The notes beneath the pieces were generated by a model. That model did not search any database, had not been told where the DNA came from, and worked only from the letters and a program-made list of their open reading frames with translations. The position numbers and the translations under genes are program-made. A stretch of DNA of 64,000 bases from assembly GCA_027622665.1 (NCBI GenBank), contig JAQBYT010000004.1, forward strand, positions 32,001 to 96,000, in the 5' to 3' direction. Below are positions 1 through 64,000 of the stretch, in pieces; position 1 is the first letter of the stretch; each line of letters begins with the position of its first letter. Origin of the DNA: Verrucomicrobiota bacterium. Its GTDB lineage: Bacteria > Verrucomicrobiota > Verrucomicrobiia > Opitutales > Seribacteraceae.

Positions 1-1306
1 GAGCAACCCATTAAATAATCTCTCTCGCCGTACTTTTTTGCAGTCCTCGGGAATTGCTTCAATTGCGGGCATTTGTGGTTTGCGCCAAGGAGCGGAAGCG
101 GCCTTAAAAAATCATATTAAAGGCAAGGCCGAGCATTGCATTTTCCTTTGGCTGGGAGGTGGGGCTGCCCAAATTGACACCTTCGACCCCAAGAAGAAAG
201 GTGATGCGAAAGCCAAGAAAGCCGGATCCTACTACGACGCCATCGACACCGCCGTTCCGGGTGTCCAAGTCTGCGAGCACCTTCCCCGCGTAGCCGGTGT
301 TCTGGATCGCATCACTCTTTGTCGAACAATTTCGCACGAAGTCATCGACGAGCACGCGGCCGCCGCTTATCAGGTTCATACCGGTCGCCCCGTCAGCGGA
401 ACCATTCAGTATCCTTCACTCGGTTCCATCGTAGCTCACGAGAAGGGGCAATTGGAGAAAGGTACTCCGAAGTACGTCGTGATCGGTTACCCGAGCATTT
501 CGCGGAATCCCGGCTTTCTCGGAGCGAAAGACGGGTTCCTTTATCTCTTGGACGTCGAATCCGGCCCCGCAGGTCTTGCTCGTCCCGCTAGCGTGGTTTC
601 TTCACGATGGAAGCGTCGCGAGGAGTTGCTGGGAGTTCTCCGCAAGGGATACGTCAGCCGTAATCGCGAAGATCGTCGAATCCAAGACTATGACTCCACC
701 TTGCAGGACAGCCTCGAACTAGCCGGCCCAAAGTTCATGAGCACTTTCGACCTCGCGAGAGAGTCGGCTGATTTACGAGAATCCTACGGTGGTGAGTTTG
801 GTCAGCGTTGCCTGCTTGCCCGACGCCTCGTTGAGCGAGGTGTGCGCTTTGTCGAGGTTTCACACAACCTGAATTTTCTTAACGGCACCGGGTGGGATAC
901 TCATAACCAAGGCCAACTCAACCAGCACCTTCTAATCAAGGAACTCGACAACGCTCTCTCCACCCTCATCACTGATCTTGAGTCCCTCAAGCTGCTGGAT
1001 AAGACCCTTATTGCCGTGGGTACGGAGTTCGGGCGTCCCGCCGGATTCGATGGCGGGGGCGGTCGCGGTCACCATTCAAAATGCTTCAGCCTTCTTCTTG
1101 CCGGTGGAGGTCTCAAGCACTGGGGAGCTTATGGGGTTTCAGACGATCTCGCCCAGAAGTCGGTCGAAAACATAGTACCCTTGCCGGACTTTCACGCCAC
1201 AATCCACGCCGCTCTCGGTATCGACCCATCCAAGGAACTCCATGCCGGCGATCGTCCCGTACCTATAACGGACGGCGGCAAGCCCATTGAGAGTTTGTTT
1301 GTTTGA
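1..1306 (+). CDS. DUF1501-family protein with Tat signal; start codon probably straddles the window edge
   Basis: Frame is open from base 2 (SNPLNNLSRRTFLQ, twin-Arg motif); motifs CIFLWLGGGAAQIDTFDPK, ARRLVERGVRFVEV, WDTH, EFGRP. Confidence 0.9.
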   Translation, partial: SNPLNNLSRRTFLQSSGIASIAGICGLRQGAEAALKNHIKGKAEHCIFLWLGGGAAQIDTFDPKKKGDAKAKKAGSYYDAIDTAVPGVQVCEHLPRVAGVLDRITLCRTISHEVIDEHAAAAYQVHTGRPVSGTIQYPSLGSIVAHEKGQLEKGTPKYVVIGYPSISRNPGFLGAKDGFLYLLDVESGPAGLARPASVVSSRWKRREELLGVLRKGYVSRNREDRRIQDYDSTLQDSLELAGPKFMSTFDLARESADLRESYGGEFGQRCLLARRLVERGVRFVEVSHNLNFLNGTGWDTHNQGQLNQHLLIKELDNALSTLITDLESLKLLDKTLIAVGTEFGRPAGFDGGGGRGHHSKCFSLLLAGGGLKHWGAYGVSDDLAQKSVENIVPLPDFHATIHAALGIDPSKELHAGDRPVPITDGGKPIESLFV

Positions 1307-2142
1307 TGAGAATCATACTTTTTCTACTCTCGTTCTGCCTTGCCTCGGCTGCGCCCAAGCTATCCCTTACATGGGAGAAAAACTGGCTCGAAATTCATGG
1401 AGACCATCTGCCGGGTTCGATGCGGGTGCATTATTTAGAGGCCTATTGCCGGGCAAATTCCCAGACTACGGACTGGGGGAAGCACACCGTGGTGGGGCAC
1501 GAAACGAAAATGGTCTCTGCTTCGGATGACGGTTCCCGAATAGAACTTCTTTGCCATCTCAAGGATGGCGTTACCGTACGCCACGTCATTACAGCTCGTG
1601 ACGATGAAATCGATTTCCGCCTCACGGCGCAAAATCCCACCAGCAAGCTTTCCGGGGCTCACTGGGCCCAACCTTGCGTGAGGGTAGGGGTCTTCACGGG
1701 AACGGGAGCAGACAAGACATCCGACAAGTATGCCTACGTTAAGAAAAGTTTCATCTTTCTAGATGGCAAACAGGCCATGATGCCCACCCGCGACTGGGCT
1801 ATGAAGGCACGCTATATTCCCGGGCAGGTATGGACCGCTCCCGGGGTGGCTCGGGCCGACGTCAACCCTCGTCCCCTGCACAAGGACGTTCCGGACAATG
1901 GGCTCATCGGATGTTACTCAGCGGACGACAAGATGCTCTTCGCCACGGCATGGGAACCGTATCAAGAACTCTTTCAAGGGGTGGGTCGCTGTCTCCACAG
2001 TGATTTTCGTCTCGGTGGCTTGAAACCCGGGGAAAAGCTTGAGATAAAGGGTAAGGTATACTTGGTGAACAACGATCTTGAGGCCCTGCTGGTTCGTTAC
2101 CGGAAGGACTTTCCCGAGCACGCGAAGCTACACATTCGTTAG
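1306..2142 (+). CDS. Secreted hypothetical protein
   Basis: ATG overlaps the upstream TGA; signal-peptide-like MRIILFLLSFCLASA; no family recognised. Confidence 0.75.
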   Translation: MRIILFLLSFCLASAAPKLSLTWEKNWLEIHGDHLPGSMRVHYLEAYCRANSQTTDWGKHTVVGHETKMVSASDDGSRIELLCHLKDGVTVRHVITARDDEIDFRLTAQNPTSKLSGAHWAQPCVRVGVFTGTGADKTSDKYAYVKKSFIFLDGKQAMMPTRDWAMKARYIPGQVWTAPGVARADVNPRPLHKDVPDNGLIGCYSADDKMLFATAWEPYQELFQGVGRCLHSDFRLGGLKPGEKLEIKGKVYLVNNDLEALLVRYRKDFPEHAKLHIR

Positions 2143-2340
2143 GCGACGATTTCGCGGATCACGCTTCCGTACACGTCGGTCAACCGCATATCGCGGCATC
2201 CGCAAATCCTCGAACTCGTGCCTGATCGTTTGCAGGAGGAGGCTCTCCTCGGGTTTGCCGGGCACGATGGCGGGGCCTTCGCTCCCTCCCTTCAGCAATC
2301 CGTCCTTGAAGTCCAGGATCAGTTTCGCCTTCGCCTTGCC
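2128..2340 (-). pseudogene. Remnant of a planctomycete cytochrome c (PSCyt1-like) domain
   Basis: Manual translation GKAKAKLILDFKDGLLKGGSEGPAIVPGKPEESLLLQTIRHEFEDLRMP; no start codon or CxxCH. Confidence 0.7.
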
Positions 2341-2371
2341 ATGGTTCTCTATATTCGCGGCGAAGGAGCTT
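2339..2371 (-). repeat. 33-bp direct repeat, copy 1 (encodes KLLRREYREPW)
   Basis: 30/33 identical to 3032-3064. Confidence 0.9.
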
Positions 2372-2373
2372 GG

Positions 2374-2673
2374 TCAGGTCGCAGAGATCAGGGAGGTGGC
2401 TGGTTGTATGTGGGCTGTGAGTTTTTTGCGGTCCTTGGCGAGGGCCCGAAAGTCGCATTCGACTTGGAGCCCGTGCCAAAAGTCCTCGGACTGGCCGAAG
2501 AAGATGCCGAAGCGGATGGACATGGCGGGAGTGACGGAGCGCCTGCCTAGGACGATTTCGTTGATGGCGCGGGGAGCGACGCCGATGGCGCGGGCCATGG
2601 CGTTTTGGGAAATGCCCATAGGGCGGAGGTATTCCTCCAGCAGAATTTCACCGGGAGTGATTGGCGGGTTCAT
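2374..2673 (-). CDS. higA: HigA-family antitoxin (XRE HTH)
   Basis: [29 protein letters not shown]...[12 protein letters not shown]...FWHGLQ; ATG at 2673 preferred. Confidence 0.92.
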
Positions 2674-2707
2674 GGCTATAACGCGTAACGCTACGTGGGG
2701 GCAAAGG

Positions 2708-2986
2708 TCAATGGTAATCACGAATGGCGACTTCGGCTGGACCGTCGTCCGTCCAACGGAAAACGATACGCCATTGGTCGTTGATTCGTATGGAATGAAG
2801 GCCCGAAAGTTTTCCCCGGAGGGTCTCGAGGCGGTTGCCCGGAGGAACGGCGAGATCTTGGAGGACGCGGGCTCGATTCATTTGAATGAGCTTGCGCAGG
2901 ACGATGCGGTCGATGGCGGAAAAGCGTCGACTGGATTCCGTGTGGAAGAGTTTTTCCGTTTCCTTGTCGGCGAAGGATTGAATCAT
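2708..2986 (-). CDS. higB: HigB-family (RelE-like) toxin
   Basis: [14 protein letters not shown]...[11 protein letters not shown]...[15 protein letters not shown]...DYH; toxin-before-antitoxin order. Confidence 0.93.
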
Positions 2987-3016
2987 GCCATGCCTGTTAC
3001 TTGAATTGGGCCTGAC

Positions 3017-4333
3017 TCACGCCGGGTATTTCCATGGTTCTCTGTATTCGCGGCGCAGGAGTTTTTGGGCTTCGGGATCGTTGGGGATGGTTTCCTTTTC
3101 CCCGTCCCAAGCGACGCCTCTTCCTAGCTTGTAGGAAAGCATGCCGAGCATGGGGAGAACGGACGAGCGGTGGGAGGGTTCGATCCCGCAGACGGGTTCG
3201 GACTTGGTCTCGATGGCCTGCAGGAAGTCCGCCCAGAGGAGGGTGAGGTTGTGGCCGTCGGGTTCCTGCAGTTGGTGGTCCTCGTGGATTGTCTTTTGCT
3301 TGGAGTCGGTGGGATGAAAGGTCCAACCATCCCGCCAGCCCATGTGGAATACACCCTTGGTGCCGTAGAAATAGGCCCCGATGGAGTGCTTCTCGGAGTT
3401 GTTCTTGGCGTATTTCCGGTGTTCCCAAGTGGCGGTGAAGGACTCGAATTGGAAGGTGGCGACTTGGGTGTCGGGCGCGTCGGTGGTCTGGAACTTGTCG
3501 TTGAGTACGGCTTCGCCTCGTACGGGTCTGCCACCCGTGGAGTGTACGTACTTGGGGGCTTTTTCATCGGTCCACCAGAGGACTTGGTCGAGCCAGTGCA
3601 CGCCCCAGTCGCCGAGGGTGCCGTTGGCGAAGTCGAGGAAGTTGCGCCAGCCTCCGGGGTGAATGCGAGTGTTGAATGGTCGTAGGGGGGCGGGACCGCA
3701 GTAGAGGTCCCAATCGAGACCGTCCGAGGGATCCTGGTTGCGCGACGGGGTTTCCTTGCCGCCACCTCCCGCCACGAAGAGCCGGACCATGCCAATGTCG
3801 CCCACGGCGCCGCTCTTTAGAAATTTCATGCCCGATACGTGATGTGGACCGATGCGTCGATGAAGACCCACTTGAGCGGTGATTCCTGCGGCTTGGGCGG
3901 CCTTTACCATAGCTCGACTTTCGGCGACGGTGTGCCCCGTGGGTTTTTCCACGAAGACGTGGGCGCCGGCTTCGCAGGCTGCGATGAAGGGGAGGGCATG
4001 CCAGTGATCGGGAGTGGCGATGATGACGACTTCGGGCTTTTCCTTGGCCAGTAGCTCGCGGTAGTCCTTGTACCCCTTTGGGGAATCCCCCGAGATGCGC
4101 TCAACCTTCTCGGTCGAGACGTCGATGGCTTCCTCGTCCACGTCGCAGAGACCGACGACCTTGGCGCTGCCGGCGGCCATGGCTTCCTTGAGTACGTTCA
4201 TGCCCCACCAACCCGACCCGATGAGGGCCGTCCTGTACTTGCGTCCGGCCTTGGCGGAGACGGAAGGAGAGAAGCCCGCGGCAAGGGCGCTTAGGGAAGA
4301 TGTCTTGAGGAATTGGCGACGATGAAGGTTCAT
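3017..4333 (-). CDS. Gfo/Idh/MocA oxidoreductase, Tat-exported
   Basis: HRRQFLK Tat motif, IGSGWWG, ATPDHWH, VEKP, GDWGVHWLD. Confidence 0.92.
   Translation of the reverse strand: MNLHRRQFLKTSSLSALAAGFSPSVSAKAGRKYRTALIGSGWWGMNVLKEAMAAGSAKVVGLCDVDEEAIDVSTEKVERISGDSPKGYKDYRELLAKEKPEVVIIATPDHWHALPFIAACEAGAHVFVEKPTGHTVAESRAMVKAAQAAGITAQVGLHRRIGPHHVSGMKFLKSGAVGDIGMVRLFVAGGGGKETPSRNQDPSDGLDWDLYCGPAPLRPFNTRIHPGGWRNFLDFANGTLGDWGVHWLDQVLWWTDEKAPKYVHSTGGRPVRGEAVLNDKFQTTDAPDTQVATFQFESFTATWEHRKYAKNNSEKHSIGAYFYGTKGVFHMGWRDGWTFHPTDSKQKTIHEDHQLQEPDGHNLTLLWADFLQAIETKSEPVCGIEPSHRSSVLPMLGMLSYKLGRGVAWDGEKETIPNDPEAQKLLRREYREPWKYPA
3032..3064 (-). repeat. 33-bp direct repeat, copy 2 (within the oxidoreductase 3' end)
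   Basis: Matches 2339-2371 with three third-position differences. Confidence 0.9.
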
Positions 4334-4426
4334 GGGAATGAATTTGGAGGACTTTGCATAGGGGCGTCAAGGTCGAGATGGGGTCAAATCGTTTGACGTC
4401 CGTTAGGTAAAGTCATTCCTCGTGTC

Positions 4427-5479
4427 ATGGCTAAGATGAAGGAAATCAGTGTCGTGGCCGAGGAGGCTTGCGGGTGGCCGAACTTGACGAGGTTGCCGAA
4501 TGGTGAGGTGATATGCGTCTATTTCAACGCTCCCAGTCACGGGTTGGAGGAAGGTGACTTGGTGTGTGCCGCGAGTGATGATGATGGTCTGAATTGGAAG
4601 CCTCGCGGTGTGGTCGCTCCGCACCCCGAGGGTGGCAATAGGATGCATCTTGCGGTGGGTTTGGCGGGCAACGGCGATTTGCTTGCCTTTTCGAGTGGGT
4701 TCTTCGTCGAGGACGAGGAATTCACCGGTTTTGCAGGACAGTGGCTCTCCCGTTCCTCGGATGGCGGACGAACTTGGGAGGTGGATGAAAAACCTTCCAT
4801 ACCCGAACCCTGTGTCGGGGCCATACCTTTCGGGCGGGTAATCCAACTATCCGATGGTCGATTGGCCTACACCTGCTATCGCTCCCAAGGAAAGGGGAAT
4901 CCGAGTGAAACTTGGATTGGCTTTTCGGCGGACGACGGCAAGACTTGGCCGAGCTTTTCAACTTTTGGGGAGGACGACTCCAACGAACCCACTGTACTTG
5001 AGGTCGATCCCGGAAGGTTGTTGGCGGCAGTCCGCACGCACGTCGACCATCACGTGAAGCTTTGCGAAAGCAAGGATGGCGGCGAAACTTGGAGCGACGT
5101 CGGTCCACTTACCTTGCCTATGCAGCATCCGGCCGATCTTATTCGTCTTGGAGATGGTCTGCTCCTTATGACTTACGGTATTAGAAATCGCGGCTTGATG
5201 GCAATCGGGGCGAGGTTGAGCAAGGACGACGGAAAAACTTGGCGACCGCCTTGGGTCATTCATCAGTTCGGCGACGAGGCAACCGACTGCGGTTACCCCT
5301 CTACCGTAATGCTGGACGATGAAGGGACTCTTCTCACGGCGGCTTATTCCGATTTCGATGCAAGCCTCGGCGAGGATGCCGATCATTATCGGGTAATCAC
5401 CTTTCGCTGGGCATTGAAAGAGTGGTTGGATGATAAGACCCTAAAGTCCATTTCGGATGGCAAACTTCTAAAAAGCTGA
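4427..5479 (+). CDS. Sialidase-like BNR/Asp-box beta-propeller
   Basis: Asp-boxes SDDDGLNW, SSDGGRTW, SADDGKTW, SKDGGETW, SKDDGKTW; DCGYPS. Confidence 0.85.
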   Translation: MAKMKEISVVAEEACGWPNLTRLPNGEVICVYFNAPSHGLEEGDLVCAASDDDGLNWKPRGVVAPHPEGGNRMHLAVGLAGNGDLLAFSSGFFVEDEEFTGFAGQWLSRSSDGGRTWEVDEKPSIPEPCVGAIPFGRVIQLSDGRLAYTCYRSQGKGNPSETWIGFSADDGKTWPSFSTFGEDDSNEPTVLEVDPGRLLAAVRTHVDHHVKLCESKDGGETWSDVGPLTLPMQHPADLIRLGDGLLLMTYGIRNRGLMAIGARLSKDDGKTWRPPWVIHQFGDEATDCGYPSTVMLDDEGTLLTAAYSDFDASLGEDADHYRVITFRWALKEWLDDKTLKSISDGKLLKS

Positions 5480-5556
5480 AATATTCTGGCTAGACGCCGG
5501 TGTCCTTTTGCGACATTCGTGCAGGTTTATTCCACACCCACCTACTTTTTTACACC

Positions 5557-6663
5557 ATGAGCGAAAATATTTGTCGTTGGGGCATTCTCGGAACTGCGGG
5601 AATCGCCAAGAAGAACTGGCAGTCAATCAAGAACGCGGGGAACGCACGCCTCGTCGGAGTGGCGAGCCGAGACGAAGCGAGAGCTCAAGCTTACATCGAT
5701 GAATGTCAGGCCCACGTTTCCTTTGATCCTGCTCCTCGGGCAATCGGAAGCTATGAGGAAATGCTTGCGAGCGAGGATATCGATGCCGTCTACGTCCCAT
5801 TGCCTACCGGACCCCGCAAGGAATGGGCGATCAAGGCAGCCGAGGCAGGCAAGCACTTGATGTGTGAGAAACCTTGCGGGGTGGATGTTGCGGAAGTGGA
5901 GGAAATCATCGCGGCTTGCGATAAGGCGGGTGTTCAGTTCATGGACGGCGTAATGTTCATGCACAGTGATCGTTTAGGTGAGATTCGGGAGAGCCTCGAC
6001 GATGGCGAGACCATTGGAAAGCTTCGGCGTATCGCCACTCAGTTCAGCTTTTGGGCGCCTGAAGATTTCTTGACTAGCAACATTCGAATGCACAGCGACC
6101 TAGAGCCCTTGGGTTGCTTGGGCGACCTTGGTTGGTACAACATCCGGTTCAATCTTTGGGTGATGAACTATCAAATGCCCCACACGGTGACGGGTAGATT
6201 ACTGAACGCCTCGGGCCGTTCGGACAGTCCTCGCCAAGTACCGACGGAGTTCTCCGGTGAAATGCTTTTTGACTACGACGTCTCCGCCAGTTTTTACTGT
6301 TCGTTCCTCACGGAACATCAGCAATGGGCCCATGTCAGCGGAACCAAGGGAAGCATTCGGATCGATGATGTCGTTCTACCTTATTATGGCAACGATGTTG
6401 CCTTTACTGTATCAAAGCCTGTTTTCGACCAAACCGTTTGCGATTTCAACATGGAGCGTCATGAAAGCCGAGTAGCGGTCGACGAGTATAGCGACAGTCA
6501 CCCCACCTCACAAGAGACCAAGCTTTTCAGTAACTTCTCGGATCTTGCCCTCGGAGGAACTCCCGATTCTCATTGGCCTGATATTACCTTGCAGACTCAA
6601 CGAGTGATGATGGCCTGTGTGGAATCCGCCGAAGACGGTGGCAAGGAAGTGAGCCTAGCTTAA
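5557..6663 (+). CDS. Gfo/Idh/MocA oxidoreductase (cytoplasmic)
   Basis: RWGILGTAGIA, DAVYVPLP, CEKP, MDGVMFMH, GCLGDLGWY. Confidence 0.9.
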   Translation: MSENICRWGILGTAGIAKKNWQSIKNAGNARLVGVASRDEARAQAYIDECQAHVSFDPAPRAIGSYEEMLASEDIDAVYVPLPTGPRKEWAIKAAEAGKHLMCEKPCGVDVAEVEEIIAACDKAGVQFMDGVMFMHSDRLGEIRESLDDGETIGKLRRIATQFSFWAPEDFLTSNIRMHSDLEPLGCLGDLGWYNIRFNLWVMNYQMPHTVTGRLLNASGRSDSPRQVPTEFSGEMLFDYDVSASFYCSFLTEHQQWAHVSGTKGSIRIDDVVLPYYGNDVAFTVSKPVFDQTVCDFNMERHESRVAVDEYSDSHPTSQETKLFSNFSDLALGGTPDSHWPDITLQTQRVMMACVESAEDGGKEVSLA

Positions 6664-7304
6664 CAGCAACCGGCCTGCTTTGGCGGTATCGCCTTGTGTA
6701 TGGCCAAGGCCACTGCGGCTCCCAATATGGTGGCGAATAGGTAAAGCCAAAGGTAGTCCATGTTGCCCGCTACAAGTGCAGGCCCAAATGTGCGCGCAGG
6801 ATTCATCGACGCCCCCGTCATCGGTCCGAACAGATAGGCGTTCACCCCCACCGCCGCTCCCACCAAGAGTGCGATTCGATGGATCGAGTTCCCCACTAGG
6901 CATGGAGCTCGTAGGATCGTGAACATAAGCACGAAGGTAATGCCCACCTCGATAACGAAAGCCCCGTTCGAGGAGACATGTTCGCTCGGAAGCGTCAAGC
7001 CGGCGGCGACTTTCCCATTAAGGACATAGACCAGAATAGCTCCCGCGGTCGCTCCGAGGAATTGGGCTAGAAGGTAAGGCAGTAGGGCTTGCTTTTTCAA
7101 TTTCCCATGAAGAGTGAAAATGATTGAAACCGCTGGATTGAGATGGGCACCGGACCACTTCCCGAAGACTAGAATCATGCTCCATACGGCAAATCCGAAG
7201 GCAAGAGAGATCACGAGAACCGATGCATCCATGGCCACTGCTCCCGTTCCTGCTACCACGAGTACAAAAGTACCCAGAAACTCTGCTAATAATTTTTTTA
7301 TCAC
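6660..7304 (-). CDS. MIP-family channel (aquaporin/aquaglyceroporin)
   Basis: Two NPA boxes (SGAHLNPAVS, GASMNPAR), AEFLGTF; GTG start at 7304 preferred; ends in GCC. Confidence 0.9.
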   Translation of the reverse strand: MIKKLLAEFLGTFVLVVAGTGAVAMDASVLVISLAFGFAVWSMILVFGKWSGAHLNPAVSIIFTLHGKLKKQALLPYLLAQFLGATAGAILVYVLNGKVAAGLTLPSEHVSSNGAFVIEVGITFVLMFTILRAPCLVGNSIHRIALLVGAAVGVNAYLFGPMTGASMNPARTFGPALVAGNMDYLWLYLFATILGAAVALAIHKAIPPKQAGCC

Positions 7305-7357
7305 TGTATCGTGGTCGTGGTCGTGATCGTGATACCCTCTCTCCCAACGAATAGAAT

Positions 7358-8131
7358 CTAATGGGCGGTCCAACCTCCGTCGACCACCAGCATGCTTCCC
7401 GTGACGTAACTGGAGGCAGAGGATGCCAAAAATATTGCGGCTCCTTGGATTTCGCGCATTTCGCCCCATCGTTCCAAGGCCGTGGCCCCCACGATGAATT
7501 TCTTGCCTTCCTCGGTATCAGCAATTGGCTTGTTCATTGGCGTCAGAAAGGGACCCGGGCAGATGGCGTTCACGGTTATGCCTTGCTTGGCCACTTCGAG
7601 TGCGAGAGCTCTCGTCATTTGAGCTACTGCTCCTTTGCTGCTCGTGTAGGGAGTACGGTTGGCTAACCCGACTAGCCCGAGAGTGCTGCATAGGTTTATG
7701 ATTCGCCCACTGCCTCTTTCCTTCATGTGGGGAAGCACGGCTCGTGAGCACAACCAGACGCCATTTACGTTTACGTCCTGCACGTATTTGAAATCTTCGA
7801 AGGACAGTTCGTCGATGGGACCGCGAATGTTCACGCCCGCATTGCTTACCAGCACGTCGATGTGACCGAATTGTTCGAGAGCCTCGGCGACCATTCCCTC
7901 GACTTCGTCTTCCTTCGTTACGTCTGCTTGAAAACCGGCGGCCTTGACCTTATGGTCCGCGGCTATCTTGGTAGCGCTCGAGTTGACCTCTTCTAGATTA
8001 CGGCTGACTAAAAAGAGGTTGGCGCCTGCTGACGCGAGTCCAGCGGCCATGGCTTGGCCCAAGCCTTTGGAGCCGCCTGTAACTAGGGCAACTTTGCCAG
8101 TTAGGTCGAATTGCTTGATTCCAGGTAACAT
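7358..8131 (-). CDS. Short-chain dehydrogenase/reductase
   Basis: TGGSKGLG, SNAG, YTSSK catalytic motif, VDGGW. Confidence 0.92.
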   Translation of the reverse strand: MLPGIKQFDLTGKVALVTGGSKGLGQAMAAGLASAGANLFLVSRNLEEVNSSATKIAADHKVKAAGFQADVTKEDEVEGMVAEALEQFGHIDVLVSNAGVNIRGPIDELSFEDFKYVQDVNVNGVWLCSRAVLPHMKERGSGRIINLCSTLGLVGLANRTPYTSSKGAVAQMTRALALEVAKQGITVNAICPGPFLTPMNKPIADTEEGKKFIVGATALERWGEMREIQGAAIFLASSASSYVTGSMLVVDGGWTAH

Positions 8132-8268
8132 GGTTACATAGAGCTTGTCGAACTAGTGGCTTGAGGCAATGAATTTTGGATCTATGCCAACTCCAAGCGA
8201 CAAGATATCGAAGCTTTCTGCATTGACCGAAAGATTGTCTCCGAATGTTAAGAGCCGGAGCCCTGAGG

Positions 8269-10497
<2,229 letters not shown>

Positions 10498-10635
10498 TTA
10501 AGGTTTAATTCTAAATGGGCTTTCCGAAAAAAAACAATGTTAGAAACAATTTTGTTTCTCCTTGTATATTGGCCGAATGGATTGAAAGCCAAATTTCCGA
10601 GGCGGCAAAAAAATGAAAATTTGTTGCAAGGTAAT

Positions 10636-12243
10636 TCAACCTTTCGGCGGACGGACCTTGTCTTGCCATTCCTTGGACATGACTTTTACATCTGAATCGT
10701 CGGCGTAGTGCTTTCGGAGTTTTTCTAGTTGGGCCTTGGTTCTCTTGATGTTTTTTGCCTGAGCCGTGTCGCCGTAAAGATTGGTCAGTTCGTCGGGATC
10801 TTTCTTTAGGTCGTAGAATTCCCATTCGTCGAACTGGTAGAATTTCATGAGCTTGTAGCGAGAAGTTCTGATGCCGTAATGCCGGGGTACCATATGAACG
10901 CTTGGGTACTCATAGTAATGGTAGTATATGCCCTTGCGCCAGTCCTTGGGTGATTCTCCCTTGAGAAGCGGGACAAGGGACTTGCCCTGCATGTCATCGG
11001 GGATGGGAGCCTTCGCCATTTCCAGGAATGTTTCTGCGTAATCGAGGTTCTGGACAAGGTGCTTGTCGCGTGAACCTGCTTTTGTAACGCCTGGCCACTT
11101 TACGACGAAGGGCATCTTGAGGGATTCATCATACATCCATCTTTTGTCGTACCAGCCGTGGTCTCCGATGTAGAAACCTTGGTCCGAGCAGTAGATGACC
11201 ACGGTGTTGTCGTCCAAATTCAGTTCCTCAAGCGTTTTCTGAAGGCGACCGAGGCTTTCGTCTACGCCTTTTACGCATCGAAGGTAGTTTTTGGCATATC
11301 GCTGAAATTTCCAGCGCACAAGATCCTTTCCCTTTAGGTTCGCCTTGTGGAAGGCGGCGTCTTTCGGGCCATACGCATCTCGCCACTTCTTTAATTGTCC
11401 TGTGCTCATGCGCTTCATGTTGAACCATGCCGAACGGTCTTGACGCTTTTGCGAGGCGGGTTGTGCATAGTCGGGTGTGAGGTCGACGAAAAGGTCGTAG
11501 TTGAGGTCCATGTGTCGATCGACTTCCAGTTCTTGGTGGCGTGCAGGGGGGGCGTTGTCTTCCCATTTGTCGAAGAGGGTGGGGGGTTCGGGGATTTCTA
11601 TGTCGTCGTAAAGTGCAAGGTGTCGTGTGGCCGGCATCCAATTACGATGGGGTGCCTTGTGCTGAACCATGAGCATGAAGGGCTTGTCGCCCTTGCGCTT
11701 GCTCTTGAGCCAATCGACGGCGAGGTCGGTGACGACATCGGTGCAATAACCGTCTATCCGACGTTTACCGTCTGGAAAAATCATGTCGGGGTTGTAGTAA
11801 AGACCTTGGCCCGGGAGGACCGCCCAGTCGTCGAAGCCTTTAGGATTACCGCGGAGGTGGCTTTTGCCGTAAATGGCTGTCTGGTAGCCAGCCTTCTGGA
11901 GGAGCTTGGGAAAAGTTTGTTGATTCCAGTCGAAGGTGTTTCCGTTGTTCATGAATCCGTTCTTGTGACTGTGCTTGCCGGTTTGGATGACGGCGCGGCT
12001 GGGACCGCAGATCGAGTTCGTACAGAAACTGTTTTCAAAGAGCATTCCCTGAGCGGCGAGTTTGTCTATGTTGGGGGTGGGGTTGACGGATTTTAGCCAA
12101 CCTTCGTAAGCGCCTATTGCGTGAGGTGCATGGTCGTCGCTAAACACGAATAAGATATTCGGACGCTTTTCGGCGGATGATGTGACTAGATGGAGTGCAA
12201 CCGAAGCAAGGATGAGAAATGTCGAAATACTTTTGGTTTTCAT
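10636..12243 (-). CDS. Sulfatase (Cys-type FGly), secreted
   Basis: PNILFVFSDDH, CGPSRA, SDQG, YDLKKDPDE. Confidence 0.93.
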   Translation of the reverse strand: MKTKSISTFLILASVALHLVTSSAEKRPNILFVFSDDHAPHAIGAYEGWLKSVNPTPNIDKLAAQGMLFENSFCTNSICGPSRAVIQTGKHSHKNGFMNNGNTFDWNQQTFPKLLQKAGYQTAIYGKSHLRGNPKGFDDWAVLPGQGLYYNPDMIFPDGKRRIDGYCTDVVTDLAVDWLKSKRKGDKPFMLMVQHKAPHRNWMPATRHLALYDDIEIPEPPTLFDKWEDNAPPARHQELEVDRHMDLNYDLFVDLTPDYAQPASQKRQDRSAWFNMKRMSTGQLKKWRDAYGPKDAAFHKANLKGKDLVRWKFQRYAKNYLRCVKGVDESLGRLQKTLEELNLDDNTVVIYCSDQGFYIGDHGWYDKRWMYDESLKMPFVVKWPGVTKAGSRDKHLVQNLDYAETFLEMAKAPIPDDMQGKSLVPLLKGESPKDWRKGIYYHYYEYPSVHMVPRHYGIRTSRYKLMKFYQFDEWEFYDLKKDPDELTNLYGDTAQAKNIKRTKAQLEKLRKHYADDSDVKVMSKEWQDKVRPPKG

Positions 12244-12411
12244 ATCACTTGAAATGTAAAGAATGTTCCTTTTCTGCGAGCCTTATTTACTGGGACGTTT
12301 TCATTGGTCGTGATCGACATAGGCTTAACGTCCTCCCTGTTTTTTATAAAAAACATTTGTGTTCTCTATTGCATGTTTAATTAATTCCCTTCGGTATCAC
12401 ACCTTTTCGTT

Positions 12412-14004
12412 ATGAACCTATCATCATTCCTCTGTTCCTCCGCCCTACTTGCAGTAGCTGGGTTGCAAGTTAACGCCCAAAAGCCTCCCAAAGGTTTTGA
12501 AAAGATCGATCAAGAGATCGTCATAAGCACTATGGAAGCTCAAATGAAATACGACGTTCGCAGTTTCAGCGTTAAGCCGAACGCCAACGTTAAGCTTGTT
12601 TTCAAGAACCCGGACGCACTTCCTCACAACCTCATCATTTGCACTCCGGGCAAAAAGAAAGGCGGCGACAGGGGCCGGGAGGTCGTGGACGCCGTCTTGA
12701 AACTAGGCGACAAGGGAGTTGAGCAGAACTGGGAACCCAAGGGGCATCCTCGCATCCTCGTGAGTTCCGGTATGGTTCAGCCGAAAAAGGAAGTGATCCT
12801 CTATTTCAAGGCTCCAAAAAAAGAGGGTGATTATCCCTACATCTGTACTTTCCCCGGTCATTTTCAGCTGATGAACGGCGTTATGGGAGTCTCTCGCTTG
12901 GCCAACCCCATCACCAACCTGACTTACAAGTTTTTTCATGGCGGCTGGGATAAAATGCCCGATTTCTCAAAGATGGAACCAAAGAAAACAGGTGTTCTTG
13001 CCAGTGGTCTCTTTGATATCTCGCCCCGGGACAAGGGGGATGATTTCGGTTTCGTCTTTACTGGAGAAATCGAATGCCCGAAGGACGGGAAATACACTTT
13101 CGTCACTTCTTCGGATGACGGTTCCCAGTTGCTCATTGATGGCAAACTCGTCGTGGACAACGATGGTGTTCATGGTGTTCAGAGTCGTTCCGGTTCCGTT
13201 ACGCTCAAGAAAGGTAAGCGATCCATCGAGGTGCGTTTCTTCGAGAAGAGCGGGGGAGAGGAGTTGTCCGTAGGTTGGTCAGGTCCCGGGATCAAGAACC
13301 AAGCCCTCTCAAAGAGTTCTCCCGGCGGAGGAGGCGAGGAAGCTATTGGACTACTTGTCGAACCTCCCGAAGGCGAAGCCTCCGTTTATCGTAATTTCAT
13401 AAATGGCGCAGGTCCCAGAGCCATTGGGGTGGGCTATCACGAAGGTGTGAACCTTGCTTTTGATGCAAACAACCTACGCCTAGCCATGATCTGGCAAGGC
13501 GACTTTATCGACGGAGCTCGACACTGGAAGGGTCGCGGGGCTGGTTATCAACCTCCGGCGGGAGAGGCTGTGATCAAGTTCCCGGAGGGTGTTGCCTTCG
13601 CTACTTTGGAAAGCTCTGACACGGCTTGGCCTAAAGCCGAATATCGAACAAAGGATTTCCGCTTTCGCGGGTACGTGCTAGATAAAAGTCAGCGTCCGAC
13701 CTTCAAGTACGAGCGCGGAGGAGTTGCCATTGAAGATACTCCTCTTCCAGTTTCTGGGGCTGAAGGTGAGTTCGGGCAAATCAAGCGCGTCATCAAACTG
13801 AAAGCCAAGGATGCACCGGCCAATCTCTACTTCCGCATCGCACAAGGTGGTTTTGAGAAAAAGGGCGACACTTTTCAAAGCAGCGAACTTTCCGTCACCG
13901 TGAAAGGAGCGAATCCTTCCGTTCAAGCCGGCGATCTCCGAGTTCCCATTAGCTTCAAGGGTGGAACCGCAGAATTCGAAGTCACCTACGCTTGGGCCAA
14001 CTGA
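12412..14004 (+). CDS. Secreted azurin-like cupredoxin + PA14 domain protein
   Basis: Type-1 Cu ligands LPHNL and YICTFPGHFQLM; PA14 motif YTFVTSSDDGSQLLIDGKLVVDNDGVHG. Confidence 0.8.
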   Translation: MNLSSFLCSSALLAVAGLQVNAQKPPKGFEKIDQEIVISTMEAQMKYDVRSFSVKPNANVKLVFKNPDALPHNLIICTPGKKKGGDRGREVVDAVLKLGDKGVEQNWEPKGHPRILVSSGMVQPKKEVILYFKAPKKEGDYPYICTFPGHFQLMNGVMGVSRLANPITNLTYKFFHGGWDKMPDFSKMEPKKTGVLASGLFDISPRDKGDDFGFVFTGEIECPKDGKYTFVTSSDDGSQLLIDGKLVVDNDGVHGVQSRSGSVTLKKGKRSIEVRFFEKSGGEELSVGWSGPGIKNQALSKSSPGGGGEEAIGLLVEPPEGEASVYRNFINGAGPRAIGVGYHEGVNLAFDANNLRLAMIWQGDFIDGARHWKGRGAGYQPPAGEAVIKFPEGVAFATLESSDTAWPKAEYRTKDFRFRGYVLDKSQRPTFKYERGGVAIEDTPLPVSGAEGEFGQIKRVIKLKAKDAPANLYFRIAQGGFEKKGDTFQSSELSVTVKGANPSVQAGDLRVPISFKGGTAEFEVTYAWAN

Positions 14005-14038
14005 TTTGCTCCAACTCTTAATTTTAAATAAAGTGATT

Positions 14039-15514
14039 ATGATGAAGAAGTCGCCTGTGTTTTCGGCTGTTCTAGCCTCGATGCTTTCCATCTCTGTTTC
14101 TTTCGCCCAGCCTGTGGAATCGGACTATTATCCCATCACGACAATTCCGTTGCCCGAGGGCGAAGTGATAGAAGTGAGCGGTATCGACATATTGCCCGGA
14201 AATAAGGTGGCCATCGCTTCACGCCGTGGTGACATCTTTGTCGGGGAGGATCTTTTCGGGGAAGACCCCGAACCCAAATGGAGCCTCTTCGCTCGAGGTC
14301 TGCACGAAGTGCTCGGCATAGCCTGGAAGGACGGTTGGCTCTACCTTACGCAGCGTCCCGAGGTTTCCCGTATCAAGGACAGCGATGGCGATGGCCGAGC
14401 CGACGTATTCGAGACTCTTGGAGACGGGTGGGGCATCAATGGCGACTACCACGAGTACGCTTTTGGCACGCGTCACGACAAGGATGGTAATATTTGGGTA
14501 GTCCTTTGCCTCACGGGCTCCGGCGGAGCCGATGACAAGAGCCCCTTTCGCGGTTGGTGCATGCGGGTAACTCCTGATGGCAAGACGATTCCAACCGGTT
14601 ATGGCATCCGTTCTCCCGGCGGCATAGGCTTCAATCACCTTGGCGATGTTTTCTATTGCGATAACCAAGGACTCTGGAACGGTTCCAGTTCCCTCAAGCA
14701 TCTTCGCCCCGGGGGATTTCAAGGTAATCCAACCGGCAACAAGTACTTCGCCCTCACCGATGCGCTCGGGCCCAAGCCACCCGACCCAAAGGACGGAAGC
14801 CGGATTGAGGTCGAACGATCAAAAGTGCCCGACCTTGTACCTCCTCCCATAGTTCTTCCCCACGGCAAGATGGGCAATTCGCCTGCCGGTATCGAGTGTG
14901 ATGAAACGGGTGGGAAGTTCGGCCCCTTCGCCAACCAACTCTTCGTTTCCGAACAGACCCACTCAAAGGTACATCGGGTGTTCCTTGAAAAGGTTAATGG
15001 CTTTTACCAAGGAGCGGCTTTCCCTTTTCTCAAAGGATTTGGATCGGGCAATATCGTCGCCAGATTCGCTGTGGACGGTAGCATGTTCACTGGTGGAACC
15101 AATCGTGGATGGGGTTCGCATGGCAAGAATCCCTTTTCTTTCCAGCGTGTGAATTGGACGGGTAAAGTTCCTTTCGAAGTACACGAAATGCGAGCCAAGG
15201 CAGATGGCTTTGAACTAACTTTTACACAAGCTGCAGATCCTGTATCTCTTGAGAAGATCTCTTCCTACACAATGGAAGCTTATACCTATATCTATAAGAG
15301 TGGTTACGGAAGCCCTGTGGTGGACAAGACCATACCTTCAATTAAAAAGGCAGTGTCCGGCAAAGATGGCAAAAGCGTAAGGATTCACATAGAGGGCCTC
15401 GTCAAGGGTAACGTCCACGAATTGAAGATGCCCGGCATTCGTCTTAAGGGCTCGGAGCAACCTCTCCTTCATGACGTAGCCTATTACACCCTGAACGAAA
15501 TCCCCAAAGGCTGA
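14039..15514 (+). CDS. Secreted beta-propeller protein (PVC 'large multifunctional secreted protein'/sorbosone dehydrogenase-like)
   Basis: LKD-like IKDSDGDGRAD, YHEYAFG, GIRSPGG, DNQGLW; signal peptide. Confidence 0.7.
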   Translation: MMKKSPVFSAVLASMLSISVSFAQPVESDYYPITTIPLPEGEVIEVSGIDILPGNKVAIASRRGDIFVGEDLFGEDPEPKWSLFARGLHEVLGIAWKDGWLYLTQRPEVSRIKDSDGDGRADVFETLGDGWGINGDYHEYAFGTRHDKDGNIWVVLCLTGSGGADDKSPFRGWCMRVTPDGKTIPTGYGIRSPGGIGFNHLGDVFYCDNQGLWNGSSSLKHLRPGGFQGNPTGNKYFALTDALGPKPPDPKDGSRIEVERSKVPDLVPPPIVLPHGKMGNSPAGIECDETGGKFGPFANQLFVSEQTHSKVHRVFLEKVNGFYQGAAFPFLKGFGSGNIVARFAVDGSMFTGGTNRGWGSHGKNPFSFQRVNWTGKVPFEVHEMRAKADGFELTFTQAADPVSLEKISSYTMEAYTYIYKSGYGSPVVDKTIPSIKKAVSGKDGKSVRIHIEGLVKGNVHELKMPGIRLKGSEQPLLHDVAYYTLNEIPKG

Positions 15515-15553
15515 ATCGCCAAGATTCTAGAATTCTGCTTTTAGCTGATTAAT

Positions 15554-16915
15554 ATGAAGATTAAATTGGTGTTGATCGGCCTTATGGCTTTTGTGTCTGC
15601 GTGTTTTCTTGTTGCAGCGAAAAAATCGCCCAACGTCGTTCTTATCCTGTCCGATGACCAATCTTGGACCGATTATGGATTTATGGGACATGATGCGATC
15701 GCGACTCCTCATCTTGATAAATTAGCCAAGGAAAGCGTCCTCTTCCGTCGCGGTTACGTGCCCACTGCTCTATGTCGCCCCTCTCTTGCCACTTTGATTA
15801 CGGGACACTTTGCCCATCGTCACGGCGTAACGGGCAACGATCCTTCTCCTAAGTATGCCGACCGAAATTCCAAACTCTACACTGAGCGTAGAGCGAAGCT
15901 GATTTCATACCTCGATAAGTTCGACACGATGCCGGATTTGCTTGGTAAACAAGGCTACCTCAGCCATCAAAGCGGAAAGTGGTGGGAGGGTTCCTTCGCT
16001 CACGGTGGCTTTACTCATGGGATGACTCGAGGTTTCCCAAAACCCGGTGGTCGACATGGCGACGACGGTCTCAAGATAGGTCGCTCGGGAATGGAACCGA
16101 TAGAGACTTTCGTCGATCATGCGGTGTCCAAAGACAAGCCCTTCTTCCTTTGGTATGCTCCATTTCTTCCGCACACTCCTCACAATCCGCCAACCCGTTT
16201 ATTTGCCAAGTACCGCAAAGATGGTCGCCCGGTTAGTATCGCAAAGTACTATGCCATGTGCGATTGGTTTGACGAAACCTGTGGGCAACTCATCAATTAC
16301 CTTGAAAAGAAGAAAGTTCGGGACGACACCCTCATCGTTTACGTCACCGATAACGGTTGGATACAAAATCCCGCTCGTAACGGGTACGCTCCTCGCTCCA
16401 AGCAAACTCCCTACGAAGGCGGAATTCGCACCCCGATCATGTTTTCTTGGCCTAACGGTGGTATCAAGCCCGCGGACCGCCCCGAATTAGTCTCAAGCAT
16501 CGACATCGTTCCGACTATTCTTGCCGCCGCAAATGCCACCATTCCCGGAGATCTGCCCGGATTGAACCTTCTCGGTAACTTGCAGAAAAATTCACCCATC
16601 GAGCGCAAGGGGGTTTTCGGAGAAAGTTTCGCTCATGATATCGCCGATGTGGAGAAACCGGAAGCCTCGCTTCTTTTCCGTTGGCGGATAGAGGGCAAAT
16701 GGAAGCTTCTTTTAACTTACGATGGCGAAGTGAATCGGTATAAGAGCACACACCCTCGAACCGAGAAGCGTCCACAACTTTTCGACCTGTCCAAGGATCC
16801 CCATGAAAATAACAATCTTGCAGGCAAGCACCCCGAGGTCGTCGCCGATCTCGCTGCCAAGATTGCCGCATGGTGGCCGGTCAAGGAACGAAAGTTCATT
16901 ACCAAATACAATTGA
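15554..16915 (+). CDS. Sulfatase (Cys-type FGly), secreted
   Basis: PNVVLILSDDQ, LCRPSLA, GKWWEG, YEGGIRTP. Confidence 0.92.
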   Translation: MKIKLVLIGLMAFVSACFLVAAKKSPNVVLILSDDQSWTDYGFMGHDAIATPHLDKLAKESVLFRRGYVPTALCRPSLATLITGHFAHRHGVTGNDPSPKYADRNSKLYTERRAKLISYLDKFDTMPDLLGKQGYLSHQSGKWWEGSFAHGGFTHGMTRGFPKPGGRHGDDGLKIGRSGMEPIETFVDHAVSKDKPFFLWYAPFLPHTPHNPPTRLFAKYRKDGRPVSIAKYYAMCDWFDETCGQLINYLEKKKVRDDTLIVYVTDNGWIQNPARNGYAPRSKQTPYEGGIRTPIMFSWPNGGIKPADRPELVSSIDIVPTILAAANATIPGDLPGLNLLGNLQKNSPIERKGVFGESFAHDIADVEKPEASLLFRWRIEGKWKLLLTYDGEVNRYKSTHPRTEKRPQLFDLSKDPHENNNLAGKHPEVVADLAAKIAAWWPVKERKFITKYN

Positions 16916-16954
16916 TAGCGTAACCGGACTCCTAGTTTAAACCACTAATGGTTC

Positions 16955-16981
16955 AACCCGATTTTGAGAGTCGGTTTTTTT
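16955..16981 (+). terminator. Probable intrinsic terminator between convergent genes
   Basis: CCGATT/AGTCGG stem followed by a T run. Confidence 0.5.
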
Positions 16982-16985
16982 CGGC

Positions 16986-18095
16986 TCAATCCCCCAGAAA
17001 CAAAGGTCTCAAAGGTTGCCCGGCAAGTAATTTGCGGCGGATTTCGTCGTGATGCGCCCTGTAATAGTAGAAGGACACTTTCTGTGAGTGGTGGCCCAAG
17101 CAAAATTGGAAGTAGATTCTTTCGACACTTGAGGAAGTGTTGGATTTTGGCCAATTTGCATCTCGAATTGCCAATGGGTTAACCACGAATGAAATTTCTT
17201 CATTGGGTTTTAGTTCCACGGCTTCCGTCGGATAGGAAATTCCCTTAGATCCAGGCAACTTGAAAGCCTTTCCTTTTATAATCACAACGAGGCTTTCCTT
17301 CCAGAGTATCCGTTTATCCGTCCTTCGGAGCACGGGAAGTGTGACAGGTTGGTCGGTGAAGTTTGAAACAGTTAGGCGTATTTCACCATCCCCATCCCTA
17401 TTGAGGTTAGTCACGAAAACCGAGGGTACCTTGGTAATCGCCATAGTTGCCTTTTCGTTCCACTCAAACGACGGTCGACCAGTCCTGCTACACGAGAAGG
17501 AACCTTCTTTCGGCACGACCTTCTTAGGCCATTTGTATTGCAACTTTGCCCATGGCGAAAGAATTTCTCCTTCTTCGGCTATCCATCCATAAGGCAAGGT
17601 ACACTCGAACCTGACTTCTTTTTCTCTAGCATCACTGATCGGTTCCCATCCCAGAAACCGGAAAGTAGTTCCCTCTTTCGCTAATGCGACGAAACTCCTC
17701 GTCTGATTTAGGTCTTCCGGGAACACAGGCTCTTGCTGTTGCCTTATACTGTATCGGATCTGAACGAGTTTGCCTGAACCTTTCCCTCCCTTTTCCTCAA
17801 TTGCCTTTGGCGCGACGACAATATTCAAGGGCTCTTGGTTTTGTGGAGCTTGCGGAACTTTGTTCTTGGTCAGTTCTCCTTTTAAGAGTTCCTCGACTTT
17901 TACCTCCAGGTTGTAACTGAAGATTGTCGGTTTCACTCCAACAATAGGTTTGCTCCGTATTTTTTTAATTTCCCCAATGACCACTATGTCCTGTACCGTC
18001 CAATTAATAGAGGGCGGAGGTGATTTCATTTCCTGTCCGAATACTGTGGACAGGCCCAAGAGGAGAAGGGTCGTCGAAAGGGAAGTCGCTTTCAT
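16986..18095 (-). CDS. Secreted hypothetical protein
   Basis: 369 aa, signal-peptide-like N-terminus, ATGA overlap with the upstream gene. Confidence 0.7.
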   Translation of the reverse strand: MKATSLSTTLLLLGLSTVFGQEMKSPPPSINWTVQDIVVIGEIKKIRSKPIVGVKPTIFSYNLEVKVEELLKGELTKNKVPQAPQNQEPLNIVVAPKAIEEKGGKGSGKLVQIRYSIRQQQEPVFPEDLNQTRSFVALAKEGTTFRFLGWEPISDAREKEVRFECTLPYGWIAEEGEILSPWAKLQYKWPKKVVPKEGSFSCSRTGRPSFEWNEKATMAITKVPSVFVTNLNRDGDGEIRLTVSNFTDQPVTLPVLRRTDKRILWKESLVVIIKGKAFKLPGSKGISYPTEAVELKPNEEISFVVNPLAIRDANWPKSNTSSSVERIYFQFCLGHHSQKVSFYYYRAHHDEIRRKLLAGQPLRPLFLGD

Positions 18096-18796
18096 TCGCC
18101 CATCATGCTCACTACCTTCTCTTCAATCGATTCCGCCCAGATAGCATATCCCTTTTCACTCAGGTGAAGCAGGTCGGGCATGATTTTTCGAGTAAGTGTC
18201 CCGTCCTTTTCAAGAAACTTTGGGCCGATGTCGAGATAGTGAACTTGTTTACCGTCTGCCAGTTTCTTGAAAATGGCGTTGGCCTTCTCGTTTACCTTGC
18301 GTCGAGCGTCGTCCTTGTTGGCGCCCCGTGGGAAAATGGCGAGCAGTAATACCTGTGTCTTGGGCAGTTTCGTTTGCAGTTGTCTGGTGATGGCGGCGAC
18401 TCCGTCCGCGATTTCCTCGGACTTATTGCTTCCCGCGTTGTTGGTGCCGATCATCACCACTGCTGCCTTTGGAGCAATTCCTTTTAAATTGTCATTGTCT
18501 AAGCGCCAGATGACGTGCTGAGTGCGATCGCCGCCAATGCCTAGGTTTACCGCGTTGCGTTTTCCATAGTGCTTTTCCCAGACTTTTTTCCCACGGCCTT
18601 CCCAGCCTTGGGTAATCGAGTCACCGATTAGTATTAGATCTACCTTCCCCTCGGCCACTCGTTTGTTAAAAGACTCGTGCCTTTTCATCCAACCACCCTG
18701 ACGCGGTACGGGTTTGAGTGCGGAGTGAAGGTCCTTCTGCTCTGCAAATAGAGAGCCGGCAAAAAAGAAAGGTAGAGAAAATAGCAAAATTTTCAT
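18092..18796 (-). CDS. SGNH/GDSL hydrolase (PAF-AH Ib-like acetylesterase)
   Basis: GDSIT, GIGGD, IGTNN, DLLH. Confidence 0.92.
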   Translation of the reverse strand: MKILLFSLPFFFAGSLFAEQKDLHSALKPVPRQGGWMKRHESFNKRVAEGKVDLILIGDSITQGWEGRGKKVWEKHYGKRNAVNLGIGGDRTQHVIWRLDNDNLKGIAPKAAVVMIGTNNAGSNKSEEIADGVAAITRQLQTKLPKTQVLLLAIFPRGANKDDARRKVNEKANAIFKKLADGKQVHYLDIGPKFLEKDGTLTRKIMPDLLHLSEKGYAIWAESIEEKVVSMMGE

Positions 18797-18846
18797 TTGA
18801 GAAGTCTTAGGGCTGTATAGGATAGACTGCAATGCCTTGGTTTTAC

Positions 18847-19272
18847 CTACAGTCTATTGCTTTGAAGGCAAAGTTCGGCATACGCTTTTATCTTTTGGCG
18901 AACGCTGGTCAGACCGTTTCGCCTGTTGGGCGAGAGGTGCTGCGTGATGCCGACATCGGCCAGAAAGTCGGGTTCGAGGTCGATGATGTCTTTCGGTGAC
19001 TCGTTGCTATACAGTTCACAAAGCATGGTAGCGGTTCCTTTTGTGATGGCTGCGTCTGAGTCGGCTTGAAAATAGCATTTCCCATCTTCGAACCGAGGAA
19101 AAACCCAAAGCCGGGATATGCATCCCTTGATCAAAAACGTATCAATTTGGTATTCGTCGGAGAGAGGCGGATGAGATTTGGCCCGATCGACGACATAAGC
19201 AAAACGTTCGAAGTGGTCCTCGAACGGCATCAGTTCTTCCACAAGCCGGTCTCGCTTTGCTTGTATGGTCAT
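18847..19272 (-). CDS. sufE: SufE-family Fe-S assembly sulfur acceptor
   Basis: IKGCISRLW, ADSDAAITKG, HLSPNRRNGL. Confidence 0.9.
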   Translation of the reverse strand: MTIQAKRDRLVEELMPFEDHFERFAYVVDRAKSHPPLSDEYQIDTFLIKGCISRLWVFPRFEDGKCYFQADSDAAITKGTATMLCELYSNESPKDIIDLEPDFLADVGITQHLSPNRRNGLTSVRQKIKAYAELCLQSNRL

Positions 19273-19320
19273 AAATGATTCGATTGAAAGGAGTTGCTTC
19301 CTAGTGAATGTTGAGAGGGT

Positions 19321-19800
19321 TCATTCGTTTCCTTGGGGGTAGCTAAAAGAAACTTTTTCGAAAACTATGCCATTTATTGTGACCGATGACAGGACGGCAT
19401 CGAAGCTCTTGACGTCTTTCATTTCAGTCCGAGCTTGAAAGCGGGAAGTACTTCCCGTGGATTCACCTGTGGTCGCGTCTTCCACTGCCGTCATGCTGAT
19501 GCTTTGGCTTTCCGAATCCTTGGTCGTTACCTGCAAAGCTAATTCTTCTTGTGCAATTCTTACGAAATGTTCCACTTCGCCATCCAGAACGTACAGGTCG
19601 AGGATTCCTTCTTTGTTCAGAATTATCTCGAGATGAAAACCGGATCCATGCTCACCCAATAAAACCAAGGTTCCCCCATGTGGGGCTTCGTGGGCATGTT
19701 CGCCATGATCATGTCCTTCATGGTCGTGTTGGTGTTCATCACCGCATGCAGCCAAAATGAGATAAAATCCAAGAACTGAGTGTTTTAGAAATATATTCAT
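19321..19800 (-). CDS. His-rich lipoprotein, putative metal binding
   Basis: Lipobox LAAC; EHQHDHEGHDHGEHAHEAPHGG. Confidence 0.75.
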   Translation of the reverse strand: MNIFLKHSVLGFYLILAACGDEHQHDHEGHDHGEHAHEAPHGGTLVLLGEHGSGFHLEIILNKEGILDLYVLDGEVEHFVRIAQEELALQVTTKDSESQSISMTAVEDATTGESTGSTSRFQARTEMKDVKSFDAVLSSVTINGIVFEKVSFSYPQGNE

Positions 19801-19852
19801 GGTTCCATCATAGATGCCCAGAGAGTTTCGGCAAGTCCAAGTGCTCGGCTGG

Positions 19853-19878
19853 GCGGCTTCATCATTGGATGAAACCGC
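19853..19878 (-). terminator. Hairpin downstream of the 19900-20529 gene
   Basis: GCGGTTTCATC-CAAT-GATGAAGCCGC on the minus strand; no clear U tail. Confidence 0.35.
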
Positions 19879-19899
19879 TGAATAAACTGGGCTTCCCGT

Positions 19900-20529
19900 T
19901 TATTTCGCTTCTTCCACCTTAACGACGTCGATCTGAATGAATTGGCCGTGGTAGGGTTTCGGCGCGGGGGCTACTTCAGGCACGACGTGCAGGGCGAAGT
20001 TTGAGATCAACTTTCCGTTTTGTCCATCCCCGCCGAGGGTGATCTGGGATCCTCCCTCAATTTCGATCGTCTTGGTATAATCGATGGTGAAAATCCGGTG
20101 TCCGACCCGGTCTTGACGATTAAGGAAGTAGTGCGACTTGGGTGACGCGACGTCGATTTTGTATATGTTGTAGGTGCCGTTGTTCGGCTCACCACCGACG
20201 TAAAAGTATTCACCGTCCATTTTGCCGTTTTTGTACATCATCGGCTCGACCACTCCGCGAAAACGCAACATAACCTTGTAAGTCTTTCCCGTTTCGCCCC
20301 CGAAGTTGACGACTTTCTTGAAGTTGTCCGTCTTGAAGGGGTCTCCCTTGACCAAGGCGGACTCGCAACCTGCTCCTTTTTTCGGTTTGTCCGGCATGGT
20401 TCCTTTGCAGGGAAACTCGAAACGGTAACCGTTGAGGGAGGTTCCCGGCTGCTTGTCGTTCTTAGCGTGGATGAGTTTGGGACCTGCGAATAAGGTGGCC
20501 AGCAAGGTGAGGCAAATGATGTTTTTCAT
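19900..20529 (-). CDS. Secreted hypothetical protein
   Basis: 209 aa with signal peptide. Confidence 0.7.
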   Translation of the reverse strand: MKNIICLTLLATLFAGPKLIHAKNDKQPGTSLNGYRFEFPCKGTMPDKPKKGAGCESALVKGDPFKTDNFKKVVNFGGETGKTYKVMLRFRGVVEPMMYKNGKMDGEYFYVGGEPNNGTYNIYKIDVASPKSHYFLNRQDRVGHRIFTIDYTKTIEIEGGSQITLGGDGQNGKLISNFALHVVPEVAPAPKPYHGQFIQIDVVKVEEAK

Positions 20530-20618
20530 AGGATTTCGAGTATTGATTAGGTGGAAATTGAGATTGGTGTTACCAGCTAGTGATTGTCGAGTAGGTTATG
20601 GGAATAATTATTTCTTTT

Positions 20619-22031
20619 TCAGGTAGGGGACGATTTGGTTTCCTGCTCGGGTATCCACTTGTGATGCTTTTCCATGATTTTTTGTGCCATGGATCGTTCG
20701 CTAGATTGTTCCATTCGTTCGGGTCGGTCTCGTGGTCCTACAGTTCCTCGCTTCCGTCGGCGTACTGTATATATCGCCAGCGATCGCTTCTGACTGCATG
20801 GTTGCCTCTTTGATAAGTCATTAGAGCGGGGCGTTCCCGCTTCGCCTTAGGATTTCGCAGCAAGGACACCACTGACTCCGTCGGCTTCCTTGTCCGCAGG
20901 CAGACCAGACAGTTCGAGCAAGGTGGGGTATAGGACAGTCAAGTCCACAGGTTGCTCGCAAACGGTGTTTGGCGTAGTTGTTCCGGGAGCCACAACGATT
21001 AAGGGTATGTGGTTGCTTTTTTCCCACAGAGCGAACTTCTCGATATGGTTCTTTTCCCCCAGATGAAAGCCATGGTCAGACCATAAGACGACGACGGTAT
21101 CTTTTCCGCGGGGACAATTGTCGAGGGCATCGAGCACTCGGCCTATTTGAGCATCGGCGAACGAGGCGCAGGCTGCATAAGAGCGAATGAATGCCTTGTA
21201 GGATTCCGGAGCCTTGCTTTCGACCTGCATCATACCTTGCCAAAACCATTTCTTACTTCGCATCAGGCTGACAGCTCCTTTCGGCAGGTCGTTCCAGTCA
21301 TCTTTCTTGTGCAAGGGAAGTGGGATATCCTTGTATGGTTCATGGTGGTCGGCAGGTGCGAAGAACGGGGAGTGCGGCTTGAATATTCCGCAGGCCAAGA
21401 ACTGCGGTTTGTAGTTCTTTCTCTCCTGCAGGGCCTTTATGCAATAGTTGGCGGTTTGATAATCGATCGAGTCATCCACCCGCTTTGGCCATGCTCCCCA
21501 ATCCGTGTTGCGCGATCCGTAGCGCGGAGCCTGATTAAGTTTCTTTGGCGGATACATTTGAGTCCGCATGTACTGGAAATCATGGAACGATGCCTTGTCG
21601 TGGAAAGCGCCGTTCATGTGGTGGTGAAAGATTTTGCCCGCTCCGCGTGTCTCGTAGCCTGCGTTCATGAAGCGTTGCATGATGGTCTTGCGTTTGCCTA
21701 CGGCTTTTCGCCAGTCGCTCTTGTTGCCGTAGACTCCCGTGGTCGATGGTCGCAGTCCGGTCAGGGTGGCGGCTCGCGAGGGGTTGCATGCAGCCGATAC
21801 GCAGTAGGCCCGGGTGAATAGCATGCCACGGTGTGCCAAACGCTCGAGATTTGGGGTTTTGATCGGAGCTTTTGGATCGAGTAGTGAAATCCAGTCGTTC
21901 ATGTCGTCCACCACGATGAACAGTACGTCTGGTTTAGCAGTGGGCTTTGCTAAAAGTTTTGTATCAACGAATAAGAATTTTGCCGCCGCGATTAGAAGCA
22001 ATAAGCAAGGAAAGTGTGCACCCTCGATCAT
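20619..22031 (-). pseudogene. Sulfatase (iduronate/choline sulfatase-like) with a disrupted C-terminus
   Basis: CNPSRA motif; frameshift near 20870; the C-terminus continues in another frame ([31 protein letters not shown]) with TAG at 20738-20740. Confidence 0.8.
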
Positions 22032-22056
22032 GAGCCAAGGTATTTTGTCTTTTTTT

Positions 22057-22566
22057 TCAATCGATTGCTTGGGGAGGCGAAATAGAAAAGAACCTAATCG
22101 CCATCGGGTATTTCCACATTTTTCCTTCATTCGCCTTAATTCCACCAACGATTGTGAAGATTATGCTGGCAATTCCTAAGGCAATCAGCATGAGAATCCC
22201 GATTCCCAGAAGGACGAGAACTGCGGAGCAGATGAAATAGATCGTACTGGATATCAACCAATTGAACACGCTCCTTCCGTGGGCGTCGACTTTGGCGAAA
22301 TTCTCTTTTTCTGTGGCCCACATCACGATTGGAAGAATTACGCCTGAAAAAGGAACTATGAAATTGGCGAATTGGCTTAGATGTATAAGCATGCAGAATA
22401 CGTTTTCCTCTAATCCCCAATATGGCGTCGGGCCATTCCGGACAGGTTTGACTTCGCTCCCATCCGCCAAAATATTGTTTTTCTCCAGCTGGAATTCTTC
22501 TTCGGTGACAATACCTTGATCTCGAAGTTTGTTTAGCTTTTCCAGTTTGTCGTACTTGTCGGACAT
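22057..22566 (-). CDS. SHOCT + DUF4870 membrane protein
   Basis: LEKLNKLRDQGIVTEEEFQLEK; VDAHGRSVFNW...GGIKANEGKMWKYP. Confidence 0.85.
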   Translation of the reverse strand: MSDKYDKLEKLNKLRDQGIVTEEEFQLEKNNILADGSEVKPVRNGPTPYWGLEENVFCMLIHLSQFANFIVPFSGVILPIVMWATEKENFAKVDAHGRSVFNWLISSTIYFICSAVLVLLGIGILMLIALGIASIIFTIVGGIKANEGKMWKYPMAIRFFSISPPQAID

Positions 22567-22663
22567 ATTTTATGAAGAGTTGCTGTATCGTCTTGCCAAG
22601 GTCAAGGCTACATCGCGAATGGGACTTATGGAGTTACTTTGCCTGATGGAAGGCTTGCCGAGT

Positions 22664-24010
22664 TCAACGAACCGGCTGCACTTCCTCTTCCCACACGGCC
22701 AACAATTTCCTCAAGCGAGCAACTTGTTCGGATTTCTTTTGGCTGAGGTCGTTTGACTCTCCAATGTCGTTGGATAGATCATAAAGCCACTCCTCCGTGG
22801 TGCCTTCCGTTTTTCGAACGTATTTGTAGCTACCGTCCCTAACGGCCCACCATGTACGCTCCCCGCGCTTGCCTCGCCAATAGAGAGTGCGTTTGAAGTT
22901 CGGTTTTTGTTTTGCCACATGGTCAACGACGTCGAATCCATCGAGCAGATTGGCAGGCGTCTTGGCACCTGCCAAGTTAAGGATGGAGCGAGTTAGATCG
23001 AAAGTCGCGCAAACCTGATCACTGGTCTTGCCCGACGCAATGTGTTCCGGCCATCGGATTATCAAGGGTACTCGAATGCCGCCTTCCAAAGTACTGCTCT
23101 TTGCTCCTCGCAGAGGTCCCATGTGGGCTGCCTTGGCAAATCCGCCATTGTCTGACACGAAAATGACCAAGGTGTTCTTAACTAGATTGCTTTCCTCAAG
23201 TGCCTTGAGGAGTCGACCTACTTCGCTATCAAGATCCTCGAGCATGGCGACGTATGCCTTGGCATTCACTTCTGTCCAGTTCGTTTCGTCGACGGCTTTC
23301 CTCTCGTCTCCGGGGCCTTGAAACGGGAAATGCGGGCTCTCGTGGGAGACAAAGAGGAAGAAAGGCTTTTCCTTGTTGCGCTTAATGAAATCTATCGAGG
23401 AATCCGTGATCAGGTGAGTCATGTAGCCTTTGCGATAAACGGGTAGACGATCCTTGAACAACACATGTAGGTCGCTCAACTCGCGATGGTTGAAGTAGTG
23501 GACGTTGCCGCCCATGTAACCGAAGAACTCATCCCATCCATGCTCGAGCGGATTGAACTGGGGTTCGTAACCGAGATGCCATTTGCCGAATACGCCGCAA
23601 GCATATCCTGCCGTTTTGAGGGCCGAAGGAAGTACGGACTGCTTGGCAGGCAAGCCGAGCTGCCGTTTTTCTGCCAATTCGATTGCCTCATCGTAACGCC
23701 CCACGTTACCCGTTCCAATGGAGCATTCCAAGCCGCCCGCCCGTTGCTGATATCGGCCTGTAAGCAATGCAGTGCGCGTGGGACTGCACTCCGGACCATT
23801 GGCGTAATGTTGTGTGAATCGCACGCCCTCCTTTGCCAAACGGTCGATCCGGGGAGTCTTGGCTACGGGGTGACCAGAACAACCGAGATCTCCGTAACCG
23901 AGGTCGTCTGCAAAAATAAACACTATGTTGGCAGGTTTGTCTGCAAATCCGTGGCATGCCAAAACGGTGGCGAGGAATAGGAAAGAAAGAATGTTATGAA
24001 AGTGATTCAT
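22664..24010 (-). CDS. Arylsulfatase-family sulfatase
   Basis: FADDLGYGD, CSPTRTALLTGR, GKWHLG, EGGIRVP. Confidence 0.93.
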   Translation of the reverse strand: MNHFHNILSFLFLATVLACHGFADKPANIVFIFADDLGYGDLGCSGHPVAKTPRIDRLAKEGVRFTQHYANGPECSPTRTALLTGRYQQRAGGLECSIGTGNVGRYDEAIELAEKRQLGLPAKQSVLPSALKTAGYACGVFGKWHLGYEPQFNPLEHGWDEFFGYMGGNVHYFNHRELSDLHVLFKDRLPVYRKGYMTHLITDSSIDFIKRNKEKPFFLFVSHESPHFPFQGPGDERKAVDETNWTEVNAKAYVAMLEDLDSEVGRLLKALEESNLVKNTLVIFVSDNGGFAKAAHMGPLRGAKSSTLEGGIRVPLIIRWPEHIASGKTSDQVCATFDLTRSILNLAGAKTPANLLDGFDVVDHVAKQKPNFKRTLYWRGKRGERTWWAVRDGSYKYVRKTEGTTEEWLYDLSNDIGESNDLSQKKSEQVARLRKLLAVWEEEVQPVR

Positions 24011-24191
24011 TTGATTTGGGGATGTTCACGGAGTCGAATATTTTGAGATGCTTAACAGAAAAGCCAGTGGAAAAGGATAATATCGCTAGCATGAATTAGG
24101 ATTTGCCTACTGGGCAACTTTTAGTTGGTTCTAAAAGCCCTAATCTCTTACCTGCCCCCCCATGCATTAATTATTTGCATCCCAAATCCTC

Positions 24192-24962
24192 ATGAAGACT
24201 ATTATTAAAACTTTTTTCTACGTTGTTTCTGCCTGTGCATTGTCTATGCCTTTTTCACTGTCGGCCAAAAAGACCTTCGAGGGCAAAATGGAAGCTGTCT
24301 CCAATCAGCTCAAGGCGGCGGTGAAGTCAGGCAAGTTGTCCGAGGAGGATGCTTGGGCCAAGTGGAAGGCGATTCAAGGAGATTATCAAGAATCCAAGAA
24401 GGGATGGGACATGGAAGCCATCGCTAAGAAACTTAAGGCTGCTGTGGCGGCAGGCAAGATTTCCGAGAGTGAAGCTCGTCAAAAATGGGAAGCGATAAAA
24501 GACGAATCCTACCATCTCAAAGATTCAGGCCATGATGACGGAGAAATTAATGAGGAGGAGGAACTTTGGGAAGAAGTCGGGCGTGGTTTGAAGGCGGCCA
24601 TCGAGTTGGGCAAGATCGAGGAGGAGGAAGCAAAAGAGATTTGGGAGGACCTGAAGACTGACGATTTCGAAGATGAGCATGAAGGCGATGAGGGTTTTCA
24701 TAGAGACGAAGAGATAAGGGAACTGCACTTCGATCTCGAAAGAAATAACCTTGAATTTGAACTCGAAAGAATGGAGAACGAGCAGGATCGTGAACGCAAG
24801 CAATGGGAACAGGACCTGCAGCGAATGGAACATGATTTCGAACGAGAGCGTATGGAATGGGAGTTGGAAAGAATGGCATGGGAGCGTGAACGTGATCACC
24901 TGCATCGCCAGTGGGATAACGAAAGACGCCATCACGATCATCCTCATCAGGATCGGAACTGA
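24192..24962 (+). CDS. Secreted acidic repeat/coiled-coil protein
   Basis: Signal peptide; three LKAAVxxGKxSEEEAxxxW repeats; Glu/Arg-rich tail. Confidence 0.75.
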   Translation: MKTIIKTFFYVVSACALSMPFSLSAKKTFEGKMEAVSNQLKAAVKSGKLSEEDAWAKWKAIQGDYQESKKGWDMEAIAKKLKAAVAAGKISESEARQKWEAIKDESYHLKDSGHDDGEINEEEELWEEVGRGLKAAIELGKIEEEEAKEIWEDLKTDDFEDEHEGDEGFHRDEEIRELHFDLERNNLEFELERMENEQDRERKQWEQDLQRMEHDFERERMEWELERMAWERERDHLHRQWDNERRHHDHPHQDRN

Positions 24963-25066
24963 ATCCAGCGGTTGGGCATTCCAATTCCCGTAATTTCACT
25001 ACATCCGTTTTATAGTATAAATGATGTGATCAAAGTCTGAACACAGATATACCTTTTCTGAAATAT

Positions 25067-25104
25067 GCTCCGTTGACGGTTTTTCCGCTGGCGGAGCTTT
25101 TTTT
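25067..25104 (+). terminator. Intrinsic terminator
   Basis: GCTCCG...CGGAGC stem followed by T7. Confidence 0.65.
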
Positions 25105-25117
25105 ATAAAGATTTTTG

Positions 25118-25189
25118 GTAACCCATCTCCAGTTCGGACTGTATACTGTAAGATGACTTTTATTGTTCATGGAGCTTTCCGAGGAATTT
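25118..25189 (+). promoter_or_regulatory. ECF-type promoter motif copy A plus duplicated 5' end of the ECF sigma gene
   Basis: GTAACCCATCT-N10-CTGTATA...ATGACTTTTATTG...ATGGAGCTTTCCGAGGAATTT, matching 30602-30672. Confidence 0.75.
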
Positions 25190-25226
25190 TCTTTGCGCGC
25201 ACACGGACGCTACGAATGCATAGGGC

Positions 25227-28200
25227 ATGAACGTCCATTCCTATTCAGTTGCCCGCCAGTCCATCGGCTACTTGGAACACGCAGGGGCAAACTTGGCCAA
25301 AAGTCTGGGGAGGCTATCGTCGGGAACCAAGATCAATACCAGTGAGGACGATGCGGGCGGCCTTGCCGTTTCCGCCAAGATCAACTCGGCGATTACCAGA
25401 TCCTTGGCTCTTAAAGAAAACGTCCAGAACGGGCTCTCGTTTCTGGAAACACAAGACGCAGCCCAGAATCAACTAGGCGAAATCATAACCCGGATGGCGG
25501 AACTTCGCCAACGCTTCGACGACACAACCCGGAATTCCCAAGACGGCACCGTCTACAATCGGGAGTTCAAGGAACTGAAGGAAGAGGTCGAATCCTTAGC
25601 CAAAAAGAAATTCAACGGCATAAGCCTGTTTTCCAATGAGAGCGACGACAAGAGCAAGCTGATCGTAAACACCTCGGAAGATGGAAAAAACAGTTCCAGC
25701 GCAATCACCCGAAACCTATTCTTCAAGTCGATTCTGGAAACCAAGTCCCCCGGAGGACCTGTCGGGGCCACCAGAACCACGCAAGGCGCATTCGGTTCCT
25801 ACAGCGGCACCATAACGCCAACGGGCGACACCACCCCGGACCAAACCGTGAACGGCGCGGACGGAAGCACCCCGGCGCAACTGTTGAAGGGACTTCAAGG
25901 CACCACGACTACCCAAACGGTAAACGGGACAATCGGAGGAACCACGCCCAACCAAACCGTAAACGCCTTGCAAGGCTCAACTCCCGTCAAAAACGACCTG
26001 AAGGCGACTCAGGGAACGGTAAGCGGGCTTACGATCTCGGCGAAGCTAAACGGAACTCCCCCCGCCCCCTTGACCTTGAACGCAACGATCGGCAATGCGC
26101 CACAAGCATTATGGCAAGGGAGTTTCAATAACGTAAGCTCGGGATTTCATCGCCTTTCCCCAGTTTTCGACACTAACGGAGACATCATCGTGGGAACAAT
26201 GCAAGATGATGAGCTTTACAGGTTGGACCCGAACGACGGCCGAATACTGACCACCTACGACATGGGCAGCGGCGGAAACTTGTCATGGGAAAGCGCCGTG
26301 ACCGACGATACCGTTTACGCCGCCAACGGAGACGGCGACACTCTTTTTGCCTTCGACAAGGTTACTGGGGCGCAAAAATGGACCAAGACTCTATCCGGAA
26401 GGATTCAAGATCCACCCTTTGTCGCCTCCAACGGAAATATCTACATTGCTTGCGACTCGAGCGGTTTTACTCCGGGCGAAATCCATGCCTATCAACCGGA
26501 CGGGACGTCCTTGCCAGGCTGGCCCAAGCAGGAACACGGAACTTTTCGAGGAGGTTTTGCAGAGGCTGCGGACGGTACCTTGTACCTAACAAGCGGGCGC
26601 AACTTCGGCATACCTGCTCCTAAAACCCTTATGGCAATTGATCCGACAAGCGGCGCAATCAAATGGTCTAAAACTAATACCGAGATTAATAGAGTGTTGC
26701 GCGCCGCAGCGGTTGCCCCCGATCAATCGGTTGTTATAAATAGTCGAGACGGTGGTATTACCAGAGCTTTCAATCCCGATGGAACGGACAAGTGGACTTA
26801 CTCGAGTGGAGGCGATATTTTTGGGGGTCCAACCATCGATGCTGCGACGGGGAACGTTTTCGTCGCTTACGATAACGGTGTCGTGGCTCTTCAGTCAAAT
26901 GGAACAAACACTCCAAACGTATTGTGGAACTACTCCGCCGGATTCAACGCTCAGACGGTAACGCCCGCCTTCGATCCGGCAAGGAACTTGGTTTACGTTG
27001 CAAACACCGCCACGGGAGAAATCATTGCCCTTGACGCAACGGGAGGAGGGTCACCTGCGGGATCGGTAGCATGGACATACAATACGGGTTCCGCCGTCGT
27101 CGCGTCCCCCGCCCTAGACGCCAATGGAAACGTATACATCGGAAACACAAACGGAGATTTCTTCGCCATTTCCGTTTATGACTACATCAACAACCCGGCA
27201 GTCACTGACGGCATTGGGTCCAGCTACGATCCCGCCGAGCCTGCCCCGGCAGTCATCATTGACGGTGCGGACAAGGGAAGCTTGGCTGCAACGGCAACCG
27301 TAAACCCGGACGGCACGCTGAAACTAAATTTTACGGGAAAGGCATCGGGTGTGGGCAACTTGACGGCTACGATAAAAAACATAGCGGGCACTCCACCGCC
27401 GGCAGACCCGGCGGGAAGCAATTACCTGACGGCCGAAACGGCTCCTTCGGCCAGGGTATTGGCGGACGGGATCGCATCCAAACCGGCTACCCTGCAGGCA
27501 AACCTGATCTCCTTGATCGACGGCAATACCGCGGCACCCGCCGGCGGGGGAACCATAACGGATTCCTCGGGCAACGCGAACAATGGCACCGTGGCCGCAG
27601 GACAAGAACCCGGACAGGAAGTCAAGGAGCGAAGAACGGGAGCCGGAGCCTACGTATTCGACGGCAACAACGACAAGATTCTACTCGGAGACTTGAACGC
27701 CGCAATTGGAGGGCAAGACAAATTGACGATATCGGCTTAGATTTACCGGGAAGATACGGCGGACGACAGGATCGTCTGCAAGTCTTCCGGAACCAACGCG
27801 GGAGACCATGTGTTCAGCCTTGGAGTGGTGGACGCGGGATCAAGCCAAAGCAAGGTAAGGATGCACATAAGCACCGACACCATGGTTGCAGTGAGCATGG
27901 ACGGCTCGCTCACTTTTCCTCTAAATGAGTGGACTCACCTCGCCATGACTTACGACGGGACCAACCTGCGCTCATACGTCAACGGAGAACAAGACTCGAA
28001 CGTCTTTTCCGTGAACGGGAACATCAAGACCTCCACGGATCCCGTAACAATAGGAAACGTAAACAACGCCCAGAACAGGCACTTCGAAGGTATGCTCGAC
28101 GATGTGGGCATCTGGAACCGCGCCCTTTCCGCATCCGAGCTCGAGGATTTGGCAGGTCCGGGAAACCTCACCGCGACCACTGCAATCAATGCCGACGGCA

Positions 28201-30026
28201 GCTTGAAGGTCACTCCCGCCGGTACCCCCGCCACCGATGGCTCCTTCACGGTGGACGTTGATCCGGGGGTTCTCAACCTGCAGGGAATCTCCGAAACAGG
28301 CTCGGGATACGATGGGGCCACTCCCGAGTCAGCCCCCAACGTAACCATCACTGGAGCGGACAAGGGAACCGCTGCAGGAACCGCCACCGTGCGTGCGGAC
28401 GGCAAGCTGGACATAGCGTTCACAGGCACCCCGACGGGCACGGGCAACCTGACCCTGACCGTGGACCCCGGCGTCATCCGAAATCCCGCCGACCTCGTCG
28501 GCATCGCCAACCCGACCAACCTCTACGACCCCGCTGAGCCCGCACCGACCGTCACCATCACAGGAGCGGACAAGGGAACCCTTGCGGGAACCGCAACCAT
28601 TCGGCCTGACGGAAACGTAAATGTGGCGCTGGCAGGGATCCCCGCGGGGACGGGCAACTTGACTGTAGCAGTAGCCGACGGGCGAGACAAGGCGCCCGCG
28701 AACCTAGCGGGCATAGGATCAGGCTACGATCCGGGAGAGGCAGTTCCTGCAGTCACCATAACCGGAGCGGACGCGGGAACTCTTGCGGGAATTTCAACCA
28801 TCAACGCGAACGGCACCATCGACGTCGCCTTCTCCGGAAATCCCTCCGACATAGGGAACCTCACCGTGGCTGTGGCAGACGGCGTAGTTCGCAAGCCCGC
28901 CGACCTAACGTCCATAGGATCAGGATACGACCCCGCCGAGCCGGCGCCGGCAGTGACCTTTGCAGGAGCAAGCGCGGGAACGCTCTCGGGAACCTCCTCT
29001 ATCAATGGTGACGGCACCCTGAACGTGACCCTTGCCGGCGCTCCCACAGACACGAACGACGTCACGATGAACGTTGCAAACGGTCTACCGGGAGTAGCCG
29101 ACCTGACGGGCATTGGTTCAGGCTACACGACAGGTGATCCTGCTCCGGGCGTAACGGTTTCGGGAGCTAATGCGGGAACCTTGGCGGGAACTGCCTCGAT
29201 CAATGCCAACGGCACATTGGACGTGAACTTTACGGGAAATCCAAGCGACACCAACAACGTCACGGTACAAATCGCCGACGGGCTCGCACGAGTTGCAAAC
29301 CTCTCGGGCGTGGGGTCAGGATACGATCCGGGTGAGGCAGCCCCGGGCATCAGCATCACCGGAGCCAACAAGAACACCCTGAACGGCGCCGCGACAATCA
29401 ATGCAAACGGTACTTTAGATGTAAGCTTCGGCGGCAACCCGGCGGACTTCAACAGTCTGGGAATTCAAGCTGCAGACGGAGTCACTCAAGCCCCGAACGC
29501 ACTGACGGGACTGGGCGGGAATCACGATCCGGGTTCACCTCCTGCCGTTACCATTACGGGAGCGGACAAGGGTACGCTTGCCAGTGTAGCTAGCGTGAAT
29601 GCAGACGGCACTGTCAACGTCTCATTCACGGGGAGTCCATCAGGCCCAGGCCCATTGACTGTGCAAATCCCAGGTGGAGTTGCCTCGAATCCCATATCAA
29701 ACCAATACCTACTGGAAATAGATGGAGACTTGTGGGATTATACAGTGGCTGAGTTTGTTGCATTCACCTCGATAATCGCGGATGCCAGAGCCCAAAACGG
29801 CGCCGAGCAAAACTCCCTCAACACCAATTGGAATAGCCTTTCCACAAGAATCAACCAACTGGAACAAGCCAATGGGAGGATAACCGACACAGACTTTGCA
29901 GAAGAAATGACCAAACTGGGAAAATCTCAAATCCTCAGCCAGTCTGCATCCTCTATGCTTGCAAAATACAATCGAACCCAAACCGAGGCCCTCCTGAAGT
30001 TGCAAAACTTAGCAGGCAACCTCTAG
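25227..30026 (+). CDS. Giant flagellin (flagellin N- and C-terminal domains; PQQ-like propeller, LamG and repeat stalk inserted); single in-frame TAG at 27738-27740
   Basis: N-term LGRLSSGTKINTSEDDAGGLAVS...NVQNGLSFLETQD...KFNGISLF; C-term RAQNGAEQN...GRITDTDFAEEMTKLGKSQIL; ORFs 25227-27740 and 27810-30026 share a frame. Confidence 0.88.
27190..29695 (+). repeat. About nine ~63-70-aa Gly/Thr-rich repeats inside the flagellin
   Basis: Consensus xADLxGIGSGYDPxExAPxVTITGADxGTLAGTATINADGTLDVxFTGxPSxxGNLTVxVADG. Confidence 0.9.
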
Positions 30027-30059
30027 CTGTGGTCGGGGAGAGCGATCCGGTTGAAGATC

Positions 30060-30496
30060 ATGCGATTTTCCATTGCCTTTCTCCTGCTCGTAGGTTGTCA
30101 GAGTAGAAACCTTGAAGAGACGCCAGATCTGGATGATCTGGAGGTCCTTGAGAAGATAGTCGCGTAGGCGATGGATGTTAAAAAACTGCAGTTTAAAAGA
30201 CGGGTTCTGTCGAAGAAGGCATATCTCCTTCCAAACCTGAAGAGCTCGTTGTTGAAACCAAGGTTAAACCAGATAGCGTGACATTTGAAGAATTGGAAAA
30301 ACATGAAGACCTCTATGACTTCAAGGTTTAGACACTCTCTTATACAGGTAAAGTTTTTGGATTTTATGAAAACAGACAGAAACACTTTGAAGGAGCTTTC
30401 AAGGACGGCGACATGAATGGACTGTGGATGAGGTGGCATGAAAACGGGCAGAAGATGTATGAAGGAAGGAACAATAACGGGGAAAAGTTTATGTAA
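30060..30496 (+). pseudogene. Degraded MORN-variant repeat lipoprotein
   Basis: MRFSIAFLLLVGC lipobox, TAG at 30165, frameshifts, then YTGKVFGFYENRQKHFEGAFKDGDMNGLWMRWHENGQKMYEG. Confidence 0.7.
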
Positions 30497-30520
30497 CCCA
30501 TCTACAGTTCCCGCTGTATA
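30493..30520 (+). promoter_or_regulatory. ECF-type promoter motif copy B
   Basis: GTAACCCATCT-ACAGTTCCCG-CTGTATA. Confidence 0.65.
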
Positions 30521-30564
30521 TATTCACATGACATTGATCCATTATGGACCTTCTTTGTTGTGCG

Positions 30565-30592
30565 AGGGGCGTAGGGTGGTTTCTACGCCCCT
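30565..30592. repeat. Perfect 10-bp-stem palindrome (REP-like or terminator)
   Basis: AGGGGCGTAG-ggtggttt-CTACGCCCCT. Confidence 0.7.
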
Positions 30593-30601
30593 AAATTTAT
30601 T

Positions 30602-30629
30602 GTAACCCATCTATAACTTTCGCTGTATA
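30602..30629 (+). promoter_or_regulatory. ECF-type promoter motif copy C, directly upstream of the sigma gene (candidate autoregulatory promoter)
   Basis: GTAACCCATCT-ATAACTTTCG-CTGTATA. Confidence 0.7.
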
Positions 30630-30651
30630 TTTAATATGACTTTTATTGCTT

Positions 30652-31158
30652 ATGGAGCTTTCCGAAGAATTTATTCTTGAGCTGACTGAGGTGCAGCAAA
30701 GGCTTTTCGGCTTCCTGTTCAAGCGATTGGCTGATCGCGAGCAAGCTCGTGAGGTGTTGCAGCGGACCAACCTGGTTTTGTGCCGTAAGGCAGACAACTA
30801 CGAATCAGGAACTAATTTCAAGGCATGGGCGATGACCGTGGCCAACTACGAAGTGATGGCCTATCGCAAAACGCAGGTTCGCGAACGCTTGGTGTTCACC
30901 GCCGAAGTGGATGCCATGATTGGTCCGGATGAAGACGGGAGATCCTCCGCTCAATCGGCTCACCTCAGTCACTGCCTGCAAGGCATGTCGTCGAAAAACC
31001 GGGAACTTCTTGATTGGCGATATCAAGGAGAGCACACCATGGAGAAGATCGCCGAGGATATTGGCAGCACGATCGGGGCGGTGAAGGTGAAACTGCATCG
31101 CCTGCGCCGACAATTGCTGGGCTGCATTCAAAACCGCATGCAAGAGGACGGAATATGA
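30652..31158 (+). CDS. ECF sigma-70 factor (Rhodopirellula/Verrucomicrobium type)
   Basis: AREVLQRTNLVL...GTNFKAWAMTVA; region 4 IAEDIGSTIGAVKVKLHRLRRQLLGCI. Confidence 0.93.
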   Translation: MELSEEFILELTEVQQRLFGFLFKRLADREQAREVLQRTNLVLCRKADNYESGTNFKAWAMTVANYEVMAYRKTQVRERLVFTAEVDAMIGPDEDGRSSAQSAHLSHCLQGMSSKNRELLDWRYQGEHTMEKIAEDIGSTIGAVKVKLHRLRRQLLGCIQNRMQEDGI

Positions 31159-32513
31159 AAGAAGAAGAAAAGTTATGGAAAGATGAACTGGATGCCCTGC
31201 TCGGCAAATTGGTGGACGAGGGTCTCACGGTTGCGGACAAGGCGCGGTTGAACGAGATCCTGCAAACCGAACCCGGGGCTCGGGAGTTCTACCATGAATA
31301 CCTCGATCTTCATGGTGCCCTGGAGGAACGTCTGGGTGTCCCGGACTTCTCCCCACTCAACGCCGTAATCGATCCCGAAACCAAGGAGGAATCCAAACCA
31401 GTCTTCATTCCTTTCGGAAATTGGGGATGGGCGGTAGCGGCCGCGGTGGTGATTGGGTTGTTTATCCAGTTTTTTCTGGAGCAAGAGGAAACCGAGCCCG
31501 AGCTACCTATTGCTCAAATTACGAAATTAAGCGGTCCTCTGCTTTGGACGGGTGATGGTGGCCAAGTGAATCGTAACCTGCAAGCAGGCTCCAAACTCTT
31601 CGGTGGAACCATCGAGGGCATGGCTCCCGACGCTTGGTTCGAACTGGAGTTCAATGATGGCTCGCAAGTCGTGATTGCAGGCAACTCCATGCTGACCATT
31701 TCCGACCTCGGACAAAAGGAGCTGCGTCTCAGGGAGGGGAGCTTTTCCGCCAACGTCATGCCCCAACCCAAAGGCAAGCCCATGCTCGTGCGCACCCGCT
31801 CCGCCTTGTTTGAAGTCATGGGCACCAGATTCAGCGTGGATGCCGAGTTGTCTTCCTCCACGCTCACGGTCAACGAAGGCAAGGTGAGGGCCACCCGTCT
31901 CAGTGATGGCAGCTCAGTGGAAGTAACTGCCAAGCACCGGGTCGTCGCTGCCTTGGATTGCGAACTCGTACCCGAAAAAATGCCGGAGTCCGTTACCCTT
32001 TGGCAAAGCCATTTGGAAAACGGAAGAAAACGCAATCACGGCGAATGGATGCCGGCCAATGGGGCGGAGCCGGCTCACCTGAATACCGTGCCTTATACCT
32101 TGCCCGCCAAGGACGACCGTAAGCAAAGAACCATCCACACCTTGAGCATGCCGGTTTCTCAAGGCGACCACCCCCCGGTTATCTTGCAACCTGAAACCAA
32201 AATTCGCGTTCGAGGCAAGATCGCTTCGAGTCATCCCATTTGGTTTGGTATGACGCTAAGTCGTCAAAACGGCGATTTCGCCGGCCGCTTTCAGATCCGT
32301 CGATCCGCCGAAGAATTCCAGAGTGGGGAACCGTTCGAGGTCGTCCTGAACCTAAGTGACTATGAACTGGATCCCTCCCTTGCCCAATGGGCGGACTCTT
32401 TGCCTAAGACACCCTACGGATTGATCGTCAAGGGCGTTTGGTGCCACACGCTCTGGGATCCGGCAGGCTTGCAGGTTTCCGAAATGGCACTGATGACCCC
32501 TACCGATAAATGA
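31155..32513 (+). CDS. FecR-domain anti-sigma factor
   Basis: ATGA overlap with the sigma gene; RLNEILQTEPGAREFY; one TM segment; FEVMGTRFSV, VNEGKV. Confidence 0.88.
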   Translation: MKEEEKLWKDELDALLGKLVDEGLTVADKARLNEILQTEPGAREFYHEYLDLHGALEERLGVPDFSPLNAVIDPETKEESKPVFIPFGNWGWAVAAAVVIGLFIQFFLEQEETEPELPIAQITKLSGPLLWTGDGGQVNRNLQAGSKLFGGTIEGMAPDAWFELEFNDGSQVVIAGNSMLTISDLGQKELRLREGSFSANVMPQPKGKPMLVRTRSALFEVMGTRFSVDAELSSSTLTVNEGKVRATRLSDGSSVEVTAKHRVVAALDCELVPEKMPESVTLWQSHLENGRKRNHGEWMPANGAEPAHLNTVPYTLPAKDDRKQRTIHTLSMPVSQGDHPPVILQPETKIRVRGKIASSHPIWFGMTLSRQNGDFAGRFQIRRSAEEFQSGEPFEVVLNLSDYELDPSLAQWADSLPKTPYGLIVKGVWCHTLWDPAGLQVSEMALMTPTDK

Positions 32514-33205
32514 AGAGACATCCGGACACTTCCCCGAAAACAGGGAGCAAAAACGCGTTGTTATTTGCTGTCTTTCTGGGCTTCGTTGCGGTAGCGACGC
32601 CTGATGGCTTTGGGCAAGCCAATTCCAAGCCAACCAGCATCGAGGAGAAGACGAAGATTCATCGCCTGGCGACAACCAAGCGGGCGGTATATGATGCCTT
32701 CACATACCTGAACCGCATACCGGAAAAAGCGGAGGAAGGTGAGGAGATACTCGATTTCACTGCACGCGTATACAGTCGACTCGCTAATCAGGAAGGGCGT
32801 ATCCTCATCAAGCTACCACCGGGCATGAACCGCGAAGCCTACCTCGGTTACAAGACCTTCCTTAGCACCGACGCCAAGGTGAGCAACGGCAATTGCGTCG
32901 CCTGTCACGCACCTGAAAAATTCACCGACCTGAAGACACACGTGTTGAGTGGAGGCGCTAAAGCCCTGCCTACCCCTTCCCTGCGCAACATGAACAATCG
33001 CAATGTCCATATCCCCAAAGTGCTGCGTGCCAAACTCGCTGCGGCCAAGGAGCCCGGCGCATCGAAGGATTATCAGTTGATTAAGCTGAACAAGTCCGAC
33101 CTCACACATCTCGAGGCGTTCCTCAAGCAGCTTAATGACGTGGACGACATAAATTTTCGGGAACTTATTCTTAAAGCCAAGGTTTTGGATCCCTCAGGAA
33201 ATTAA
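32510..33205 (+). CDS. Exported monohaem cytochrome c resembling the C-terminal half of CcP/MauG
   Basis: GNCVACH...FTD...PTPSLRN. Confidence 0.7.
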   Translation: MKRHPDTSPKTGSKNALLFAVFLGFVAVATPDGFGQANSKPTSIEEKTKIHRLATTKRAVYDAFTYLNRIPEKAEEGEEILDFTARVYSRLANQEGRILIKLPPGMNREAYLGYKTFLSTDAKVSNGNCVACHAPEKFTDLKTHVLSGGAKALPTPSLRNMNNRNVHIPKVLRAKLAAAKEPGASKDYQLIKLNKSDLTHLEAFLKQLNDVDDINFRELILKAKVLDPSGN

Positions 33206-33206
33206 T

Positions 33207-35144
33207 ATGAAACAAAAAATAACGCTCACTATCTTAGCTTTCGCGTTGTCGGTTTCGCTGGCGGACGCTAACGAGATTCGCGGCAAGACCACAAAAGATG
33301 GCAAAGGCGTTGGCGGTGTGTTCGTTTCCGCTCACGATACGGAAAACCGCAAGGCCTCGGGCGTATTTACCGCCTCCGACGGTACCTATGTCATCGATGG
33401 TCTGCGCGAAAAGGATTATCGGGTACGCGCACGGCAAAAAGGCCTGAACGACGTTTGGCTCGACGAGATCACCGCCGGTTCCAAAGGCATCGAAATCAAG
33501 ATGACGAACGCCACCGGATGGAAACTTGAACGCCAGCGTACGGCCGATAGTGCCTTTGGTATGCTCAAATTTGATGATGTCCGCGACAAGCTGAACTTCA
33601 AAATGTTCTGTGCCTACTGTCACCAGATCGGCACGGTTGGCTTCCGTACCCCGGAAGAACCGGTGGACTGGGAAACCATGATCCGGCGAATGGATGGGTT
33701 CGGCGGCCTCTATTCGCATACCAAGCGCACAATCGTAAAGCGCATCATGGACTCTTACACAGGGGAGGCCGTCGACAATTGGCTGAAGTATGTGCCTCCA
33801 CCCCCTCCTGCTGGAGCAGCCACCAAGGCGAAGATCACCTGGTGGGAGATGGGCAAACGCTACGAGTCGCAGTACCATGACATCGATCTCACTCCGGATG
33901 GTCGATTGATCTATGCGGTAAATATAACAAAGAATTATATTGTGACCGTGGATACCAAAACCGACAAACAGGTTTACAAAAAATTCCCCCGTGGCTCTTA
34001 CGGAGCACATTCCATTGAGCCGGACAACGACGGCCACATGTGGGTTACAATGTGTGCCTCAGGCCAGATGGCAAAGTACGACATCCATAATAAAGAGATT
34101 GAGGTATACAGTAGTGCCGAGGCTCCTGCGAAACGGGGCGGATACCCGCACACCTTACGGATCAACCCGAAGGATCCCGAGGGACTCATCTGGTACACGG
34201 ATGCCGGACGCAACTCGGTATTTTCCTTGCACCCGAAAACCAAGCTCGTGAAGGAATACCATCTCTTAAGCGCAAACCAAGCCGTCGCCGCAGGGAAAGG
34301 AGAGAGTAAAGGTATCACGCCCTATGGCATCGATTTCTCTCCGGTCGACGGCATGATCTGGTACAGCAAACTCAACGGCAACCGCATCGGACGTATTGAC
34401 CCGAGCAAGCTCGACGGCGACGTCAAGGAATGGAATCCCCCTTTCCGTGGTCCAAGGCGACTGCACGTTGCCCCGGACGGAATAATTTGGGTCCCTGGTT
34501 TTGGCTCGGGTGTATTTGGGAAGTTCGATCCCGATACCGAGAAATGGCTTGTGTACGACCTGCCGAACAAGGACAACCAAATCCCCTACGCCCTCAACGT
34601 TGCCCCTAATGGGCATGTGTGGATCTGTGGGACCGGCAACGACACCATTCATCGATTCAATCCAAAGACTGAGATGCTCGTAACGTATCCTTTGCCCAAC
34701 AGGGTAAGCTACACGCGAGAGATCGAGTTCGACACTGATGGCAACGTATGGACTCCAACAAGCGGGCCCTCCCGTCATATGGAGACCGGCTATGGCGCCA
34801 TCATCAAGATTGAGCCCAACGACCTGAGTGACTCAGGTGGCATCAAGCTCAAGGGTTATATGCCTGACCGCAGCAAGCTCACCTACGAGCAACCCCGTAG
34901 GATTAACTACAATGGTTCCAACGCCAAGTTACTTACCCGGATTGCCAAAATTCAACTCCCACAAGCCTACCTCAACGGCAAACACCAGCCATACGTCGAT
35001 GCACGAATGAAGAATTTAACCAACCAACAAAAACACCGCATCCATATTCTATGGCAGGAACTGCGTAAGTCTGACCCGGACATGCCCAATGCCGGTCAAT
35101 CCTTTGTGCGGATCATGGAGTACGTGTTCAATAACGTTAAATAA
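33207..35144 (+). CDS. Exported protein: carboxypeptidase-regulatory-like domain + c-type haem + Vgb-like beta-propeller + unrecognised C-terminal helical module
   Basis: FTASDGTYVIDGL; CAYCHQIG; IWYTD, PYGIDFSPVDGMIWY, GPRRLHVAPDGIIWV, PYALNVAPNGHVW. Confidence 0.8.
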   Translation: MKQKITLTILAFALSVSLADANEIRGKTTKDGKGVGGVFVSAHDTENRKASGVFTASDGTYVIDGLREKDYRVRARQKGLNDVWLDEITAGSKGIEIKMTNATGWKLERQRTADSAFGMLKFDDVRDKLNFKMFCAYCHQIGTVGFRTPEEPVDWETMIRRMDGFGGLYSHTKRTIVKRIMDSYTGEAVDNWLKYVPPPPPAGAATKAKITWWEMGKRYESQYHDIDLTPDGRLIYAVNITKNYIVTVDTKTDKQVYKKFPRGSYGAHSIEPDNDGHMWVTMCASGQMAKYDIHNKEIEVYSSAEAPAKRGGYPHTLRINPKDPEGLIWYTDAGRNSVFSLHPKTKLVKEYHLLSANQAVAAGKGESKGITPYGIDFSPVDGMIWYSKLNGNRIGRIDPSKLDGDVKEWNPPFRGPRRLHVAPDGIIWVPGFGSGVFGKFDPDTEKWLVYDLPNKDNQIPYALNVAPNGHVWICGTGNDTIHRFNPKTEMLVTYPLPNRVSYTREIEFDTDGNVWTPTSGPSRHMETGYGAIIKIEPNDLSDSGGIKLKGYMPDRSKLTYEQPRRINYNGSNAKLLTRIAKIQLPQAYLNGKHQPYVDARMKNLTNQQKHRIHILWQELRKSDPDMPNAGQSFVRIMEYVFNNVK

Positions 35145-35146
35145 TC

Positions 35147-35851
35147 ATGAAGATCCTTGCTTTGTTACTCCTTTCGACCGCGTCTGCAATGGCCGCGGAG
35201 GTTTCCGGCGTCATCAAGCTTGACGGCCCACAACCCAAGCGTCCGCCGCTACAGCTTACCCCCGAAAGCCGCAAGCTCTACGAGGGGCTTCCCTACCCAC
35301 AAGACGAAGTGGAACTGGTTAATGCCAAGAGTGAAATCCAGAACGTCTTTGTCTATATCCGCAAAGGTCTGCCCGCTGGTAAGACCTACCCTGCGCCGAA
35401 AAAGGCGGCCTTGCTCGACCAGCAACGGTCCATGTTCCGTCCGCGCATTCAAGGCCTGTTCGTCGGTCAGGAATTCACAATGCGCAACAGTGATCCCATC
35501 ATCCATAACGTGCGCTCTCTTTCGCAGGAAAACCGGCCCTTCAACGTTGCTCAACCAGCCGGCACGCCCGACCGCTTAAAGCGGTTCAGCGACAAGGAAG
35601 GTCCCATCGAGTTGCGCTGTGACTACCACCGTTGGATGCGGGCGTTTGTTTTCGTAATGGAGCATCCCTTCTTCGGAGTCACCGATGCGCAAGGCCGATT
35701 TACCATCAAGAATCTCCCACCCGGCGAATACGTTTTGGCCACTTGGCATGAGTCATTTGGTGAAAACAAGCAAACCATCCAAGTTGCCGTTGACGGATTA
35801 AAGAAGGTAAACTTCACTTACAAACCGAAGAAAGGATTGAATTTCGAGTGA
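35147..35851 (+). CDS. Exported cupredoxin-like/carboxypeptidase-regulatory-like protein
   Basis: NSDPIIHNV...CDYHRWM (possible type-1 Cu ligands); TDAQGRFTIKNLPPGEY. Confidence 0.75.
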   Translation: MKILALLLLSTASAMAAEVSGVIKLDGPQPKRPPLQLTPESRKLYEGLPYPQDEVELVNAKSEIQNVFVYIRKGLPAGKTYPAPKKAALLDQQRSMFRPRIQGLFVGQEFTMRNSDPIIHNVRSLSQENRPFNVAQPAGTPDRLKRFSDKEGPIELRCDYHRWMRAFVFVMEHPFFGVTDAQGRFTIKNLPPGEYVLATWHESFGENKQTIQVAVDGLKKVNFTYKPKKGLNFE

Positions 35852-37860
35852 GAAGCCTCTGCCTAATACTGCTTGCGTTGCTGAACGTTTCCTTGGTCGC
35901 CGCACCGAGGGAAATAGGTAATCCGTCCTTTCTCAGCCCGCATGCCCGGCCTATCGTTGCGCACGGGGATTACGTTTTCGTGGCCAACACTCCCTCGGAC
36001 ACCGTCGACGTCATCGACGCGAAATCGCGCAAAATCATCCACCGCATCGACGTGGGCATCGATCCTGTCAGCCTGGCCGTTCGTCCCGATGGCCGTGAAC
36101 TGTGGGTGGCCAATCACGTTTCCGATTCGGTCAGCGTGATTGACCTCGATCAGTCGAAAAAAACCTTCATGCACGTCGTCGCCACCGTTCAAGATATCAA
36201 CCCAAAGACCAAGGCCACCCGCTTCGACGAACCCATTGGGATTGCCTTTGCCAACGACAGGAAGGCTTACGTCGCCCTGTCCTCAGAGAACAAAATCGCG
36301 GTGGTGGACGTCGCTAGCCGAAAAGTGACCAAGGGCTTGCCGGTCCGGGCTCAGGACCCCCGGGCCATCATGGTGCGCAACGGCAAACTGTACGTCCTTC
36401 CTTTCGAGTCCAACAACAAGACCCAGTTGTCCGGCGGATACAAGATCGATGGCAAGCTCGTTACCTTCAACGCCCATGAGCATTCCATTGCCAATAACAA
36501 CGTTTTGTCCTTGGGTCACGTGACCGATATCGTGAAGCACCCGCGCGTTCCCGACCGGGACTTGTTCGTATTCGACGTGAAGACCGACAACCTCATTCAG
36601 ACCGTCGATACCCTCGGCACCTTGCTTTACGGCATGACTGTGGATTCCAAGGGTACGGTCTTCGTTGCCCAGACCGATGCCAGGAACGACGTCAACGGTC
36701 GGGCAGGGACCAAAAAGCACGGTCTCAAGGAACTGGGCAACCGGGCTTTTCTCAACCAAGTCACCAAGGTTCGCTTTGAGGGAGGCAAGGCCCGCAAGCC
36801 CGAGTTTCTCGATCTGGAGCCTTTGCCCCCGCAAAACCCGGCGGATGGGATGGCCTTGGCCACACCTTTCGCCATAGAGGTGAGCGGGGACGATTCCACA
36901 CTCTTCGTTTCGGCGGCGGGTTCGGACAAGGTTTTCTCGATGGATGCGGTTAGCGGTAAAGTAATTGGACGGGTCAAGGTCGGGGCGGTTCCCCGTGGGA
37001 TCGCCCTTTCGCCCGCTCATGGTGGTAAGCCCAAGCGGGCCTGGGTCCTCAATGCGGTGGAGAACTCGGTTTCCGTTCTCGACGTCTCCAATCCCAGAAG
37101 CCTCCGAGTGGTCCGGACGATTCCCCTTGAAGATCACTCCCATCCCGAGTTCAAGGCCGGGCGGATTGCTTTCAATCGGGCCGATGCTTCATCGACCAAG
37201 ACTTTTTCCTGCGCCAGTTGTCACCCGGACGGGCATACCGATCAATTGCTCTGGGTCTTGAAGACTCCGATTGTTTCGGGGGGCAACCAGATCATGCCCC
37301 GTTCCACCATGCCGGTGCGCGGCCTGCGCGACACTGCTCCTTTTCACTGGGACGGCATCCCGGGCGATCCCTACGGAGGCACCAACAGCGCCAGCGTACG
37401 CAAGGCGGTCAAGCCAAACAGCGATCCGAACGACCCGACCAGCGCTCCTCGCCACTTGGTGGACGCGGGTTTGGCCTCGACCATGAAGCTGGTGGGGGAC
37501 GACTCGACAAACGACGAGGGGAAAGCGGGCTTGATGACCTCCGCGGAACGGGACTCCCTGTCCAAGTTCCTGCTCGGAGTGACTTACCCACCTGCTCAAC
37601 GCCGAGCCTATGAGAATGAGCTGAGTCAAGAAGCGGAAGCAAATCGTCCTACCTCACCATCAGGTCGACTATGTCCGTCAGGTTTCGTGGCACAAATCCC
37701 CATACGGCGAGTTGCTCAAGAAGATCGACGCCATGCCGGCGCCGAAAGGCATCCCGGTCAACAAGACGCTCGACAAGCACTTCAAGAAGCGAATGGCGAG
37801 CTTCACCGAAAAGCAGCGAGGCCGGTTCAATACCTTGCGCCAAGGAATGGATCGCGTTGA
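35848..37860 (+). CDS. YncE/YVTN beta-propeller fused to a cytochrome c peroxidase-like haem domain; 3' end apparently truncated near 37635
   Basis: VGIDPVSLAVRPDGRELWVAN repeats; SCASCHPDG; APFHWDG; tail after ELSQEAE looks out of frame. Confidence 0.75.
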   Translation: MRSLCLILLALLNVSLVAAPREIGNPSFLSPHARPIVAHGDYVFVANTPSDTVDVIDAKSRKIIHRIDVGIDPVSLAVRPDGRELWVANHVSDSVSVIDLDQSKKTFMHVVATVQDINPKTKATRFDEPIGIAFANDRKAYVALSSENKIAVVDVASRKVTKGLPVRAQDPRAIMVRNGKLYVLPFESNNKTQLSGGYKIDGKLVTFNAHEHSIANNNVLSLGHVTDIVKHPRVPDRDLFVFDVKTDNLIQTVDTLGTLLYGMTVDSKGTVFVAQTDARNDVNGRAGTKKHGLKELGNRAFLNQVTKVRFEGGKARKPEFLDLEPLPPQNPADGMALATPFAIEVSGDDSTLFVSAAGSDKVFSMDAVSGKVIGRVKVGAVPRGIALSPAHGGKPKRAWVLNAVENSVSVLDVSNPRSLRVVRTIPLEDHSHPEFKAGRIAFNRADASSTKTFSCASCHPDGHTDQLLWVLKTPIVSGGNQIMPRSTMPVRGLRDTAPFHWDGIPGDPYGGTNSASVRKAVKPNSDPNDPTSAPRHLVDAGLASTMKLVGDDSTNDEGKAGLMTSAERDSLSKFLLGVTYPPAQRRAYENELSQEAEANRPTSPSGRLCPSGFVAQIPIRRVAQEDRRHAGAERHPGQQDARQALQEANGELHRKAARPVQYLAPRNGSR

Positions 37861-37930
37861 TCCCAACATGGAAAATCGCGGGCTTTCGTACCTCAAGATT
37901 CTCGAATACATCCATCATAATGAGAAGTAG
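37625..37930 (+). pseudogene. Orphan 3' gene fragment carrying the shared helical module
   Basis: Frame open from 37625: ...PYGELLKKIDAMPAP...DPNMENRGLSYLKILEYI. Confidence 0.65.
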
Positions 37931-37959
37931 ATGGAGTGAATGCTGACTGAATAAATAAC

Positions 37960-40900
37960 GTGAAACCCATCCCCGCATTTTTATGCTCCCTGTTGCTACT
38001 TTGCCAAGGCTTTGCCAAGGACAAACAGCCCAATGTCGTCACTCTACTCGTCGACGACCTCGGCTACCGCGACCTCGGCTGTTACGGTGGTCCCGTCAAG
38101 ACCCCGGTCCTCGACAAGTTGGCTGCAGGGGGTGTGCGCTTCACCGATTTTCACTCGGGAGCGCCTTCCTGTTCCCCCTCGCGCGCCACCTTTCTCACGG
38201 GCCGCAACCATCGTCGCACCGGAGTCTACTCCGTCATCACCGAACGCCTTCACAAGATGCATCTCTCGAAGAGCGAAACGACCATCGCGGAGGTGCTCAA
38301 GGAAAACGGCTACGGCACCGCCCACTTCGGCAAGTGGCACCTAGGCATGCCCGTCCAAAATCGCAAGAATCCCACCCCCGGCGATCATGGCTTCGACTAC
38401 TGGTTCGGCCTCGTCAATGGCCCGGGCCCTAGCCACAAGAACCCGACCCAGTTTCTGCGCAATGGTAAACGCGTGGGACAGATGAAAGGCTACTCCTGCC
38501 AAATCGTCGTCGATGAGGCCCTTACCTGGCTCGATGAAAAGCGCGACGACGACGAGCCCTTCTTTCTCAATCTCTGGTTCAACGAACCCCACGCCCCGAT
38601 CGCGGCGCCCGACGAGATCGTCTCCCAGTATGGCGCGCTCAACGATCAAGCCGCGATCTACAGCGGCACCATCGACAACACGGATCGGGCGATTGGGCGA
38701 CTCGTCGCCAAGCTCGAGCAACTCGGCGAGCTCGACAACACCATTATTCACTACTCCTCCGACAACGGCAGTTACCGTCAGGAGCGCAGCGGAGAACTGC
38801 GTGGCCAGAAAGGGTCGCTCTTCGAAGGCGGGCACCGCGTTCCCGGGATCATTTGCTGGAAAGGCGGAATCCCCGGCGGTCGCGTCGAGGACGAGCCTGC
38901 AGGAGCGGTCGACCTACTCCCGACCCTCTGCGGATTGATCGGTATCGAAAAACCCGCGAAGGTCCATCTCGACGGCTCCGACCTCGCTCCTCTGCTCACC
39001 AAGTCAGGCAACTTCGAGAGGCATCAGCCCCTCTTCTGGATGAGTGAGGGACCCATGGTCATGAGAGTGGGGGATCACACTCTTTTTGCATCCGTCACTG
39101 CGAAATCGTCGATCGACTTTAAAGTCGCCGATCGACTCACGGAGCAAATCAAGGAAGTCCTCGGCGATGATCTCGAGAAAGTGCTGGACGGAATGGATGT
39201 TAAGGATCTTCGCTCCCGCCTATTTAATCACGGGAGATTAGCCAATCCCGAGGCCGACCGACTGCGGAACCAACTTCGGGACTTGTACTACTTCAACGAA
39301 GCGTGGATCCCCGAACTCAAAAAGAGCGGGATCGGCCGTGTTCAACTGTATGACCTATCGAAGGATCTCGGTCAGCAAAACGACATTGCGAAAGAGCGCC
39401 CCGAACTCGTCGCCCGACTGAAAAAGCAGGCCGCTGCCATTCACAGAAGTGTCATGGCCGAAGCTCCGGAATGGCTCACCCCTGAAGAACAGGCCGCCGC
39501 GAAGAAGCCTCAAGCAGATTCACCTGATCGGCCCGCCACCGGAGCACCCGAGACCGATACCGCGAAGCTCCTCGCCCGCATCGACAAGAATGACATTCCC
39601 AAGGTCTACCACGGAAGCCGCCACCAGGCCTACGTCGACAAGGTCATGGCCGGAATCAAACCCGAACAGCGTGCCCGGGTCGGCCAACTCTGGAAAGAAA
39701 AGCGCCGCCTCGATTCTGACATGTCCAACCCGGGAGCCTCTTTCGTCAGGATTCTCACCTACGTCGCCGGAGAGGCAGGAAAAAGCAAATCGCCCAATGT
39801 TGTTTTCTTGCTTGCCGATGACCTGGGCTGGAAGGATATCGGCTGCTATGGCGGCCCGGTGAAGACGCCCGCACTCGATACACTCGCCGCCAAGGGGATG
39901 CGCTTTACTGATTTCCATTCGGGTGCGGCGGTCTGTTCGACTTCTCGAGCCACAATCCTGACCGGACGGCATCACATTCGTGCGGGCCTGTACAGCTGGA
40001 TCATGAATCACATCCAGCATTCGCATCTACTCGAACGCGAGATCACGCTCGCCGAAATGCTCAAAGCCCACGGCTACACCACTGCACACATGGGCAAATG
40101 GCACCTTGGTACGTCCTCAGGTAAATTGAAAAAACCGACCCTCAACGATCACGGGTTTGATTACTGGTTCGCAACTGCCAATAACGCAAACCCAAGCCAC
40201 CTCAATCCAGTCAACTTTGTTCGCAATGGCAAACGCCTTGGCCAGCTCAAAGGCTACTCCTGTCAACTCGTGGTCGATGAAGCCATTCATTGGCTGGAAA
40301 AGGAACGCGACCCAAAAAAGCCATTCTTCCTGAACCTGTGGTTCCACGAACCGCATGCGCCAATTGCCGCACCGGACGAACTCGTGAAGCCCTATGGCCC
40401 ACTCAAGAATCCCAGCGCTATCTATTCGGGCACCATCGATAAGACCGACCGCGCCATCGCGCGACTCCTCAAGAAGCTGCACGCCATCGACAAGCCTGAG
40501 AACACCATCATCATTTATTCCTCAGACAACGGCAGTTACCGCCACGATCGCGTGGGTCATTTGCGCGGCATCAAGGGCAGTAACTATGAGGGAGGCATCC
40601 GTGTGCCGGGCATTTTTTATTGGCCCGGTCACATCCCTTCCGGACGAACCGAGGATGAACCTTCGGGTCTGGTGGATTTACTCCCCACAATCTGTGGATT
40701 GGTGGGCATCAATAAACCTGAGGGTGTACACTTGGATGGAGCCGATCTCTCACCACTGTTGACTGGAAAAGGCAAGTTCAAGCGGAAGCAACACATGGCC
40801 TGGATTAGCCCACTCTCCGGACCCGCGCTGGCCATTCGTGATGGTGATTGGAGCTTATGCGCTCACGTAGCCTATGAGTTTCCCAAGGACAAAAAAAAGA

Positions 40901-41259
40901 TGGCTCAGCTTTATAAGGAAATTGAGGCCACCCTACGCCGCAATGGCACTTATGAAGACGAATTACGGGGAGAAACACTGGCCAGTCAAATTCATGAGGG
41001 TTTTAAGGATAAGGAAGCAGAAAAACTACGCGGGCAGTATATTCAACTCAACATGTTCAATGAAAACTGGATTCCTGCCATAAAAAACGGCCACTACCAC
41101 CGGTTCGAATTATACAACCTTGCCAAGGACCCTTCGCAGAAGAAAAACATAGCTAAAGCCCATCCGGAAGTTTTTAACCGTTTAAAACATGAGCTACTCA
41201 AGATCAACGCCAGCGTCATGGCCGATGGCCCGGACTGGCACCTAAAAGAAAACCCATGA
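37960..41259 (+). CDS. Tandem double sulfatase with the shared helical module in the linker
   Basis: Two full domains: DDLGYRD/CSPSRA/GKWHLG and DDLGWKD/CSTSRA/GKWHLG; 1099 aa. Confidence 0.92.
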   Translation: MKPIPAFLCSLLLLCQGFAKDKQPNVVTLLVDDLGYRDLGCYGGPVKTPVLDKLAAGGVRFTDFHSGAPSCSPSRATFLTGRNHRRTGVYSVITERLHKMHLSKSETTIAEVLKENGYGTAHFGKWHLGMPVQNRKNPTPGDHGFDYWFGLVNGPGPSHKNPTQFLRNGKRVGQMKGYSCQIVVDEALTWLDEKRDDDEPFFLNLWFNEPHAPIAAPDEIVSQYGALNDQAAIYSGTIDNTDRAIGRLVAKLEQLGELDNTIIHYSSDNGSYRQERSGELRGQKGSLFEGGHRVPGIICWKGGIPGGRVEDEPAGAVDLLPTLCGLIGIEKPAKVHLDGSDLAPLLTKSGNFERHQPLFWMSEGPMVMRVGDHTLFASVTAKSSIDFKVADRLTEQIKEVLGDDLEKVLDGMDVKDLRSRLFNHGRLANPEADRLRNQLRDLYYFNEAWIPELKKSGIGRVQLYDLSKDLGQQNDIAKERPELVARLKKQAAAIHRSVMAEAPEWLTPEEQAAAKKPQADSPDRPATGAPETDTAKLLARIDKNDIPKVYHGSRHQAYVDKVMAGIKPEQRARVGQLWKEKRRLDSDMSNPGASFVRILTYVAGEAGKSKSPNVVFLLADDLGWKDIGCYGGPVKTPALDTLAAKGMRFTDFHSGAAVCSTSRATILTGRHHIRAGLYSWIMNHIQHSHLLEREITLAEMLKAHGYTTAHMGKWHLGTSSGKLKKPTLNDHGFDYWFATANNANPSHLNPVNFVRNGKRLGQLKGYSCQLVVDEAIHWLEKERDPKKPFFLNLWFHEPHAPIAAPDELVKPYGPLKNPSAIYSGTIDKTDRAIARLLKKLHAIDKPENTIIIYSSDNGSYRHDRVGHLRGIKGSNYEGGIRVPGIFYWPGHIPSGRTEDEPSGLVDLLPTICGLVGINKPEGVHLDGADLSPLLTGKGKFKRKQHMAWISPLSGPALAIRDGDWSLCAHVAYEFPKDKKKMAQLYKEIEATLRRNGTYEDELRGETLASQIHEGFKDKEAEKLRGQYIQLNMFNENWIPAIKNGHYHRFELYNLAKDPSQKKNIAKAHPEVFNRLKHELLKINASVMADGPDWHLKENP

Positions 41260-43688
41260 ACCGGTTCATCACCATCACCCTGCTGCTTATCGGCCTGCCC
41301 GCCCATGGACAAGCCTTTAAGGAGGCCGTGAAACCATTGGTGGAAGCGTCCTGCATTGATTGCCATGACGCGGATACGGAGACCCCTTTGAATTTCGAAA
41401 AGATCGGGCACGACCTGTCCGATGCCGCCACCTTTCGGCAATGGGTGAAGGTCTTTGACCGGGTGGACAAGGGGGAGATGCCACCCAAGAAGAAAAAGCG
41501 GCCGGATCCGGCGCTGAAGAACAAGGCGTTGGCGGCCCTGGAAGCAGACCTGAGAGCGGCCAACCTCAAACAACAGGACGCCGAGGGGCGAGTGGCTGCC
41601 CGGCGACTCACCCGACTGGAGTTTGAATACACCCTGCAGGATATACTTGGGATAGGTGGAAACCTAAAGCGGCATTTACCACCTGAGAATGCCTCGGCCA
41701 AGTTTGCCAACGTTGCTGAAAAACAGGGGATTTCGCCTGTGCATATCCGCAGCTACCTCAAGGCCGTAGACGTCGCGCTGGACGAGGCCATCATGCTCGG
41801 TCCCAAACCCCGCGCCGGAGGGCGCGATATCGATTACCGCAACAACAGGTATAGCAGCATGTGGTTCGACCGTCCGATGCGCAACGGTGGGCAAACCGTC
41901 ATGCGCACGGATGATGCCTATGTGATGTTCAGCTACCGCAGAGAACCGTTCGTCGCCCGATCCGACCACATGGGGTATCACTTTCCTTACCCCGGGCTCT
42001 ATCGCATTACTGCCGAAGGCGCCGGATACCAGGCCAAGACTCTCATCGGTTTCGGTCTATACAAGGCCAGTGACAAGCACGGCAACACCGAGTTGATTGG
42101 CAACTTCGAGATCAAGCCCGGCGAATCGCGCAAGATTGAGGTCACCCAATATTTCGAACCGGGTGAATTCTTTTTTCCCGCAGGTCTGAGCCTCAATGCG
42201 GCGCCTGACGGGAAAATGATCTACATGATGCGCGTCAAAGGCGCGCGCGGTTACAAGGGCGAAGGGCTCGCCATCAAATGGCTGAAGATCGAGGGGCCGT
42301 TGGAGGAAACGTGGCCTCCAACGCGCACACGCGATCTGCTAACCGGTGTGCCGATCGTGTGGGTGCCGAAACATCGCATCTACTGGACGCACCCAACCAA
42401 GGAACCTAATGAACATCTGCGCGACATCGTCAAGCAGCTCGCGCCCAAGGCCTTTCGCAGACCGGTGACGGACGCGGAAATCGAATCCTTTGTCTCTCTT
42501 GCAAAACCGCATCACCCCAAGGACCAACCGATGCATAAAATGGTTCGTGCCCCCCTGCGGGCCATGTTCAGTTCGCCACAGTTTCTCTTTCATGGCGGCC
42601 AACCCGGTCCGTTAGATGATCACGCGCTGGCCACCAGACTCTCTTATTTCCTCTGGAAATCGGTCCCTGACGAGCAACTGTCCGCACTGGGCCATGATAA
42701 CAAGCTAAAGGACCCGAAGGTTCTCGCGAATCAAGTCAATCGAATGCTCAAGGACCCAAGGTCGAACCGATTCGTCGATGATTTCCTGGACGGTTGGTTA
42801 CACATAAGCGATATCGACGCCACCACTCCCGACGAAAAGCTCTATCCCGAATACGGAGACACTTTGCGTCAGGCGATGTTGGCCGAGTCCCGTCTCTTTT
42901 TTCGCGAACTGATCGACCGCAACCTTGCAACCCGCAACTTCATCGACTCGGACTTCACCTTCGTCAACCGCAGGCTGGCCCATCACTATGGCTTGCCCGA
43001 AGTTCCCGGAGAACGGATGCGTCGCGTGAAGCTTCCCGCCGACAGCGCGCGTGGCGGACTCATGACGCAGGCCAGCATCCTTAAGGTCACAGCCAACGGG
43101 ACCCTCACCTCGCCCGTGAAACGCGGGCACTGGGTACTAAACTCGCTCTTAGGTACGCCACCCCAACCGCCGCCTCCAACCATCAGCGCTCTGGAACCGG
43201 ACATCCGCGGAGCGGTAACCATCCGGCAGACGCTCGCCAAGCATCGTGACGTAGCCAGTTGCGCCAGTTGTCATCAGCACATCGATCCGCCCGGATTTGC
43301 ACTGGAGAGCTTCGATCCCATCGGTGGTTTTCGCCATCGCTACCGCACAACCGGCAAGGGTGATTGGACCAAAGAGCGGTACCTTACGGCATACCACTTG
43401 GGGCACCCTCTCTACCGTTGGGGCCTCGACGTGGACGCCAGCGGTTCGACGGCCAGTGGAGAAAAATTTAGAGGTATCCGCCGCTTCCGAGATTTGTTAC
43501 TGAAGGAGGAGGTGCAGGTGGCCCGCAATTTTGTATCGCAACTGATCACCTACGCAACCGGAGCCGAGGTGCAGTTTGCCGACCGCGCGGAGGTGGAACG
43601 AATGCTCGCATCGGCAAAGGCGGATGGCTACCTTGTACGCGACCTGCTTCACGCCGTAGTGCAAAGCCGATTATTTTTAAACAAATGA
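41256..43688 (+). CDS. DUF1587/1592/1588/1585-family c-type cytochrome protein
   Basis: CIDCH, RRLTRLEFEYT, LATRLSYFLW, TSPVKRG, CASCHQHIDPPGFALESFD. Confidence 0.9.
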   Translation: MNRFITITLLLIGLPAHGQAFKEAVKPLVEASCIDCHDADTETPLNFEKIGHDLSDAATFRQWVKVFDRVDKGEMPPKKKKRPDPALKNKALAALEADLRAANLKQQDAEGRVAARRLTRLEFEYTLQDILGIGGNLKRHLPPENASAKFANVAEKQGISPVHIRSYLKAVDVALDEAIMLGPKPRAGGRDIDYRNNRYSSMWFDRPMRNGGQTVMRTDDAYVMFSYRREPFVARSDHMGYHFPYPGLYRITAEGAGYQAKTLIGFGLYKASDKHGNTELIGNFEIKPGESRKIEVTQYFEPGEFFFPAGLSLNAAPDGKMIYMMRVKGARGYKGEGLAIKWLKIEGPLEETWPPTRTRDLLTGVPIVWVPKHRIYWTHPTKEPNEHLRDIVKQLAPKAFRRPVTDAEIESFVSLAKPHHPKDQPMHKMVRAPLRAMFSSPQFLFHGGQPGPLDDHALATRLSYFLWKSVPDEQLSALGHDNKLKDPKVLANQVNRMLKDPRSNRFVDDFLDGWLHISDIDATTPDEKLYPEYGDTLRQAMLAESRLFFRELIDRNLATRNFIDSDFTFVNRRLAHHYGLPEVPGERMRRVKLPADSARGGLMTQASILKVTANGTLTSPVKRGHWVLNSLLGTPPQPPPPTISALEPDIRGAVTIRQTLAKHRDVASCASCHQHIDPPGFALESFDPIGGFRHRYRTTGKGDWTKERYLTAYHLGHPLYRWGLDVDASGSTASGEKFRGIRRFRDLLLKEEVQVARNFVSQLITYATGAEVQFADRAEVERMLASAKADGYLVRDLLHAVVQSRLFLNK

Positions 43689-44929
43689 AACTAAACCGAA
43701 GAACCTTTTTACGAAGCACCGGCGTGGCGATGGCGTTGCCGTGGCTGGAATCGATCCAACCGGCTTGGGGCAAGGAGCTGGCTCCGCCGAAACGGATGGT
43801 CTTCATTTGCAACACGCTTGGCCTGCACGCGCCAGCGTTGTTCCCCAAAAAGACCGGGGCCGACTACGAATTGACCGATTACCTGAGCATCATCAAGGCA
43901 CACCGGAAAGACTTTACCTTATTCTCCGGGCTTTCCCACCCGCAACAAGGTGGCGAACACCTGTGCGAGATGACTTGGCTGAGCGCAGCCCCAAACCCCG
44001 GCATGGACGGCTTCCAAAACTCGATCTCGGTCGACCAATACGCGGCCGGCAAACTCGGCTACGTCACGCGCTTTCCGTCCGTGTCACTAAGCAGCGACTC
44101 CTCAACCAGTCAGTCCTATACCGGTAGCGGGGTAATGATACCCGCCGAGCAACGCCCATCACACATGTTTGCGAAAATGTTCCTGCGCGGCAAACCGGAG
44201 GAGATCGCTCGTCAAAAACAAAAGCTGGCCGAGGGCCGCAGCGTGCTGGACGAGTTGCTCAGCCAAACCAGGATACTGCTCAAGAACGCGCCGGGAGCCG
44301 ACCGCGAGCGGTTGCAGGAATATTTCGAATCCGTCCGCACCGCGGAAAAGAACCTCGCCGAGGAACAGGTCTGGTTCGATCGTCCCAAGCCGGAAGTGCA
44401 GGCCAAGGCTCCGCCGGACATCCACGACAAGACCGACCTCGTCGGCCGCATCCGGCTGCTGTTCAATCTCGTTCCTCTGATCATACAGACTGATTCCTCG
44501 CGCGTGATCAGTGTCGTCATCCAAAATAACCACGGCGTGCCGCAGGTCGAAGGCGTCGATTCCGAGCACCACAACCTCTCGCATCACGGGCGCGATCCCA
44601 AGCGAATTCAGCAATTGCTCAAGATCGAACGCGCCATTATGGGTTGTTTCGACGAATTCCTCACTGCCATGAAAACCAAGCGCGAGGGGGGAGGCACATT
44701 GCTCGACAACACCACCACGCTTTTCGGCAGCAACTTGGGCAACGCCAGCGCCCACGATCCACGCAACAACCCCATACTGCTCGCCGGGGGCGGGCTCAAA
44801 CACGGCCGTTATCTTGCCCACGATGCCAAGAACAACACGCCGCTCTGCAACCTCTTCGTGCATATGCTCAACCAGATGAACCTCAATACCGATCAGTTTG
44901 CCAGCAGTACCGGCGAACTAACTCTTTAA
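43685..44929 (+). CDS. DUF1552-family protein (Tat)
   Basis: LNRRTFLR, ISVDQ, HHNLSHHG, LLDNT, PILLAGG; usual partner of DUF1592. Confidence 0.9.
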   Translation: MKLNRRTFLRSTGVAMALPWLESIQPAWGKELAPPKRMVFICNTLGLHAPALFPKKTGADYELTDYLSIIKAHRKDFTLFSGLSHPQQGGEHLCEMTWLSAAPNPGMDGFQNSISVDQYAAGKLGYVTRFPSVSLSSDSSTSQSYTGSGVMIPAEQRPSHMFAKMFLRGKPEEIARQKQKLAEGRSVLDELLSQTRILLKNAPGADRERLQEYFESVRTAEKNLAEEQVWFDRPKPEVQAKAPPDIHDKTDLVGRIRLLFNLVPLIIQTDSSRVISVVIQNNHGVPQVEGVDSEHHNLSHHGRDPKRIQQLLKIERAIMGCFDEFLTAMKTKREGGGTLLDNTTTLFGSNLGNASAHDPRNNPILLAGGGLKHGRYLAHDAKNNTPLCNLFVHMLNQMNLNTDQFASSTGELTL

Positions 44930-44930
44930 C

Positions 44931-46322
44931 ATGAAAAGCTTCTCCACACTTTGCGTCGCCCTGTTGGGCATGAACTTATCTGCAAACGCCGACGACTTCA
45001 CCAAGGCGAAAGCCTCCAACTGGCATCATTGGCGTGGGCCGGATGCAAACGGAGTCGCCACTACGGCGAAACCACCCACCCACTGGAGTGAGAAAAAGAA
45101 CATCCGTTGGAAAGCGCCGGTCGAGGGCTTTGGAACATCCACTCCCATTGTGTGGGGTAACAAAGTCTTTCTTCTTACTGCCATCAATACCGGCAGGGTG
45201 GATCCTTCCCTCCCGCGTCCGGAGGATCAACCCAAGCGCGTCTTCGACATCACGCACCCGAACACGACCTACGAGTTCATCGTACTTTGCTTGGACCGCA
45301 AGACGGGGAAAACACTTTGGCGGAGGGTGGTCACCAAAATGATTCCTCACGAGGGTACCCACCGGGACAACAACTTTGCCTCGGCATCGCCCTCCACCGA
45401 TGGCGAGCGCCTATATTGCTGGTTCGGTTCGGCGGGCTTGTTTTGCTACGACTTGGAGGGTAAGAAACTTTGGGAGCGCAACCTGGGCAAGGTCAAGATC
45501 GGGGCGAGCCTGGGGGAGGGGTGCTCACCAGTTTTGCACAAGGGCAAACTGGTTGTGGTTCGAGACAATCGGGGACAGTCGACCATACATGTTTTGAATT
45601 CCAAAAATGGAGAAACCATTTGGATGAAAAACCGGAACACCCGCAACGGATGGTCCACGCCTGCAGTCGTTGAGCATGAAGGCAAAACTCAGGTGATCAC
45701 TACCGCCTCCAGGCAAAAGGAGGGGGATCGTTCGAATCCCGGCAAGGTGATCAGTTATGATCTTGAGAATGGGAACGTAATCTGGGAATGCTCCGGTCTG
45801 ACTGACAATGCGATCCCATGCCCAATCGTTGAAGACGGGGTTGCTTACTGTATGACGGGATACCAAGGTTTTTCCGTACTCGCCGTGCCCATTTCGGGGA
45901 AGGGAGACCAGTCGGAGAATATCCTATGGAGAGGGAATTTGGGAACCCCCTACGTTCCGTCCGCCGTACTTTATGACGGGCTTCTTTATTTTACCCAGTC
46001 CAACCAGGCCATCCTTTCCTGTGTCGATGCAAAAACCGGTAAGGTTCTCATGGAGCGAACCCGGATCAAAGGTTTGTCCAACGTCTATGCCTCGCTCACC
46101 GGGGCGGGTAATCACGTCTACGTGTTCGGGCGCTACGGAAAGACAGCCGTGATCAAGAGAACGGGCAAGTTCGACTTGGTGTCTACGAACGTCTTGGCCG
46201 ACCGCTTCGACGCATCGCCCGCGGTAGTAGGCGGTCAACTTTTCTTGCGTGGACATAAATTTCTCTACTGCATCGAGTCAGATTCTAATCCCACTAATCA
46301 AAACAAGGAGACAATCAGATGA
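44931..46322 (+). CDS. PQQ-binding-like (BamB-like) beta-propeller
   Basis: NWHHWRGP, STPIVWG, ASASPSTDGE, WSTP, ASPA. Confidence 0.88.
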   Translation: MKSFSTLCVALLGMNLSANADDFTKAKASNWHHWRGPDANGVATTAKPPTHWSEKKNIRWKAPVEGFGTSTPIVWGNKVFLLTAINTGRVDPSLPRPEDQPKRVFDITHPNTTYEFIVLCLDRKTGKTLWRRVVTKMIPHEGTHRDNNFASASPSTDGERLYCWFGSAGLFCYDLEGKKLWERNLGKVKIGASLGEGCSPVLHKGKLVVVRDNRGQSTIHVLNSKNGETIWMKNRNTRNGWSTPAVVEHEGKTQVITTASRQKEGDRSNPGKVISYDLENGNVIWECSGLTDNAIPCPIVEDGVAYCMTGYQGFSVLAVPISGKGDQSENILWRGNLGTPYVPSAVLYDGLLYFTQSNQAILSCVDAKTGKVLMERTRIKGLSNVYASLTGAGNHVYVFGRYGKTAVIKRTGKFDLVSTNVLADRFDASPAVVGGQLFLRGHKFLYCIESDSNPTNQNKETIR

Positions 46323-48586
46323 GCCATCACTCACTTTCGATGTGTGCAAACACGGTTTCGTTTCTTTGTGCGCTATTCGTAACTTCGGCACCTTTAAATG
46401 CCAACTACGAGGTTCGCGCCGTATTAAGAAGCTACAAACTGATCTATGATCTCGATCTGGCTAAACTCGGTCGATCGGTCAGGTATGATGTCGACGAAAG
46501 CACCAACTTCTCTGGTGGATTCGATCGGATCGCCTACTGGTTGGAACTGCAGAAGCCGGGCGAGGAAATCAAGTTTGTTTGTGTCTCTATGGATGCCTTC
46601 ACTGACGAAGCGACTAAGATTGGCGTGCCGACGACCGGAAGTCATGCGACTTTTCAGACGAAGGTGGCCCAATTAAATGTCCTCTCTAATGTTGAAGGCA
46701 TCAAACAAGGTCAGGGCCTTTCAGGCGGTAATATCGAATTCTGGCCCAACAAGTATGCTCAGCTCAACTCCGCAAAGATACCGGGTGCCAGCAGTACTTA
46801 CTTCGACTTCGGCGATCTAAAGGGGCCGCTGGAGAGCGGGTACGGTTGCATGCAGGTCCACAATTACGCCGCTGGCCATACGATTTTCGCCATTAACAAC
46901 TGGAATGCCGGCCCTAAGGCCGATATCGGTATCGGAAACAGCCCCGGCCAGCATCGCGACTGGACCTTCGCGGGCAACGGCGAACAGTACCAGAGCAAGC
47001 GGCTCCGAATTCTGGTACGCCCCACAGGAAAACCCGGAAAGCACAAGGAGCCCGGTTGGGAAAGGTCCTATGCGGCGGGCAAGACGGACGTGAACGGGCA
47101 GTTTCTCGGCGGCTCGGAGATCTTTCACATTGAAAGCCACAAAGGCAAACTCTATGCCGCCACCAGCTACTGGATGGACGAGCACAACACGTACTACAGC
47201 CAGGGAAAGCGGAACCAATGGGCCCAAGTCTTGGTGAAGGACAGCAAGAACAGCCCGTGGCGGGAAGACTACGATACGAGTGATGATGGTGGCGTCCTTC
47301 GACCCGAAATCCTCCAGTCGGTCACCTTCACCAGACCTAACCCAGACGTCAACCTGCTGTTCCTGGCGACCTATCGGAAGGACCGTACCAAGTACTACGT
47401 CGATATCATGGTGCGCAATGACGCGACCGGCAAGTGGATCAAGACAACGCCCCACTCAGGTCCCAAGTTACCGGATGATCACGACTTTTCAGTGCGTGCG
47501 ATGCGTGTTTATACCGATCGTATCACCCGCGAAGAGCGGATTTTCGTTACCGTCGGGATACAGGGAGTATTATCCGGCGTCTACGATCCCAGAGTACCGG
47601 GATGGATTCGCTGGGATCCGCTTCATCCGGTCAAGTTCTCCGAGCGTCCCCTGTCGATCTGCGAGGCGAACAATGAGCTGGTGATCGGCGCGGGCGACGC
47701 CGTTTGGCGACGAAAGGACGGTCGATCGCCAAGCTACTCGATCGTGCATGACTTGCGCGATCTGGTCGATAGACCGGTAAACCCGGCCATCGGCGGGATT
47801 CGCGGCATGACCACCATCGACAACCCCAATGGTCGGGGGGATTCCTTGCTCTTTCTATGGTCGAACGCGGACGCCAAAGGAGCCTGCGGCAGCATGTATC
47901 GCCTCGACCCCGATGGGCGCGGTGGCTACACCCGCCACGAGGATGTCCGGCTCGCCCCGGTCATTCAAAAGGAATTGGGTGTCTATCCGAGTTTCATTCT
48001 CGGGTCATACAGCTATGTGCAGCCCGTACGTAATCCCGTCACTCGCAAGATCAATCACCTGGTTGGCCTCTATGTGCAATTGCAGCACGGCAAACACTCC
48101 TATCCGACTTGGGACAAGACCAAGAAGATCTACATGGGCGGGCTTTTCGCGATTCGCGATGACAAGGGGCGGTACACGATCAACGAAGTGAATGGCCGTC
48201 ACAACGGAAGCGACACGCCCCTGACCACAGTCCGGGCCATCGAACCGTCCCCGTTCCGAAACGACATGGACGTCTACTTCGGTGGGCATGATTGTGCAAA
48301 CATCATGTCGACGAATTTCGCCTGGATGTACAAGGCTCCGCTGCGGACGGTACTCAGACTGCCGCCGAAAATAAGCGCGAGGGATCAGGCGAGGGAATGG
48401 AAGGATGTCTCGGGGCGGGTGATTCAAGCGGTTCTCAAAGACGCGACCCAAGAAAAAGTCATATTGTCAAAGGAGGGAAGGGAATACGTTCTTCCGCTTG
48501 TCCGCCTAAGTGAAGGAGACCGCGAATACGTTAAAAAATATGTTCAAGAGAGACAATCGGGCGCAATTTCACCGGCCAAGAAGTAG
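46319..48586 (+). CDS. Secreted multidomain protein with a C-terminal SHD1-like domain
   Basis: REWKDVSGRVIQAVL...LPLVRLSEGDREYV (SHD1-like); central propeller-like region. Confidence 0.65.
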   Translation: MSHHSLSMCANTVSFLCALFVTSAPLNANYEVRAVLRSYKLIYDLDLAKLGRSVRYDVDESTNFSGGFDRIAYWLELQKPGEEIKFVCVSMDAFTDEATKIGVPTTGSHATFQTKVAQLNVLSNVEGIKQGQGLSGGNIEFWPNKYAQLNSAKIPGASSTYFDFGDLKGPLESGYGCMQVHNYAAGHTIFAINNWNAGPKADIGIGNSPGQHRDWTFAGNGEQYQSKRLRILVRPTGKPGKHKEPGWERSYAAGKTDVNGQFLGGSEIFHIESHKGKLYAATSYWMDEHNTYYSQGKRNQWAQVLVKDSKNSPWREDYDTSDDGGVLRPEILQSVTFTRPNPDVNLLFLATYRKDRTKYYVDIMVRNDATGKWIKTTPHSGPKLPDDHDFSVRAMRVYTDRITREERIFVTVGIQGVLSGVYDPRVPGWIRWDPLHPVKFSERPLSICEANNELVIGAGDAVWRRKDGRSPSYSIVHDLRDLVDRPVNPAIGGIRGMTTIDNPNGRGDSLLFLWSNADAKGACGSMYRLDPDGRGGYTRHEDVRLAPVIQKELGVYPSFILGSYSYVQPVRNPVTRKINHLVGLYVQLQHGKHSYPTWDKTKKIYMGGLFAIRDDKGRYTINEVNGRHNGSDTPLTTVRAIEPSPFRNDMDVYFGGHDCANIMSTNFAWMYKAPLRTVLRLPPKISARDQAREWKDVSGRVIQAVLKDATQEKVILSKEGREYVLPLVRLSEGDREYVKKYVQERQSGAISPAKK

Positions 48587-48750
48587 TGTTACCCGTGGCC
48601 AAGTTGCCAGTTCAGCCATCGGCCGACCAGGACATGGAGCTCGCCACCCTTGCAGGGAGATACGACTTAACAAAGAACAGCACCCCTGACCAGAAACTTT
48701 CTTGGACACAGATTCCTCCATTGTGTATAAAGAATTGCTAGAAATAAATT

Positions 48751-49008
48751 ATGAACATGACCAAAGATAATCTCCGTACCTTTCTAGGGTGGTGCACGGT
48801 CATTAACCTAGGACTCCTTTTATATTGGATTCTCGCTCTTGTCTTTGCCCGCGACTGGGTGTTTTGGGTTCACACTTCGGCGGTTGAGATATCCAAAGAG
48901 AGCTTTGCCGAAATCAATTACGCCATGATGGGTTACTACAAACTGGCGGTGATTCTTTTCAACGTGACTCCGTACTTGGTACTCAGGTTCGCAAAGTTCT
49001 CCCGATAA
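48751..49008 (+). CDS. Small membrane protein (DUF6868-like)
   Basis: FLGWCTVINLGLL...YKLAVILFNVTPYLVL; upstream TGGACA-N17-TATAAA. Confidence 0.75.
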   Translation: MNMTKDNLRTFLGWCTVINLGLLLYWILALVFARDWVFWVHTSAVEISKESFAEINYAMMGYYKLAVILFNVTPYLVLRFAKFSR

Positions 49009-49102
49009 ACCGGAGCGGCGGGGTTTGCGGTTGAGCTGCTTTTCTTTAGCGGAAGCCGCTTTCTTTAGTGCATGGGAACCTGCCCTTTGCTAGTGGATGA
49101 GT

Positions 49103-49231
49103 ATGTCCAAGACTTACCTTCTATCTTTTCTTTTCTTCTCTTTGGGTGGCTATGTCCTGTCCGGCGCGAACCAACCCAACGTCATCCTCATGATGGCGCG
49201 TGACCTTCTCGACAAATGCAGTCCAGAATGA
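49103..49231 (+). pseudogene. 5' remnant of a sulfatase
   Basis: MSKTYLLSFLFFSLGGYVLSGANQPNVILMMA, then similarity is lost where DDLG is expected. Confidence 0.65.
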
Positions 49232-49391
49232 CTTCCGATCCAGTGACCAGGGCTACGGCGCGGCCATAACTTTGGTCCACAGCACGTGAGGTAATCGTCA
49301 CCACCCGCCCGACCAAGTGCACATTATGAGTGGCGTCGGCAGCCTTAAATAAGCGGCTCAGCGGTCGCATCAAGAAGCCGGTTCCGCTCAC
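49188..49391 (-). pseudogene. Fragment of a NfeD/YqiJ-like OB-fold membrane protein
   Basis: RPLSRLF...LVGRVVTITSRAVDQSYGRA; short and apparently incomplete. Confidence 0.4.
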
Positions 49392-51133
49392 CGCCCCAAA
49401 ACTCTGCGAATATCGCGAGCCAAGGTTTCGGCCATCTGTGGATCGCCAACGGTTGGGGTCAGCGTGTGCTTGGTATCGTCGGTTAATATTGCCTGCACAT
49501 AGCGCTTCGACACGCCGTTGGCTTGATAGGACTCTTTGGTTTCAATGCTGCGGATGGTGTCGGCGGGAATGGTCGTCATCTTCCGTGGAACGAAGAGGCC
49601 TTTGCGCAGAACGATGCCATGGGCATCAATTTCGACGTGGTAGGCACGCAGGAAGGCCAGGAATCCTCCACAGAAAATGGCGAATCCAATTAGCGCGAAA
49701 AGGCCGCCAATTCCCAGGGGCATCCATTCAATATCGTTTTTTTGCACGCCGATGAGCCAGCCGATGGACCCGCCAAAGCCGCCAAAGATCAGGCCCATAA
49801 CCATCATGCCAATGGTGCTGCCGCGTAGGCGCAGTGGGGGGCTGACCAGACGCAAGTGGCCAGGCCCCGCAAAGCGTCGCATGCCAGCCTTGCGATAGAC
49901 TGCATCAATATTGCTGTCATCTAATTGGTTGACGGTGGTAGCGGTGATCTCAGCACTGGTGAGGGACCCCGCGCCAGCGACGATCGGTAGCGGAAATTTG
50001 GCAAAGAAATCAATGCCGGTGGTCGGCATGCTCAATTCCAAACGCCAGCTGACCCTGCGATCATCGTTGGTGGGTTCAATATTGTTGGGTAAAGGCAATT
50101 CTAAAGTGGTTGACCAGCCGCCAGCATCGTGGTGCAGGTCATTGGCATCAATCATCCAGGCGTGGCGCCACAAAACACTTTCCGAAGTTCGGCGATGTTT
50201 GCCGCTTCCGGTGGTGACCAGGCGACCGCAGGTCAGGGTACAGGTCATGGGTCCCAGGGCTTCGAGCATGCGCGTGCCGCTGGCGCGCAGAGTGACGACC
50301 TGGCCCAAGGCCAGCGGCAAGGCCTGGGGCTCCAAGATCGGCCGCCCGTGTTTGAGCCAGCGCAAGAGGTGGTAGACGGCGAGAATGATCAAAACCACGC
50401 CGATGATCGGAAAAATCGCACAGATGGCGATGGCTACATACTCTTTTTCCTCCAGCATTTCCGGGATGCCAAAGAACAGCACGGGGCTAGAAATCGCATT
50501 CCAAATTACCGCAATGAACAGCAGGCCCCAGGCTCCACCACCGCCTTCGGCACGAATGCGATTATTTTGCCACAGTTTATTGACCTTCCAAACGGCGTCA
50601 TCGCCTTCGGCAAGGCGTAGGGCTTCGCGGGCCTTTTCTTGACGCCGCACAAAAAAGGAGCCAAAGCAGACCGCGACACCAACGCCACCAAAGACCACGG
50701 CGAAGATGGCCTTAAAGCCGATCAGGCCCCAGCGTATGTGTCGATCAAGGACGGCCTCGCGTGGATCATCCGGATTGACGTAGCACACGGCACTGCCCTT
50801 GCTGCGCGCATCCTGCAAGGAGCGGTATAAATCTTTCCAATAAGGGCCGATATTGTCTGAGCCCGTGGTAATGGCGACGCGATCACCGTGGTGGGTCTGG
50901 CCATCGACGACATAGGTATAGGTCGCAACGATTTTTTGTGTGGAGCCATCCTCGGTATCATGTTCTTCGAGATTGAGGCTGGTGATGGTGGCCCCAGCTT
51001 CGCGCCAAGAAGCCATGCGCATCGCGTCGTAGATATTCCAGCCCATCATGGCTAGGGCGCAAACGCCAATGAGCAGGAAGGGCAGTCCAAAGAGGAAGGC
51101 GCAACCAAAGCCAGATTTCTTGTCAGCCATCAT
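49388..51133 (-). CDS. DUF3592-domain membrane protein
   Basis: SWREAGATIT...YTYVVDGQTHHGDR...CYVNPDDPREAVLDR; several TM segments. Confidence 0.82.
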   Translation of the reverse strand: MMADKKSGFGCAFLFGLPFLLIGVCALAMMGWNIYDAMRMASWREAGATITSLNLEEHDTEDGSTQKIVATYTYVVDGQTHHGDRVAITTGSDNIGPYWKDLYRSLQDARSKGSAVCYVNPDDPREAVLDRHIRWGLIGFKAIFAVVFGGVGVAVCFGSFFVRRQEKAREALRLAEGDDAVWKVNKLWQNNRIRAEGGGGAWGLLFIAVIWNAISSPVLFFGIPEMLEEKEYVAIAICAIFPIIGVVLIILAVYHLLRWLKHGRPILEPQALPLALGQVVTLRASGTRMLEALGPMTCTLTCGRLVTTGSGKHRRTSESVLWRHAWMIDANDLHHDAGGWSTTLELPLPNNIEPTNDDRRVSWRLELSMPTTGIDFFAKFPLPIVAGAGSLTSAEITATTVNQLDDSNIDAVYRKAGMRRFAGPGHLRLVSPPLRLRGSTIGMMVMGLIFGGFGGSIGWLIGVQKNDIEWMPLGIGGLFALIGFAIFCGGFLAFLRAYHVEIDAHGIVLRKGLFVPRKMTTIPADTIRSIETKESYQANGVSKRYVQAILTDDTKHTLTPTVGDPQMAETLARDIRRVLGR

Positions 51134-51196
51134 TCCAGTCTGGCGTGATCGTTACGGCATCCAAGGGGGCACTTCTAGCGGCGTATCAGCGCTGAG

Positions 51197-52162
51197 TCAG
51201 CGAAATCGCCGGCTTTTGTTCCACCCTGCAGGTTCCTCCCATGTCTTGGCCACTTCCTCCCACGAGCGGCTACCATCCTTTAGGTCAGCATAACCCATGT
51301 TGGCATACTCCATGACCCACGAGGATCGGCAGTGGGCTGGGTCGTCATTATCGCTTTGAAAGATATCACCCTGTGAGGTGACAAACATGTCGTGGGGGTT
51401 CCGCATGTTTTCGCCGGTCGGTCGCAATCCTGTTCCGTCCGGGTTGATGCGCATCGTCATTCCCCCGACATAGACCTCGCCATCGGAACTGGGCTTCCCG
51501 ATCGCGTCCGGATATCCGTAGTAGCAGCCGGAGAGATAATGCCTTCCATCCTTGGTTCGGATATCGGCCCCGCAATTGCCAAAGGAAAAATGCCATTGTC
51601 CGCTGGGAGCGCCAACCACCGCATGAACGGTATGATCGTGATTCTTGTTCTGGAAACCCGTCAGGAAAACCTCCCGCTTGTCCACCTCGGGTTCGAAGAC
51701 CGCGTTTCGATTGACATCCGTGTAAACGATTATGGAAGGAGTGGTGGAGAGAACGATCCGGTTGTCAAACACTGCAATGCCTAGCGGGGCATGCCGTATC
51801 TCCTTTTCCGTGACAAATACTTTGGAAGTGTCTGCCTTTCCGTCACCATCCTTGTCCTCTAGCACCATGACGGAACGACCCGTATCAACGCGAGGTCTTT
51901 GGTTGTAGTCAATTCCCTCGGTCAACCACAGGCGTCCCTTCGCATCAAAATCCATTGCGACAGGGGAGTAGACAAGCGGAGAGCGAGCCCATAGTTCCAC
52001 CTTGAGGTTTTCATTGCTCAGCTCGAAAGCATCCACGGGAACTCCTTGAATTTCCCTTTTCTCCCTAGCGAAGGAATCTCGGTCGGGAGCTCCGACCAAA
52101 TTCAGCGTACCAGCTACGAGAAGGAGAGGCAGGGGTATTTGTAGGTTTAGAAAAGATCTCAT
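51197..52162 (-). pseudogene. PVC-type membrane-bound dehydrogenase-domain protein, 3'-truncated
   Basis: PVAMDFDAKGRLW, LEDKDGDGKAD, NHDHTVH, NMRNP, SDNDD; stops inside the propeller, with no HEAT or CxxCH region. Confidence 0.7.
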
Positions 52163-52352
52163 ATCTTTGCCAGTAACATTATATTTCAATTAGGCGAGGA
52201 AAGTAATCTCAGAAATATGAGTTTCATTTCGGGCGCACATCTGACGGAAGACAGCCATAATATCGACCTCAATTTTTCAATCCGGTTCCCAATGCAGCTA
52301 TTTTATCTGAAGTCGACCGATCCAAAATTGTCGCGTTGAGGGGAATTAGTGT

Positions 52353-52380
52353 GTAACTCATTCGAGTTTAAGGCTGTTTA
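52353..52380 (+). promoter_or_regulatory. ECF-type promoter motif copy D upstream of the efflux operon
   Basis: GTAACTCATTC-GAGTTTAAGG-CTGTTTA, same spacing as copies A-C. Confidence 0.55.
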
Positions 52381-52389
52381 TAAAATGGC

Positions 52390-54099
52390 ATGCTCAGATT
52401 AATCCCCATCAGATTTACCTGCTCACTTTTAGGCGTTGCATCAGTTATCGCCTTTATGAGCCTGCTCGGATGCAAGCCGCACAAGTATCGACGGGCATCG
52501 GATAAAGAGGTGTACGAAATCCTTCAGAAACGAAGTGAACATACGTTGGGTTCGCGGATGGAGCATTCGATCGATACCGTATATTCATCCCGCTCCCCAT
52601 CGGATATTAACGGTTCCGAGATCATCCTTGACCGTAATAAGAGCGGAAGCGATCGAGTGTTGACCCTTAGCGAAACACTGGATTTGGCGGTGAAGGCTAA
52701 TCGTGTCTATCAATATAATCGTGAAAAACTATACTTGCAGGCGCTCTCTCTAACGGGCGTCCGCCATCAATTTGCCTTTAGATTCAGCAATGCTGAAATC
52801 GACTTGGGGCTAGATCGTAGTTCATCGGGAGAGAAATCGACGACTTCCGGAGCCAATTTCACATTGAATAAATTAATGAAGACCGGCGGCACGATTACCG
52901 CCTCTCTCGCGAATGACTTGGTTTTGTACTTCGATGGTGAACCTAAGGTGCCATCGGTCACTTTAAGTCTCGCCCAACCTCTTTTGCGTGGAGCTGGATC
53001 GGATATTGCCGCGGAAGTGCTTACGCAGGCGGAGCGTGAAGTGGTGTACGAGATTCGTGATTTCAGCCATTTCCAGAAGGAGTTCGTCCTCGAAGTGGTG
53101 AATGATTATCTCGACCTTTTGCAGCTAGGGGAAAGCATGCAGTTGTCCTACGGCAACTATACGAACCGCATTGTTTTTCGTAAGGAAATCGACGCTCGAG
53201 TGGAAGCGGGGCTGAGTGCTGAATTTGAGTCCAAGCAAGCAAAACAGAGTGAATACAGTTCCAAGCTTTCCTATATCGGGACGACGAATGCTTACCAAAA
53301 CGCTCTTGATGAATTAAAGAGGAAAGTATCTCTGCCTCTAGGCACGAAGGTCACATTGGATTTCAAGGTGTTGAAGGACCTTAACGATATGGGTCTTCCG
53401 AAAGTACCATTCAGTGAATCGGTCGGGTATCGTCTAGCCATTGCCAATCGATTAGACCTTATGAACGTGATTGATCGCTTTGAGGATTCCAAGCGAAAGG
53501 TGAAGGTTGCTAGTCAAGATTTGCTGCCCAGCCTCTCAATTGTCGCCGACGCTGCAATGAAGGACCGGTTTTACTCGTCCTTTCAGTCTGAGGAATATAC
53601 GGCGAAGGCAGGCTTGAAACTAAACTTGCCACTGGATCAACTTGCCGAGCGAAATGCGTATCGCTCAAGTCTGATTGCCTTTGAGCGGCAATTGAGGACT
53701 CTGGCCACTGAGCTAGACAAGTTGCTTGATGGAGTGCGTTCGGACATTAGAAACTTGGGGCGTCAGCGTCAAAACTACTTTACCCAACAGGAGGCTAGAA
53801 AGAATGCGGAGGAAAATCTCGAGGCGACGCGTCAACGCTTGCGCCTGGGTTTCCCCGGAGTTCGCACGCGAGACATCATCACTGCTCAGGACGCTCTTCT
53901 ACATGCGCAACTTTCAGTATCTCGAGCGAACTTGGACTACCATAAAACTCACTTGAAACTGTTGAAGGATGGTGGTATTTTAGATACTACTCAAGATGAG
54001 TTCTGGTTAAAGGAATTCAATTTGCCCGGTGGAGAACCGGCGGTGCCTGATCAGCCATTGGATGCCGTAGTCCCCCCTGAGCAAATACTTGGAAAATAA
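52390..54099 (+). CDS. TolC-family outer-membrane efflux lipoprotein
   Basis: Lipobox LLGC; LSLAQPLLRGAG; LLPSL; LNLPLD; DIITAQDALL. Confidence 0.85.
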   Translation: MLRLIPIRFTCSLLGVASVIAFMSLLGCKPHKYRRASDKEVYEILQKRSEHTLGSRMEHSIDTVYSSRSPSDINGSEIILDRNKSGSDRVLTLSETLDLAVKANRVYQYNREKLYLQALSLTGVRHQFAFRFSNAEIDLGLDRSSSGEKSTTSGANFTLNKLMKTGGTITASLANDLVLYFDGEPKVPSVTLSLAQPLLRGAGSDIAAEVLTQAEREVVYEIRDFSHFQKEFVLEVVNDYLDLLQLGESMQLSYGNYTNRIVFRKEIDARVEAGLSAEFESKQAKQSEYSSKLSYIGTTNAYQNALDELKRKVSLPLGTKVTLDFKVLKDLNDMGLPKVPFSESVGYRLAIANRLDLMNVIDRFEDSKRKVKVASQDLLPSLSIVADAAMKDRFYSSFQSEEYTAKAGLKLNLPLDQLAERNAYRSSLIAFERQLRTLATELDKLLDGVRSDIRNLGRQRQNYFTQQEARKNAEENLEATRQRLRLGFPGVRTRDIITAQDALLHAQLSVSRANLDYHKTHLKLLKDGGILDTTQDEFWLKEFNLPGGEPAVPDQPLDAVVPPEQILGK

Positions 54100-54101
54100 T
54101 T

Positions 54102-55925
54102 ATGATTGAAAAACGCAAAGTCGCTTCAAGCCGAAGAACAGATGGTTTTATCTCTCGCAAATTCTTGATGCCGTTGATTGCCTTGGCCATCGTTTCCGTC
54201 GGTGCTCTTTGGATTGGTAGCCTTCTCAATGACGAAGAGGAAAAGGTTCGTCAGGAAAAATATTACACGGCCAAGAAGGCTGATTTTCTCGTTACCGTGA
54301 AGTTGACCGGCACGCTTGTTGCCACCGACGTCGTGACCCTTAAGTCCGAGCTGGAGGGTGAAACCACCATCCAGTCGATCGTCGATGAAGGCACCGAGGT
54401 GAAGGGGAATACAATATACGAGATCAAGAATGGAGATACAATTAAGTCCATTGCCGATACGCAGAAAAAGAATTCTCTTTCCATCCAACTCCTCAATAAA
54501 GAGTTAGACCTCGATTGGGGCCATTTGCCTGTGGGGCAAGAAATCGAGATCCCGGGCGATCTCTTGGTGGAGCTGGACCCCCTTCGTTTGCGTGAACGAA
54601 TCAACACCCAAGACATTGCCGTCCAAAGGGCGGAAAATACCCTCAATAGGGCCAAGGGCAATCTAGCCACTTTGAGGCTCTCCACTGCCTTGGCCATGAA
54701 GGTGGCGGAGAACTCTCTCCAAAATGCCGATATGGATCAAGAGAAGACTCAAAACAGTACCGTAAAAAACTATGTTCAGAATCTCGAGGGAATGATAGCC
54801 AACTTTGAAAAGGACGTGACTTTGGCCGAAAAAAATCTCAAAGCCTACACCAAGCTCAAGGAACTCGGATTCGTGTCCGAAGTGGAGGTGTTGAGGGAGG
54901 AGTCATCCAAGGCCAAGACCCTCCACAACATAAAGATGGCCAAGGTCGACTTGGATGCCTACAGGAAATATGATCGGGTATCCTTGCTTAGTTTGAAGCA
55001 ATTGGCAGTGGATGAAGCCAGTGTGAACATTGAGAAGACTAAGGTGAAGAACAAGGCGGATATCAGCGACGCCAACTCCACCGTCTATACCGCCGATAAA
55101 ACACTCGACCTGGAAAAAGAGAAACTCGAGGATCTGCGTGAACAAATGGCTAATACCAAGATCTATGCTCCCCAGTCAGGCACAGTGGTTTATTGGTCCG
55201 AACACAGGTACGGTAGAGGAGAGCCCATAATAAATGGCGCCCAAGTGCATCGTGGAAGAAACCTCATCAAACTCCCCAAGAGCAAGTCCTTGAAGGTCGA
55301 GATCAGTGTTCCCCAGGCCAAGCGCGCCCAGCTGAAGAAAGACATGAGAGCTTGGGTGCAGGTGGAGGATATTACTTTGCCCGGAACCCTTTCCCTGCTG
55401 GGCACAAACGTGGACAACAATCAGCGGGGACATTCCGACAAGTCCTACTTCAAGGGGGAGATTTCTCTCGATGAGTCGAATGGCTTACCGTCCGACGTGG
55501 CTGAGGGAATGAAGGTTACGGTAGAGATTCAAGTAATCAATTTGGTGGGTGAAAACCAACGTGTGCGCGTCCCGAACCAATGTGTGACCACTCGCATGAT
55601 AACCGAAGATCAGTCGCAGAGAGGTTGCTGGGTCCTCGATCCCAAGACCGAGAAGCACGAGTGGCGACCGGTCACCATCGAGTACAGCGATGAGACTTTC
55701 ATCGCGATAAAAGAGGAGTCCGATCCTGATCTCGGTCTACGCGAAGGCGAAATCGTACACCTTTCCCCGCTTTCCGAGGCCAAGAACCTGAACCTCGAGG
55801 AGGGAGTGGTGAACAAGGGATCGCTGGATTTGAAGAGAAACATCCCTGCGCCTGAAAAAGAGAAGTCGGCTTCTTCCGGCAAGCGGAATGGTAAGGAGAC
55901 AGATTCAGTTGCGGGGGGAGTCTGA
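54102..55925 (+). CDS. Membrane-fusion (MacA/HlyD-like) adaptor with a LysM-like insert
   Basis: N-terminal TM; IVDEGTEVK...GDLLVELD; long coiled coil; IYAPQSGTVVY; EGMKVTVEI. Confidence 0.85.
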   Translation: MIEKRKVASSRRTDGFISRKFLMPLIALAIVSVGALWIGSLLNDEEEKVRQEKYYTAKKADFLVTVKLTGTLVATDVVTLKSELEGETTIQSIVDEGTEVKGNTIYEIKNGDTIKSIADTQKKNSLSIQLLNKELDLDWGHLPVGQEIEIPGDLLVELDPLRLRERINTQDIAVQRAENTLNRAKGNLATLRLSTALAMKVAENSLQNADMDQEKTQNSTVKNYVQNLEGMIANFEKDVTLAEKNLKAYTKLKELGFVSEVEVLREESSKAKTLHNIKMAKVDLDAYRKYDRVSLLSLKQLAVDEASVNIEKTKVKNKADISDANSTVYTADKTLDLEKEKLEDLREQMANTKIYAPQSGTVVYWSEHRYGRGEPIINGAQVHRGRNLIKLPKSKSLKVEISVPQAKRAQLKKDMRAWVQVEDITLPGTLSLLGTNVDNNQRGHSDKSYFKGEISLDESNGLPSDVAEGMKVTVEIQVINLVGENQRVRVPNQCVTTRMITEDQSQRGCWVLDPKTEKHEWRPVTIEYSDETFIAIKEESDPDLGLREGEIVHLSPLSEAKNLNLEEGVVNKGSLDLKRNIPAPEKEKSASSGKRNGKETDSVAGGV

Positions 55926-55989
55926 GTCAGGCTCGGCACAGGGTCCGAACTTTGTATCTTTTTGTTAGATCCCGTTGATTGAGACTGTA

Positions 55990-56709
55990 ATGGCTTCGCC
56001 CGACATCATCGAGCTTCGCGCTCTCGGCAAGGTATACGATCTGGGAGCCGTTCGAGTTCCTGCCTTGCGCGGTCTTGATTTCGTGATCGAGGAAGGTAGT
56101 TACACGGCTATCATGGGGCCTTCCGGTTCCGGTAAGTCCACCCTCCTCAATATTCTTGGCTGTCTCGACCGACCGACCTCGGGAGCTTATCTTCTTGGTG
56201 GGGATGACGTGGCGGGAATGTCCGACAAGGAACTTTCCCGTATCCGCGGAACCCGCATCGGATTCATTTTTCAGTCCTACAATCTCATCGAGCAGCTCGA
56301 TGTGGTGGAGAATGTTCACCTACCTCTCTTTTACCAAGGCAAGGACATCAAGGATTGCTACGACCATTGTGCTAAATTGGCTAAGAAAGTTGGCTTGGGT
56401 GACCGATTGGACCATCGCCCGATGCAGCTTTCGGGAGGCCAGCAACAACGAGTGGCGGTGGCTCGCGCCTTGGTCAACGAACCCCTTATGTTGTTGGCCG
56501 ACGAACCCACGGGAAACCTCGATTCCTCTACCGAGAAGGAAATACTGGATGTCTTGGACGAACTTCACCACGAGGGGCGCACATTGGTCGTTGTTACACA
56601 TGACGACGCTGTCGCCGGGCGAGCGCAGCGAGTGATTCGGTTGAAGGATGGCTTGATCGATCAGGATCTTCGCCAAGTGCCAACCGTCGATCGAACTCCA
56701 AGCGAGTAA
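55990..56709 (+). CDS. ABC transporter ATP-binding subunit (MacB/LolD-like)
   Basis: [32 protein letters not shown]. Confidence 0.95.
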
Positions 56710-56712
56710 GCT

Positions 56713-58014
56713 ATGCGCGGGTCTTCTTTCCTTCGTGTCGGCCAAGCGGGCTTTAAGAGTCTGAGACTGCACAAGTTGCGAAGTATGCTCACCATGCTTG
56801 GCATGATTATCGGGGTTTGGGCCGTTATCACTTTGGTCGCGATTGGCGAGGGGGCTAGCTATGACGCACAGGAAGCCATCAAGGCTTTAGGGGCCAACAA
56901 TATCATTATTCGCAGCATGAAGCCGATGGAGGATAAAGTTCAAATTCAAGGCAAAATGCAATGGGTGTCGCATTACGGACTGACCAACGCAGATGCCGTC
57001 CGCATCCTCAAGACGGTGCCCGGAGTAAAGAGAGTGTTGCCCATCCTGATCCACCGCAAGAACGTGTTGCATGGTAAACGTAACGTGGATTGCCGCTTGG
57101 TGGGAACCTATCCTCATTATCCCTCCTTTACCCAATCTCGGATCGTCGCCGGGCAATTTTTGAATGAGATTGAAGAGGCTCGCCGAGAAAACTCATGCGT
57201 TCTCTCTCACGACTTGGCCAAGAAGTTGTTTGCCGGCGAAAATCCCCTGATGGAAACCGTAACGGTTCGCGGTTTTGAATCTTGGCAAGTCTTCAGAGTG
57301 AAAGGAATTTTGGAGGAACGAACCGACCTCGAGCAATTACCCAAAAATTCAAATGTCATGGGCAAGACGCTTTCCTCAAACGTTTACATTCCGCTTTCTA
57401 CTTTCAAGGCGCTCTATGGAGTGAAGAACATCGACCTCAGCGTGGGTAGCATTTCCTCGGAGGTAGTCCACCTGACTGAAATTCGTGTGGAGTTTGGACG
57501 CGTGGAGGAAGTGATTCCGGCTATGGACTTGATCAAGGATGCCCTCGATAATGGTCGCAACGGAAAAGTGGATTACGAAATTCAGGTACCGATTAACGAA
57601 CTGAACACCCTTCGAGCCCAAAAAGCCCGCGATACTCGCCTGCTGATGTATATTGCATGCATATCGCTTCTGGTCGGGGGTATCGGAATCATGAATATCA
57701 TGCTCGCCACAGTGATCGAACGGACGCGAGAGATTGGCGTGCGACGTGCCCTCGGCGCCACTCGGGGAGACATTACCCTCCAGTTTCTTGTGGAAACTCT
57801 TATGCTTTGCTTGATCGGCGGAGGGATCGGGGTAGTCGGAGCGTGGTTGTTCGCCACTTTTCGTCACAACATTTTGCACACCACCACTATCGTGACCGAA
57901 TGGTCGGTTCTTCTGGCTTTCGGCCTATCCGTTTCCGTTGGTTTGGTATTCGGCATTTATCCGGCTCGGCGAGCAGCCCAGCTTGATCCCATCGAAGCCC
58001 TGAGGCACGCATAG
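56713..58014 (+). CDS. ABC transporter permease (MacB/FtsX-like)
   Basis: [30 protein letters not shown]...[29 protein letters not shown]. Confidence 0.93.
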   Translation: MRGSSFLRVGQAGFKSLRLHKLRSMLTMLGMIIGVWAVITLVAIGEGASYDAQEAIKALGANNIIIRSMKPMEDKVQIQGKMQWVSHYGLTNADAVRILKTVPGVKRVLPILIHRKNVLHGKRNVDCRLVGTYPHYPSFTQSRIVAGQFLNEIEEARRENSCVLSHDLAKKLFAGENPLMETVTVRGFESWQVFRVKGILEERTDLEQLPKNSNVMGKTLSSNVYIPLSTFKALYGVKNIDLSVGSISSEVVHLTEIRVEFGRVEEVIPAMDLIKDALDNGRNGKVDYEIQVPINELNTLRAQKARDTRLLMYIACISLLVGGIGIMNIMLATVIERTREIGVRRALGATRGDITLQFLVETLMLCLIGGGIGVVGAWLFATFRHNILHTTTIVTEWSVLLAFGLSVSVGLVFGIYPARRAAQLDPIEALRHA

Positions 58015-58018
58015 ATTA

Positions 58019-59330
58019 ATGCGAGGATTTTTCTTTATTCGCATCATTCAGCTCGGACTCAAAGCCTGCGTCTGCACAAACTCCGTAGCATGCTCACCAT
58101 GCTTGGAATGATTATCGGCGTCTGGGCGGTAATTACGCTCGTGGCGATTGGTGAAGGGGCTAGTTATGATGCCTAGGAAGCGATAAAGAGCCTGGGGGCA
58201 GAAAATGTCATCAGCCGTAGCATTAAACCGCCTTCGATGCGGACCCAAATGCACGGCAATTGGGAGAGCTTTTTCCGGCGATGGATGGCGGTTTACGGGT
58301 TGAAGCGTCAGGATGCCGTTCAAATCGAGAAAACGGTACCGGGAGTTAAGCGCGTACTCCCCATGCTAACCAAACGGATGAACGCAGTGCATGGTACGCG
58401 GGAAGTTGACTGCAAGCTTATCGGTACCTTTCCATACTATCCTGAATTTACTCAGGCCGAGATGGTTGTCGGGCAGTTTCTCAACGAGGAGGAAGAAAAC
58501 AGCAAGGTTTCCTCCTGCGTCATTTCCTTGTCGTTGGCCGAGCGATTGTTTGCCGGGCACAATCCCTTGTTGGAAACGATTGTGGTTCGCGGTTACGAGT
58601 CCTCTCAAGTTTTTCAGGTAAAGGGTGTGCTCCAAGAACGAGTGGACGCCGAAACATTGCCTCAACTTGCCGATTCACTTGGGCGAACCATTACTGCCAA
58701 CGTATATGTTCCGCTTTCCACCTTTAATGCCCTGTATGGCGTAAAAACGTTGATCAAAGCGTAGGCAACTTAAAGTTGGAAGCTGTGGAACTAACTGGAA
58801 ATTCGGGTGGAATTCGAAAGCGTCGAACAGGTGTTGTCCTCTCTCCCGTTGATCCACGAGGCGCTCCGTGCCGGTAGAGACGAACGCGACTTTGAAATCG
58901 TGGTGCCCATTCGCGAGCTGAATGCTTTGCAAAAACAAAAGGCCCGCGACACTCGTATGCTTCTTTACATTGCGTGCATCTCATTACTTGTCGGCGGAAC
59001 AGGGATTATGAACATTATGCTGGCCACTGTGACTGAGCGAACTCGCGAGATCGGTGTTCGTCGTGCTCTTGGCGCCACCCGTAGAGACATTACCTACAAT
59101 TTCTCGTGGAAACGCTCATGCTCGGCCTGTTCGGTGGTTGTGTCGGGGTGATCGGGGGCTGGTTGTTTGCCACCTTTCGGCGCAATATCCTAGAGACTAC
59201 CACAATCGTGACCGAATGGTCGGTCATTCTGGCTTTCGGATTATCCGTTACCGTTGGGTTGATCTTTGGCTTGTATCCTGCTCGCCGGGCCGCCTGTCTC
59301 GACCCCATTGAGGCTCTCCGTCACTCCTGA
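58019..59330 (+). pseudogene. Second MacB-like permease paralogue, disrupted
   Basis: Colinear with 56713-58014; frameshifts near 58063, 58748, 58797 and 59094; TAG at 58174-58176 where the paralogue has CAG. Confidence 0.85.
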
Positions 59331-59369
59331 TTACATCCTTCTTCCCGGATGGAAGATAACAGAGAGTAA

Positions 59370-60356
59370 TTAGGATTGTTTGTCCGAAAGGCGTACGGCA
59401 AGTTTGACTGCCTCGAACAAACTGTTCGGGTTGGCAATGCCTTTTCCTGCGATATCCAAGGCAGTGCCGTGGTCGACGGAGGTGCGGATGATAGGGAGTC
59501 CGAGCGTGATGTTGACGGCATTGTCAAAAGCCAAAGCTTTCAATGGGATGTGACCTTGATCATGGTACATGCAGACCACGCAGTCGAATTCCTTGCGTCG
59601 TTGAGGAAGGAATGCAGTATCCGGTGGAAGGGGACCGGTAATGTCGATACCACTTGCGCGTGCTATATCCAATGCGGGGCTTATAATTACTTCTTCCTCG
59701 CGGTTGCCGAAAAGACCGTTCTCGCCGGCGTGTGGGTTGAGACCGCAACAAAGGAGTCGGGGTTTCTTGCCGCGAATACGTTGCATGGCCTCCTCGCAAA
59801 GTTCAATGACCTCGAGGATACGCTTTTCCGTAAGCAGTGCGGGAACTTCTGCGTAACCAACGTGCGTGGTCACGAAAACGCAACGAATCTCTTCGGAGTA
59901 CTGTAGCATGCAGGTTCGTTCGCTATCGGTGCGGTCGGCAAAGATTTCCGTGTGACCCGGGTAGGAGACACCAGCCATCTTGAGGGCTTCCTTGTTTAGG
60001 GGGCCGGTCGTGACCGCATTCACCTCACCGGCAAGCGCGCTGTCGATTGCCTCGGTAACGTATCGGTAACCTGCCCGACCCGTAGCGGCGTTAATGATTC
60101 CCGTCTCATATTCATCAGCTGAGATGACCCCAAGGTCCAGCACGCAGGGACCCTCGGCATCGTCGAGACTCTTGACTATACGGGCCGGTGGTTGAAGTCC
60201 GCATTCGTTTGCGGCCTTCTCCAGAACACAGGCATCTCCAAATACAATGGGTTCAAAAATGCCTCTGGTTGCAGGGTTGTTGAGGAGCTGGAGGCAAACC
60301 TCCGGACCGATCCCTGCTGGATCACCGGTAGTCACCGCTATGCGGGGTAGGGGCAT
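59370..60356 (-). CDS. pdxA: 4-hydroxythreonine-4-phosphate dehydrogenase (PdxA family)
   Basis: GDPAGIGPE, GHTE, GLNPHAGE, MYHDQGHIPLK, RTSVDHGTA. Confidence 0.92.
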   Translation of the reverse strand: MPLPRIAVTTGDPAGIGPEVCLQLLNNPATRGIFEPIVFGDACVLEKAANECGLQPPARIVKSLDDAEGPCVLDLGVISADEYETGIINAATGRAGYRYVTEAIDSALAGEVNAVTTGPLNKEALKMAGVSYPGHTEIFADRTDSERTCMLQYSEEIRCVFVTTHVGYAEVPALLTEKRILEVIELCEEAMQRIRGKKPRLLCCGLNPHAGENGLFGNREEEVIISPALDIARASGIDITGPLPPDTAFLPQRRKEFDCVVCMYHDQGHIPLKALAFDNAVNITLGLPIIRTSVDHGTALDIAGKGIANPNSLFEAVKLAVRLSDKQS

Positions 60357-60360
60357 TTGT

Positions 60361-61473
60361 TTAAAGCAGAGTTTTGATGGCACCGAGAAACCGATCCACG
60401 TTTTCTTCCGATGAACTGTGCCCCATTAGACCGACTCTCCAGACTTTGCCTTGAAGTGGGCCGAGCCCAGGTCCGATTTCGATTCCATGATCGTTCAGTA
60501 GCGCGGTCCTCACGCCAGCTTCGTCCGTGCCATTGGGTACGCCCACTGCGTTCAGTTGCCAGAGTCGGTGGTCTTCCTGTGCGGTTAGGTACAAGCCCAT
60601 GTCGTTAAGACCTGCCTTCAAGCGGTTGTGGTTACTTTCGTGTCGTGCCCAGCGATTTTCAAGCCCTTCCTCCAATGTCAGACGAAGGGACTCGTGCAGT
60701 GCGTAGTTCATGGAAATCGGTGCGGTATGATGGTATACGCGGGCCCCGTCACCCCAGTAGTTTGCGAGCAGGTTGACGTCGAGGTACCAACTCCGGACTC
60801 CATTATTTCGGGCCTTTACGGCATCCATGGCCCGTTTACTCAACGAAACGGGCGCTAGACCCGGCGGGCAACTCAGGCACTTCTGTGTTCCACTGTATAC
60901 CGCGTCCACTTCCCAGTCGTCGATGCGGACGGGACACCCGCCTAGGGAGGTTACGGCATCCAATATAAAAAGGGCTCCGGCGTCATGGGTCAGTTTGGCA
61001 ATTTCCTCGACGGGAGTGAGGGCACCGGTAGATGTCTCGGCGTGCACGATGGCAACGAGTTTAGGATTACTAACCTTGTCCAGCGCCTCGGCGACCTGTG
61101 CAGGTTCGATGATTCGGCCCCAATCCGCCGAAATCTTGGTCACATTGGCCCCGCAACGTTCGGCTACATCGGCCATTCGTCCTCCGAATACTCCATTGAC
61201 GCCAATGATAACCTCGTCACCCGGTTCGATCAGGTTGACAAAGCAAAACTCCATTCCCGCACTACCCGTCCCGCTGATCGGAAACGTCATTTCGTTTTCA
61301 GTCAGGAAGACCTTTCGAAGCATCCCCTTGATTTCTTCCATCATTTGGACGAAGGAGGGGTCGAGGTGACCGACAAGAGTTTGACTCATCGCACTCAATA
61401 CAGAGGGCGGTGCATCGCTTGGTCCTGGTCCCATGAGCAGGCGTGCGGGTGGCGTAAAAGGTGGTAAAGACAT
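60361..61473 (-). CDS. Alanine-glyoxylate/serine-pyruvate aminotransferase (class V PLP)
   Basis: LLMGPGPS, VHAETSTG, DAVTSLGG, SGTQKCLSCPPG, YHHTAP. Confidence 0.92.
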   Translation of the reverse strand: MSLPPFTPPARLLMGPGPSDAPPSVLSAMSQTLVGHLDPSFVQMMEEIKGMLRKVFLTENEMTFPISGTGSAGMEFCFVNLIEPGDEVIIGVNGVFGGRMADVAERCGANVTKISADWGRIIEPAQVAEALDKVSNPKLVAIVHAETSTGALTPVEEIAKLTHDAGALFILDAVTSLGGCPVRIDDWEVDAVYSGTQKCLSCPPGLAPVSLSKRAMDAVKARNNGVRSWYLDVNLLANYWGDGARVYHHTAPISMNYALHESLRLTLEEGLENRWARHESNHNRLKAGLNDMGLYLTAQEDHRLWQLNAVGVPNGTDEAGVRTALLNDHGIEIGPGLGPLQGKVWRVGLMGHSSSEENVDRFLGAIKTLL

Positions 61474-61502
61474 GATTACTTTAAAAAGGGCAAAGATGCG
61501 TC

Positions 61503-62930
61503 TTAGGCGAGAATATCGTGAATTACATGGCCGAAATCCTGTTCCAGACGCTTGTGCCGTGGAATTTCCATGCGGTGCGATTCAAGACCAAGTTGGTGTA
61601 GGATCGTGGCATGAATATCAGTCACGTAGTGGGGATTTTCAACGGTGTGAAAGCCTATTTCGTCCGTGGCGCCATGGGCGCTCCCCCCCTTTATGCCGCC
61701 GCCGGCCATCCAAACGCTGAATCCGTAGGGATGGTGGTCACGCCCGTTGGAACCTTGGGAGCCGGGAGTCCGCCCGAACTCCGTAGCAAAGACAACCAGA
61801 GTCTCGTCGAGCAGTCCCCTTTGCTTCAGATCCTTCAGTAGACCTGCGATGGGTCGGTCGACCTGCATGGCTAGTTTCGAGTGATTGGCCTTGAGACCAC
61901 CGTGGGCATCCCAAGCGCCTGCCGCGCCATCGCCGTGCATGATCTGGATAAAGCGCACACCTCGCTCTGCGAAGCGTCGTGCAGCTAGTAACTGCTGCCC
62001 GAAGGGCCGGGTTTCCTTTTGGTCGAAACCGTAGAGGTTCTTCGTGACCTCGGTTTCCGATTCGAAGTTAACTACGTCGGGAACCGAGGTCTGCATCCGG
62101 AAGGCGAGTTCGTACGACTTGATTCTAGCCTCGAGAGCCGCGTCGCCGGGATACTTGCCTGCGGTGATTCGATTTAATCGGTTCACCAGACCGAAGCCGA
62201 GTCGTTGCTCTTCCATGGGGAATTCGCCCTCAGGTTTGGCGAAGTCGAGGGGATTCTTCGGGTCGATCTTTAATTTCACCTCGTCATAGGCAGGGCCTAG
62301 GTAATGGCCGTCACTTCGGTCAAAGTAGCGTGGTCCCATGCCTATGAATTGCGGAAGGTTCTCATTGAGCGTACCGAGACCGTAATTGATCCATGCGCCG
62401 ATTGTGGGTACGCGCGGGTCCAACATATGTCTGCCGGAATGAAACTGCACTTGGGCTCCGTGATTGTCATCTGTGGTCCACATTGAGCGAATAACCGAGA
62501 TGTCATCAATGCATGAACCGACGTGCGGGAACCAGTCGCTTACCTCAATCCCGCTTTGGCCATATTTCTTGAATCCGATCTGAAGCGGAAAAAGCTTATT
62601 CCGTTGCTGACCGTTGGCATCGTTCACAACAACAACGCGGACCTTCTTGAGCTTTTCGGGATTTTGGACATGACTGAAGGGGGTCTCTGCAATTGATTTC
62701 CCCGCGTATTTATTGAGTGCGGGTTTGTGGTCGAAGCTCTCCATGTGACTGACGCCACCTCGCATAAAAAGCCAGATTACGCTTTTGGCTTTTGGAGCAA
62801 AATGCGGGTTGCCGTCGATAGCTCCCATGCCTTGTGCGCCGAATCCGTCCGAACGGAGGATGGACCCAAGGGCGAGGGAACCAAAGCCTAGGCCGGCTTT
62901 TTCAAGAAAGTGACGGCGTTGAAGGAGCAT
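61503..62930 (-). CDS. DUF1501-family protein (Tat)
   Basis: [44 protein letters not shown]. Confidence 0.92.
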
Positions 62931-62934
62931 GAAG

Positions 62935-64000
62935 TCAGCGAATGGAGATGAAGTCGTTGTGGTTCAGTAGCGCGTGTACCAACCGAGCGTGGATTCTTGT
63001 AGCCGATGGTGCTCCCTTTCCCTTGGAAAGCAACTGGGATATTTCCTCAATAAACATTGTGCATGCCTTTCTTTCCAGTTCGTCAGGATCGCGGCCAAGC
63101 AAGGTTTGAAAGGCTTTTTCGACAAAGGCATCTTGGTCGTTTTTAGGACTTGCTTGGGATAACTGCGCAGCAATTGCAGAGGCTATCTCAATGGCCAGTT
63201 TGCTGTTGGACATGGCTAGCGCCTGTTGAGGCACTACACTCTCGCTTCGACGATAGCACTGCAGGTGATCGGCATCGTTGAACATCTTGAGAAACTTGTC
63301 CTGTTGGTCTCGCGAATGTTGGAAGTAGAGGCTCCGGCGGTTGCCGGAACCCGGGGGGATGGAGGGGCCTCCCATTGCGGTGTCGAGCTTTCCTGCTAGT
63401 TGGAGCAAGCTGTCTCGCACGAGCTGTGCCTCCATCCGTCGCGTGTTCATTCGCCAGTAGAAATTGTTCGAGAGATCTTTGGCGAGGGTAGCGGGAGGAG
63501 TTCCCTTGGTTGATGTGTCGAGACGATAAGCCTTTGAGCTGACCATAAGCCGGTGCAGGTGTCGAAAGCTCCAGTTCGCGTCCATGAATTCAGCCGCAAG
63601 GTGATCAAGCAGAACCGCCTGCAGTGGTTTCTTTGCCCGCAAGCCGAAATCAAAGACGGATTCAACTAAAGGTTGACCGAAATGTCTCATCCATACCTGA
63701 TTTACTGCAACCCGTGCGGTGAGAGGGTTCTCGCGAGAAGTTATCCACTTGGCCAACGCGAGTCTACGACCGGTGCTGGTTTTTGGGTAGACCACTGGGT
63801 AATCAGCTTCCTTGTGGGCGGGAGATTCCAGTGCCTTTTTCGAGGATCGGGTGGAGGAGTACTGCGCCTTACCCTCTTGGGCAGCCTTGATTTTTTCCTC
63901 AGCAGCCTTCATCTTTTTCTTGGCGGCGTTCACTTTTCCCTCATCTCCCGGAGTGGCGAGAAGGTCATGATTGGCCTTGGCAATTGCAAGTTCGGCTTCT
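62935..64000 (-). CDS. DUF1553 (PSD1/PSCyt2-type) protein, partial at the window end
   Basis: [10 protein letters not shown]...[32 protein letters not shown]; adjacent to DUF1501. Confidence 0.88.

Follow-up and report, generated by a model that had tools for sequence, protein, structure and literature searches.

Why would a bacterium of the order Opitutales carry a gene that encloses a β-propeller and a LamG domain between the two ends of a flagellin, and what might the product do? The gene lies at positions 25227–30026 (forward strand, as all features below) of the window, the whole stretch of 64,000 nucleotides analysed here, where it forms one reading frame of 1,600 codons (1,599 and a stop, itself a TAG), broken by a single in-frame TAG. 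A preliminary description had announced a flagellin of about 1,600 codons; translation and Pfam bear out the frame and its domains, but not an uninterrupted open reading frame, given the TAG at codon 838. The intact allele, P0001, has 1,599 residues and differs at residue 838 only.

The flagellin frame and its internal stop codon

All four expected Pfam families exceed their cut-offs. The N-terminal D0/D1 occupies 25227–25721 (Flagellin_N, E 1e-16, residues 14–138; also supported by alignment and tree) and the C-terminal D1/D0 29712–30026 (Flagellin_C, E 1e-13, residues 1517–1587). Between them follow nine β-strand-like units of about 12 residues (25764–26093), an eight-bladed, PQQ-like/BamB-like β-propeller (26097–27182; PQQ_2, E 2e-21), a first β repeat or module of about 66 residues (27204–27407), a second module (27408–28292) split by a LamG/ConA-like jelly-roll insert (core 27507–28160; Laminin_G_3, E 1e-23), and modules 3–9, tandem four-strand β repeats of about 66 residues (28293–29711). 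The positions previously given for propeller and LamG are thus correct, the peptides quoted from them occur in the translation, and the repeats then mentioned are the modules. As also claimed, the window holds no further flagellar gene: tblastn with 47 ORFs (the flagellar cluster and fliD) gave zero matches.

PF00669 and PF00700 are both above cut-off, and flagellin models reach up to 101.7 bits. Several relatives bear the JGI name FlgL/HAP3; the corresponding model, TIGR02550, scores 51.5 bits, under its cut-off and under the flagellin models, and the true flgL is a separate gene, after flgK on contig C3, placed outside the giant-flagellin clade in the tree. Judged by these profiles, the product is a flagellin, not FlgL. 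A frame joining both ends without interruption is found in the TGG allele P0001 and in the orthologues, but not in the window allele. The ends had been called canonical. They are recognisable as such, and both D0/D1 halves are full length with core motifs retained across the family; yet in the alignment the extreme ends differ from those of the short flagellins of the same genome, and the giant type forms a separate clade (support 100/99). Diverged D0 ends also fit a non-polymerising protein.

The TAG (27738–27740) lies inside the LamG domain and splits the frame into 837 and 761 residues. Codon 838 reads TAG in three and TGG in three of six DNA sequencing runs, these six being the ones covered out of 14 high-share DNA runs; some seawater populations have TAG as their consensus, others do not. 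Trp stands at this position in 4/4 genome orthologues and in all five metagenome relatives covering the site, and at least five full-length Trp alleles occur among the 15 matches listed of 31 cluster members. Could the stop be an assembly error, be read through, or result from misassembled halves? The window DNA itself may derive from two of the three TAG runs, but run X6, not flagged as source, also has TAG in a contig spanning 25000–28734, and P0040 is another record of 837 residues. In this genome TAG serves as a normal stop codon, ending 602 of about 2,290 long ORFs, and no TAG-reading tRNA is present among the 38 tRNAs found. Misassembly, which the preliminary description had named as a fatal objection, does not hold, since single contigs of other runs span the gene and full-length relatives have the same layout; together with the tRNA result this speaks against misassembly and read-through, and we regard artefacts of this kind as highly improbable. 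The TAG is a natural polymorphic allele, not an error. By established flagellin biology, the 837-residue product, which has no C-terminal D0/D1, could not polymerise, and the 3′ half (761 residues) has no export signal. Thus, the window allele would give no full-length subunit.

Strand units, modules and a proposed stalk

In 16 of 22 proteins there are as many strand units ahead of the head as modules behind it, and these proteins span six size classes from 6 to 15. In a non-redundant set the counts agree in 8/14, a value reached by none of 100,000 shuffles, kin not being independent. Modules were counted by HMM; a regular expression, which missed diverged modules, gave only 6/22 agreements. 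Six of the 22 break the one-to-one count, five of them by a shortage of modules; collapsed tandem repeats or modules missed by the HMM might be the reason. Relatives also differ by paired indels in linker and modules (12+66, 25+134, 50+268 and 37+about 200 residues), and a strand period of 12 pairs with a module period of 66, and one of 25 with 134. Even a protein of 804 residues (P0091) keeps three strands, a propeller and three modules. These regularities point to linker and modules forming an out-and-back, two-pass stalk, about 25–60 nm long in the family: on leaving D1 the chain would form successive strands of ~12 residues (the outgoing leg), turn at the propeller and come back through the ~66-residue modules, with one outgoing strand filling in each. 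If so, the stalk can lengthen or shorten only when strands and modules are gained or lost in pairs. For the present protein the heads are predicted to be held about 35–40 nm off the filament.

Structure prediction agrees in part. In AlphaFold model 1 the four inner strands are paired (pLDDT about 55–75), the outer ones fall below 50 and pTM is 0.46; full zipping of linker and modules is absent from both models. That of G066, a LamG-less relative (1,200 residues, 15 sequences), is poor and uninformative (pLDDT 45.5, linker unfolded). Modules 3–9 have only 28 matches among 1.84 billion representatives, and neither modules nor linker match any PHROG that would suggest a phage origin. A rod of incomplete β-sandwich modules whose missing strand is supplied from elsewhere, with a binding domain at its tip, is familiar from donor-strand complementation in chaperone-usher pili and from stalked adhesins such as invasin; here, on the other hand, the strands would come from the outgoing leg of the same chain, the classical out-and-back flagellin topology repeated 3–15 times.

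The heads themselves are better defined. The propeller is modelled with eight blades (pLDDT mostly 80–90; PF13360), and its best fold match is YxaL (7eq5; Z 36.1, rmsd 2.2, 323 aligned). YxaL and BamB score Z 31–36 and, with WD40 proteins, are its closest folds, mostly protein-binding scaffolds and not lectins; dehydrogenases, much longer proteins, match at lower Z (28–29). The LamG jelly-roll is confirmed by PF13385 (E 1e-23 to 1e-28) and a β-sandwich in the model, its closest solved sequences being weak matches (E 3e-7 to 1e-3) to pappalysin, S-layer and arabinanase domains. Pfam and NCBIfam scans found no peptidase family in the giant flagellin. Propeller and LamG are probably binding domains.

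Flagellar setting and promoter

Contig C3 carries a flagellar cluster (fliE-R, flhAB, flgB-L, motAB, a fliA-like sigma, fliW and csrA), and fliD and fliS also occur in the genome, so that export, hook, junction, cap and chaperone genes are all found. A lack of export genes, raised earlier as a ground for refutation, therefore does not apply. The giant flagellin belongs to a set of about 13 flagellins, of decorated type, in this genome, which has short flagellins with canonical ends as well, besides other broken paralogues and a paralogue on C30 with a Peptidase_M9-like domain. As the genome has short canonical flagellins and a complete export, motor and cap set, the giant form is best taken as a minor flagellin, in line with the preliminary description. 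No chemoreceptor (MCP) match was found in the genome. Across the family, 49/52 genomes have Flagellin_N and 2/52 an MCP; flagellin matches number 8 per genome in the median and 33 at most.

Upstream of the gene (25118–25192) lies a copy of the motif preceding an ECF-sigma gene (GTAACC-N15-CTGTATA), together with that gene's first codons. Downstream follow a decayed, small lipoprotein-like gene (30060–30480), intact and likewise after the flagellin in G007, two more copies of the ECF motif (30493–30630), and the ECF sigma factor itself with a FecR-like putative anti-sigma (30652–32513), which are candidate regulators (TIGR02989 above cut-off for the former, a weak match for the latter). Relatives carry, where the window gene has the ECF copy, a σ28-like motif, whose consensus we take to be TAAA-N15-GCCGAT-like. 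It scores 10/10 in L076, G015, L078 and G003 (1 in 400 random windows scores 10), occurs also in G086, G066, G065 and G055, and is present in 6/6 other genomes having the upstream region, whereas the window gene and L075 reach at best 7/10 positions. Some short flagellins are also without it within 350 bases. Moreover, the window gene sits at a different locus from its orthologues and is absent from that where G003–G005 carry theirs.

The window copy may thus be re-wired to the neighbouring ECF sigma, or be decaying. A relocated, promoterless passenger, functional only in relatives and with neither allele working in this species, would account for the nonsense allele, the missing σ28 motif, the changed locus, the decayed neighbour and the broken paralogues. 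Yet L075, whose promoter region is arranged alike, has 96% identity, no frameshift and dN/dS of 0.16–0.25, full-length Trp alleles persist in the cluster, and RNA-library contigs of two studies map as scattered pieces before and after the stop, DNA carry-over not being excluded. In X15 and X16, the two RNA runs covered out of six, 8 and 9 of 30 bins are filled, not including the stop, which is not evidence of transcription. On balance we find loss of function in both alleles an unlikely account.

Exchange, known systems and possible function

A search at E≤1e-20 retrieved 33 proteins, 20 of them with both flagellin ends and the propeller (own HMMs); the architecture thus recurs, as sought in the preliminary description, in intact relatives of 1,228–2,283 residues from the same Opitutales family. 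It is patchy there: P0005 as query matched 12/76 family genomes at E≤1e-45, including G060 through a non-flagellin propeller. L076, of genus g5, shares 93% nucleotide identity with the window gene over codons about 63–1535 but 57–66% at the ends; the ends of P0002 are 92–97% like those of P0007; and P0005 is a mosaic, its ends 97% like P0017, its propeller 87% like P0001 and its LamG 96% like P0003. Sequence comparison shows that heads and whole cassettes have been exchanged between genes, also across genera; the tree, which has no clade test, does not tell the direction of transfer between g1 and g5. Against L075, L076 and G015, dN/dS is 0.12–0.30 before the stop and 0.13–0.18 after it, and between close alleles 0.34–0.44 for the propeller and 0.11–0.14 for LamG. 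In these pairwise comparisons the head domains are under purifying, not diversifying, selection. This speaks against stalked heads as armour or decoys towards flagellotropic phages or grazers, with swapping and loss driven by escape and not by food binding, a notion that frequent exchange, the population-specific nonsense allele, the many flagellins per genome and a minor flagellin with an anti-phage role reported for Campylobacter (PMC5126078) might otherwise favour, and which we consider improbable.

Neither giant nor domain-bearing flagellins are new, and catalogues already contain LamG or WD40 inserts. Thomson et al. 2018 (PMC6248924), in the part available, describe giant flagellins in Bermanella marisrubri and Oleibacter marinus and 92 such Flagellin_N proteins in UniProt 2017. 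Those giants, like ours (1,599 residues intact), exceed 1,000 residues, are marine and have internal repeats between conserved D0/D1 ends; they differ in being sole flagellins of 1,020–1,190 residues, built with DE/DX regions and lacking any named head domain. The phyla listed in that part do not include Verrucomicrobiota. The proteins found here are accessory paralogues of 1.2–2.3 kaa, in this genome not the sole flagellin gene, that combine a strand-plus-module layout with heads of propeller and LamG type. Flagellinolysins, as far as the available text of Eckhard et al. 2017 goes (PMC5595980), are minor functional flagellins in filaments, and 61 inserted domain types are counted, including vWFA and sialidase. 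They too are accessory and bear their functional domain within the hypervariable region, but that domain is a gluzincin/Peptidase_M9, matched here by the C30 paralogue and not by the giant flagellin. The catalogue of Fields et al. 2024 (PMC11532411) has many Ig-like outer domains, names a cluster of WD40 propellers (#55) and gives Laminin_G_3 in eight rows; among Opitutae flagellins it records inserts of M9 peptidase and Lectin_C. The 33 'Opitut' and 10 'Verrucomicrob' rows are all ≤679 residues, no row at all has PF13360, PF13570 or PQQ, and the combination of propeller, LamG and stalk is absent from the Supplementary Data rows. Nor was this architecture described in the open-access text searched.

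Vibrio FlaE/FlaF are, according to the available part of Jung et al. 2019 (PMC6692518), flagellin paralogues that leave the cell through the flagellar apparatus, stay out of the filaments and bind exopolysaccharide. They too are extra paralogues, but normal-sized, without added domains and outside the filament. By analogy, the flagellin ends might be an export tag and chaperone handle only, the protein being released as free matrix or coat protein; the diverged D0 ends, the separate clade, the fold similarity of the propeller to a Vibrio matrix protein, Bap1 (Z 28.5, rank 27 of the best 50), and the unlinking of the window copy from the flagellar promoter motif agree with this. The full-length D0/D1 halves with their core motifs and the σ28-like motif in the other genomes do not, and a stalk growing by paired indels would fit an anchored subunit best, so that release seems to us rather doubtful.

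We lean, from sequence, towards the intact allele encoding a minor filament subunit exported via the flagellar system, with propeller and LamG displayed on the two-pass stalk; the window allele is cut short by the nonsense codon. Short canonical flagellins would build the filament, and the heads would bind an external surface or polymer, giving the flagellum a variable catch surface in a nearly chemoreceptor-less family. Taxonomic assignment reaches Opitutales/Opitutia only; the host family may, judging by PMC8857213, be MB11C04. Cells of MB11C04 are described in that paper as single and not attached to particles, with a mean GC of 43%, against about 52% for the present genome. Such unattached cells, like the patchy architecture, count against display.

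More tentatively, the flagellum of these marine, nearly chemoreceptor-less Opitutales might be a modular display scaffold, with at least a dozen accessory flagellins whose heads are peptidases, lectin-like domains or propellers, held in the largest by telescoping, strand-complemented stalks, and with heads swapped between genera by recombination in D1; here one would have moved under a substrate-sensing ECF sigma, and a nonsense allele segregating in the species would turn it off. If one strand does complete one module, the reach of a flagellin would be set by paired indels, which would explain how a 2,000-residue subunit passes the export channel unfolded and yet forms a long, rigid arm, and would provide a natural scaffold for flagellar display. 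The TAG/TGG polymorphism amounts to a natural knockout, whose course could be traced through time series that already exist. Overall, the family adds to the known giant flagellins a testable design rule, one strand per module, and an ecological puzzle: with so few chemoreceptors and so many flagellins, what is a non-chemotactic flagellum for in marine polysaccharide degraders?

The giant flagellin gene and its stop codon

The domains that the preliminary description placed in the frame at 25227-30026 (Flagellin_N, a PQQ_2 propeller, Laminin_G_3, repeats and Flagellin_C) lie where it put them, the Pfam domains scoring above their cut-offs; what did not stand is the uninterrupted reading of a single long frame, as codon 838, within LamG, is an in-frame TAG (27738-27740). 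TAG is an ordinary stop codon in the source genome (G000), and no TAG-reading tRNA was present among the 38 tRNAs found there. In 6 of the 14 DNA sequencing runs that contain most of the gene, contigs carry TAG at codon 838 in X1 and X2 (possible source runs) and X6, and TGG in X9, X12 and X13. The intact allele P0001 differs from the window protein solely by Trp838; the cluster has 31 members, and the 15 of them that are listed include five full-length proteins with Trp and two that terminate at the stop; Trp occupies the site in all four genome orthologues and all five metagenome relatives that cover it. The stop is therefore a segregating nonsense allele. These TAG and TGG runs, Trp838 of P0001 and the orthologous Trp rule out an assembly junction as its cause, which largely disposes of the misassembly considered in the preliminary description. 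Since pairwise dN/dS against the close relatives L075, L076 and G015 is low both before (0.12-0.30) and after the stop (0.13-0.18), the loss is recent. Two RNA-library runs give scattered coverage on either side of the stop, which does not establish transcription given possible DNA carry-over. Overall, the feature is real, broken in the window allele and functional-looking in the population and in relatives; decay in this species, partly compatible with the filament reading favored below, seems rather improbable as the main explanation.

Proposed stalk and heads

From D1 the chain passes through a run of ~12-residue units to the propeller and on to ~66-residue modules, the second split by LamG. 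The window protein has nine of each. Units equal modules in 16 of 22 proteins (sizes 6, 9, 11, 12, 13 and 15), the remaining six having 12/11, 12/10, 11/9, 9/7, 5/6 and 8/4. In 13 LamG-type proteins the linker gains 12.6 residues per 66.5 module residues (rho 0.93), and in nine LamG-less ones linker and module lengths give rho 0.72, the proteins in both sets being kin and not independent. Indels between close relatives are also paired: 12+66 residues (in a pair 99% identical), 25+134, 50+268 and 37+about 200; exceptions are three pairs with modules lost without strands or in unequal number, and one with three more strands and two more modules. Repeat periods correspond, 12 with 66 and 25 with 134. 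In the simplest reading, one outgoing strand would complete each returning module, forming a rod with an estimated length, at about 0.34 nm x 12.2 per unit, of 24-26 nm (6 units), 36-38 nm (window protein) or 60-64 nm (15 units). An AlphaFold model of residues 190-1365 of the intact relative L075 (pLDDT 72, pTM 0.46) contains a confident propeller, a LamG sandwich, modules of four to five strands and four inner units as paired strands; the outer units fall below 50 pLDDT and a second model was uninformative, so the two-pass stalk that we infer rests on co-variation.

The propeller is eight-bladed, with YxaL as best structural match (Z 36.1, rmsd 2.2, 323 aligned), followed by WD40 proteins and BamB (Z 31-33) and, lower, Bap1 (28.5) and PQQ dehydrogenases (28-29); solved relatives of LamG are weak only. 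No enzyme domain matched. Because of this and of their position, the heads are putatively binding domains, fold likeness giving no function.

Family, mosaicism and promoter

The same architecture, which the preliminary description proposed seeking elsewhere, recurs: 33 proteins match at E<=1e-20, including flagellins of 1228-2283 residues with one or two propellers, LamG present or absent and a variable module number. A pattern scan covered 185,579 species genomes; of the 77 loci kept, only 5 match with high identity past the LamG region, and these all come from Opitutia or Verrucomicrobiota. Taxonomic labels of relatives are Opitutales or Opitutia. The relative P0005 was matched in 12 of 76 family genomes, once via a non-flagellin protein. 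A profile of the module, run against 1.84 billion representatives, retrieved 28 proteins. Twenty-two of these were new: 10 carry a flagellin domain, and the remainder are mostly fragment-like apart from two unrelated proteins. The giant lineage forms one clade (support 100/99), separate from short flagellins and FlgL, in a D0/D1 tree of 33 rows with long branches and no clade test.

The protein resembles flagellinolysins (PMC5595980) as an accessory, domain-bearing flagellin and is giant by length (PMC6248924). A flagellin catalogue (PMC11532411) already contains LamG and WD40 inserts, plus peptidase and lectin inserts in Opitutae flagellins, but its 43 Opitutae/Verrucomicrobia rows reach at most 679 residues, and a PQQ-type propeller is absent from them all; PMC7018530 records high flagellin diversity for Verrucomicrobia. 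No published description of this architecture was found in the open-access literature.

The gene is mosaic. Between codons of about 63 and 1535 it is 93% identical to L076, which lies in G055, a genome of another genus, but at either end identity is 57-66%; in P0002, P0007-type ends enclose a P0001-type cassette, and the ends, propeller and LamG of P0005 have three different sources. Anti-phage armour, as an alternative role for such proteins, strikes us as distinctly unlikely. The window copy occupies a different site from the G003-G005 locus (empty in G000) and from the G015 locus. In G003, G015, L076/G055 and L078 the gene is preceded, at a distance of 117-128 bases, by a sigma-28-like motif, which G086, G066 and G065 have as well; it is absent upstream of the window copy and of L075. 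In its place the window copy has a duplicate of the neighbouring ECF sigma gene's motif and first codons, a motif kept before this ECF gene in five of five genomes from three genera. The window copy may have been re-wired to ECF or silenced; as L075 shows, the copied-motif arrangement has persisted under purifying selection. For a minor flagellin under ECF control, PMC12826043 reportedly offers a precedent. The ECF sigma 5' region is tandemly duplicated in the window (30480-30660) and in G006 and G003 (L087, L090), so the locus is prone to promoter-piece duplication.

Downstream of the ECF/anti-sigma pair, 33207-37960 encodes Vgb-like and YVTN beta-propeller proteins bearing cytochrome c-type motifs (the gene at 35848 has an apparent frameshift close to its end), followed at 37951-41256 by a 1099-residue protein with two sulfatase-like domains; a crude motif count gives 46 sulfatase-like ORFs in G000. 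Genes at 44900-49100 share 80-91% DNA identity with genes that follow the flagellin at loci of genus g5 (L077, L099), which suggests a shared mobile sulfatase region.

Flagellar setting

The export system that the preliminary description left to be confirmed is encoded in G000 (completeness 93.5%), with a full flagellar cluster on contig C3, plus fliD and fliS. The reading we somewhat favor is of a minor subunit of the filament that displays interchangeable binding heads, held out on a two-pass stalk; a secreted matrix protein appears improbable.

Of 14 Flagellin_N matches in G000 one is FlgL, leaving about 13 flagellin genes, the others ranging from short ones with canonical ends to those with Peptidase_M9-like, weak Lectin_C-like or unnamed inserts; MCP gave no match. 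Across the family f1, 49 of 52 genomes have a Flagellin_N match (the median being 8, with >=10 in 24 and a maximum of 33; these figures count matches and not gene copies), and MCP occurs in 2 of 52. For the MB11C04 family, which we infer to be identical to the host family, PMC8857213 reports flagellar genes, flagellar proteins in metaproteomes, and single, unattached cells.

Other G000 paralogues are decorated. A 585-residue flagellinolysin-like one (L024:4165-5919, C30) has a Peptidase_M9-like domain and an HExxH-type motif, and a 422-residue one (L023:7190-8455, C55), with a weak Lectin_C match (E 0.002, under cut-off), has a further decorated flagellin and an ECF sigma gene as neighbours. 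A second giant lineage beside secA is divided by the assembly between the C26 and C14 ends (L020:7807-9381, L019:5168-6493) and intact in G005, G006 and G013 (1650-2060 residues; strand runs, propellers, modules), some members having strand runs also after the propeller. FlgK (1084 residues), FlgL (1072, weak CBM_5_12) and FliD (at least 971) are enlarged (L018:8806-15276, L021:9861-12773), whereas the hook gene, at 294 residues, is short. Three further flagellin paralogues appear broken (C58 16100-17400, C44 92600-93900, C42 9400-11000): one has an in-frame TGA, one lacks the C-terminal domain, and one is a C-terminal half whose N-terminus is not intact. Near the flagellar cluster, C3:2-12661 holds adhesin-like repeats in an open frame that spans 4219 residues or more.

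The weight of the finding lies in the paired-indel rule of the stalk, the swapping of heads and the conjunction of many flagellins with no chemoreceptors, size alone not being the point.

Follow-up and report, generated by a model that had tools for sequence, protein, structure and literature searches.

Dockerins of the cellulosome are helical domains of about 70 aa that linkers join to the termini of exported enzymes unrelated to each other, and they are defined by two tandem calcium-binding EF-hand-like repeats. The module described here is also helical, of about 70 aa and appended by linkers to unrelated exported enzymes, but by sequence it is not a dockerin. Neither of two EF-hand/dockerin motif patterns matches any of its 147 copies and it has no Pfam match. 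No scaffold with repeated receptor domains was noticed in the loci examined, and the module occurs in diderm PVC bacteria. The dockerin analogy, raised in the initial annotation, is a loose one only, and the nearest kin to which the module can be traced is the tail at the C-terminus of GspC/PilP-fold proteins.

How type II secretion selects its folded cargo is still open, with the C-terminal domain of GspC as a leading adaptor candidate, and in the sections of PMC12369372 drawn on here the C-terminal slot of GspC is described as holding a variable PDZ or coiled-coil domain that is required for some cargo. A subset of the carriers of the module resembles GspC (EpsC, OutC, XcpP) and PilP in having the HR fold, and in them the module occupies the place of the variable C-terminal domain. 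However, their tail is a bundle of three to four helices instead of a PDZ domain or a long coiled coil (the module has no PDZ family match and is predicted to be all-alpha with four short helices). Their N-termini look, by eye, like cleavable signal peptides, whereas GspC has a transmembrane anchor and PilP a lipid anchor, and their genes are orphans within an enzyme cluster. The same domain is also present on enzymes, which the published descriptions consulted here do not report for any GspC tail.

The module is like Spy, CpxP and Metal_resist (LTXXQ) proteins in being a basic helical hairpin, in having an [LMF][TS]xxQ turn in 83 of the 147 copies and in giving weak HMM matches. It differs in being a single-motif, fused domain and not a free chaperone, and in that all matches are below cut-off; two LTXXQ motifs together with a family-level score were not found, the best E being 0.0035 and for clamp-tail proteins only. 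The gene neighbourhood of the module is that of the PSD1-5, PSCyt1-3 and DUF1552 clusters (the planctomycete-specific PSD1-5 and PSCyt1-3 domains are of unknown function and often near sulfatases, according to the part of PMC5615132 used here), but the module is none of those Pfam families and is far rarer.

Copies and hosts in the window

The window, the whole stretch of 64,000 nucleotides analysed, contains all three of the copies that a genome search detected in the source genome, and each is where the initial annotation had placed it (Table 1). The 32 identities in 67 ungapped positions that it counted between copies 1 and 3 were recovered, and its signature corresponds to the 15 columns invariant in the three copies. 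Copy-versus-copy local alignments score 160, 93 and 81, the maxima of 2000 shuffles each being 46, 45 and 48. RNA contigs lie over parts of the cluster, copies 1 and 2 among them; they are not counted as expression, for which a silent-stretch control would be needed.

Table 1. Features of the module-bearing gene cluster, in window coordinates
Feature	Position	Strand	Remarks
ECF sigma factor	30646..31158	+	head of cluster
FecR-like anti-sigma factor	31155..32513	+	C-terminal domain typical of cluster
Small c-type cytochrome	32510..33205	+	fused downstream of module in several relatives
Host 1, Vgb-haem protein, 645 aa	33207..35144	+	signal peptide, CarboxypepD_reg domain, CXXCH haem site (CAYCH, residue 135), Vgb-type beta-propeller, module
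Module copy 1	34926..35135	+	C-terminus of Vgb-haem protein; stop codon 2 residues on
CarboxypepD_reg protein with Cys-His-Met motif	35147..35851	+	presumably cupredoxin-like
YncE-propeller / cytochrome c peroxidase-like gene, 5' 597 codons	35848..37639	+	cut by deletion; ORF continues out of frame to 37860
Microhomology at deletion junction, 10 bp	37630..37639	.	9/10 bases common to both parent genes
Vgb-haem paralogue B 3' remnant, ~99 codons	37630..37930	+	without a start of its own in the sense of the intact gene
Module copy 2	37709..37921	+	divergent subtype without conserved Tyr, His-Gln, Trp; tail of deleted second Vgb-haem paralogue
Host 2, tandem sulfatase, 1099 aa	37960..41259	+	CSPSR at residue 71, CSTSR at 659; module after domain 1 only
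Pro/Ala/Lys-rich linker	39481..39564	+	precedes copy 3; from sequence
Module copy 3	39565..39774	+	internal, between sulfatase domains 1 and 2
PSD/PSCyt cytochrome gene and HXXSHH (DUF1552) gene	41256..44929	+	PSD protein fused behind sulfatase-module in 3 relatives
PQQ_2 beta-propeller	44931..46322	+	without tag here, tagged in relatives

Copy 2 is within a 101-codon frame (37625-37927) that is out of frame with the YncE/cytochrome-c-peroxidase (YncE-CCP) ORF. The DNA left of ~37625 matches YncE-CCP genes (85% to L011, where the full-length frame is 1087 aa), and from 37630 onward the sequence corresponds to a second Vgb-haem gene at its 3' end (95% DNA identity to L046). The remnant protein is 98% identical over 99 aa to residues 682-780 of the L046 protein. 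As far as sequence can tell, a strain-level deletion at the 10-bp microhomology took away the rest of a second Vgb-haem paralogue and orphaned the tail that is seen as copy 2. This copy probably makes no protein in this strain. The loss would be at least ~3.5 kb, a size derived from two different relatives. A reading of copy 2 as the C-terminal end of the YncE-CCP protein, reached by frameshifting, is ruled out by the deletion junction between the two genes. An assembly error at 37630 is unlikely. One 28-kb contig from run X4, which may itself be the assembly source, extends across the junction, and X10 and the RNA run X15 cross it with just 20-23 bases to its left, where the rule of the tool is 31 bases. 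The intact Vgb-B allele is seen in X11 and X13, and in X10 there is, besides the junction, the intact YncE continuation. Since copy 2 comes from a second Vgb-haem gene, copies 1 and 2 derive from paralogues of one family, and the window has two host families in place of the three unrelated proteins initially described.

The module as a domain and its distribution

No Pfam or NCBIfam family is matched by the three copies at E<=0.1. When 39 copies were compared with curated families, the best single match (E 0.001) was in one copy alone and the cut-off of no family was reached, while a PDB sequence search with the module gave nothing under E 0.4 and a literature search of main texts listed no paper on the domain. 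In agreement with the initial annotation, which knew no name for it, the module is by these searches an unnamed domain family of 70 aa. For copy 3, AlphaFold gives four helices (2-7, 17-30, 33-49 and 56-69; pLDDT 94.5, pTM 0.82), and the predicted fold is an all-alpha four-helix bundle. The best Z against 48,161 representatives is 4.8, with no chain at Z>=5, which shows neither novelty nor difference; dockerin, Spy and SLH are absent among the 50 matches listed, a list that excludes no family. In the ESM Atlas the best score for the module, 0.81, is a lead only, and protein P0019 finds unnamed Verrucomicrobiota clusters at 0.95-0.96, with XpsN (0.77) as the nearest Pfam cluster. A likeness to the Fe/Mn-SOD hairpin (E 0.02-0.4), due to one short His-Gln-Tyr stretch, was taken as chance.

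Several positions, mostly polar or small, are highly conserved (H20 93%, Q21 94%, D25 89%, N55 90%, G57 100%, W43 86%). The dN/dS of the module is mostly < 0.3 and is below that of the linker in all 8 sulfatase pairs compared (ranges 0.10-0.59 for the module versus 0.35-0.71 for the linker). Despite its loss of Tyr, His-Gln and Trp, the Vgb-B subtype has values of 0.05-0.10 in 5 of 6 pairs. Judged by these ratios the module is under purifying selection.

Counts of the module come from a 50%-identity protein library and genome scans. It is not limited to this locus, 139 representative proteins matching it. Among its hosts are sulfatases, Vgb-haem proteins, PQQ propellers, 3-keto-disaccharide hydrolases and Gfo/Idh/MocA oxidoreductases, with FGE-sulfatase proteins as further hosts. 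The domain preceding the module in the 147 distinct copies is sulfatase in 37, Vgb in 36, DUF1080 in 26, HR in 12, PQQ in 10 and cytochrome in 1, none of these marker domains being ahead of it in the other 25; in 94 copies the module is C-terminal. In genomic loci, host families unrelated to each other number at least six, and a crude test shows the hosts to be enriched for signal peptides. The proposal of a portable module on unrelated exported proteins is borne out across genomes, where selection also maintains it, but not within the window with its two host families.

Most tagged genes are within one ECF/FecR-headed cluster that is found across PVC phyla and is likely mobile, and fusions among the operon's own proteins are frequent. 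The module is optional, being missing at some positions in close sulfatase, PQQ and Vgb-B relatives. Its subtype tracks host family and not locus (32 label changes versus 89.5 shuffled, on a quick tree of 70 columns). In the source genome 1 of 100 sulfatase-like ORFs carries it and none of 34 PQQ-like ORFs does. A single match was found in 16 of 33 carrier genomes, one of them on a 2-Mb contig (completeness not given), none was found in 400 other genomes sampled from the phylum, and none of 47 pattern matches in viral contigs was confirmed.

Kinship with the tail of GspC/PilP-fold proteins

The profile of the module matches that of an intermediate tail with a probability of 98.3 (E 2e-14), and the intermediate matches the generic tail with 97.6 (E 3e-12). 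The direct link between module and generic tail is modest (probability 70.5, score 27 versus a shuffle maximum of 19), as short helical hairpins match easily. Through the intermediate, the profile comparisons show homology of the module with the helical tail of Verrucomicrobial GspC/PilP-fold proteins. It likely descended from the tail of a secretion 'clamp' protein, though the direction is unrooted.

The top four structural matches to the N-terminal domain of the tail-bearing proteins are GspC-HR and PilP (3OSS_C, 3JC8_Pa, 2IVW and 4AV2; Z 6.3-5.1, all under the tool's caution level of 8), that to 3OSS_C having an rmsd of 2.8 with 62 aligned. Foldseek gave probabilities of 0.99 and 0.97 for the same N-terminal HR domain of the relatives' clamp-like proteins. 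It is the HR-plus-module proteins of relatives, not the hosts in the window, that have the HR beta-sandwich fold, and they show a profile match (probability 91) to secretin-adjacent Opitutales proteins. Members with the generic tail adjoin a secretin gene in 6 of the 29 loci, each viewed with flanks of ~1.5 kb, the same neighbour is present for L082 and L083, and the gene order is PilN/PilO-[HR]-secretin or -GspE.

In some clusters GspC-like proteins with the full module are encoded beside tagged enzymes, the HR-plus-module genes being inside the ECF/FecR enzyme clusters directly after FecR. In all 5 genomes where HR is joined to the full module, the module is also present on a long non-HR frame, whereas HR plus full module occurs in 0 of 140 genomes without the module on such a frame; this co-occurrence is physical linkage in one cluster and not independent evidence. 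HR plus module was in none of the 33 module-carrying genomes of the initial scan. Neither an HR-plus-module gene nor a generic tail was found in the source genome (93.5% complete), whose GspC-like proteins end in Pro/Ser-rich tails. What is defined is an unnamed mobile domain and, in Verrucomicrobial GspC/PilP proteins, an unnamed C-terminal domain of helical type, which adds a third kind to PDZ and coiled coil.

Possible roles of the module

The favoured reading, though still a tentative one, is that the predicted four-helix bundle, likely from the clamp-protein tail, would work as a docking tag which, by associating with itself or with other copies, gathers the exported products of the cluster. 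Tagged enzymes would be exported by Sec or Tat, their modules would bind each other, and sulfatase, haem-propeller, PQQ-propeller and 3-keto-glycoside enzymes would come together in the periplasm, an end that natural gene fusions among the same proteins would also serve. Where a soluble GspC-like protein with the module is encoded, it would tie the assembly to a secretin via its HR domain. As the source genome is without such an adaptor, the only associations left here would be those between enzymes and self association, and the carriers with a single match imply that cross-docking of different enzymes is not required everywhere. The host-following subtypes do not show co-evolving pairs, which counts against docking. 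If the module only self-associates, it would still be a compact assembly tag, free of calcium motifs, for periplasmic enzymes of aquatic PVC bacteria.

An unlikely extension is that the module is a like-binds-like label for type II secretion, with enzymes docking on the GspC-like adaptor that bears the same domain, HR delivering them to the host's secretin and the cassette moving between phyla. If so, cargo would be chosen by a discrete, transplantable domain of 70 residues. The presence of one domain both in the GspC slot and on unrelated exported enzymes provides a small, direct and testable handle on cargo choice.

That the module is instead an accessory domain which binds an anionic substrate (for example a glycan that is acidic or sulfated) or a polymer of the envelope, keeping enzymes close in the manner of a CBM, is somewhat unlikely. 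Its basic character (mean net charge +4.2 over the 147 copies), conserved Tyr, His, Trp and Arg/Lys, and attachment by flexible linkers to many sulfatases, DUF1080 hydrolases and Gfo/Idh/MocA oxidoreductases favour this, as does the action on carbohydrate proposed for sulfatase and PSCyt neighbourhoods in the part of PMC5615132 used here, and it is compatible with one copy per genome. However, the module is also on GspC-like proteins that have no catalytic domain, a secretion-clamp tail is its ancestor or shares one with it, the matches include no CBM family or fold, and the Vgb-B subtype is strongly conserved without Tyr, His-Gln and Trp. A built-in Spy/CpxP-like holdase or solubility tag, which would help large exported multi-domain enzymes to fold, is quite unlikely. 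Besides the basic helical nature and the one LTxxQ-like motif mentioned above, it could draw on weak matches to Metal_resist (8 of 39 copies, best E 0.055) and, with the alignment of the clamp tails, to Spy (4 of 49, best E 0.0035) and CpxP, but every match is far under cut-off, just 3 of 147 copies have two motifs, and a general folding aid is not expected on only one in a hundred sulfatase-like ORFs.

The fusions, deletions and frameshifts in the cluster, and the optional presence and rarity of the module, would suit a mere passenger, a stable small domain spread round a recombination-prone cluster and tolerated where proteins end, acting as a spacer at best. This is distinctly improbable: purifying selection on the module is near that on the sulfatase core, host-specific subtypes are maintained across phyla and polar residues are near-invariant. 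Least credible is a signalling role in which the FecR-like anti-sigma factor receives the module as ligand or other input, so that the ECF sigma factor is informed how abundant the exported enzymes are or what state they are in. The C-terminal domain of FecR of the cluster type is present in 10 of the 11 genomes that have tagged long frames versus 10 of 140 others, and in 23 of 33 carriers; the HR-plus-module genes follow FecR directly, and in four database proteins (P0018, P0028, P0035, P0104) the module is joined to FecR C-terminal sequence. Linkage in a mobile cluster accounts for the co-occurrence, though, and three carriers that are 93-96% complete (G003, G013, G015) show no such FecR, so FecR as an obligatory partner is ruled out. 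Among cultured strains, Stieleria bergensis SV_7m_r has tagged sulfatase and Vgb-haem genes.

The module and its hosts

Three copies of a helical module of about 70 residues lie in the window where the initial annotation placed them, and they are the only copies in this genome. Copies 1 and 3 are identical at 32 of 67 residues, and pairwise scores are 160, 93 and 81 as against maxima of 46, 45 and 48 in 2000 shuffles. The same annotation recognised no named domain, and the three copies indeed have no Pfam or NCBIfam match at E ≤ 0.1; among PDB sequences a 39-copy profile found nothing under E 0.4. The nearest named records are from Opitutia and other Verrucomicrobiota MAGs. A literature search found no description of the domain, and PMC5615132 records the PSCyt/DUF1552/sulfatase neighbourhood as of unknown function. 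The module is an undescribed domain.

AlphaFold predicts four helices (2–7, 17–30, 33–49 and 56–69; pLDDT 94.5). In a fold search no solved chain reached Z 5, which for a small helical bundle speaks neither for nor against a known fold. Conservation is 86–100% at G57, H20, Q21, D25, N55 and W43, and mean net charge is +4.2. The module's dN/dS is 0.04–0.30 on the Vgb-haem paralogue Vgb-A (computable in four of six pairs) and 0.10–0.59 on the sulfatase, whose linker gives 0.35–0.71, all pairs including the window sequence and being non-independent. LTXXQ proteins resemble the module weakly. It is no dockerin, dockerin motifs being present in none of 147 copies, but, in line with the analogy drawn initially, it would work in a dockerin-like way if docking holds.

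Upstream of the 147 distinct copies at genomic loci is a sulfatase in 37, a Vgb-haem domain in 36, a 3-keto-disaccharide hydrolase (DUF1080) in 26, a GspC/PilP-fold beta domain (HR) in 12, a PQQ propeller in 10, a small cytochrome in one and none of those markers in 25. The module ends the protein in 94, and some Vgb-B proteins have one at each end. Other hosts are Gfo/Idh/MocA oxidoreductases with Tat-like signals, FGE-sulfatase, HEAT and beta-lactamase-like proteins. A crude signal-peptide rule picks out 81 of 101 hosts; applied to this genome's long ORFs, it picks out 571 of 1164. Subtypes group by host (32 label changes versus 89.5 when shuffled, on a quick, weakly resolved tree). Only one of this genome's 100 sulfatase-like ORFs and none of its 34 PQQ-like ORFs is tagged, and the tag is therefore a property of the ECF/FecR-headed enzyme cluster, not of exported proteins generally. 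Operon genes are fused in many orders into proteins of up to about 1800 aa, the modules sitting where the parts join; the longest include PQQ-module-Vgb-module-cytochrome-cupredoxin-like (the last a presumptive label) and YncE-CCP-ankyrin-sulfatase-module.

Copy 2 and its junction

The module had been assigned to three unrelated proteins, but in the window copy 2 sits on no third one, its frame differing from that of the YncE-propeller/cytochrome c peroxidase-like (YncE-CCP) ORF. Because copy 2 appears to be a remnant at a deletion between two genes, the window has two host families and two copies that are likely expressed. DNA left of about 37625 tracks YncE-CCP genes, whose frames in relatives run to about 1070–1150 codons, and from 37630 it tracks the 3′ end of a second Vgb-haem gene (95% DNA identity to locus L046; 98% protein over 99 aa). 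At 37630–37639, 9 of 10 bases are common to both parent genes. Comparison with two different relatives puts the loss at about 3.5 kb or more. Four DNA runs were compared: X4, possibly the source run, spans the junction, X11 and X13 carry an intact Vgb-B allele, and X10 has signs of both states. We read the junction at 37630 as a probable strain-level deletion. Contigs of X11 and X13 also depart from the window at 38674 and 44753, suggesting that the sulfatase and HXXSHH genes vary in structure too.

Coordinates of features in the window, in this genome (G000) and at loci of relatives (L)
Feature	Location	Remark
Module copy 1	window 34926..35135	C-terminus of Vgb-haem protein
Module copy 2	window 37709..37921	
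Module copy 3	window 39565..39774	between domains 1 and 2 of tandem sulfatase
Microhomology deletion	window 35848-37930	polymorphic among seawater runs; truncates YncE-CCP gene, takes out most of Vgb paralogue B
Natural fusions, 1700-1830 aa	L158:4045-9531, L157:1-5442, L101:9151-14241, L018:5018-10213	much of operon joined
Third HR paralogue	L102:7618-8610, L103:5917-6834, L161:5399-6304	same clusters
Complete type II secretion operon	G000:C47:210308-222050	with GspC-like gene; four secretin matches in genome
Orphan GspC-like paralogue	G000:C30:108677-109702	Ser/Pro-rich tail
755-aa ORF	window 46319-48586	no Pfam or NCBIfam match at E ≤ 0.1
Unnamed ~160-aa C-terminal domain of FecR-like protein	window 32010-32510	single-copy in this genome; marker of cluster type
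Very large flagellin-like gene	window 25227-30026	split by stop codon; directly upstream of cluster
FecR-like gene of close relative	L011:5352-7585	frameshifted and broken by ~180-codon insertion

Kinship with a secretion clamp

Nine representatives are proteins of 200–290 aa with an unnamed beta domain ahead of the module. The best structural matches of the predicted beta domain are GspC-HR and PilP (3OSS_C, Z 6.3; 3JC8_Pa, 6.1; 2IVW, 5.4; 4AV2, 5.1); the values are modest and the top ranks all one family. Foldseek is concordant, as is gene order, relatives of these proteins lying in runs of PilN-PilO-[HR]-GspE and pilin-GspK-[HR]-secretin and adjoining a secretin gene in 6 of 29 loci. The C-terminal domain of GspC is usually a PDZ or coiled coil (PMC3169554), differs between species and is required for some cargo (PMC12369372). 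The module occupies that place but has neither fold. In most HR proteins the C-terminus is a generic tail of three helices. Tails grade from generic through intermediate to full module; the profile probability is 97.6 for the first step and 98.3 for the second, and 70.5 when the two ends of the series are compared directly (score 27, versus 8 for a reversed control and at most 19 shuffled). HR-plus-module genes lie directly behind FecR in the tagged enzymes' cluster type, and in all five genomes that encode HR plus full module, a long non-HR frame bears a module as well. The module probably descended from the clamp tail, the direction being unrooted. It is a real mobile domain of putative function whose surprising kinship with secretion clamps can be traced.

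The HR alignment finds matches in 92 of the 151 genomes from the order of one Verrucomicrobiales carrier, chiefly via the HR domain and often several times per genome. These genes (L079, L177–L196) form an unnamed GspC/PilP-fold family in which the N-termini resemble signal peptides and the tail has three helices; many are orphans away from secretion operons, and the family merits its own model. The third HR paralogue has a different, highly conserved, helical-repeat-like tail of about 160 aa without Pfam match; one cluster can therefore encode three HR proteins with three tails.

Range and proposed role

The module is rare. It occurs in 5 of 40 relatives, all Seribacteraceae, in none of 400 other genomes sampled from the phylum, in 13 of the 151 genomes of the Verrucomicrobiales carrier's order and at 37 loci of a species collection; none was found in viral contigs. 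Of 1.84 billion representatives searched with HMMER, 139 proteins match at E ≤ 0.001 and 112 of these at E ≤ 1e-10 (the wider profile was built without P0128 and P0139, two weak repeat-like matches). Named carriers belong to Verrucomicrobiota and Planctomycetota, the latter including cultured Stieleria bergensis; one further MAG is from Lentisphaerota, and two labelled Proteobacteria may be mis-binned. Sulfatase-type copies are 87–89% identical between phyla, a sign that the cluster has been transferred.

Tentatively, the module is a putative docking tag. Its copies would bind one another and so gather the cluster's exported enzymes, which HR-bearing copies, where encoded, would connect to a secretin. 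This is favoured because of ancestry in an adaptor slot, non-catalytic HR hosts, confinement to one cluster and frequent fusions. Counting against it, this genome has a full type II secretion operon, but its GspC-like proteins have disordered tails without the module, and among 33 first-scan carriers none has HR plus module and 16 show one copy. That the module instead binds a ligand is unlikely; a Spy-like aid to folding and a mere passenger are less likely still. FecR signalling, least probable of these, draws on the presence of the cluster FecR in 10 of 11 tagged versus 10 of 140 other genomes and in 23 of 33 carriers; however, it is missing in three near-complete carriers. Docking remains the reading preferred.

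Homologues of the 755-aa ORF, the last 60 or so residues of which we take to be SHD1-like, flank related clusters at L013, L087, L088 and L095.
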